From the IMG/VR virus record IMGVR_UViG_3300026484_000341, positions 1 to 30,680 of that record: a stretch of 30,680 nt of DNA. One strand, given 5' to 3'. The stretch is from a virus (taxonomy: Duplodnaviria; Caudoviricetes). The notes below the pieces were generated by a model. It was not told where the DNA came from. It saw only the letters and a program-made list of their open reading frames with translations, and did no database searches. This document shows, one piece after another, positions 1 through 30,680 of the stretch. The translations under genes and the position numbers were made by a program. The first letter of the stretch is position 1. Every line of letters starts with the position of its first letter.

Positions 1-1
1 A

Positions 2-139
2 GAGTCCATAGAAGAAGGTAGAGCAGTTTATAGTGAACTACTGCAAACTTGGCGTGATTATAAAAAAGATGGTGTTGTTAATGTTGTTAAAACAACTGGA
101 CTTCCTGAATGGTATTTAGAAAAAAGACGAGGAGCATAA
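2..139 (+). CDS. C-terminal fragment of RecE-like (DUF3799 / exonuclease VIII type) exonuclease, 5' truncated by window
   Basis: Frame 2 reads ESIEEGRAVYSELLQTWRDYKKDGVVNVVKTTGLPEWYLEKRRGA*. The G..Y...L...LPxW tail and the position directly upstream of a RecT-like gene fit a RecE/RecT pair. Confidence 0.55.
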   Translation, partial: ESIEEGRAVYSELLQTWRDYKKDGVVNVVKTTGLPEWYLEKRRGA

Positions 140-140
140 A

Positions 141-893
141 ATGGGTGCATTGGTAAATTTAGAAACAGAAGAGAGACTTTTAGAGTTAGAAGTAAAAAGA
201 TTTGAACTTGAACAAAGAAGAGCTATGGCACTAAGTAAAAGTGCCTTTTTTCCTGACAATCTAAAGGGAGATGTTGCAAGTGCAGTTATTATCTATGATT
301 TGGCTAGCCGTATGAATGTTAGTGTTATGGAAATAGCACAAAGCATCTATATTATTTACAACAAACCATCTTTTTCAACAAGCTACTTGGTTGCAAGACT
401 AAACACTAGCGGTCGCATAAAAGGCAGCTTGGTTACAGTTATAAGTGACGATAAACAGAGTGCTTACTCTTATGCTATTGATGCTGAGACTGGCGAAAAA
501 TTAGTCGGTATGACCTATACAATGGAGATTGCAAAAAAAGAGGGGCTGTTATCTAAAAAAGGTAGCAAGTGGCTTACAATGCCGGAGCTTATGCTTAGAA
601 AAAGAGCGCAATCTAGCTTTATTAATGAGTTTTTTCCTGAAGTTAAATTCGGCATGCAAACAGTAGAGGAGATTGAAGATACGCATATTATTGAAACATC
701 AATATCTAGTGGAAACGAAACAACTGATTTGAATGAAATTATTGCAAGTCCTAAAAAAACAACTAAAAAAAGAGCGACAAGAGAAAAGAAAAAAGAAGAG
801 CCAGAAAAAGAAAAAGACCTCTTAGCAGATATTGATGTAGAAGTGGCTCACGAGTATGTCGATGCAGAAACTGGCGAGGTGTTTGATGACTAG
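141..893 (+). CDS. RecT-like single-strand annealing protein
   Basis: 250 aa; SD GGAG upstream; motifs 'QSIYIIYNKPS', 'MEIAKKEG..SKKGSKWLTMPELMLRKRA..F....FPEV..G.QTVEE'; acidic tail 'VDAETGEVFDD' typical of phage recombinases. Confidence 0.75.
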   Translation: MGALVNLETEERLLELEVKRFELEQRRAMALSKSAFFPDNLKGDVASAVIIYDLASRMNVSVMEIAQSIYIIYNKPSFSTSYLVARLNTSGRIKGSLVTVISDDKQSAYSYAIDAETGEKLVGMTYTMEIAKKEGLLSKKGSKWLTMPELMLRKRAQSSFINEFFPEVKFGMQTVEEIEDTHIIETSISSGNETTDLNEIIASPKKTTKKRATREKKKEEPEKEKDLLADIDVEVAHEYVDAETGEVFDD

Positions 894-1107
894 AGAAAAA
901 GCAAAAAGCGAGCTTAAAAAGTATGTTATTTCTTCTATTTCAAGTAAAGAAATTCAACATATAAACATTAATGTTGCAAGAAGAGTTATTGATGAGATAT
1001 TTGACAATTTTGAAAAAGAAAAAGAGCAACTCAAAAAAGACAGAGACTACTGGAAGTTGAGTTTTAATAAACAAGTTTATGCGAGTAGGAGAATAAGAAA
1101 TGTATAA
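886..1107 (+). CDS. Hypothetical phage protein
   Basis: The ORF track gives 856. ATG at 886 has SD GAGGTG and overlaps the RecT stop; the end overlaps the next gene. Confidence 0.6.
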   Translation: MTREKAKSELKKYVISSISSKEIQHININVARRVIDEIFDNFEKEKEQLKKDRDYWKLSFNKQVYASRRIRNV

Positions 1108-1309
1108 GTCTTTAACAAGCATAGCAAAAATGTTTGATGTAAGCACAAACTACATAAAAAAACATTTCTCAAATGATTTTAAAGAGGGTGTGCATTATAT
1201 CTATGTCGGAAATTTAAAAAGATTTAATGTTAATGAGATGCGAAAACTCTTAACAACTAAAAAAGAAAATCATAATGAAAATCCTATTCTTGAAAGATTT
1301 TTAATTTAA
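1100..1309 (+). CDS. Excisionase / recombination directionality factor-like winged-HTH protein
   Basis: 69 aa, basic; 'SLTSIAKMFDVSTNYIKK...FKEGVHYIYVGNLKRFN' HTH plus wing; immediately upstream of the integrase. Confidence 0.65.
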   Translation: MYKSLTSIAKMFDVSTNYIKKHFSNDFKEGVHYIYVGNLKRFNVNEMRKLLTTKKENHNENPILERFLI

Positions 1310-1312
1310 AGG

Positions 1313-1321
1313 TGTTATTAT
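1313..1321 (+). promoter_or_regulatory. Putative extended -10 promoter for integrase (TGtTATTAT)
   Basis: TG-n-TATTAT between the xis stop and the integrase SD. Confidence 0.4.
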
Positions 1322-1340
1322 GTTACCTGATAGTATGAGT

Positions 1341-1361
1341 GCCACTTCTAAAAGGAGTGGT
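1341..1361 (+). promoter_or_regulatory. Hairpin occluding the integrase Shine-Dalgarno
   Basis: GCCACTTCT-AAA-AGGAGTGGT: a 9-bp stem (2 G-U) whose 3' arm contains AGGAG, upstream of ATG 1368. Confidence 0.55.
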
Positions 1362-1367
1362 AAAAAA

Positions 1368-2423
1368 ATGGCATCACATTACAAAAGAGGTAATAAAATA
1401 TGGATTACTTACTTTGTAGATAAAGTAAGACACAGAAAGTCAACAGGTCTTGATTACAATGCAAAAAACATCAAGATAGTTGAAAATGAGATTATACCTC
1501 AGTTGATGAAAAAAATAGCTACAGGTGAAATATACAAAAAAAAGCCTAAAAGTTTTGAATACTACGGCGGTATATTTTTAAAACAAAAAAGTATGAATAG
1601 GAGCTACTTTACAGCAGTTGGATATTACAAACGAGTAATAGAACACTTCAAAGGTAGAAATATTGATACTATTACAAGACTTGATATTAAAGAATATCTA
1701 ATATCACTTAATATCAAGAATATTTCAAGGAACAAGTATAAAAGTTGCGTTAAAGAGATATTTGAGCTTGCAGTGGATGATGGTGTCATACCGACAAACC
1801 CTGCTCTAAATATCAAATTTCCTCAAGATCGCAAAACAAAGATTGAATACTACACCCGTGAAGAAGTAGAAAAGTTGTTAAATGCTGCAAACGGTGTAAT
1901 GAAAGCTTATCTTGAAATAGCATTTAATACAGGTATGCGTACAGGCGAAATACTTGGCTTGCAGCTATCTGACTTTAAAGATGATGGCTACATTCATTTA
2001 AAGCGTACTAGGACGCTCGGAGTTGTTGGAGAGGGTAAGAACTACAACGCAAAGAGAAATGTGCCTTATAACGCTTATATGTATGAATTGGCTAAGGCAA
2101 TACAGCCTAAAGACAACTTGTATCTGTTTGGAAACATTGATGATGCAAGAAAGTTGAGATTTATGTGGAGAGATGTTTGCATTGATGCAGGTGTTAAAAA
2201 ACATAAACTCTATTCAACACGACATACTTTTGCAACTTTAATGCTTCAAGAAAGCATAGTTAGTATAAATGAGCTATCGGGTCTATTAGGACACTCAAGC
2301 CCTAAAGTTACACTTGCACACTATGCCAGTGTCATAGAGTCTAAAAATATTGATTTGGGATCAAATTTTGCACTTTTTAGGCACAATATGGACACAGTAC
2401 AAAATAAAGAAGCTCTAAAGTAA
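1368..2423 (+). CDS. int: Tyrosine recombinase (phage integrase)
   Basis: N-terminal arm-binding domain (YKRGNKIWITY..RHRKSTG); catalytic motifs TGMRTGE, YSTRHTFAT, LLGHSS, TLAHY. Start moved from 1320 to 1368 because of the AAGGAG SD. Confidence 0.95.
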   Translation: MASHYKRGNKIWITYFVDKVRHRKSTGLDYNAKNIKIVENEIIPQLMKKIATGEIYKKKPKSFEYYGGIFLKQKSMNRSYFTAVGYYKRVIEHFKGRNIDTITRLDIKEYLISLNIKNISRNKYKSCVKEIFELAVDDGVIPTNPALNIKFPQDRKTKIEYYTREEVEKLLNAANGVMKAYLEIAFNTGMRTGEILGLQLSDFKDDGYIHLKRTRTLGVVGEGKNYNAKRNVPYNAYMYELAKAIQPKDNLYLFGNIDDARKLRFMWRDVCIDAGVKKHKLYSTRHTFATLMLQESIVSINELSGLLGHSSPKVTLAHYASVIESKNIDLGSNFALFRHNMDTVQNKEALK

Positions 2424-2449
2424 CCTATTTAAGGTATTTTCAGCGTATA

Positions 2450-2471
2450 AAGGCACAGGATAAGCCGAGTT
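2450..2471 (-). ncRNA. Fragment resembling the 3' end of RNase P RNA (att core, not a full gene)
   Basis: Minus strand AACTCGGCTTATCCTGTGCCTT matches the conserved rnpB P4 3' strand AAC(C/T)CGGCTTAT, followed by a plausible P1 3' strand. Confidence 0.6.
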
Positions 2472-2473
2472 GC

Positions 2474-2500
2474 TTATAGTCCTTTTTTAGGGGATTATAA
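2474..2500. terminator. Imperfect hairpin between convergent int and endolysin genes, possible terminator
   Basis: TTATAGTCCTTT-TTT-AGGGGATTATAA imperfect inverted repeat. Confidence 0.35.
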
Positions 2501-2539
2501 CATAAATTGTGGCACTTATACTATCAACAAAGACACAAT

Positions 2540-2944
2540 TTAGACACACTGACTCATCTTCATAACTAGCCTAGATGCCCTATTTCCTACTTGTCTATAC
2601 CATAGGCTATCTATCATCTCTTTCGCGGCAGCTCTATAATCTTTAACTTCCAAAGCTTTCAACATTCTTTTAAACTTTAATAGTCGTGGAACTCCCAAGT
2701 TATATGCCATGTTCAATATTACTTCTTTTGCACACTCCGGTAAATCTTCAAAAAAAGAAATATTCTTTTTAACTTCACTAACTGCATCGTTAAATCTTTT
2801 TTCCAAAAGCAATTCCCCCTCAACTTCATCGAGTGGTAATTTAGTTCCATACCCTATCGTAGGAATACCTAAACTATCATTGTATGGATGTGCTACAAAG
2901 CTCTCATCTCTCTTTAGTTCTTCAAGTACATTGTTATACATCAC
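2540..2944 (-). CDS. Endolysin, GH24 / T4-lysozyme-like muramidase
   Basis: E-x8-D-x5-T triad in 'DESFVAHPYNDSLGIPTIGYG'; also 'NMAYNLG' and 'SLWYRQVGNRA'. Confidence 0.92.
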   Translation of the reverse strand: MMYNNVLEELKRDESFVAHPYNDSLGIPTIGYGTKLPLDEVEGELLLEKRFNDAVSEVKKNISFFEDLPECAKEVILNMAYNLGVPRLLKFKRMLKALEVKDYRAAAKEMIDSLWYRQVGNRASRLVMKMSQCV

Positions 2945-3405
2945 ACAACCACCTTTGTATCTACTTTGTTTTTTTTATCGAAACTTCTCATAGCTCCTAC
3001 ACCTAAAATAGATAGAAGTAGCCCTAAAATATCACCGCTACCCATATCAGGAAACTTTGGAATTTCGGGAACAGTTGCAATAATCTCAGGGTGATAAGTC
3101 AAGTAAACTGTATAACACCATACTAAAGTCATAACTATTGCCTTTGGAACATACATAAAGAATAGAGTAATAACTCCTACCCATCCAACAGCAGGTCTCC
3201 ATCCTGCTACAAACAAACTTGGATGCTTCGCTTCTTCTTCGTTAATTTTCATCTGCCCTTGCATCAATTTAGAATGTAACTGCTTTAACTGTAAATCAAG
3301 TTTTGCAAGTTCCGCAGGATCTTTGATTTTTTCACCTGTAATTGCTTCTCTTGCACTTGTTAAAATATCTCCAACATCAGATAAACTAAAATCAATTAAT
3401 CCCAT
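2941..3405 (-). CDS. Holin (3TM / GTA-holin-like family)
   Basis: 'EAKHPSLFVAGWRPAVGWV', hydrophobic helices and C-terminal 'LLSILGVGAMRSFDK'; overlaps the endolysin start. Confidence 0.85.
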   Translation of the reverse strand: MGLIDFSLSDVGDILTSAREAITGEKIKDPAELAKLDLQLKQLHSKLMQGQMKINEEEAKHPSLFVAGWRPAVGWVGVITLFFMYVPKAIVMTLVWCYTVYLTYHPEIIATVPEIPKFPDMGSGDILGLLLSILGVGAMRSFDKKNKVDTKVVV

Positions 3406-3725
3406 TACTGTCCTCCAAAGTTAAGAAAATGCATTTTTGATAGGAACTCAATAACAAGTGCTGCACCTATTGCCATATAAATAACTCGCTCAATCTTTTT
3501 AAGTCTTGCATCAATAGATCCATATTTCTCCATCTCGTTTTTATCATGGAGTATAAAGTTATCTTTGTGCATCTTCATAGTCTCATCAATCTGTGCAAGC
3601 TTGTCGTAAATATTGTTATCTACCATCTCCATTCTAACAATAGAGTTTTTCATCTCATAAAACTCATCTTTTACTTTTTCAAGGCTTGCTATTTTTGCCT
3701 CGATAACCACAATTCTGTCTTCCAT
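3405..3725 (-). CDS. Coiled-coil protein with C-terminal transmembrane helix (lysis-cassette associated)
   Basis: C-terminal 'VIYMAIGAALVIEFL'; stop overlaps the holin ATG. Start is either 3725 (MEDRI) or 3752. Confidence 0.6.
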   Translation of the reverse strand: MEDRIVVIEAKIASLEKVKDEFYEMKNSIVRMEMVDNNIYDKLAQIDETMKMHKDNFILHDKNEMEKYGSIDARLKKIERVIYMAIGAALVIEFLSKMHFLNFGGQ

Positions 3726-3787
3726 ATACAATCCAATAATATTTTTTGTCATTGTATTTAACGATACTCAATCAAAGCAATACTATT

Positions 3788-6700
3788 TTAATCATTATTT
3801 TCCTTTCGTGCTTGACTTCTTGAGTAGCTTAATGAGTTAAGCCCGATATTTTTCAATATCTCTTGTCTTGGTGTTCTAGGCTCTACAACTTTATTTCTTC
3901 TTCTATTTTTTTTGCTTCTTGCTAAACTCTCGATTAAGTTCCAACCACTATAAGCTTGAGCAGGTAGTGGCACATAGCTTTGTGTTAGGTACTTTGCATA
4001 GTCGTATGCTTTTTGTCCTGCACCTTTGTTTTTATATGTAACAGGTCGCCCATAATATGGATTTATCATTCCTGCTTTACTTGGTGCAGTGAGTGTATTT
4101 ACTACTGCATTTGTTGTTGGACCACTTATATTAGATACAAAAAAGTTTATAGGATCAGTTAGCTCAATGTATGGTATCCATCTATCAGTCTTTAAAGTAT
4201 GTATAGTGTCTCCACTTCTTCCTATGCCAAACCTACGCCCTTTGAAGTCTTCTGGCTTGTTTCCACCATAAAAAGGAATATTATCAAGTGGAGTTACTGC
4301 TCCACCTGTAAGTACATATTCAAGTCCTGCTAGTGTTCCCATTGCAAGAGCTGCTTTTTTTGCACCCTGCTTTGTTTTAAGAAGTTTCCAAATAGCAGGC
4401 ATTGTGTAATAACTCCACGATATAAAAGGACTTATTCCTGTATCCCTTAATGCTCTAAAACCTTTAGGCATAGGCTTAGAATAATCCGGCATTATTGTTA
4501 GAACTGCTTTTCTTGCTTCATCTTTACTCATACCAACTTTTTCTCTTAGATGCGCATACATTGCTATTTTATTTATAGCATCTTCCCCGTGATACATATC
4601 CTCACTAAACTTATCTATCTTTCCAAGCACACCTTTTTTCTCAAGCTTTTGCTCTCCTGCAAGTATGTCATTTAACTGGCTTCTTCCAAGTAATCCACCA
4701 TCTTTAGCCTCTAAGAAGTATTTTAAATCTTCTCCCATCTCTTCAAGCTCTTTTAAGTCTGCTTTTGTTGCCTGTCCTAGCATCTTTTTTTGCATCAGTT
4801 TCTCAAGTCTGCTACCTTCATACATCATCTTTCCTGCACGACCTATTGCTGTAACAATCTCATCAGCTCTCATTCCTGCTAAGTGCATTAAAAACTGATT
4901 GCTCATAAAGTTATTAATATGTGATGGAACATTCCAAACAGTTTTTGACTTTTTCCAAAGAGATAAATAGTTTTTCCATATCCTCGCAAAAGCTCCATCG
5001 CTTCCATGAAAAGTATTAAATATCTCATCATTTCTAGCACTAATATCATCAAACACATCTTTTCGTATATGTTTTCCTGCAAGCACCCCATATTTAGGAC
5101 TGTTTGGAGCTTTTATGAAACCTGCTGCACTTATCTCATCATCACTAAACTTCTCAGCATCTTTGAGTATTACTTCATCAATCTTTGATACATCTTCTAA
5201 AAACTTTGCATTATCTGCCATTCTTTTTAATCGCATAAGAGTCTCAGGAATTGTTATAGCACCATCTCTTATCTCATTCATAGCATCGCGTTCTGCTCTG
5301 GTCCAATCTCTTCTTAGCTCATATTTTCCATTTGCCAGTTTTTGAAGTCTAACACCACCATCTCGTAAAGGTTTTTGCGTATTTGCTATAAACTTAGGAT
5401 CAACAAGTAACTTTTTAGCTTCTTTTTCACTTATTACTTGTATATTACCTCGTTTGTGTATATCATCAATCTTAAAACCTTTTTTCATAAGATTTTTTAC
5501 ATCTTTAAAAAAGTGTTGCTCATAATTTCTATGTATGTAGTACCCTGCCCACTCGTCATATTGTTCCTGTGTTAATACACCCTTTGATACTAAATCCTTG
5601 CTTAAATTATCAATATCTTGTTTAAGCTTGTCAGCAAGTGGTTTTAGAGTTGGATTTATATCCTTTGTCTCTCCGGCTATGTAGTCATGCAATGAAACAC
5701 GATCCGCTTCATTTAGCTCTTTTAAGGCTTTATGTAGCCTCTCAAGCTTAACACTCATACCATTTGTTGAAGCAGTTGCACTCTCTCTTAAATCGTGATA
5801 TTTTGCTCCTAAAGTATCAAAAAACCATCTTTCTAATGTACTTGCAGCATCTCCCCACTCTTTTTGAGCCTCTTTGCTTACTATTTTAGATACATGGGCA
5901 TAACCTTTTTTCTTTGCTTCTTTTACTTTGTTTAAAAACTCCTCTTTAGTTTGACTCATTTGTTTGTCTTGTGGTATAATCTCATCAGCACTTCGGTTTT
6001 CCCACTTATTGAGTGCGGATGTTTTACCTTTATTGGTCGTGCTTTTTGCACCGCTGGAGTGCTTGAAATACATCAAGTTACCATCAGTAGCTTTTATCAT
6101 ATTCTTTATACTTCCAATATCTTTATTAAATGATGTTATCTGTTTCAAGTTTCCATTATTATCTTTTACTATCCCTACATAATGAACAAGTCCATTTTCA
6201 TCTTTGTATGGTTTGTAATATTCTATCTGCTTTTTAATAGGATTTTTTATAACAAAAAGTGGCTCTTCAAGTGCATCTTTAAATGCTCCGGTTAGCCAAG
6301 CTCTATCTTGAAAATATGTATTATCTGTAAAGTGCTTGTATATCTTTGATACATTAAAAGAAACATCGCCTATCGGAGTTTTAACTTTTGTCCATTCCCT
6401 GGTATTAAACATATTTTTAAATTCTTGAAAGCTTAAAGGCTTCGGCAACTCGCTAGCATCTTTCATTATCTCATTTTCAAGTACCCTATCACTACTTTTA
6501 TTGAGATACTTATCTTCTAACTCTCTTGCGTGTTTTTGAGTAAGTCCATCAATGAGAGCATCATCGCTGTTATTAAATCGCATTACTGCATCTTCCGGTG
6601 CAATATCTTCACTACTGAATGGTGTTATCTTCTCTCTTTGCTCTGGGGTATAGTCTGCCCTTGCCTGAACATCTCTTGCTTCTATCTCTCCTGCGAGCTT

Positions 6701-9700
6701 CTGATACATATTAAAAGCTTCCTCTTTACCACCATCTTTATATTTACTCTCAAGCTCACTAAGCTGCTTTAGCTTTTTATCTCTTATGAAATCATCTGGC
6801 TCAAACTCTAACTCATATTTTAAAAGATTTATCTTTTTCTTGAAGTCATTATAAAACTCTTGTGCTGATCCTCCACGCGCAAAGCCTTCCTCTTTTTGAA
6901 TAGAGTGTTGCAACTCATGCAATAGAGTAGATTTAAAGTCATCTTTCGTTTTAAAGTCTTTCATACCTACCTCTATTCCATCTCTTGAAAAACTTGATCC
7001 ACTGCCATTGTGAAACTTAATATTTATATCTTTTAACTCTGGGTAATTATCAAATAACTCTTTATGATCCAGTATATTTTCAAGCTTTGTTCCTTCTTTA
7101 GTATTTACATATCTAGCTAGATTTTTTAACTTAGCTTTACTATCATCAATCTCAAACCGCTCTAAAGTATCATATTTTCCATCAAAAGTCTTTCCGGAAC
7201 TCTTTGCAGCATCAAAACCTTTTGCCTTGCTACCTGCGAATAGTCCAGCTTTAAATCCGCCCTCTTCTTCTTCAAAGAGTTTAGGTGCTGCTTTTTTAAG
7301 TGCATTTATTCCTACTGCTCCTATTCCTGCACCTATTAAAATATCAATAAGGTCTGTTTTCCCATCTCCATTATAATCTCTTTGATTTATAGCGGTATCA
7401 CTTCCGCCTGCAAAAGCGCCTGCCATTGTATGCGTAGGATTTACAAATAAAATACCCTCTTTTTCTGCAACTTTTGCTATCTTTTCAGCTCTTGCACCAT
7501 CTATTTTAGGATTATATTTTGATACTTTCAAGCCCTTTTTCTTTAGTAATTCTATAGTTTCTTTGCTAGTACCATTTGGAACTAAAGCTACTTTGAACTC
7601 TCCTAAATCAACTTTTCTAAGTATCTTAGTTTCAAAATATTCAGTTGGCATCTCTTGCATTGCTGTTTTTAGATTTTCAATATCATCTTTTATACTTTTT
7701 GGTAAGTCTTTAATACCGTACTCATTTAATACTCTATCAAGTGGAGCATCTGCAATTTCTGATAAAATTCCGTTTAGTGTATCATTTGAAAAACTGGTGT
7801 TTCCTGTATGCTCATTCAAAGCATCAGATATTTTAAAGTATTCATCCTCTACCTCTTTTTTAACAACTTCAAATTCATCTTTAGAAACAAGTCTATCTTT
7901 TGCTTTTTGTATCTGTGCTAGTGATTTAAACTGTGGTGTGTGTAATGCTCTTATACTTCCTGTTCCATAGTTAAAGCCCTCTCCACCTCTTAAATCTTTT
8001 TTTAGTTTTTTAACTACATTATCTATGTTGTGGTCTATCCACTTTTGCCTGCCGTTTCTATCTGTACCGTTATAAATTTTTTCTTCTGCTCCATGCTGTT
8101 TATAATAATCATCTACATAATCTTTAAACTCTTGCTTGTGTTTTTTGTCTATAATCTTAGATACATTTGATCGTGTTGCATAAAAATCCGGTGATTTCCC
8201 TTTTTCAATTTTTCTTAGTGTATCTTTCATTATTTGAGCATAATTTTTTGCAACTCTTTGTATTTGCGTTTCGCTCCAATCGTTTATATCATCGCCTATT
8301 TTATTTTTCAAAAACTCTTTAACTTTTGAGATAAACTTATCATCATTCACATAGTCTCTGTTTAATTTTCCATCTTCATAAAAAGGCTTAAATGTTTTTG
8401 CAATTTCTATATTCTCTTTTTTTGGTGCATCATATTTTAAAACTTTATCTTTCTTATATCCTTTGCTTTCAAGGAATTTCATTTTTAAGCCTATATCATC
8501 TATAAGATTATCGACATCTACATACCCGCCTCTAGCTACTAAATCGTGATATTTATCTAAATCATCTTCAATATTTCTAATTGCTTTATGTGATAATTGT
8601 TTTTTTATTTGTGGGTATCGTGGACTGTAAATATCTGCACCATAAGTTTTAGTGTCTCTTTTAGGTGTTATTATCTCTTTATCACCTAAAAGTGTAATAT
8701 TTCCAAAACCATCAAGCGGAGTATCTTTTTTAGTAACTGCAATACTTGGTACTGCTAAACCTCCTTGCTTATCAGCAAACTTTACATTATCCTCAGTAAG
8801 GTTGTGCTGTGCTATTAAATCTTTTTCTTCTTTTTGAGCTTTACTTTTAACTGGACTCATAGAGTTAAAACTATTTCCACGCTTCTGCACCTCTGGGTTA
8901 AAGTTTACCCTATCAAGTGCATCTACTGCAATATCTTTTAACTTACCTCTTATTGTTCCATTTTTAAGTGCTTGTTTGACTGCTGTATATCCACCTAAAC
9001 CTAAGATAAACTTCTCAGGATCAAAAGTTATATTTCCGTTTTCATCCTGTCCTATTCCTGCATACGCTCCAACTGCTACATTGTCTAAACCTTTTGCAAA
9101 AACTGCATTTGCTTCTTCCCATTCACTTGGTGATAGCTTAACATCTGTATCATCAAGCTTTGCAAGTTCTGCTTTGTAGTCAATATTATTTTCACTATTA
9201 AATGACTTCGCATAGTCTGGGTGATTATCTAAAGTGCTTAAATCAGTTTCAAGCTTACTAAGAAGATCATCATCATATTTTCCTTTGTAAAGCTTATCTA
9301 CATCACCTTTTGTTAAATGAAAATCATGCGCATAGTTTTTCTCGTAAACTGCTCTATCGTAAGCGTGCTTATTCTCTCCACCATATCCATCAAGCTCTCT
9401 ATATCCACCTTTGCTTACCAACCTTTGTGGACTTCTTGCATCTTTGGCACTTACACTTTCTCTCATGCTTAATAGCTCTTGTAGTCGTGGGTGTGCTGCT
9501 ATTTTTTGGTATCTCTGCATTAATTCCGCATCTGCATTATATGGTACCGGTATGTTATTGTTAAAATCTCCACTTACAAAGTTTGGATTATAAGGCTGTT
9601 CTGGTTGCTGTGGATAAATACTCTCTTTAGTATATTGTGGTTGTACTTCGTATTTATGTTGATAAATAGGTTCTAAACCTTGTGCTACCCTCTTTTTATC

Positions 9701-10606
9701 TGCTTCTTTTGCCAATACTTCTAAGGCTGTATTTATATCCATTGTTGCAGGTGGATTGTTCGGTCTCATTTGGAAATTTGGCTCTTTTTTAGCACCAAAG
9801 CCCGCCTGCTCTACTTTGTAAGCATCCGGTACTTTTGGATATTTTCCTTGCAAAATCTCTCCGCTAATTGCTTCTGTTTCTTGTGGCGATAATCCTAGAG
9901 CGTCTGCATTATTTAAGATCGCGCTTGCTATGTCTTCATCACTTTTTGCGCCTTGTACCATTTCAGGCTTAATTACATTATTTACCCTGCCTTTTGTAAA
10001 AGCGGATATAATGCCATTTAGTCCTGCAACTATGCCTGCACCAATCTCTGCATTATGCACTTTCTCTGTTGTACTCATTGCATCGTTTCCATAGTCTTTT
10101 GCAGCCATAGTTCCTGCGCCAATACCTGCACCTAAACCCATACTTGTTGCTACTGCTCTTGGTTTTGTTTTGGTTGCACCAACTGCTAATTTTTCAATAA
10201 GACTTCCTGCCTTACCTATTTTTTGCCCTTTAGATACTATTCCTGCTGGTGTAAGATTTAAAGGGTCTCCTATCATTTCTCCTGCTAGTCCAACCCATTC
10301 ATTGTCTATATTTCTATCTAGTGTCTGACTTGCTACTCTTGCCCTGTTTTGTAAAGATTTATTACCAAACAGTTTAGCTGCCGATGCTGTGTAGTCTGTA
10401 ATATTTTTTGCTGCTCCGTGAATAAAATCCTCTGCAAAATCTGGTATATACTCATCTATTTTATCCATTCTTACTTGACTATTATTCTGCTCTTGTTTAA
10501 ACTTAGCATAAAGCGGATCTTGTTTGTATGATGAATTTTGTTGCTGATTATTTTGTGATTGTTCTTGCTTGAATTTCTTATAAAGAGGATCTTGTCTGTA
10601 GTCCAT
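3788..10606 (-). CDS. Large internal virion / DNA-ejection polyvalent protein (ART-like domain, LPD23-like plus HExxH metallopeptidase, PBECR-type nuclease)
   Basis: 2272 aa at the end of the structural module; Gly/Ala-rich membrane-like segments; 'RFEIDDS..LENILDHKELFDNYPEL..STLLHELQH.IQ..EGFARGG..Y..LAGEIEAR'; 'VKTPIG...R......ALEEP.FVI...YYK....ITSF'; helical C-terminal region 'DYS....R..GISPFISW.Y'. Confidence 0.8.
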   Translation of the reverse strand: MDYRQDPLYKKFKQEQSQNNQQQNSSYKQDPLYAKFKQEQNNSQVRMDKIDEYIPDFAEDFIHGAAKNITDYTASAAKLFGNKSLQNRARVASQTLDRNIDNEWVGLAGEMIGDPLNLTPAGIVSKGQKIGKAGSLIEKLAVGATKTKPRAVATSMGLGAGIGAGTMAAKDYGNDAMSTTEKVHNAEIGAGIVAGLNGIISAFTKGRVNNVIKPEMVQGAKSDEDIASAILNNADALGLSPQETEAISGEILQGKYPKVPDAYKVEQAGFGAKKEPNFQMRPNNPPATMDINTALEVLAKEADKKRVAQGLEPIYQHKYEVQPQYTKESIYPQQPEQPYNPNFVSGDFNNNIPVPYNADAELMQRYQKIAAHPRLQELLSMRESVSAKDARSPQRLVSKGGYRELDGYGGENKHAYDRAVYEKNYAHDFHLTKGDVDKLYKGKYDDDLLSKLETDLSTLDNHPDYAKSFNSENNIDYKAELAKLDDTDVKLSPSEWEEANAVFAKGLDNVAVGAYAGIGQDENGNITFDPEKFILGLGGYTAVKQALKNGTIRGKLKDIAVDALDRVNFNPEVQKRGNSFNSMSPVKSKAQKEEKDLIAQHNLTEDNVKFADKQGGLAVPSIAVTKKDTPLDGFGNITLLGDKEIITPKRDTKTYGADIYSPRYPQIKKQLSHKAIRNIEDDLDKYHDLVARGGYVDVDNLIDDIGLKMKFLESKGYKKDKVLKYDAPKKENIEIAKTFKPFYEDGKLNRDYVNDDKFISKVKEFLKNKIGDDINDWSETQIQRVAKNYAQIMKDTLRKIEKGKSPDFYATRSNVSKIIDKKHKQEFKDYVDDYYKQHGAEEKIYNGTDRNGRQKWIDHNIDNVVKKLKKDLRGGEGFNYGTGSIRALHTPQFKSLAQIQKAKDRLVSKDEFEVVKKEVEDEYFKISDALNEHTGNTSFSNDTLNGILSEIADAPLDRVLNEYGIKDLPKSIKDDIENLKTAMQEMPTEYFETKILRKVDLGEFKVALVPNGTSKETIELLKKKGLKVSKYNPKIDGARAEKIAKVAEKEGILFVNPTHTMAGAFAGGSDTAINQRDYNGDGKTDLIDILIGAGIGAVGINALKKAAPKLFEEEEGGFKAGLFAGSKAKGFDAAKSSGKTFDGKYDTLERFEIDDSKAKLKNLARYVNTKEGTKLENILDHKELFDNYPELKDINIKFHNGSGSSFSRDGIEVGMKDFKTKDDFKSTLLHELQHSIQKEEGFARGGSAQEFYNDFKKKINLLKYELEFEPDDFIRDKKLKQLSELESKYKDGGKEEAFNMYQKLAGEIEARDVQARADYTPEQREKITPFSSEDIAPEDAVMRFNNSDDALIDGLTQKHARELEDKYLNKSSDRVLENEIMKDASELPKPLSFQEFKNMFNTREWTKVKTPIGDVSFNVSKIYKHFTDNTYFQDRAWLTGAFKDALEEPLFVIKNPIKKQIEYYKPYKDENGLVHYVGIVKDNNGNLKQITSFNKDIGSIKNMIKATDGNLMYFKHSSGAKSTTNKGKTSALNKWENRSADEIIPQDKQMSQTKEEFLNKVKEAKKKGYAHVSKIVSKEAQKEWGDAASTLERWFFDTLGAKYHDLRESATASTNGMSVKLERLHKALKELNEADRVSLHDYIAGETKDINPTLKPLADKLKQDIDNLSKDLVSKGVLTQEQYDEWAGYYIHRNYEQHFFKDVKNLMKKGFKIDDIHKRGNIQVISEKEAKKLLVDPKFIANTQKPLRDGGVRLQKLANGKYELRRDWTRAERDAMNEIRDGAITIPETLMRLKRMADNAKFLEDVSKIDEVILKDAEKFSDDEISAAGFIKAPNSPKYGVLAGKHIRKDVFDDISARNDEIFNTFHGSDGAFARIWKNYLSLWKKSKTVWNVPSHINNFMSNQFLMHLAGMRADEIVTAIGRAGKMMYEGSRLEKLMQKKMLGQATKADLKELEEMGEDLKYFLEAKDGGLLGRSQLNDILAGEQKLEKKGVLGKIDKFSEDMYHGEDAINKIAMYAHLREKVGMSKDEARKAVLTIMPDYSKPMPKGFRALRDTGISPFISWSYYTMPAIWKLLKTKQGAKKAALAMGTLAGLEYVLTGGAVTPLDNIPFYGGNKPEDFKGRRFGIGRSGDTIHTLKTDRWIPYIELTDPINFFVSNISGPTTNAVVNTLTAPSKAGMINPYYGRPVTYKNKGAGQKAYDYAKYLTQSYVPLPAQAYSGWNLIESLARSKKNRRRNKVVEPRTPRQEILKNIGLNSLSYSRSQARKENND
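5951..5980 (+). promoter_or_regulatory. Antisense sigma70 promoter inside the polyvalent-protein gene
   Basis: TTGACT (5951-5956), 18-bp spacer, TATAAT (5975-5980), with an extended -10 TG (TGgTATAAT). Confidence 0.7.
5987..6063 (+). ncRNA. Putative 77-nt structured cloverleaf-like antisense RNA
   Basis: Starts 7 nt after the -10. The ends pair over 10-11 bp (AGCACUUCGG/CUGGAGUGCU) and enclose three hairpins. GC is 36/77 (47%) in an AT-rich gene. Confidence 0.55.
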
Positions 10607-10630
10607 TTCAATAGCCTATTTTTTATTGAT

Positions 10631-10662
10631 AGACTACCAAAATGTATTTTTCAAAATAAGAG
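10631..10662 (-). promoter_or_regulatory. Late promoter motif, copy 1
   Basis: Minus strand CTCTTATTTTGAAAAATACATTT-TGG-TAGTCT upstream of the polyvalent gene. Confidence 0.7.
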
Positions 10663-10666
10663 TATT

Positions 10667-11506
10667 TTAACTATAACCTTGTAGCTTTTTCCATTCTAAA
10701 AACTGTTTCTCTTCATCATCAGTAGTTTTTTGAGATACATTTGTTTTATTTTTCTGAGTATTTTTCTTCTGCGTATCAAGTGAGTAAGTATCACTAAACC
10801 ATCCATCTTCTTTTTTTATGTTTGGAATAGTTCCTGTATTGATATAATGTTGAGATACTTGTCTTTTTATTCCCTCATCTAAATCATCCCACTCAGGAAC
10901 AAGAGCAGCAGGGTTTTTCGTGAATATTTTAGTGCGTTCTAGTTTATACTTTTCATCATTGTTTTTTGCACCTAAAGATGATTGAAATTTCTGCATATCA
11001 AGGTCATGTGTTCTATCAAACTTCTGCACATTAAAGTTAAAAGACTTATCAAACTGTGACCCTTGTTGAGAGAGTCTCTGATTTTGCAAATACTCTTTTT
11101 CTAGCCTATTTTGCTGTGATTGATACTTATCATTTTGAAGTCTTTGTGAAAACTGTCTATTTTTTAAGTTCATTGCATCATACTGTTGCTGCATACCTGC
11201 ATTTCGCTTATCTGTTAGGTACTTTAAAAAGTTTCCTATTTTTGCAGTATTCTCCTCTCCAGTTTGTAAGTGTACTTGTGGAGCTTTCATACCGTTTGGA
11301 AAATTATTAGGAAAATATGAGGACTGCTGCTGTGATTGTGCAAGTAAGCTAATAAACTTGTTTTTCTTTGGCTTTGGCGGATCAAAATTCATTGTTACCT
11401 TGTTTCCATAGCTTCCATCAGGTCGCTGTAACCCTGCTCGGTAGTCAATACTTTTAGTACCTATTACAGTACCATCATCTCTTTTCATATTCATTTGAAG
11501 TTCCAT
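10667..11506 (-). CDS. Probable internal virion (ejection) protein
   Basis: 279 aa, Gln/Asn-rich and helical; directly upstream of the giant injected protein, as in podovirus ejectosome operons. Confidence 0.55.
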   Translation of the reverse strand: MELQMNMKRDDGTVIGTKSIDYRAGLQRPDGSYGNKVTMNFDPPKPKKNKFISLLAQSQQQSSYFPNNFPNGMKAPQVHLQTGEENTAKIGNFLKYLTDKRNAGMQQQYDAMNLKNRQFSQRLQNDKYQSQQNRLEKEYLQNQRLSQQGSQFDKSFNFNVQKFDRTHDLDMQKFQSSLGAKNNDEKYKLERTKIFTKNPAALVPEWDDLDEGIKRQVSQHYINTGTIPNIKKEDGWFSDTYSLDTQKKNTQKNKTNVSQKTTDDEEKQFLEWKKLQGYS

Positions 11507-11724
11507 ATACTCTTTAACTCATGCACTTCTTTCCATTTTTTAGCAATTTCATTTGTTTTTTGTTCATACTCATCTGCAAGATTTTTCAAAGAAGTTGTAT
11601 CAACGGCATCTGCATTTATTACTTTTATCATTGTTTTTTTTATATCATTTAGCTGCTCTTGAATAACAAGAATATTATCTTTTGTTTCATGATATAAACC
11701 TCGTGCATAAATTCTTTCATCCAT
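11491..11724 (-). CDS. Hypothetical coiled-coil protein
   Basis: ATG 11724 with AAGG SD, downstream of late promoter copy 2; overlaps the next gene. Confidence 0.6.
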   Translation of the reverse strand: MDERIYARGLYHETKDNILVIQEQLNDIKKTMIKVINADAVDTTSLKNLADEYEQKTNEIAKKWKEVHELKSIWNFK

Positions 11725-11744
11725 TTTCAAACCTTTTTAACTGT

Positions 11745-11776
11745 AGATTACCAAAATAGAATTTTTAAAATAAGAG
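11745..11776 (-). promoter_or_regulatory. Late promoter motif, copy 2
   Basis: Minus strand CTCTTATTTTAAAAATTCTATTT-TGG-TAATCT; ungapped match to copy 1. Confidence 0.7.
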
Positions 11777-11780
11777 CATT

Positions 11781-13139
11781 TTAATCACCAATTACAGGAT
11801 AACCCCTATCTATCATATTGTGTTTTGCAAAAAGCTCACCTAAATCACTTCTTGGAATAGGATATCCCCATTTGTTTATTTTAAAAACATTTAATTTTGT
11901 CTTGCTCATCGTATATACATAGTCTGAAAAATTTGCTATTGCATAAGAATAGTTATATAGAAATGATGTTCCTTTCTGAATAATATCTGTAGATTTATAG
12001 CTTATATAATTTTTTGAATAGTATATTTCACCACTTGGACCTATTGAAAAATATGCCTCTTTTGCATCTCCAAGATAACAAATTTTAGATGCAGGAGTGC
12101 TTGCCTTCGGATAGTCGTGCAAATTATGTTTTTCGTTATAATGCAAAACCTTTCCATCTCTGATATAATCAAAACGAATTTTAGCATCTGATGCAAAATA
12201 GTCTAATCCTTGTATCTCTTTTATTTCTCCTCTATCAACATAGTATGTATTGCTATTTGTCATAAAATATGCATCATCATAAGCTGATTTTTTATTTCCT
12301 CTTGATGCGCTAGACGCGCTGAAATCACTTGTTGCAATATTTCCATTATCGACATCTTGCAAAGAAATAGTTCCGTGCATACCTACAATATAAACATTAT
12401 CACCATCACTAATCATAAACGGTACAACTTCGTATATTCCAACTTGTAGTATTTTTGTAAATCCATCTTCACTATACTCATAGATTTTATTTCCTGCATA
12501 AAAGAAGTTTCTTTTATTTATCGAATACACAAATAGAGGAGTTCCAAAATCATCTACATTAACATCAAAAAGTTTTACTTTATCAACTCCTGAAAATTTG
12601 TAAAAAGCATAAACATCACCGCTAGTATTTTCGCTACTGCTTCCGTCATCTGTTTTTTCAAAAATTACCAAAAATTTATTTATTCCATCATCATATCTTG
12701 AAACATTTTTTCTATATGTTGATATTTCATTTGATACATCAACAGTTCCTATAAACTCTACATTTTGAGGACACATTGCAGTAGATACAATCATAGGCTT
12801 TTCTCTTCCAAGTTCAACTTTTACAGGCAAAACAGCATCTTCAAGACTTTTATTCCTATCATATACAATAGGATCATCAGATACATTGTTTACATCAGTT
12901 GCATCTGGCTCGTTTCCTCTTTCCATATCTTTTATTATGTCTGGTGAGTCAGGCACATAAACATATCGCTCTTCTCCGGTTTGAGAGTTTTTTATCATCA
13001 TATTTATAGATGCTATATAAGTACCATTTATAATCTCTTTTGCAAGTAGATTATCATCGTATGCTGGGTGAGGATAAGGTATGCTTATCTCTTCTGCCAT
13101 TGATAAAACTCCTAAAATTAAAAACAAAATAGACTTCAT
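11781..13139 (-). CDS. Moron-like exported protein with Sec-type signal peptide, beta-rich, function unknown
   Basis: MKSILFLILGVLSMA|EE signal-like N-terminus; GGAG SD; separate AT-rich upstream region containing TAAAAT; Tyr/Phe-rich short-strand pattern. Confidence 0.6.
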   Translation of the reverse strand: MKSILFLILGVLSMAEEISIPYPHPAYDDNLLAKEIINGTYIASINMMIKNSQTGEERYVYVPDSPDIIKDMERGNEPDATDVNNVSDDPIVYDRNKSLEDAVLPVKVELGREKPMIVSTAMCPQNVEFIGTVDVSNEISTYRKNVSRYDDGINKFLVIFEKTDDGSSSENTSGDVYAFYKFSGVDKVKLFDVNVDDFGTPLFVYSINKRNFFYAGNKIYEYSEDGFTKILQVGIYEVVPFMISDGDNVYIVGMHGTISLQDVDNGNIATSDFSASSASRGNKKSAYDDAYFMTNSNTYYVDRGEIKEIQGLDYFASDAKIRFDYIRDGKVLHYNEKHNLHDYPKASTPASKICYLGDAKEAYFSIGPSGEIYYSKNYISYKSTDIIQKGTSFLYNYSYAIANFSDYVYTMSKTKLNVFKINKWGYPIPRSDLGELFAKHNMIDRGYPVIGD

Positions 13140-13178
13140 AACATATCTCCAAAAAATATGTTATATTTTACTACAATA

Positions 13179-14228
13179 TTATGTAAAATTCCTGATAGCC
13201 ATAATGTAAATATCAATACTATCAAATAAAATATCTACCATTACGATACTCTGCGTGCTATCTATTGTTTTATCACCCATTGCATCAAAAGCCAAAGTTA
13301 CATTATGCCCGTTTGGTATGAACTCAATAGTGTATAACTTACCTAAATCTATCTCATAATTACCATCTGCATCTTTTGTTATATCAAAGCTTAAATCTCC
13401 ACCGACATCAACATAATAATAGTTACCTACGATCTCTTTAAAGTTTTTTGCTATGTTTCCACTTGGTCCATCCATACCATCAAAAGGCTGTGGCTCTGCA
13501 CCTCCTACCGGTGCATCAACTTCTTCTATTGCATCACCTGCTGCATTTACTGCAAGAAATTTACCTGCTGTATATGTATCTGGTGTATCTGTAAGCTCTA
13601 AAAATGTTGTTGCTCCGCTTCCAGTTCCACTGTCTCCATCTTTTCCTACAAAACGAATAGCACTGCTCCATACTCCATCACCCTGCTTAAAAGAGATATA
13701 AATATCTCCATCCTGAAAATTATCATGCCATGATGATCCATCGTTTGAATATCTAAAAAATATTGTCTCTGTATAGACTGTATCACTATCTCTATGCATA
13801 AAGTAGTCACGCATAGCATCATTATAGCTAGCATAAATAGCATCTGCATCACTTGCATACCCATTGTACCCTACCCATAAAAAAGAGAGTGCTTTGTATA
13901 TAACTGCAAATGCTAAACCCTCATCAGTATCTAGTACTCCATCAATCGTCGGCTCTGTTGGAACTCTTATAAACTCAGTAGATGATATTTTTTTAAACTC
14001 TGTTGCAGTGCTATCATTACTCTCTAAAAGAGTTAATGGTGTTGTATTGAGTGCTGCATCTCTCAACCCAAAGTATAAAGCCTCTAACTTGCTAGTATTA
14101 TCTTTGCTCTCTAGCGGATGGGCAACATAATTTCCTGAGTCATCTTTACTGTCATCACTTTTCTTATATGCATCAACTGTGTCTGTGATAATTGTATCAA
14201 TATAATTAAGTGCTTTTGATACTAACAT
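13179..14228 (-). CDS. Tail/appendage protein: adaptor-like N-terminal domain plus fibre-like C-terminal part
   Basis: N-terminal ~140 aa resembles 23353..23778; 'FLELTDTPDTY..GKFLAVNAAGDAIE' is a common fibre linker motif. Confidence 0.6.
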   Translation of the reverse strand: MLVSKALNYIDTIITDTVDAYKKSDDSKDDSGNYVAHPLESKDNTSKLEALYFGLRDAALNTTPLTLLESNDSTATEFKKISSTEFIRVPTEPTIDGVLDTDEGLAFAVIYKALSFLWVGYNGYASDADAIYASYNDAMRDYFMHRDSDTVYTETIFFRYSNDGSSWHDNFQDGDIYISFKQGDGVWSSAIRFVGKDGDSGTGSGATTFLELTDTPDTYTAGKFLAVNAAGDAIEEVDAPVGGAEPQPFDGMDGPSGNIAKNFKEIVGNYYYVDVGGDLSFDITKDADGNYEIDLGKLYTIEFIPNGHNVTLAFDAMGDKTIDSTQSIVMVDILFDSIDIYIMAIRNFT

Positions 14229-14237
14229 ATTCTATCC

Positions 14238-14996
14238 TTACGCTTTGTAAATTTTTGCAATTTTTATCTGAGTAAGATTTTTATTGTCTTCAATCTCTTT
14301 GTTAAGCTCACCTGCTTTTTGAATTGCTTTGAGCTGTGCAAGCTTGTACTGCACCTCTGTAGCTGAAACTCTTACTTGTTGCGCTGTAAGACCTACTTTT
14401 GCCCTCTCGTTATCTGCTTGTGCTTGATAGAGCGGTATTTTTGCTTCTTCTAGCCCTACTTGAGCCTGCTTTATTAAAATATCTTTATCCATTATTTCAA
14501 TCTTTTTATCTTCTGCTTCAATCTCTTTTGTTTTAAGTTCTATATTTTTTGTTATCTCTTGAATTTGAACAGGCATAAGTGTCTCGATCTCTGCTTTCGC
14601 TTTTGCTACATTTACTGCTGAGTTGTTCAGCTTTGCCTTATCATCATTTTTCATTGACTCTATTTTCTGAACACTCTCATTTGTTCTATTTGTATCGTCT
14701 ATCTGCATTGATGCTATCTTCTGAGCTGTTTCATCTTTCATAGTCTGAATTTGAGCATCTTGCAGCGGTGTTTGACCGGCTACTGCTATTGCCTGCACTG
14801 TTACATTCGTTATTGTATTTGTAAAGAAGTCATAGATGCGTTTTGCTTTTTCATCATCACTGATTGATGTATGGTCCGTTAAAAAATTGTCTAAATCTTG
14901 TTTTGCCTTACCAAGAATAGAAATATCATTTCCATCAGCATCTTTTATAAATGCAACTGTATCAAGTATCTCAGTAAGTGTACTTTGTAATCCCAT
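14238..14996 (-). CDS. Coiled-coil virion protein, function unknown
   Basis: 252 aa, heptad-rich, in the structural operon. Confidence 0.55.
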   Translation of the reverse strand: MGLQSTLTEILDTVAFIKDADGNDISILGKAKQDLDNFLTDHTSISDDEKAKRIYDFFTNTITNVTVQAIAVAGQTPLQDAQIQTMKDETAQKIASMQIDDTNRTNESVQKIESMKNDDKAKLNNSAVNVAKAKAEIETLMPVQIQEITKNIELKTKEIEAEDKKIEIMDKDILIKQAQVGLEEAKIPLYQAQADNERAKVGLTAQQVRVSATEVQYKLAQLKAIQKAGELNKEIEDNKNLTQIKIAKIYKA

Positions 14997-14997
14997 C

Positions 14998-15606
14998 CTA
15001 ATACTCCTTTATCTCAACATCTGCCAACTCTGCATTAACTGTAACATCTTCAAGAACAACACTACCAAGGACTACATTTCCAAGCTCACTATTTATGCTG
15101 TAGTTGGGCAAAGATACATCTTCAAGTGTAGTATTTCCGATATTGACATCGTAGTTAAGTTTAGTCATGTTGTCTTTTAAAATAAACCTCTTTTTTAGTG
15201 TTTGCATTACTGTAATTTCCAAAGGGATTTCACAATAATAAAAACCATCTATAATGCTTGCAAGATTTCCACTGTTTAAAATAACGCCATTCTCATTAAA
15301 AAGTTCGTATGGAACTGTATAGTTTGGCTTATACCCTATAACAAAGTGAGGTGTAGGGTGTCCTATCTTTTTAACAATTCTAAATTTTGAGTTTATCTTA
15401 GCCAATAAATAGCCATCAAAATAAGGTGCTTTTGATAAAGCTTTGAAAAATATACCGCTTTGCTGCATTGTATATTCAAGTGGCTCTATCTCATGTGATG
15501 CAGAATTAAATGCATAGAGAGATACAACCGGCTCACTATCTGTCTGAACAATAATGCTAAAGTCAAGACCTCGTGTGATATTTGTTGTATCTACTCTAAC
15601 TACCAT
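14998..15606 (-). CDS. Hypothetical virion protein
   Basis: 202 aa, beta-rich, tightly packed in the operon, AGGA SD. Confidence 0.55.
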   Translation of the reverse strand: MVVRVDTTNITRGLDFSIIVQTDSEPVVSLYAFNSASHEIEPLEYTMQQSGIFFKALSKAPYFDGYLLAKINSKFRIVKKIGHPTPHFVIGYKPNYTVPYELFNENGVILNSGNLASIIDGFYYCEIPLEITVMQTLKKRFILKDNMTKLNYDVNIGNTTLEDVSLPNYSINSELGNVVLGSVVLEDVTVNAELADVEIKEY

Positions 15607-15614
15607 GAAGTATC

Positions 15615-16175
15615 CTAGTACGCTACTGCTACATCACTGTAAACTGGTGCATCAGGATCTATAACCTGCTCTACTGTACTATCAACTGTGCGTATTCTCT
15701 CTTCAACAATAATTCCATGCTCAGGACTCTCAATTGTAACAAGGAACTCACCCTCTGTTTGGATTGCAAACTCTGGCGTTACATAAACACCCGTATTTCC
15801 AACCTGTGTAAGCGTTGCACCATCTGCCACTGATGATCTTAGTTTTGTTCTAAGATAAAGCTTTGTTGCTGTTGCTTTTGTAACATACACATACTTTCCT
15901 GTAGCATATTCAACAACATCACCACTTACAACATCATGCCCACTATCTACAGTGATATAAGTAGCACCGTATGGAGCATAACCGTTTACTGTAGCAGTAT
16001 GAGCCGTTGCAATACTCTCAACTGCCTCACTCATACCACCTGCAACTGATGTTGTATCTGTAAGGTTATTTGTTGGTGCATACACTACACTAAACTCATC
16101 CGATGCTGCACCCAAAAGTGTTGCTTTCGTTGAAACAACTACATCAAAATTTTGCCCTATTTCGTAAGTCTTCAT
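15615..16175 (-). CDS. Hypothetical virion structural protein (beta-rich)
   Basis: 186 aa, Thr/Val/Ala-rich; strong AAGGAG SD. Confidence 0.6.
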   Translation of the reverse strand: MKTYEIGQNFDVVVSTKATLLGAASDEFSVVYAPTNNLTDTTSVAGGMSEAVESIATAHTATVNGYAPYGATYITVDSGHDVVSGDVVEYATGKYVYVTKATATKLYLRTKLRSSVADGATLTQVGNTGVYVTPEFAIQTEGEFLVTIESPEHGIIVEERIRTVDSTVEQVIDPDAPVYSDVAVAY

Positions 16176-16180
16176 TGCTT

Positions 16181-16198
16181 ACTCCTTTTGTATTGATT
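16181..16198 (-). repeat. 18-bp translation-initiation repeat, copy A (AATCAATACAAAAGGAGT)
   Basis: Identical to 22931-22948; preceded on the mRNA by the hairpin GCCCT-CGAT-AGGGC (16208-16221). Confidence 0.7.
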
Positions 16199-16227
16199 AT
16201 TTCTACCGCCCTATCGAGGGCAGCATA

Positions 16228-17757
16228 TTAGTACATAAAAATAAAATTGTTTGTACCGTCATAAACTTCTACATCAGGCAATCTAAAATCAACAAAACCG
16301 CTATTATCTGTATCTCTTTGAAATACTATTAAGTTTGTTCCGTTGTCTTTTTCGTAAACCTGTGTAAAACCACTTCCATCTGCAACAATCTTATGCTGCC
16401 GCATAAGTGTTTTTCCGTTTAACTTGTAAATGTTTCCATCAACATCAACTGCGATTACTGCTCTTGCTACCGATGCAGATGTTTTTGATGCAGATTGCAT
16501 AAAACATAGACTTCTACTTATAGTATGCGATGATGTTGCAGCTACGCCAGCCCATCCACAAGTAGGTAATGTTTGTCTTTCATACCACGACTTATAGGCA
16601 TCTAGCCATGATGTTTTTACAATACTTTTTCTAAAAACATTATCTGCAGAACGATTAACAATATCGCTTGCAACACCAACTTTACCTAACATAAGTCCAT
16701 CAATGGAACTTCTTGATGCAATACCTAAACCATAGATATTTGATGCAATGATTTTTCCATCTTTTATTAGCTTGTTATCTGTAGTCAAGTGATAACCGCC
16801 TGCTGACTTAACAATATTATTGCTTCCATCACTTAGCTTTACTTCTCTTGCTCTTCCATTCCCATCAAGTGCAAGATCTACTATGTCCTCACCATGAGCA
16901 ACTACGCGTTCACCATCGTAAACATAATCACCAATAGCAACAGCATCACCTGCATCTGTAAGTATAGATTTATCAATTACACCTACTTTTGCCTGCTGCA
17001 GCATTTTACCGCCTGCAACTCTTATGATTTTTTCATAAAGATTTCCGTATTTATGATAGTTGCCATAAGAAAAAGGAGCATAAACAAAAATTGCCTTATC
17101 ATCAATATTTCTACATATAAAAGTGCTGTTGTCTCTCATAACAGTAAACTCAGATATAAAAGGATTTGGAACGGCATCACCCATGTTGAAACGCTGTCTA
17201 GCTTCACCGCGAACAACATTTACATATCCATCGGCATCTAGGTATGCGTAACCATTTCGTATTGAAACAAGTTGAATAGCATTAATCTTAATATCATACG
17301 GAACTGCACCTGTAAATACTATTCCACCATTCATCCCAGACACTCTGCCACCCGAAACGCTTTTATTGTTAATCCCATGCGCTACATATTCACCTGTTGT
17401 ATAACCGGCTATTGCAAACTCACGAAGTTTTTGCAGAGAAACATTTGTTACATTTCCATCTGCATCAGTAAAACTTTCCTCAATGTCTTCAACACCATTA
17501 AAAAGCTTGATACTTCTTGTAAGCGTTGGGGTTATCTGCGGAGTATATGCACCACTACTATCTGCTGATATTACACGTTTAATAGTATCCGGCGGATTTT
17601 TAGGATCAAATGTAAAAGTCGCATTTCCAAGTCCAAGAAGAATAGAGCATTTCCGATTGTTTAGCGTAGGATAGATAGTAACCTTCCCATCACTAACATT
17701 TGCCTTATACCCACACCCTGCATCTACGCTAGGTTCTTTTCTACTTGCTCTACTCAT
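16228..17757 (-). CDS. Putative tail protein
   Basis: 509 aa, beta-rich, in the tail region; no family recognised. Confidence 0.5.
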   Translation of the reverse strand: MSRASRKEPSVDAGCGYKANVSDGKVTIYPTLNNRKCSILLGLGNATFTFDPKNPPDTIKRVISADSSGAYTPQITPTLTRSIKLFNGVEDIEESFTDADGNVTNVSLQKLREFAIAGYTTGEYVAHGINNKSVSGGRVSGMNGGIVFTGAVPYDIKINAIQLVSIRNGYAYLDADGYVNVVRGEARQRFNMGDAVPNPFISEFTVMRDNSTFICRNIDDKAIFVYAPFSYGNYHKYGNLYEKIIRVAGGKMLQQAKVGVIDKSILTDAGDAVAIGDYVYDGERVVAHGEDIVDLALDGNGRAREVKLSDGSNNIVKSAGGYHLTTDNKLIKDGKIIASNIYGLGIASRSSIDGLMLGKVGVASDIVNRSADNVFRKSIVKTSWLDAYKSWYERQTLPTCGWAGVAATSSHTISRSLCFMQSASKTSASVARAVIAVDVDGNIYKLNGKTLMRQHKIVADGSGFTQVYEKDNGTNLIVFQRDTDNSGFVDFRLPDVEVYDGTNNFIFMY

Positions 17758-17759
17758 TG

Positions 17760-20300
17760 CTAATTACCTCCCGTTGGTATCAATACTTTTTTATCACCAA
17801 TGGTGAAAAACTTAGCATCAAGTCCGCCATTAGTCCATGTTATTTCGATGCTGCCGTCTTCATTCGTTTTAAAGTTGTATATAACCTTGTCTTTTTCATC
17901 AATAGGTTTTTTTGATACATCTTTTACAAGAAAATCTTCGCTGTTCACATCTTCTATAATGCACTCTTGAAATTCCGGTTTTGTCTCAGTTGTTTCTACA
18001 TCATAATGGCAAACACCGTCATCATCTTTATAAGTTTTTGTGTACTTGTTCTCATAATATTCCATATAATGATTAGTGACTCTTTTAAGTGTAACATCTC
18101 GACTTTTCAGTGCAATATTATAAGATTTTGTATCTTCTGAATATTGTGCAGAAATAGAATATTTTATATATTTATGCTTATCAAAAGTAGATTGGCTGTA
18201 TGGATAATTAATTAATCCTGTTGTATAAATAAGTGCTGAACGCAATGCATCATCTGACTGCTGTTGTGCATTAGGATTTGATGTGTAAATATCTACATCA
18301 TTCTCGCCCCAGTTTATATTTTTTTCAATAAACAATACTGTCTTATTTGTACCTTCAATACTATTATCACCAAACATATACCAAACCGCTTTAGTTTCGT
18401 AATGATGTAGCGCATACATATCTGACTCATCCGGACATCTGTCTGTTGATGCTTTTGATGAACTTGATACCATTGTATCACCAGTATTTGCACAGTTAAA
18501 TCCGCTTCTCTCACCTCCTAAATTCAAATAAGCAATAATGTTAGGAGACTGCATAGCACCATGAAGAACATCTCTAAGTTTTTCGTAGAACTCAATCTGC
18601 ATAAAATCTTTAAGTGTCTTGTGATAGCCATTATTTACAATAGCTTCTGCTGCACCAAATATTTTAACAACCGCATCTCTATCTTTGCCAACAAACCCAT
18701 CATAGTTGAGCTTGTAGTAGTCATCTGAGTAGTAATCATCTAATCCATCATTGAGATTAAAAACCATTGTTTCAATAAAAGTCTTACTTTTTTCAACAAG
18801 CTCATAACAACTTCTTGTATCTCCATTGATTAGTTTAGGACTCTCGACACCTGTTCCGTACAAATGCACACCAAAACTAGGCACTTCAAGCTCTTCAATA
18901 TCTGAAAATAGTTTGTCAGGCAAAGTTACAGCATCACTCAATATCACTTTCGGAGCATCAACATAAGGCTTGACTTTTACATATTGAGCATAAGTACATT
19001 TCACATACACACCACGCTCATACACTGCTTCACCATCATAAAAAATCTGCGTGTTCGGATAATCTACAATATGCTCAGGATGAATAGTAAAATGAAATTC
19101 TCCTGTTTCAGGGTCAAGTCCTTTACTGAGTCTATCTCTCTTATCATTATCCGATGCAGCACATTTTCGATGATTAATTGACAAATTAGGATTATCAAAA
19201 ATTTCAAGACTGAGAAGATCATCACAAATTTCAAAGTTAAAAACAACTTCATCAAAAGCAATAGTAGATAAACTTCTCTTTATATTTTTAGATGCAAAGA
19301 AGTAATCATTTATATTTGATTGTGTGTACTCTGTATCTATTGCATAGTATTTCTCAAGTACATTTCCATCTTCATCAGAAAAAGAGAACTCTTTAAAATC
19401 ATCTACATAAATAGAGTTTATTGCGATAAGTACCTCTTTAATTTCAGAATAAGAATATCTACTGTTTGTAGCCTCAAGCTTTCTTTTCTCAACTCCATTT
19501 TCAATGTATTTAGAGATTTTAAACTCAAAAGCATTATCTTTATCAAAAAAAGAATATTTTGAAGTATCTACAGATGACAAGTTATCAAATTCATAAAACT
19601 TAGCCAGTATGATTGACTTCATCATGTTTTCATAAGTTGAAACTTTAGAGTGCGATGCATCAATAAACCCAAGATCAGAAATGTTTTTACCAAAGTTTTC
19701 TGTATCTTCTGAATTGTAATAAAACCCAATATCTTTTTTAGCATTTACAACTTTATTTACTTTTTCAAGTTTTTCAATAAAGGCGTTTGACAGATCATTG
19801 TCTGCATCAAAAAAGCTTATATTGCTATTTCCATTTTCATCAAGATTAATATCAATTTGTCTTGATAAAGAAAGTTTAGCTTTTTTTCCATCCACCACTC
19901 TTTTAATCAAGTGCATATCAACAAGATTTACAAACTTTTTATATGCTGCAAACTTATCATTAAATGAATTGTCTTTTACAATAATAAGCTTATCTTTATC
20001 ATCCTCATTGAGGCATAAATAGCACTCTTCTTCATTCGTTAAAAAAACAATATCAAGATAAACAGACACAGGATATTTTGAGTTGCTTTCACTGTCTAAG
20101 TGATCTGTATTGTCGTATAGTTTAAGCTTGTTCGTTTTTACCTTTGCATCAATGTTTTCTGTATCGCAGATATAAGATAGCTCAACTTTTCCACTATCAA
20201 AATCAATATCAACATGATACTTTTTACCACCTACAATGTACTCACCGCTTTGTGTGAGTACAATAGTTTCACCATTTTTGAATAATGTGATTTTTCTCAT
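17760..20300 (-). CDS. Putative tail / host-recognition protein
   Basis: 846 aa, acidic, Tyr/Asp/Asn-rich, in the tail region; no family recognised. Confidence 0.5.
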   Translation of the reverse strand: MRKITLFKNGETIVLTQSGEYIVGGKKYHVDIDFDSGKVELSYICDTENIDAKVKTNKLKLYDNTDHLDSESNSKYPVSVYLDIVFLTNEEECYLCLNEDDKDKLIIVKDNSFNDKFAAYKKFVNLVDMHLIKRVVDGKKAKLSLSRQIDINLDENGNSNISFFDADNDLSNAFIEKLEKVNKVVNAKKDIGFYYNSEDTENFGKNISDLGFIDASHSKVSTYENMMKSIILAKFYEFDNLSSVDTSKYSFFDKDNAFEFKISKYIENGVEKRKLEATNSRYSYSEIKEVLIAINSIYVDDFKEFSFSDEDGNVLEKYYAIDTEYTQSNINDYFFASKNIKRSLSTIAFDEVVFNFEICDDLLSLEIFDNPNLSINHRKCAASDNDKRDRLSKGLDPETGEFHFTIHPEHIVDYPNTQIFYDGEAVYERGVYVKCTYAQYVKVKPYVDAPKVILSDAVTLPDKLFSDIEELEVPSFGVHLYGTGVESPKLINGDTRSCYELVEKSKTFIETMVFNLNDGLDDYYSDDYYKLNYDGFVGKDRDAVVKIFGAAEAIVNNGYHKTLKDFMQIEFYEKLRDVLHGAMQSPNIIAYLNLGGERSGFNCANTGDTMVSSSSKASTDRCPDESDMYALHHYETKAVWYMFGDNSIEGTNKTVLFIEKNINWGENDVDIYTSNPNAQQQSDDALRSALIYTTGLINYPYSQSTFDKHKYIKYSISAQYSEDTKSYNIALKSRDVTLKRVTNHYMEYYENKYTKTYKDDDGVCHYDVETTETKPEFQECIIEDVNSEDFLVKDVSKKPIDEKDKVIYNFKTNEDGSIEITWTNGGLDAKFFTIGDKKVLIPTGGN

Positions 20301-20309
20301 TACTTCAAC

Positions 20310-20885
20310 CTATGTAATTTTAAGTTCGATTGTGTAATCCGTACCATCAAGTAAAGAAGTATCATAATCAAGAACATAAGCGTTTTTGTTTGCGTTGTAA
20401 GTAAGATTTGTTACAATCTCATCACCATTTAAGGCAATAATGCTTACCTGTATCTTTTGAAGCACTTTTGAAGTTATTGAAGTGATAAAGTCAGCATCAG
20501 ACAAAAGACTAGACTTTATATCAGTTTCACTTGGGATAGACTCAGACAAGCTGCTGATACCTGATGATAGCTTCTTTTCTACCGAGCTTATTTTCTCATC
20601 AATAGCATCAAGATCTTCTTGCTTCATCTGCCCTGCTACTTCTTTCATAACAGTAACACCATTTTGCTTCTCTACAACAACCAAAGAACTTCCGAAAACT
20701 ACATTTACATCATTTTCATAGCTTTCTCCAAAGTTTGATAGTAAAAGATTTTTCAAGTCTTTTTCGCCTAAATTTTGGTTATCAATTACAAAGTTGATTT
20801 TCTTATTTGTAGCGGATGATAAATCAATACCACCCTCTACATAACCACCCTCTACATAACCATTTACTACATAATTGTTTGGCAT
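20310..20885 (-). CDS. Hypothetical virion protein with N-terminal YVxxG repeats
   Basis: 'NYVVNGYVEGGYVEGG' encoded by a 15-bp tandem repeat at about 20829-20873; central coiled coil. Confidence 0.55.
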   Translation of the reverse strand: MPNNYVVNGYVEGGYVEGGIDLSSATNKKINFVIDNQNLGEKDLKNLLLSNFGESYENDVNVVFGSSLVVVEKQNGVTVMKEVAGQMKQEDLDAIDEKISSVEKKLSSGISSLSESIPSETDIKSSLLSDADFITSITSKVLQKIQVSIIALNGDEIVTNLTYNANKNAYVLDYDTSLLDGTDYTIELKIT

Positions 20886-20920
20886 ATTTTTTCCTTAATT
20901 TTTTAAGTTTTTTGCTAAAT

Positions 20921-21493
20921 TTATGATAGCATTTCTTCTACTTGAACGATCTCATACGATAAATCAGTGTTTGGATAAATTCCATTGTTTTTAACTTTAT
21001 CAAAAAAGACAACTTTTGCATTAAAAAGTTTATTGTCTGCAATATCTGCTCCAACCATATATTTTACACCTGTACCTGTTGGCTCACTTTCTAAATATAA
21101 TTCCGTGTTTGTGTCTATCCAAAAGCTACCATCTTCCTCGGTTCTTGCATAAATAAAAGCTTGATAAGATACATTGCGTGGTACATTTTCATTATTTTCT
21201 CCCGCCACCTCTGAATATTCGTTATATTCAACATAACCGATAGGATAATTGCTATCCACGATGTCAATATTTTTCATTGCCTCTACTTGTTCATTAGTGA
21301 GTGTAAAAACCGTTACTGCAAAAAATTCTTTAACTTCTGAATTTTCATCATTTGTATGTGCAAGTAAAATACTTTTTCCTGTATTTTCTGCAAGTGCCTC
21401 AAAGTTTCCATCAAGCTCACCGTGTGTTAATTCAACTGTTTTGTTTTTTCTGAGTGTTAATTCTGTTTTGTAAGTTTGCTCTAAAATAGCCAT
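20921..21493 (-). CDS. Fibre/appendage protein with phage N-terminal attachment motif
   Basis: 'LTLRKNK..ELTHGELDGNFEAL' matches the L.LR..K...LT..E.D.NF motif common at phage fibre N-termini. Confidence 0.6.
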   Translation of the reverse strand: MAILEQTYKTELTLRKNKTVELTHGELDGNFEALAENTGKSILLAHTNDENSEVKEFFAVTVFTLTNEQVEAMKNIDIVDSNYPIGYVEYNEYSEVAGENNENVPRNVSYQAFIYARTEEDGSFWIDTNTELYLESEPTGTGVKYMVGADIADNKLFNAKVVFFDKVKNNGIYPNTDLSYEIVQVEEMLS

Positions 21494-21510
21494 TTTTTGT
21501 CCTTTTCTTA

Positions 21511-21888
21511 TTAAATTACTACCGCTGTAGTCTCAGCGTCTTGTTGCTCTAAAGCCACAATTCTGTCTGTATGCTCAACTAAAGTTTCTTCTACCACATT
21601 CAACTCTTCTTCTTTTGCAAACTTACTTGTATCGAGTATTTCAAACTCTAATGTCGTAAGATCATACTTGTCTGCGCACGCATCAGAGAACACACGATAA
21701 ATATTACCGGTGCGACTATCAAAAATATCACCGAAAAAGTAGTCTTTGTATGTTCCATCTGAATTTTTGTTGCTGCTTGCTTCTTGAAAAGTATTGTTTA
21801 GCCAGTTCTTCGTCCAGTCTTTAGCACCTTGAACTGTAATTGTTGAAGTAGGTCTGATAACGACTTCTTTTTTATATAAACCTGCCAT
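21511..21888 (-). CDS. Hypothetical virion protein
   Basis: 125 aa with a short C-terminal coiled coil 'VEHTDRIVALEQ'. Confidence 0.55.
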   Translation of the reverse strand: MAGLYKKEVVIRPTSTITVQGAKDWTKNWLNNTFQEASSNKNSDGTYKDYFFGDIFDSRTGNIYRVFSDACADKYDLTTLEFEILDTSKFAKEEELNVVEETLVEHTDRIVALEQQDAETTAVVI

Positions 21889-21909
21889 ATATAACCCTTT
21901 TAAATAGAT

Positions 21910-21932
21910 GCAGAAGGCAAAAGCCTCTCTGC
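21910..21932 (-). terminator. Hairpin downstream of the coiled-coil fibre gene (weak terminator or mRNA stabiliser)
   Basis: Minus strand GCAGAGAGGC-TTTT-GCCTTCTGC; poor U-tract. Confidence 0.45.
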
Positions 21933-21946
21933 TAATAGTGTTGCAG

Positions 21947-22924
21947 TTAGATTACTGCACCATCTCCGTCACCGCCAGATGCTCCACCTGCACAATCTCT
22001 TGACGCAAGTCCTAAAGATGCACGAAATTTATTGCCAATACCGCAAATATCCATAGAAGATGCTTTTAGATCTCTTGCATCTGAGTATGCTTTCAGCTCT
22101 TCTACTGCTTGCTCCAACTCATGAACGCGCTTTGTTTCATTCGCATCTACTTTTGCCTCAACATCAGATAAACGAGTAACTACGCCCTTAACAAGATTTC
22201 CATCTTCATCTGTTGTATCATTTAGTGTTTTTTCAACACCGGTTACACGCTCATCAAGACCGGCTACTGTTGCAGCAGTATCACCCGTGATAGCTTCGAT
22301 TTTTTCATCTGTGTAAGCTTTTGCAGTGTCGATAGCTTCTGTTTTAGCAGTTGAAATTGCTACATTTGTACGAGCTGCCTCATCTGCTATTGACTTAGCA
22401 ATAGATCCATCTACAGTCTCATCACCAGTAAGTGTCTCAAGTGTACCCTCAACTCCAGATAAGCGATTTTCAACATCTACATTAACTGCATCCTGAGCTT
22501 CTTTTAGTTCATTTGCTTTTGATGCAATACTTGTAATTGCAGCTTCATTGGACGCTATTCTGTTTGCATTTGAAGTGATTTGTGATTGTAGAGCTTCCTC
22601 CGCTGCTGTAGCACGAGTGACTTCATCTAAGATAGCCTGCTTGTTTTCAAGAATTTTTCCGAGAATGTTTTGGATTGCACCATTTTCATCTGAAATAACT
22701 GCATTGATCGCTGCAATTTTCTCAGCTAACGACTCAGCACCATTGTCTGCATCAAGCTCTGTAATAGCCGTGATTTGTGCTTGTAAGTTTGCTTCCGCTG
22801 CTTGAAGTTCTGCAACTGTTGCATAACCCAATGACTCCACATACTCCTTGACGGATAAACCCATCTCTGAGGCTAAGTCTTGCAATGCCTGTTCTAGTTC
22901 GTCTGTTGTTACATTATCTGCCAT
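21947..22924 (-). CDS. Acidic coiled-coil fibre (whisker / head-fibre-like)
   Basis: 325 aa, Ala/Glu/Thr-rich heptads; 'EVTRATAAEEALQ', 'GSIAKSIAD', 'AKAYTD' motifs of phage fibres. Confidence 0.65.
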   Translation of the reverse strand: MADNVTTDELEQALQDLASEMGLSVKEYVESLGYATVAELQAAEANLQAQITAITELDADNGAESLAEKIAAINAVISDENGAIQNILGKILENKQAILDEVTRATAAEEALQSQITSNANRIASNEAAITSIASKANELKEAQDAVNVDVENRLSGVEGTLETLTGDETVDGSIAKSIADEAARTNVAISTAKTEAIDTAKAYTDEKIEAITGDTAATVAGLDERVTGVEKTLNDTTDEDGNLVKGVVTRLSDVEAKVDANETKRVHELEQAVEELKAYSDARDLKASSMDICGIGNKFRASLGLASRDCAGGASGGDGDGAVI

Positions 22925-22930
22925 AATATA

Positions 22931-22948
22931 ACTCCTTTTGTATTGATT
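22931..22948 (-). repeat. 18-bp translation-initiation repeat, copy B
   Basis: Identical to 16181-16198; preceded on the mRNA by small hairpins at 22951-22989. Confidence 0.7.
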
Positions 22949-22995
22949 TTATTGTTTGAGCGTGGCTCACAATAATGCTACTTGTAGCACTATAA

Positions 22996-23163
22996 TCAGC
23001 TATCTCTTGGATGCAAACCTAAATGTTTTCTAAGTGTATCTTTAGCAGGTTTTACATTAACAGGCTTCGTAGTATCAAGATACTCTTTGATAGATATACC
23101 CATTTCAATAGCAAGTTTTTCAAGTGCTTTTTCAAGTTCTTTCGTGGTTATTGTTTTAGACAT
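22996..23163 (-). CDS. 55-aa mini-paralog of the adjacent fibre protein
   Basis: ATG at 23163 overlaps the upstream stop; the N- and C-terminal segments align with both ends of 21947..22924. Confidence 0.7.
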   Translation of the reverse strand: MSKTITTKELEKALEKLAIEMGISIKEYLDTTKPVNVKPAKDTLRKHLGLHPRDS

Positions 23164-23335
23164 TAAAAAGTCTTTTAAGCTCAGTAAACAAAACAAGAAA
23201 AAGTATAGTAGCTTGAACAGATAGGAATATTCTTTCTGCTATTTTTCTATTGTTTTTTTTGATCTCTACTGATATTTTTTCCTCAATATCTTCACCCATT
23301 TTCTCAACAAGTTTTTCAACTTCTTTTTCAGTCAC
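23156..23335 (-). CDS. 59-aa protein with C-terminal hydrophobic helix (absent from the ORF track)
   Basis: GTG start with AAGGG SD; MTEKEVEKLVEKMGEDIEEKISVEIKKNNRKIAERIFLSVQATILFLVLFTELKRLFNV*; fills the gap exactly. Confidence 0.6.
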   Translation of the reverse strand: MTEKEVEKLVEKMGEDIEEKISVEIKKNNRKIAERIFLSVQATILFLVLFTELKRLFNV

Positions 23336-23352
23336 GCTAAACCCTTGTTAAA

Positions 23353-23778
23353 TCAAACTTCATACTGTGAAAAATCTACACTGTTGCTTTGATAAATGCT
23401 AACTATTGATTGTGCCTGCTTTGCATAATCAACATTCTTTTTATTCGTTAAATAACTGCACATATAATAGATTACAGCCTGCGTAAGCTCTTCATCAATG
23501 TCTATCTTCGCATTATCATCAATGCTTACAATGGGCTCTCTTATATACCAATGGTTATAGACTTCATCAATATCATTGTAAGTGCTGTATATTCTACGAA
23601 AAACATCTGTTTTTGTGTCATCATAAGAAGACACTAAATGAGATGGAATACATCGAAGCATTACATCTCTAAGTGCCATTTTGAGATAAGTATCATCAGA
23701 TGTTAAGAACTCTTCTGCTTTGGAGTTATCACCCCTTAGCAGTCCAACAACTGATTTCTTTACCTCTGAGTAAGTCAT
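23353..23778 (-). CDS. Putative head-tail adaptor / connector
   Basis: 141 aa, helical, directly after the capsid gene; called from position and size. Confidence 0.5.
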   Translation of the reverse strand: MTYSEVKKSVVGLLRGDNSKAEEFLTSDDTYLKMALRDVMLRCIPSHLVSSYDDTKTDVFRRIYSTYNDIDEVYNHWYIREPIVSIDDNAKIDIDEELTQAVIYYMCSYLTNKKNVDYAKQAQSIVSIYQSNSVDFSQYEV

Positions 23779-23781
23779 GGA

Positions 23782-24720
23782 CTATTTCCACCCTTTTGCA
23801 GATGCGAACATATCCCCGTTTTTAACCTCTAAAGTAAGGTCAGAATAGTAACGACCATATTTTGCAGTTTTAGATGTTGGTACTTCTGAGAAACTCGTTT
23901 GAGATACATACATAGCTCTTGCCTCTTTGAATTTACCTGCAAGCATCTTATCTTTGAGCTTGTCTCCTGCAAAGTGTCTGTGTAGTTGAAACTCTACCTC
24001 TCCAAAGTCTGTTACAATTCTTGTTACTGTTGGATCGATTTTTCCGTTAGTTGGCTGATTGTACTTAACGATGTAATCTTTACACGCTTGATTTACTTTT
24101 TGTTTTAGCTTAGAGCCTAAAAGGATTTTAAAAGTATCATCTTCCATAGCTCCACGCTCCCAAAGAGGTTCTAAGAACTTATGCAGCTCATCAAGTGAAA
24201 AATCAACAAAACTTGCTTCATCTGATGGATCATAACCATCAACTGTATATTTTTGCTCATCAGGTACAAAGTAGAACAGTCCTGCCATTCTTGGTGCTTT
24301 GGTTGCTGTTGCAACAACTGGTGCAGCTTCAATACTTGAATTACCCAAACCTAAAAGTGCATACTCAATATCTTTAAGATGCTCTTTACCTTTTTTACCG
24401 ACTTGATAAGCCCACTCTTTACCACCGTACTGGCTCATCTCCATTTGACGCTTAGTTACACCAACCTCATTTTTAATGATTTGTGCGACATTCGTGTTTT
24501 TTGTTTTTGTTGGTACTGTGTTTTCATCAAGGTCTGATAACTCTAGATTTGCATTGTCTTTTGCATCTGCATATCTGTCATTGATCCAACTATGCTGCGG
24601 TGCTGAGATGCTACCTGTTCCAATCATTTGGATAATAGGTGCAGTTGCTACACCCTGCTTGATAATCGCATCGACTATCGACGGCTTCTGCGTTAATGCT
24701 GTGTTTAATGTTGTTAGCAT
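23782..24720 (-). CDS. Major capsid protein (SU10-MCP / DUF5309-like)
   Basis: 'TAPIIQMIG....HSWIND', 'NVAQII...V.V', 'EHLKDIEYALL', 'PRMAGL', 'TDFGEV', 'DLTLEVKN'. Confidence 0.88.
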   Translation of the reverse strand: MLTTLNTALTQKPSIVDAIIKQGVATAPIIQMIGTGSISAPQHSWINDRYADAKDNANLELSDLDENTVPTKTKNTNVAQIIKNEVGVTKRQMEMSQYGGKEWAYQVGKKGKEHLKDIEYALLGLGNSSIEAAPVVATATKAPRMAGLFYFVPDEQKYTVDGYDPSDEASFVDFSLDELHKFLEPLWERGAMEDDTFKILLGSKLKQKVNQACKDYIVKYNQPTNGKIDPTVTRIVTDFGEVEFQLHRHFAGDKLKDKMLAGKFKEARAMYVSQTSFSEVPTSKTAKYGRYYSDLTLEVKNGDMFASAKGWK

Positions 24721-24755
24721 TGTATTTTCCTCTCTCTTGTTTTTGTGATGCGAGT

Positions 24756-24787
24756 ATTGTTACAAAAATAGATTTTCAAAATAAGAG
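24756..24787 (-). promoter_or_regulatory. Late promoter motif, copy 3
   Basis: Minus strand CTCTTATTTTGAAAATCTATTTT-TGT-AACAAT upstream of the capsid gene; same spacing as copies 1 and 2. Confidence 0.7.
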
Positions 24788-24806
24788 GGTTTTGTGAGAT
24801 GTGTGT

Positions 24807-24853
24807 AAAAATATAAAAAATCTCACATAGCCAATTATAAAGGCTTGTGAGAT
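24807..24853 (-). terminator. Intrinsic terminator after the scaffold gene
   Basis: Minus strand ATCTCACA-AGCC-tttataatt-GGCT-a-TGTGAGAT followed by TTTTTATATTTTT. Confidence 0.6.
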
Positions 24854-24867
24854 GTGTAAAATGAGTG

Positions 24868-25380
24868 TTACTCTTTTGATGCACCTAAGATAAAATCACC
24901 TAAGTCAATCTCGGATGCCGTACCTTTTTCAACTTTTTTATTGAAATCACTGCTTTCATTTCCTCCACTGCTTCCGCTGTCTGTAATCTCATCTGGCTTC
25001 TCTTCTGGTTGCATAGAACTCTTTACCTTTGCAAACAACATATCAAGACCATCTGGGTCAGCTTTCAGTGCCTCTGCTATTTGTGGCTTTGTCTCTGCAA
25101 GCTTCTCTAACTCTTTTTGTACTAAAGTAGGATCAATGTCATCATACTTCTTGCTAACCTCTTCAAAGACTGCTTTCTCTTTGCTCTCTTGCAACTGTGC
25201 TTTCATCGCTTGTAACTCCTGCTCATAAGCATCAAGACCTAAAGCCTCTTTTGCCATCTGAACTTCATCTACTGGTTGCTGTTGTTGTGCCGGTGCTTGC
25301 ATTTGCTGTTGTGCCTGCTGCTCTTGTTGCTGTTGCATCATCATCTCTTGTTGTTCTGGTGTAATCATAGGTGCTTCCAT
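24868..25380 (-). CDS. Capsid scaffolding protein
   Basis: 170 aa, acidic and helical with a poly-Gln N-terminus; immediately upstream of the MCP. Confidence 0.65.
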   Translation of the reverse strand: MEAPMITPEQQEMMMQQQQEQQAQQQMQAPAQQQQPVDEVQMAKEALGLDAYEQELQAMKAQLQESKEKAVFEEVSKKYDDIDPTLVQKELEKLAETKPQIAEALKADPDGLDMLFAKVKSSMQPEEKPDEITDSGSSGGNESSDFNKKVEKGTASEIDLGDFILGASKE

Positions 25381-25649
25381 TATTTTGTCTCCTCAGTTTT
25401 TTTAACTTCTTTTGTATCATTTTCATTGTTAGGTACTGCCATACCATCATCTGCTTTTTTCATAGGTACTGCATACTCATTAAGTATCACTTCACCTAGT
25501 GTATAGTCCTCTTCAAACTCATCTTTAGGCACTGAATACTGCTTGTGTGTCTTGTTTACATCTTGCAATAACACTTGATTACCACTTGCATCAATAACCT
25601 CTACTGCTGTAGTCTTTACAAACTTTTTACCTACTATTGCTGTTGCCAT
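25380..25649 (-). CDS. Hypothetical protein
   Basis: 89 aa, coupled within the head operon; 'VPKDEFEEDY' motif. Confidence 0.55.
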   Translation of the reverse strand: MATAIVGKKFVKTTAVEVIDASGNQVLLQDVNKTHKQYSVPKDEFEEDYTLGEVILNEYAVPMKKADDGMAVPNNENDTKEVKKTEETK

Positions 25650-25652
25650 TTT

Positions 25653-26009
25653 TTAACTCTCCATCTCTGATATTTCGCTACCGATGTTGTTAGCATCATC
25701 TTCAAGTTTGATTATCAAGTTATCCAAAACTTTCATAGCCAAACCAACGCCTTTCATTCTCTCTAATGCAAACTTTGCCTTATGTGCATCATCTGCTGTA
25801 TATGCCTCCGTAAAAGCACTCTGATATAAAGAGTTTAAATCATCCTCCATAAGCAAATAAACATCACTTGCTCTAACCTGCTTTGCTTCTTCAAGTATGC
25901 GTACTGTCTCACCTAGATTTCTCTTTAGGTCCGCTATGCTGCTATCTTCATTATCCATTACCTCCTCTGGTGTGATTTCTTCTTTTTTTGTTTGTTCATT
26001 ACCTATCAT
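25653..26009 (-). CDS. Hypothetical helical protein downstream of portal
   Basis: 118 aa; ATGA overlap with the portal stop; GGAGG SD. Confidence 0.6.
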   Translation of the reverse strand: MIGNEQTKKEEITPEEVMDNEDSSIADLKRNLGETVRILEEAKQVRASDVYLLMEDDLNSLYQSAFTEAYTADDAHKAKFALERMKGVGLAMKVLDNLIIKLEDDANNIGSEISEMES

Positions 26010-27610
26010 TGCATTACCTCCTGTTGTTGTGGTTGCTCTTGCTGCATAGCCTCTTCCTCTTTCTCTTCTGCGCGCTCTATAATGCTATCCTGCCCTAAAA
26101 GCTTCAATTTCTCCATATTTAGGTCGTCTAACATCTGCATATATTTCTGTACTCTTGTGCTATCTTGTAACTGCATATAAAGCTGCAAACTCTGTAGTAC
26201 TGTAGCCGTAGATTTATCAATGCTGTCTATCTGCATCATCTTGTTAATTGAGCCAATTCCAACATTGATGATAATCTTCTGTCTCAATGCTCTTTTTCTA
26301 TCAATACCCATGAAGTTACTGCTTACTTTGTATTTGTAAATAAGTAAAACTATTCTCTGAATAAGAGGTCTAAAAAAGTTTTCATTAAATGCTCTTGAAA
26401 TATCATCTATTACATTACTGCCTTGCATCTGCAACGCTTCAACTTCTGTTGCTGTCTTACCTCTTCCGCTTGCAATTCCCTCACTTAGTTTGGAAATACC
26501 GCTTATCTCTTCCGCCTCTCTTGATAATTGACTCACATCAAATATACTGTCATTTAGTCTTGGTATAGGCAACTCTCGTATGTTGTTTATGTTATCAACT
26601 ACAATCTTTTTACGATTAGATATAAGGTCGTCTTCACGCACTCCGCTCTCTTTTGTAGTGATAAAACGCTGATTTAGCTGTATATCTGTAGCATCTATCT
26701 GTTGGTTACGCTTGATAGTATTCTCATTCTGCAAAGATATAAGTGGTGCTATAAAAGCATCTCCATAAGCACGAACAGGATTGATAGGCTCATTTATCAT
26801 AACAAATTGAGGGTCAAGCGTTCCTACAATAAATGGCAAACCGTCTTTAAGCAGCTTATCGGCTCTTAATACTGTATCATCATTTAAAATTGTAGATACA
26901 TACCACTTCCCATTTTTCTTGCGATACACCTCGTGAAACTCTACACGCTGATACTTACCTATGTCTGCACTTGTTGTACGCTCAACTCTGTCTGCATAAA
27001 GTGAAGAGTTTACATACTTACTCCAATCAACATCTGCTTTAGCATACTGCTTCTCTAAATCGGCAATAGTCATGCTGTTTACTCTATGAACAAGATAGTT
27101 TATATCTGCTGTTGCAGGAGCATAAGGATCAAGGTAAACATCATCAAGTCGGCATCTTTCCATCTTGATATTATTCTCTTTCACACTCCAATACACTTTT
27201 ATAAGTGCCGTACCATAAATAAGGCTCTCTCTCGCTACAGGACGCAGGTTTGTGTATAGATTTTTATCTCTTCCATACTCTTTAAGCTCTTTCTTTAGCG
27301 CATTTGATACCTTTTCATCTTCCTCGATCTCTTTATCTTCTGGCTGAATGATTGCAAGCTCATCATTTCCAAAAAATGACTTCATCAAGTCTCTAACAAT
27401 CTTATCTACCTTTGGCTTGATAAGGTTAGGAGTCAATGCACTTTTTCGTCTTGCAAGAAGACTCTTACGCTGCTTGTGAGACAAAACATTAACATAGGCA
27501 CTCTCTAGTGCTATAAAGTCGCTCTTGTGCTGCTCATATCCATTGATAGCATCATCTCTGAGTGCAACAAGTTCTGCTACAAGTGCATCACTAAAATTCT
27601 CTTTTGCCAT
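26006..27610 (-). CDS. Portal protein (podovirus P22-like type)
   Basis: 534 aa between terminase and scaffold; 'SLIYGTALIKVYW', 'VYLDPYA', 'EEISGISKLSEG....TATEV'. Confidence 0.88.
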   Translation of the reverse strand: MAKENFSDALVAELVALRDDAINGYEQHKSDFIALESAYVNVLSHKQRKSLLARRKSALTPNLIKPKVDKIVRDLMKSFFGNDELAIIQPEDKEIEEDEKVSNALKKELKEYGRDKNLYTNLRPVARESLIYGTALIKVYWSVKENNIKMERCRLDDVYLDPYAPATADINYLVHRVNSMTIADLEKQYAKADVDWSKYVNSSLYADRVERTTSADIGKYQRVEFHEVYRKKNGKWYVSTILNDDTVLRADKLLKDGLPFIVGTLDPQFVMINEPINPVRAYGDAFIAPLISLQNENTIKRNQQIDATDIQLNQRFITTKESGVREDDLISNRKKIVVDNINNIRELPIPRLNDSIFDVSQLSREAEEISGISKLSEGIASGRGKTATEVEALQMQGSNVIDDISRAFNENFFRPLIQRIVLLIYKYKVSSNFMGIDRKRALRQKIIINVGIGSINKMMQIDSIDKSTATVLQSLQLYMQLQDSTRVQKYMQMLDDLNMEKLKLLGQDSIIERAEEKEEEAMQQEQPQQQEVMQ

Positions 27611-27884
27611 CTTCTATCTCCTTTCGTAATCTTTTTATTCTGTAAATATTTACATCAAAACCAATATCTTCAAAATGCTTTAGTATGTCTTCATCAGGCA
27701 TACCCTTATCTACGATACACTCTAGTATCATGTATCTCTCTATGCTTTTTGGCGTTAGCGTAAACTTAGCACTTGGGTATCGTCTTGCAACACTCAGTGC
27801 CTTTGCCCCATCGCCTCCGAACAACTCGTTAATGAGAAAATATGTGTTAATCTCATTCGTACTTGGTTTTTTATCTTCTACCAT
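27591..27884 (-). CDS. Possible Mor/C-family transcription activator (HTH)
   Basis: 97 aa; pattern 'AKALSVARRYPSAKFTLTPK...RYMI......G..........NIYRIKRL' resembles the Mu Mor/C layout. Confidence 0.4.
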   Translation of the reverse strand: MVEDKKPSTNEINTYFLINELFGGDGAKALSVARRYPSAKFTLTPKSIERYMILECIVDKGMPDEDILKHFEDIGFDVNIYRIKRLRKEIEDGKREF

Positions 27885-30304
27885 GATGCAAACTCCTCAT
27901 CTATTTCATCTGCATAAATATCTCTCTCGTGATACTCTTCAACTTCTTCTGCTGTTGCTATCACTGTGTTACTTGCAAGTGCCATTGCATCTGCAATATC
28001 TGGACTTCTCCCTAGTGCCTCTTTTATCTCCTTTTTAGATATGATTTGAATTACTCCTTTTTCTGTGATTTTAAATCTCTGTGCTGATAACTCGCCTATT
28101 GCTGCATCATCATCAAACATTTTCCCCTCTTCTTCAAGGATCTTCTTGAGCTTGTAGTAAAGTTCTGCTCTGAGATTGAGGTAAATATCAGGTCGTGAAG
28201 GATTCTCGCTTACTTTACAACCTATTGCCGGTATATTTGTGTACTGTGGCTCATTAAGCACGCTCATAAGTCCGCTGCCCTCGCCTATGCTGTCTATAAA
28301 AATAGCTTTAGGCTCTCTTCCTTTTGCCTTTGCACTCAAATACTCTTCTGCCAACCACCTAGCAGTATTAACCTGTCTGTGCTTCCCTGTAATAGGACAC
28401 TCTTTTTTCTCATAAAAATAATTCCCTACTCTTTTAACAAGTATAGTTCTATCATCTCCTGCATCTGCATAGTCCAATCCCCACACTTCCGCACCATAGT
28501 CGTTATAATCATCTCCAATATTCAAAGCATCTTCAATGATATACATAGGGATAACCGCATCACTTGATGTTCTAGGGAAACGACCTTGTACCCTTACTCT
28601 GTAAGCATCGCTATCAACTCCGTACTCTTTTTTCTTACGCTCTATACTCTCCTTTGTAACATTCTCACTCTCTTCTGCATTAAATACATGAATTTTCCAT
28701 AGCTCTCTGTTTTTGTGATGTGAGTCATAGAAATATCCATCGGTCCTTGTAGGGTTGGCAGTAAGCAGCCGTAAATGCTCCTCTCCTGTTAAACTTCCCT
28801 CGATTACTTCAAAGATTGTGTTAGGAACTCCACTCGCTTCGTCTATAATCCAACACAAAAAAGTAGCGTGAAAACCTTGCAAACCCTCGGGTGCTTCTTT
28901 TCTTGCTGTTCTTGCCACACATTGATTATTATTACAAAAAGCTACGCTGTCATTTTTTACTACTACACACTCTTTAAGTTCTTTTGGTAGTTTTTCACGC
29001 CATTTTCTAACCTCTGGTAATAACAATCTTACAAGCTGCGGTGCTGTCGGCGCTGTTGCCGGTATCTTTGCATCGTATTTGAACAAGCCTACCCATAAAA
29101 TAACCCATGATAAGAGAGTAGATTTACCTGTATTATGTAAAACCGTAAAATCCCCACCTAAAAACTTATGATTTCCATCCAATTCAAAACCGTAATAATC
29201 GCCTATTCCTAAACACTCAACTGATTTAATGCCAAAGTGTAAATTACTTCTTTGGCTTGGTATATCTTTGTTTATTTTGTGTCTTTTGCAAGGGATAATC
29301 TCCGTATTTCTACCGATACTTAATCTATAATAATCTATACCTTTAACTGTTTTGATTTTAATTGTTGTATGAAGTCCTACACTCTTACAAAGATACTGCA
29401 TATCTTTTGCCAACTGAATAAACTTTGTAATAAATTCATATTGTCTTTTTTCTAAGCTTCCATCTGTGTCTAATAAACCTGCGATTAACTCCAATCTCTG
29501 TTTTTTGCTTGATGTTAAATATTGCTTGGGTATATGTTTATTTTTTAATAAATTTAAGGATTTTAACTCTTGTTTTAACTCTAATTTATATTTATTACAA
29601 TTATTTTGAGTATTTTTATATGTTAAAGTATTTTCTAAACTTCTGATATACTCTGCAACTGCATCTTTTTTATTACCCATCCAAATATAATCATTACTGC
29701 TTCCACCATCTCCTAGCCACGCTCCTAAAATATAAGGATGAATTAAAAGGTTTTTTTCACTAAACTCTGTTGAATTTCTATAAATAGCATGAGTTCTTTT
29801 TCTTCTATCACTCCATTTAAGATAATCCTCTACTGTAACTGTTACTTTATCCCCTGTTATCTGTTTTCCGTGTGTTTGAGTAGCAACTAAGCATAAAATA
29901 TGAGACTTATTAAAAATATGCTCTGTATTATCTCTATACACAAACCGATACATTTCTTCTCGACCTCTGTATAACTCTAAAACATTCCGCTCACTTTTTC
30001 CATCATCTCCCATAAGCTTATCGCCCACTTTTATATCTTGAACTGCTTTTATGCTTCCATCACTTAGCATTATTTCTGTATCTATTCCAAAACATCCATG
30101 ACCTGATGCGATGCTTATATCTTTAACTCCTGCGTCTATATCTCTTAATACTGCTTTTTGTTGGCTTGATGGACTTCTATCACTCTTTGCAAACAAACAC
30201 TCATCTACAAATAGTTCTATGCTTGAAGCCCATCTCTCTAGCAGTTCTTTAGTTTTCATCAGCATTGCTCTTTTGCTTATTTTTGTTGTAGAAATACTCT
30301 GCAA
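27878..30304 (-). CDS. terL: Terminase large subunit, intein-containing
   Basis: Spliced Walker A SGHG|TGKS; Walker B WIIDEA; 'ANPTR'; nuclease 'GLDYA..GDD', 'IDSIGEG', 'GRSPDIADA'. The true start is probably 30265 or 30259. Confidence 0.93.
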   Translation of the reverse strand: MQSISTTKISKRAMLMKTKELLERWASSIELFVDECLFAKSDRSPSSQQKAVLRDIDAGVKDISIASGHGCFGIDTEIMLSDGSIKAVQDIKVGDKLMGDDGKSERNVLELYRGREEMYRFVYRDNTEHIFNKSHILCLVATQTHGKQITGDKVTVTVEDYLKWSDRRKRTHAIYRNSTEFSEKNLLIHPYILGAWLGDGGSSNDYIWMGNKKDAVAEYIRSLENTLTYKNTQNNCNKYKLELKQELKSLNLLKNKHIPKQYLTSSKKQRLELIAGLLDTDGSLEKRQYEFITKFIQLAKDMQYLCKSVGLHTTIKIKTVKGIDYYRLSIGRNTEIIPCKRHKINKDIPSQRSNLHFGIKSVECLGIGDYYGFELDGNHKFLGGDFTVLHNTGKSTLLSWVILWVGLFKYDAKIPATAPTAPQLVRLLLPEVRKWREKLPKELKECVVVKNDSVAFCNNNQCVARTARKEAPEGLQGFHATFLCWIIDEASGVPNTIFEVIEGSLTGEEHLRLLTANPTRTDGYFYDSHHKNRELWKIHVFNAEESENVTKESIERKKKEYGVDSDAYRVRVQGRFPRTSSDAVIPMYIIEDALNIGDDYNDYGAEVWGLDYADAGDDRTILVKRVGNYFYEKKECPITGKHRQVNTARWLAEEYLSAKAKGREPKAIFIDSIGEGSGLMSVLNEPQYTNIPAIGCKVSENPSRPDIYLNLRAELYYKLKKILEEEGKMFDDDAAIGELSAQRFKITEKGVIQIISKKEIKEALGRSPDIADAMALASNTVIATAEEVEEYHERDIYADEIDEEFASW
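29132..30094 (-). mobile_element. Intein (321 aa) with LAGLIDADG homing endonuclease
   Basis: Begins CFGIDTEIMLSDG and ends VLHN followed by Thr; motifs LGAWLGDG and LIAGLLDTDG; block B 'FNKSHIL'. Confidence 0.95.
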
Positions 30305-30680
30305 ACTCTGCTAGTGATATGTCGCTACTTTTTTGCTTGTTGTCTTTCTCGTAGTAGCCTAGTATCTTTCCTATCTCAACCAAAGCACCCTTTGCACTTG
30401 CTAAATTTGTATCCCTCATCTCAACTTCAATCGTATTCGTTATTCCATCTCCTGCACCCTCTGTTACAATATGACTACTTGAAACATCGCCTATACCTAT
30501 CTCAAAGATGCGTGTATGAGCTTTAATTATTTTCTCTACACTCCACTTGCTCTCTTCTTCTGCTTTGGCTTGTAGCTCTTTTAACCTTGTGGTAATATTG
30601 TGGTTACTTAAAAGCTTTGATGCACTTTCTATAATCGTTTTATCTTTCATTCTTGAAGTAGAATAAGCATAACGATAAGC
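30249..30680 (-). CDS. terS: Terminase small subunit, 5' end outside window
   Basis: The frame stays open to the window edge: AYRYAYSTSRMKDKTIIESASKLL..I..RLKELQ...ALVEIGKILGYY. Confidence 0.88.
   Translation of the reverse strand, partial: AYRYAYSTSRMKDKTIIESASKLLSNHNITTRLKELQAKAEEESKWSVEKIIKAHTRIFEIGIGDVSSSHIVTEGAGDGITNTIEVEMRDTNLASAKGALVEIGKILGYYEKDNKQKSSDISLAEFAEYFYNKNKQKSNADEN

What the first reader, a model, noticed from the sequence alone, without database searches (positions are those of the whole stretch)
2445..2480. attP core looks like the 3' end of RNase P RNA: phage may integrate into rnpB
Seen: minus strand AACTCGGCTTATCCTGTGCCTT sits at the centre of attP. The similarity stops at the edge of the spacer in the ATAAGC-cgagtt-GCTTAT dyad, as expected for a crossover region. 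Established: bacterial rnpB ends with ACAGAAC(C/T)CGGCTTAT followed by the P1 3' strand; from memory, Campylobacter has the AACTCGGCTTATC variant. Tyrosine integrases usually target tRNA or tmRNA genes and supply a replacement 3' end. Inference: this phage uses the essential ribozyme gene as attB, crosses over within the catalytic P4 strand and restores the 3' end. That is an uncommon target and also a handle on host identity.
Basis: partly seen in the sequence, partly recalled or inferred. Interest (0 to 1): 0.8.

Follow-up and report, generated by a model that had tools for sequence, protein, structure and literature searches.

The report
Phage docks inside RNase P gene
A temperate phage of a vent sulfur bacterium carries, beside its integrase gene, an exact copy of the last 23 bases of the host's essential RNase P RNA gene, and related phages and islands sit in that same gene, so this phage likely inserts into the ribozyme gene and rebuilds its end, as others do with tRNA genes.

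Summary
Confirmed, with one correction. Window 2449-2471 is an exact 23-nt copy of the 3' end of the only rnpB (RNase P RNA gene) found in the same genome bin. It lies between integrase and endolysin on a circular phage contig, flanked by doubled arm repeats at -76/+76. In run X1, contigs break exactly at both core edges, as attL/attR would make them (junction letters not shown). Of 62 scorable related integrases (>=40% identity, this one included), 45 adjoin rnpB or its 3' end, including 8 of 8 at >=70%; 17 use other sites. Paired copies bound tailed prophages, inovirus-type prophages and small islands in 15 genomes. The element supplies the P1 3' strand, which pairs in 23 of 23 testable loci. 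My 10 literature searches found no rnpB attachment site. This scan noted rnpB targeting before in Streptomyces phages, Acidimicrobiia and Bathyarchaeia, but no look-up returned Campylobacterota. Verdict: familiar mechanism, apparently undescribed target.

The parts
1100..1309 (+). 69-aa ORF, likely excisionase / recombination directionality factor
   Evidence: Homologues lie just upstream of related integrases at 26-96% identity. Atlas look-alikes at 0.93-0.94 are named excisionase or HTH (a lead only). No Pfam, PHROG or solved-structure hit.
1320..2423 (+). Tyrosine integrase, 367 aa
   Evidence: PF00589 E 7.8e-16; phrog_1 integrase E 7e-54. R207, K240, R301, H325 and Y335 are invariant in alignment A1; Y298 stands where the HxxR motif usually has His (recalled).
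2380..2396 (+). Left doubled arm-type repeat, inside the last codons of the integrase gene; likely integrase arm-binding site
   Evidence: One of only 2 matches of this doubled motif in the window, against 1 in the other 1.57 Mb of the bin. Conserved in 4 related attP sites. Centre 76 nt from 2464.
2424..2448 (-). Phage trailer that would follow rnpB after integration, running towards the 3' end of the integrase gene
   Evidence: Geometry of attL in relatives. Folding of 2395-2471 is no better than shuffles, z -0.5. No terminator-like site.
2449..2471 (-). attP identity block: exact copy of the last 23 nt of host rnpB
2450..2460 (-). Replacement P1 3' strand of RNase P RNA (11 nt)
   Evidence: Pairs 11 of 11 with the host 5' strand at L002 1193-1203, one G-U.
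2461..2467 (-). CGGCTTA: likely 7-bp strand-exchange (overlap) region, in the P4 3' strand
   Evidence: The only block kept across attL/attR pairs of relatives; arm repeats are equidistant from its centre. Inferred, not mapped.
2460..2477 (.).
   Evidence: Seen; left arm not kept in L005, L048 or L006.
2532..2548 (+). Right doubled arm-type repeat, co-oriented with the left one, overlapping the end of the endolysin gene
   Evidence: (family D9).
2540..2944 (-). Endolysin gene converging on attP; would flank attR
   Evidence: PF00959, phrog_7.

Best explanation
This is the attP site of a temperate tailed phage whose tyrosine integrase likely inserts it into the 3' end of the host's RNase P RNA gene (rnpB), likely crossing over in the 7-mer CGGCTTA of the P4 strand. 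Shown: the 23-nt identity with host rnpB; the integrase beside it; conserved flanking repeats; related elements bounded by an intact rnpB on the integrase side and a displaced 3' fragment on the other side. Inferred: the integrase binds the doubled arm repeats and exchanges strands across CGGCTTA; the host keeps everything upstream; the phage supplies the P1 3' strand and a new trailer, so the ribozyme stays whole at attL; the host's own P1 strand and trailer hairpin move to attR; the small upstream ORF drives excision. The host is likely the species of G000, a Sulfurimonas-like bacterium.
For: Exact 23-nt match to the single rnpB found in the bin, chance 0.005. The contig is circular with a 103-nt terminal repeat and has a divergent repressor pair. 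In run X1 the integrase-side contig ends 3 foreign letters past 2471 and the lysis-side contig 7 foreign letters past 2449, while the host contigs end at core end 1523 and start at core start 1501; these are the offsets expected of attL/attR junctions in a 31-letter graph (word length recalled). 45 of 62 scorable integrase loci at >=40% identity adjoin rnpB (38) or its 3' fragment (7, the window included); 8 of 8 at >=70%; 0 of 35 below 40%. The window's integrase is in a clade of 7 (FastTree support 99) made of 5 attP-type sites and 2 rnpB attL sites; L135, 83% identical, has a full rnpB behind it. 17 attL/attR pairs in 15 genomes bound 37- and 35-kb tailed prophages, 11-12-kb inovirus-type prophages and 7-10-kb islands. 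P1 pairs over 9-12 bp in 23 of 23 testable attL loci.
Against: No contig or read was seen that spells this phage's own attL or attR: the foreign letters in X1 are not printed, so their host origin is inferred. In G000 itself rnpB is empty and the phage is circular; X2 and X3 hold the attP form, and X3 an unbroken attB. 17 of 62 relatives at 44-64% identity use other sites. The 7-bp limit comes from integrases only 50-72% identical; the GCTTA part was forced by my search in all pairs and the whole 11-mer in 8 of 17; the right edge rests on 3 pairs; one pair has a mismatch inside the 7-mer. Loci are kin and partly near-copies, so the counts are not independent events. No match of CRISPR-spacer length links phage and host.
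Confidence: 0.93

Rival explanations
1. rnpB is the target, but the crossover lies in the 6-bp spacer of the dyad, or anywhere else in the 23-nt block.
For: The dyad is perfect in this phage and identity to the host starts at its spacer edge. Four of five attP sites of the close subclade keep AACT before the 7-mer.
Against: All 9 attL/attR pairs that were not found through the 11-mer differ within those four bases, 8 of them at the base next to the 7-mer. L005, 80% identical, has AATA there. The arm repeats sit at -76/+76 from the 7-mer's centre but would be at about -80/+72 from the spacer's.
Confidence: 0.1
2. The site is an rnpB attP, but the real host is another species; the contig was only binned with G000.
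For: Binning is no proof of infection. Only about 7 bp need match for strand exchange, and the same P4 motif is the usual one across the genus (pattern found in 142 of 161 other genomes). Elements do occur with a P1 strand that differs from the displaced one (G125, G183, G200, G126, G582).
Against: The exact 22-mer is in 0 of 193 other genomes of the genus. In X1 the host contigs that break at the core match L002 with 0 and 2 differences.
Confidence: 0.1
3. The match is chance, or a relic of an old excision, and the phage now integrates elsewhere or not at all.
For: Sister integrases have switched to the end of rpsR and to a hairpin site. A Sulfurimonas phage with an integrase was reported as apparently non-integrated (PMC11290706, first third read).
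Against: Chance is 0.005 or less. Five related attP sites keep the P4 motif while their P1 strands vary. X1 breaks at both core edges.
Confidence: 0.03

Closest known systems
Tyrosine-integrase prophages and islands in tRNA/tmRNA genes (Islander, PMC4383910: abstract and two passages seen)
   Same: attP carries a fragment of the target RNA gene; integration restores the gene and leaves a displaced fragment at the far end; tandem arrays occur (G222, G681, G667).
   Different: The target is rnpB, a catalytic RNA gene; that paper's main text does not mention RNase P or rnpB. The replaced part is the P1 3' strand rather than an acceptor stem.
Enterococcus phage phiEf11 in ffs, the SRP RNA gene (PMC12540744: start of abstract and seven passages seen)
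   Same: A 27-nt core near the end of the integrase gene matches a non-coding RNA gene other than tRNA or tmRNA.
   Different: Different RNA, host phylum and integrase. Its introduction lists tRNA/tmRNA and csRNA as known RNA-gene targets and not rnpB.
HE-PICI attP architecture (PMC10111431: four passages seen)
   Same: Two co-oriented copies of a doubled motif at fixed distances from the crossover; an identity block of at least 7 bp; core localised by comparing diverse instances.
   Different: HE-PICIs target prophage late genes; their motif and spacing (81 and 132 bp) differ.
Nitratiruptor phages NrS-1 to NrS-5 (best integrase hits among 50,697 phage records)
   Same: Temperate phages of vent Campylobacterota with integrases 32-34% identical.
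   Different: Too distant to share a target by inference; their att sites were not examined. Genome loci at this identity level mostly adjoin tRNA genes or other sites, none rnpB.
rnpB-targeting elements noted earlier by this scan in Streptomyces phages, Acidimicrobiia and Bathyarchaeia (AI notes, unchecked)
   Same: Same target gene and the same 3'-replacement logic, with cores of about 20-46 nt.
   Different: Other phyla and another domain; whether their integrases are related to this clade was not tested, and a sequence look-up did not return them.

Membership tests
Lambda-type tyrosine integrase system with a gene-restoring attP | Tyrosine integrase with catalytic R-K-H-R-H/W-Y residues | tested here: met
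   PF00589 and phrog_1; R207, K240, R301, H325, Y335 invariant; Tyr in place of the first His (motif recalled).
Lambda-type tyrosine integrase system with a gene-restoring attP | attP core identical to the 3' part of a host gene, next to the integrase gene | tested here: met
   23 nt, 25 nt behind the stop codon.
Lambda-type tyrosine integrase system with a gene-restoring attP | Repeated arm-type sites on both sides of the core | tested here: met
   Conserved doubled repeats at -76/+76; binding not tested.
Lambda-type tyrosine integrase system with a gene-restoring attP | Integrated form bounded by a restored gene and a displaced fragment | tested here: met
   Seen in relatives in 15 genomes; for this phage only indirectly.
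Lambda-type tyrosine integrase system with a gene-restoring attP | 7-bp overlap region | tested here: inconclusive
   Comparison narrows it to CGGCTTA, with search bias and few cases at the right edge.
Lambda-type tyrosine integrase system with a gene-restoring attP | Recombination shown; excision factor shown | not testable with these tools
   Only a candidate ORF at 1100-1309.
tRNA/tmRNA-targeting islands (Islander class) | attB lies in a tRNA or tmRNA gene | tested here: not met
   The core matches RF00010; no exact match to the bin above 20 nt other than this one. It works like this class but is not a member.
Bacterial RNase P RNA class A (host locus L002) | RF00010 above gathering score over the whole model, P1 and P4 pairing intact | tested here: met
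   233.4 bits, model 1-367; P4 5 of 5 tested pairs, P1 11 of 11.

The most novel reading that the evidence does not exclude
rnpB is a third general class of RNA-gene landing site, and in Sulfurimonadaceae a hotspot served by one portable excisionase-integrase-att cassette shared by podovirus-like, long-tailed and filamentous phages and by small islands. The cut falls in the near-invariant P4 7-mer, so almost any relative offers the site, but the element must then supply a P1 strand and trailer for an essential ribozyme. P1 complementarity would be a host-range filter acting after integration, and the prophage would take over 3'-end formation of RNase P RNA while rnpB transcription runs antisense into the integrase gene.
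Probability: 0.4. Interest if true: 0.78.

Novelty: new variant of a known kind. Interest (0 to 1): 0.6.

Why it matters
Island finders and textbooks treat tRNA and tmRNA genes as the RNA targets of integrases; a new one (ffs) was published as recently as 2025 (PMC12540744). Here the gene of an essential ribozyme is the target, at a lower bound of 22 of 352 genomes searched in one family, used by three kinds of element. Adding rnpB 3' fragments to att-site searches would map elements that are now missed and give species-level host links: the exact core picks 1 genome of 194. It makes a clean question testable: how much P1 mismatch can a lysogen bear? An integrase that cuts in the conserved P4 motif is also a candidate single-copy insertion tool for a group with few genetic tools.

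Tried and rejected
Rfam scan of the window found no RNase P fragment: too short. The dyad as crossover was rejected. No terminator-like site was found on the phage side or right after host rnpB by pattern, although the host trailer folds into a hairpin (z -3.6) and the phage trailer does not (z -0.5). The exact 20-nt core was not found in viral contigs. No match of CRISPR-spacer length between phage and bin. attR was sought and not found in G031, G019, G209, the genome of L054 and G661 (fragmented assemblies), and was not examined in G673:C15, G699 or G604. 13 of 75 integrase loci were too short downstream to score. 15 of 38 attL loci could not be scored for P1 by script: 8 are cut off, 7 have a variant motif and pair by eye. 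The careful tree did not finish; FastTree was run on 68 of 95 proteins, leaving out those under 32% identity or under 270 aa. The genome-contig scan covered 50 of 64 parts. In an even draw of 400 genomes of the order only 3 had a close integrase, so the range outside the family is poorly sampled. Runs X4-X9 hold only small shares; X5 holds a related phage (93 differences) and X4 only scattered pieces; none is used as evidence. The ORF at 1100-1309 gave no solved-structure hit. Literature: searches (listings) showed no rnpB attachment site; term look-ups in PMC2885270, PMC2705793, PMC2386152 and 10.1101/2025.09.16.676606 found only incidental or no mentions. Williams 2002 and the TIGER paper are not held, and no supplements were read; their tables could list rnpB sites.

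Full report
Observation. The window is part of a 37,949-nt contig (G000:C54) with a 103-nt terminal repeat, so a circular genome of about 37.8 kb. It encodes an SU10-type capsid and portal, terminase, lysis genes and a tyrosine integrase, and outside the window a divergent repressor pair. Between the converging integrase (1320-2423, +) and endolysin (2540-2944, -) genes, the minus strand at 2449-2471 reads AACTCGGCTTATCCTGTGCCTTT. A 20-nt part of it occurs once more in the bin, on contig C81, at the 3' end of a full-length class A RNase P RNA gene (RF00010, 233.4 bits), the only rnpB found in the bin. The exact match is 23 nt, the longest between the window and the rest of the bin, the next being 20 nt; the chance expectation is 0.005 for the whole window.

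What the block contains. By the known structure of RNase P RNA (recalled) it holds the P4 3' strand followed by the P1 3' strand. The five P4 positions I tested pair 5 of 5 with the host 5' strand, and the phage's P1 strand pairs 11 of 11 with the host 5' end, one pair G-U. The host locus is uninterrupted: TetR gene, rnpB, a putative lipoprotein gene. The bin therefore holds an empty attB and a free attP.

attP anatomy. A doubled motif lies at 2380-2396 and again, co-oriented, at 2532-2548. These are the only 2 matches in the window, against 1 in the other 1.57 Mb. The motif is conserved in four related attP sites, as is the P4 motif, while the P1 strand varies among them. A 69-aa ORF upstream of the integrase travels with it and resembles excisionases by language-model features (a lead only).

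Evidence that this phage integrates there. Three runs from three studies hold most of 1200-4200; one may be the window's own source. In X2 and X3 (vent metagenomes) one contig spans attP unbroken, and in X3 one contig spans attB. In X1 the integrase-side contig matches 1607-2471 without a difference and then has 3 letters that do not fit; the lysis-side contig matches 2449-3118 and has 7 such letters. On the host locus, X1's rnpB contig ends exactly at the core end (1523) and the downstream contig starts exactly at the core start (1501). With 31-letter words (recalled for these contigs), 23+7 is the overlap that an attR junction gives. The 3-letter end is also explained: a second sequence, attached to rnpB in X2, shares 4 more letters with the phage arm, and 4+23+3 is again 30. 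The foreign letters are not printed, so this is inference, not a read junction.

Relatives. I collected integrase loci from viral contigs, genome contigs, metagenomes and genome searches and classed what lies behind each. Of 75 distinct loci at >=40% identity, 13 were too short. Of the other 62, 38 have rnpB converging on the integrase within about 260 nt, 7 have only the 3' fragment (attP or tandem junction; the window is one), 6 adjoin a hairpin site, 7 the end of rpsR and 4 something else. At >=70% identity all 8 scorable loci are of the rnpB type; below 40% none of 35 is, and 14 adjoin tRNA-like sequence. Rfam confirmed a full rnpB in 13 of 15 loci sent (L136 is cut off; the fifteenth, L172, also scored and is the same element as L007, making 14 matches), and in 2 of 20 and 6 of 16 loci of the mixed sets. 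In a FastTree tree of 68 of 95 proteins the window's integrase lies in a clade of 7 (support 99) with 5 attP-type and 2 attL-type rows; rpsR and hairpin users are nested among rnpB users. These loci are kin and partly near-copies. Genomes with an rnpB-adjacent integrase or remnant number at least 11 of 193 in the genus and 22 of 352 in the family.

Bounded elements. A displaced copy of the rnpB end was found in 15 genomes, 17 pairs, 11 genomes on one contig. G586 (37.0 kb) and G582 (35.3 kb) are tailed prophages with different terminase and head families. G125, G127, G163 and G222 (11-12 kb) encode Zot-family pI, secretin and a rolling-circle replication protein, so inovirus-type prophages. 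Five genomes have 7-10-kb islands with few family hits. One integration cassette thus serves several kinds of element.

Where the crossover lies. At attL the sequence upstream of the crossover is the host's and downstream is the element's; at attR it is the reverse. Differences between the two therefore bracket the crossover. In all 9 pairs not found through the 11-mer the four bases before CGGCTTA differ, in 8 at the adjacent base; the first base after the 7-mer differs in 1 of 17 pairs and the second in 2. One old-looking pair has a mismatch inside. My search forced GCTTA in every pair and the 11-mer in 8, and these integrases are 50-72% identical to the window's. Two further points agree: L005 (80% identical) has AATA before the 7-mer, and the arm repeats are centred at -76/+76 from its middle in the window and L003, -76/+77 in L048, -74/+77 in L005 and -76/+76.5 in L006. 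A block of at least 7 bp is the usual minimum (PMC10111431, passage).

Restoration. In 23 of 23 testable attL loci the element-side P1 strand pairs with the host 5' strand over 9-12 bp, reached by 0-3 of 100 shuffles; 15 of 38 were not scored. In G125, G183, G200, G126 and G582 the two copies differ in the P1 strand, and where scored the attL version still pairs, so foreign strands are tolerated. The host's own trailer forms a hairpin (z -3.6) that integration would move away; the phage's does not fold better than chance. What this does to 3'-end formation is untested.

Host. The exact 22-mer is in 0 of 193 other genomes of the genus, although the P4 motif pattern is in 142 of 161. G000's rnpB is 85% identical to those of two records titled Sulfurimonas sp. 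(L049, L053), 76% to a third (L052) and 75% over 199 nt to one titled Campylobacteraceae. The host is likely this Sulfurimonas-like species.

Comparison and novelty. The mechanism is that of tRNA/tmRNA-targeting integrases (PMC4383910), but the defining target is not met. Ten searches of the library found no rnpB attachment site; a 2025 paper on ffs lists tRNA, tmRNA and csRNA as the known RNA targets (PMC12540744). Most subscription papers, Williams 2002, the TIGER paper and all supplements were unseen. Earlier notes of this scan report rnpB targeting in Streptomyces phages, Acidimicrobiia and Bathyarchaeia (one was marked as partly fallen on later checks); look-ups by place, words and sequence returned none for Campylobacterota rnpB. 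I did not test those notes or whether their integrases are related.

Verdict. A real attP for rnpB (0.93), crossover likely in CGGCTTA, new variant of a known kind, interest 0.6.

Noticed in passing
L160 3634-3750; L125 13180-13443; L071, L072, L088, L090, L161, L164: A sister group of these integrases (55-58% identity) sits at the last codons of rpsR (ribosomal protein S18), with the end of the gene repeated at the other side in G197.
   Followed up: partly
L010, L064, L070, L055, L152, L051, just behind the integrase: Another sister group adjoins a CTAAACTC-containing hairpin site; the gene it belongs to was not identified.
   Followed up: no
L117-L120 (G125, G127, G163, G222): 11-12-kb inovirus-type prophages with their own tyrosine integrase, inserted in rnpB; G222 has a tandem copy.
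   Followed up: partly
window 27878-30304 (-): Terminase large subunit with Hint and LAGLIDADG domains, so likely an intein.
   Followed up: no
window 3788-10606 (-): 2272-aa protein with a PBECR5 nuclease-like domain at residues 589-797; its C-terminal 720 residues are 79% identical in L048 but about 33% in L003.
   Followed up: no
window 2424-2434 and 2481-2491: Two short CCT...AGG palindromes, one on each side of the core, with counterparts in related att sites; possible sites for a DNA-bending protein or RNA hairpins.
   Followed up: no
runs X1 and X2, loose end before window 2437 and behind L002 1523: A second sequence is attached to the same rnpB end and resembles the phage arm for about 12 bases; another element or a strain variant.
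   Followed up: no
run X5, loose end before window 2461: A related phage's lysis-side arm runs into foreign sequence right at the edge of the 7-mer, possibly an attR in another host.
   Followed up: no
L115, L174, L176-L180, rnpB 5' part: Seven rnpB genes of one genus have an extra T in the conserved GAGGAAAGTCC motif yet score well in Rfam where tested.
   Followed up: no
L045, L065, L066, L076, L146; L054: The outermost tested P4 pair is mismatched in five Sulfurimonas-type rnpB genes, and an inner one in L054.
   Followed up: no
positions, many genomes of the genus: The rnpB 3' motif often lies within a few hundred bases of a contig end, as expected if variable elements break assemblies there; not counted against a control.
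   Followed up: no

Follow-up and report, generated by a model that had tools for sequence, protein, structure and literature searches.

In the window (the whole stretch of 30,680 nucleotides analysed here), a predicted RNase domain of the BECR fold lies within a 2272-aa polyvalent protein, and the opposite strand of the linker behind it carries a near-consensus promoter followed by the sequence of a strongly folded 77-nt RNA (Table 1). The same promoter-RNA unit recurs behind related domains of numerous phages and plasmids. This nuclease-plus-RNA cassette is real and widespread, and apparently it has not been described before. The preferred reading, to which we give roughly an even chance, is that the RNA is an antitoxin that inhibits the neighbouring BECR-fold RNase by binding to it, with a likeness to type III toxin-antitoxin systems that lies in the logic and not in the layout.

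Table 1. Positions of the promoter-RNA unit, the nuclease domain and the surrounding gene in the window
Feature	Position	Strand	Remarks
Polyvalent protein gene (2272 aa)	3788..10606	-	End of structural module
PBECR5 match	8216..8842	-	aa 589-797 of the 2272-aa protein; without promoter-RNA unit
PBECR2-related BECR-fold domain, predicted RNase	6062..6466	-	About aa 1381-1515; pI 9.3
-35 hexamer TTGACT	5951..5956	+	Opposite strand encodes the linker 'SQ' codons
Extended -10, TG-n-TATAAT	5972..5980	+	TG 5972-5973, TATAAT 5975-5980; the 'IIP' codons read backwards
Predicted 77-nt RNA	5987..6063	+	Both ends are predictions, the 5' one from the spacing of the promoter and the 3' one from the closing stem
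P1 closing stem, 5' strand	5987..5997	+	Pairs with 6053-6063, overlapping the domain's last codons, K-H-S
P2	6000..6019	+	3-bp stem, single 3'-side bulge (C6016), 5-bp stem-loop
P3	6026..6037	+	Variable arm; in relatives replaced or merged with P4
P4	6039..6051	+	Variable arm; in relatives replaced or merged with P3
Weak hairpin	6075..6093	+	Downstream of the RNA; terminator call negative

The gene content of the window, which includes an integrase, a RecT-like protein, a terminase, an SU10-type portal and capsid, a holin and an endolysin, is that of a temperate phage or prophage. The position of the polyvalent protein gene, taken with the outline of such proteins in PMC5512222, suggests a virion or ejected role for its product. 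The only Pfam match above cut-off in this protein is PBECR5, which corrects an earlier reading of the gene, as it represents a second BECR-class domain. The preliminary description had reported nothing comparable to the unit behind the gene's other cargo domains, and this remains correct with PBECR5 included, where the unit is absent at both of the domain end points that were tried. The gene is followed by a 115-aa ORF (3405-3752) that has no PHROG match, has by eye the appearance of a coiled coil with a membrane segment at its C-terminus, and has the holin and endolysin as neighbours. It is plausible that no protein immunity gene lies beside the nuclease domain.

The nuclease domain itself has no Pfam match at the curated cut-off of PBECR2 (PF18810), and PBECR2 is matched by 19 of its 55 aligned homologues (E <=0.01); on sequence, the domain appears to be related to PBECR2 and is not a member by the Pfam cut-off. 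A total of 140 relatives was found. Numbered on a 141-aa scale, the residues that are kept among the 55 homologues include H50 (46), R60 (55), K90 (52) and T/S116 (52), and the His and Ser/Thr pattern agrees with the description of PBECR domains given in PMC5512222. The predicted structure (pLDDT 96) consists of an N-terminal helix followed by a sheet of four to five strands, as in BECR toxins. The top five structural matches are a toxin-antitoxin toxin, colicin D (twice), BrnT and CdiA, with Z values of 4.7-5.9 (colicin D: Z 5.5, rmsd 3.0 over 79 residues); since the best Z value of 5.9 is under 8, this structural support for the BECR fold is moderate. A Foldseek search of the PDB with the model returned nothing at E <=0.001, and no solved structure was retrieved for the domain by sequence search. 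Among viral models, the six matches at E <=0.001 are all MuF or polyvalent-type proteins, and the ESM Atlas points weakly, under its own recognition threshold, toward PBECR2/3 and MuF_C clusters. The PBECR2 matches among the homologues, the model and the conserved catalytic-type residues agree with the original assignment of a BECR-fold domain next to the RNA, and the domain is probably an RNase with a predicted catalytic His/Thr.

The antisense promoter with its extended TG, noted initially as TTGACT-18-TATAAT, is present in the linker as claimed. It has an 18-nt spacer and 11 of 12 consensus matches, and on our own additive scoring it is the best (12.5) of the 14 sites that score >=10.5 on either strand of the whole window. 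Since promoter-like sites are not enriched overall (53 observed across positions 1-16000, 64.5 in shuffles), the site taken alone is weak proof. Of 21 [IST]I motifs after the domain, 14 use ATA as the Ile codon, as compared to 78 of 204 elsewhere.

From the spacing of this promoter, transcription is predicted to start at A5987. The 10-11 bp closing stem and the three arms were recovered exactly where they had been placed. The RNA, with an 11-bp closing stem, has a folding energy of -29.3 kcal/mol (z -4.85), which none of 200 shuffles equals, and no other 77-nt window on the + strand of the 30 kb is as stable. Its GC content, initially given as 47%, amounts to 46.8%, compared with 34.8% in the gene, and 1.1% of the gene's 77-nt windows are equally high. 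Among synonymous recodings, 0 of 2000 drawn by codon usage and 0 of 2000 drawn uniformly match the native fold, which thereby outdoes the codon-preserving shuffles that had been suggested as a check. Four of the 26 pairs are G-U, as measured on L077, an identical copy of the window, and all folds computed were nested ones. No intrinsic terminator is called behind the RNA. At the Rfam 15 gathering threshold, there were no matches in the window or in 20 related loci. The Rfam scan gave a single chance snoRNA match, with an E value of 1.3 and on the other strand. Two other identities for the RNA were tried and rejected: a trans-acting sRNA, as the host genome lacks a second match to the RNA at E <=0.001, and a messenger for a small peptide, as the candidate frames are unrelated in sequence and are missing from 3 of 16 units.

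The promoter and the fold recur behind related domains. At the protein level, a reversed-promoter motif, composed as a pattern after the sequences had been viewed, is present behind 42 of 53 internal domains, as against 6 of the 53 when the interior of the domain is considered. The DNA-level set contains 38 distinct domains, among them L077 as the window's own sequence, with duplicates, three matches lacking the C-terminus and two with short or masked flanks left out. Behind the domain, the antisense window contains a promoter with a score of >=10 in 29 of the 38, compared to 2 on the sense strand, 4 inside the domain and 8 further downstream (each of 38); among 471 background windows, the proportion is 10.6%. 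At a score of >=11, the corresponding numbers are 16, 0, 1 and 2 of 38, with 1.7% in the background. Predicted transcripts were folded for 35 of 40 cases, the five omitted having weak or distant promoters; z is <=-2 in 25 of the 35, and 28 of the 35 are end-closed, with the first paired base no more than 8 nt from the assumed start and its partner at the far end. These figures are to be read as counts and not as p-values, because the related sequences are not independent. Where the domain stands at the end of its protein (L058, L064, L066 and L084), the promoter and RNA are found in non-coding DNA past the stop codon.

Scans of viral contigs with the domain and with two DNA patterns gave no true relatives, no match to a covariance model was obtained in these 48 loci or in two further ones, and a scan of genome contigs with the domain alone gave no relative. 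Recovery of units by the covariance model R1 is confined to its training set (10 of 11). Weak R1 matches were also seen in the host genome, and four weak R1 matches in 149 family genomes were rejected as they are located in unrelated genes. A stand-alone copy of the window's unit is absent from 193 genus genomes by DNA search and from 352 family genomes by protein search, the latter matching only one genome (G003), which has the domain.

The unit is largely restricted to one class of domain. In 18 genes from the fetched regions, picked for having a PBECR2-like domain, annotated by Pfam together with our own profile and with some domain ends estimated, a promoter plus a closed fold (threshold <=-0.2 kcal/mol per nt) was found after 21 of 25 PBECR1/2/3-type domains. 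It was found after 0 of 12 ART, LPD, peptidase, ParB, SNF2, ResIII or MuF domains and at 9 of 216 background sites. The misses comprise three of the four PBECR1 domains and one PBECR2 domain: two of the four PBECR1 domains have no promoter, a third has a promoter without a closed fold, and the PBECR2 domain likewise has a promoter without a closed fold. Two of the background matches are apparent units behind stretches that Pfam does not name. In proteins with several such domains (L104, L105 and L099), there is one unit behind each. Promoter-like sites are common in AT-rich DNA, and a chance coincidence of structure and promoter in a linker under low constraint was accordingly considered; this explanation is refuted, as the recoding, promoter-window, end-closure, covariation and domain-specificity controls all run contrary to it.

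Covariation was evaluated on 11 related units picked by hand. In P1 and the bulged P2, which is the best conserved arm within the subfamily, 15 of 19 pairs have two-sided changes, the proportion of paired cells is 74.6% versus 60.7% when shuffled, and the covariation score is 0.495 versus 0.246 when shuffled and <=0.193 in slid controls, whereas the P3/P4 arms are variable. On the evidence of these alignments, the P1/P2 structure is under selection. The joint occurrence across homologues of the xIIP-type linker, the antisense promoter and a covarying stem, which the preliminary description had put forward as a check, was thus borne out, and the recurrence likewise upholds its proposal that the domain and the overlapping antisense RNA form a portable cassette. 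Its claim that the fold favours the antisense strand stands for the window, where the mRNA strand of the same interval reaches only -19.7 kcal/mol (z -2.97), but does not extend to the family, where just 19 of the 35 units fold better by z-score on the antisense strand. A strand-neutral count of mismatches gave 9 G-U and 2 A-C among 20, compared to 5.7 and 4.3 in shuffles, in a small sample. The evidence for strand is weaker than that for structure, and the main argument for strand is the promoter.

A further claim, that the RNA mimics a tRNA and would act as a decoy substrate for a colicin D/E5-like tRNase, did not survive. The length of 77 nt and the four-way junction of the window's copy are suggestive of such a role, and colicin D is among the best fold matches to the nuclease. 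However, ARAGORN recognises 0 of 35 units at the 100% and 90% thresholds and one at 80%, a CCA near the 3' end is found in 1 of 35 units, and the T-loop pattern is absent. The loops of the window's RNA are 3, 6 and 5 nt long, with no 7-nt anticodon loop, and the best alignment to 27 host tRNAs has an E value of only 1.6. The architecture is not conserved either, given that the 28 closed units comprise 15 two-arm forms, eight rods and only five cloverleaves. Mimicry of a tRNA is therefore very unlikely.

Comparison of close relatives indicates that units can be exchanged and stacked. Over 1517 residues, the sequence of P0003 is that of the window's protein, and it then continues into a different unit; because an identical nuclease is thereby paired with a different unit, recognition cannot be strictly allele-specific, and it would have to depend on the shared P1 end and P2. 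The same other unit is found in L078, whose domain is 88% identical, and the P1 ends and P2 are retained there. A constant core with arms that are swapped behind an identical protein, and the strict linkage to RNA-acting domains, might also be expected if the RNA were a cofactor and not an inhibitor, forming an RNP with the domain as a scaffold, sensor or specificity part in which P3/P4 tune the target. This role seems improbable to us, given that the variable part is base-paired and so offers no open guide, that no second match to the RNA occurs in the host genome at E <=0.001, and that a host-type promoter suggests expression at a time when the protein would not be made.

L054 contains two units behind one promoter with a 4-nt junction, and the one nearer to the promoter is similar to a unit that belongs to a second gene of this genome. 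P0004 also has two units, and the tandem units in relatives are mutually dissimilar. Six short ORFs (P0002, P0025, P0033 and P0144-P0146) retain approximately the last 13 codons of the domain, or none, together with one to three units and a promoter. The tandem units of L054 and, as judged from the sequences of the ORFs themselves, the ORFs reduced to a nuclease tail resemble orphan immunity arrays. Relatives switch sequence at the edges of the unit. That switching, along with imperfect and bulged palindromes, would also suit a signal at the DNA level, in which a single-stranded hairpin marks cassette ends for the shuffling of domains among polyvalent genes; integron attC sites offer a comparison. 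We consider a signal of this kind highly improbable, since in 28 of 35 units the promoter is placed such that transcription is predicted to begin where pairing begins, and the other shuffled domains have no unit.

Seven loci from beyond the phylum were fetched and six examined, L151 being excluded because it ends at the edge of its record. In four stand-alone PBECR2 genes on plasmids of E. coli and Pseudomonas, a convergent promoter-like site with a score of 9-11 lies some 170 nt beyond the domain. It precedes three hairpins, in which the junction bases are invariant and bulges lie on the 3' side, and then a terminator-like hairpin, all in non-coding DNA. Two-sided changes are found at 8 of 29 pairs (four sequences, two of them nearly identical), and the z-scores over the whole span are weak (-0.4 to -2.6). 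Two MuF genes, from Thermus and Meiothermus, have similar stem-rich sequence downstream by eye, with a promoter of >=8.5 in one only.

If the RNA is an antitoxin that binds the nuclease, the following sequence of events may be envisaged. A host-type promoter in the linker codons of the opposite strand would give the end-closed 77-nt RNA, which would be made in the lysogen while the late genes are silent. As a terminator is mostly absent, the 3' end is proposed to arise by processing or by trimming back to P1. The RNA would bind and block the adjacent RNase domain, so that each nuclease domain has its own RNA antidote, and would restrain the RNase through induction and assembly. The protein may then be delivered without the RNA to the next cell, where it would cut host RNA, and lysogens with a compatible RNA would be protected. 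The stand-alone plasmid versions would represent toxin-antitoxin or abortive-infection modules. RNA antitoxins that bind RNases have precedents in ToxIN, AbiQ and CptIN, as outlined in PMC5086642, and in the pairing of RCd22 with AbiF (PMC12373285).

Binding explains why there is one unit per PBECR1/2/3-type domain and none behind other types. It also explains the invariant junction bases in the non-coding DNA of plasmids, on which cis-antisense pairing would impose no sequence constraint, as well as the tandem units. A further point in favour of binding is that the RNA covers no translation start. A strict rule of cognate antitoxins is disfavoured by the PBECR5 domain, which has no unit, and by the finding of different units behind one and the same nuclease, and the wide variation in architecture (rod, three-way and four-way) and the PBECR1 and PBECR2 misses count against a binding antitoxin more generally.

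The principal competitor is antisense decay as in type I systems. Here the convergent transcript would form a duplex with the mRNA where the nuclease domain ends, or be extended into the domain, RNase III would remove leaky late transcripts in the lysogen, and the fold would serve only to stabilise the RNA. In this case perfect complementarity comes automatically, and the convergent layout over the 3' end of a toxin in a prophage fits txpA/RatA and bsrG/SR4, two Bacillus subtilis prophage loci described in PMC4147584 that have the same arrangement of a convergent antisense RNA. A U-rich tail is present in just 4 of the 28 closed units, and read-through into the domain is therefore likely under this model. 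We nevertheless regard it as rather unlikely to be the main function. Silencing of a single mRNA does not call for one unit per RNase domain with none behind ART or other domains, nor does it account for invariant junction bases in non-coding DNA or for tandem units, and it could presumably not hold back a nuclease that is needed in quantity at induction. Binding and antisense decay could coexist. By position, the RNA is convergent with and complementary to the mRNA of the putative toxin, as in type I loci of the 3'-overlap class. The txpA/RatA and bsrG/SR4 toxins are small stand-alone proteins, whereas here a predicted RNase domain lies within a 2272-aa protein and there is one RNA per domain.

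The likeness to the type III systems ToxIN, AbiQ and CptIN consists of an endoribonuclease with a small structured RNA and of tandem units that would need processing (PMC5086642). According to the same source, type III RNAs are near-identical pseudoknot repeats that lie upstream on the same strand and in one operon, with a terminator in between. By comparison, the RNA in the window is downstream and antisense, has its own promoter, lies inside a coding frame and accompanies a putative toxin of the BECR fold; neither an upstream, same-strand operon RNA nor near-identical tandem repeats are found, and the window contains a single unit. AbiF-RCd22 of the Clostridioides difficile prophage phi027 is similar in that a prophage toxin is neutralised by an adjacent structured RNA, which acts by direct binding in cis and in trans, as summarised in PMC12373285. 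Unlike the unit described here, RCd22 is upstream and co-transcribed, belongs to Rfam family RF03085 and has a terminator, and its toxin is Cas13-related (PMC12373285).

On the protein side, the nearest likeness is to the PBECR domains that Iyer et al. (2017; PMC5512222) describe in polyvalent proteins, with which the domain shares its PBECR2 relationship, the His and Thr/Ser residues and the location in a phage structural module. The words 'antisense' and 'noncoding' have no occurrence in the main text of that paper, and its PBECR section names no immunity partner. MuF and polymorphic toxins (PMC5576092) and BECR-Tox2/Imm2 (bioRxiv 10.64898/2026.08.28.747851) resemble the cassette in combining a swappable toxin with a cognate immunity function directly downstream. 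As these sources present it, the immunity function is a small protein, whereas here it would be an RNA from the opposite strand, and the toxin domain can therefore sit in the middle of a protein. In the main text of the latter, a classification of BECR proteins, 'antisense', 'RNA antitoxin' and 'noncoding' have 0 occurrences. A literature search, which covered few subscription papers, found no description of an antisense RNA with PBECR or jhp1044.

With less than even confidence, we suggest as a generalisation that PBECR domains, reported in <=26% of polyvalent phage proteins, use RNA immunity, each of them travelling with an antisense-encoded structured RNA embedded in the codons of the linker, and that genomes collect orphan arrays against incoming nucleases. 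If true, this would be an RNA counterpart to the immunity genes of polymorphic toxins. Polyvalent proteins have predicted RNases in the middle of very large virion proteins, where an immunity gene cannot follow; a dual-coding RNA gene behind each RNase domain would offer the phage a means of surviving them, and compact stand-alone forms are present on plasmids of E. coli and Pseudomonas. The frequent 'IIP...VK/SQ' motif of the linkers would be explained as a promoter read backwards, and the unit would provide a DNA marker for unrecognised RNase domains.

A function may also be assigned by this means to Helicobacter pylori antisense RNAs that were validated in 2010. Northern-validated antisense RNAs are listed in PMC8322730 for HP1116 (HPnc5970 and HPnc6000) and for HP0488 (HPnc2240 and HPnc2250), with neither a function nor a link to PBECR given in that list. 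HP1116 is orthologous to jhp1044 (PMC549213; PMC3221604), and jhp1044 orthologues have four PBECR domains as described in PMC5512222. The likeness to the unit lies in small antisense RNAs, two per gene, within a jhp1044-type gene. We also take HP0488 to be a PBECR gene. That the HPnc RNAs are units of the PBECR class is suggestive only. Among the seven Helicobacter loci examined, with L118 outside the count, five have a near-identical terminal unit.

Antisense promoter and end-closed RNA units were also detected away from any recognised full nuclease domain (see the table below). The second unit in the L103 gene is preceded only by a short copy of the domain's tail, resembling an orphan-type cassette within a gene. 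At two further loci (L101 and L111), the unit follows a domain that Pfam does not match; the two domains resemble each other by eye, and are a candidate for a BECR-type family so far unrecognised. Finally, the stretch preceding the L098 unit contains no recognisable nuclease, and this unit is either a remnant or an exception to the rule that units follow RNase-type domains.

Coordinates of the features discussed (aa, residues of the gene product)
Feature	Locus	Position	Strand	Remark
Second unit	L103, ORF 4063-7671	aa 790-856		behind short duplicate of domain tail
Domain with promoter-RNA unit behind	L101	aa about 1050-1156		no Pfam match
Domain with promoter-RNA unit behind	L111	aa about 200-340		no Pfam match
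120-nt closed unit with promoter	L098, ORF 1474-6894	aa about 1000-1042		just ahead of ART domain
Three-hairpin RNA motif	L148, L149, L150, L154 (plasmids)	about 1860-2005	-	behind stand-alone PBECR2 genes
Stem-rich sequence	L152, L153 (phage)	after about 1850	-	downstream of MuF-PBECR2 genes; by eye
PBECR5 domain	window	8216-8842	-	same polyvalent protein as PBECR2-related domain
115-aa ORF	window	3405-3752	-	immediately past polyvalent gene
Strong hairpin	window	21907-21987	both	-27.7 on minus strand
Large terminase with intein	window	27878-30304	-	Pfam Hom_end_hint, LAGLIDADG_3

The three-hairpin motif is conserved across the four E. coli and Pseudomonas plasmid loci, with invariant junction bases, and has no Rfam match. 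The stem-rich sequence is common to the Thermus and Meiothermus genes, where pseudoknot pairing is possible. No antisense promoter or RNA was found behind the PBECR5 domain; this domain may lack activity or be kept in check by some other means. The 115-aa ORF, without a PHROG match, looks like a membrane protein of the lysis module; a protein immunity role is possible.

Helicobacter pylori HP1334 is presumably an NYN-type nuclease, and would therefore form another nuclease-sRNA pair with HPnc6910. This abundant sRNA is bound by HP1334 (PMC8322730).

Elsewhere in the window, the strong hairpin, possibly a terminator, lies in the gap separating two minus-strand genes, and the terminase intein contains a LAGLIDADG homing endonuclease.
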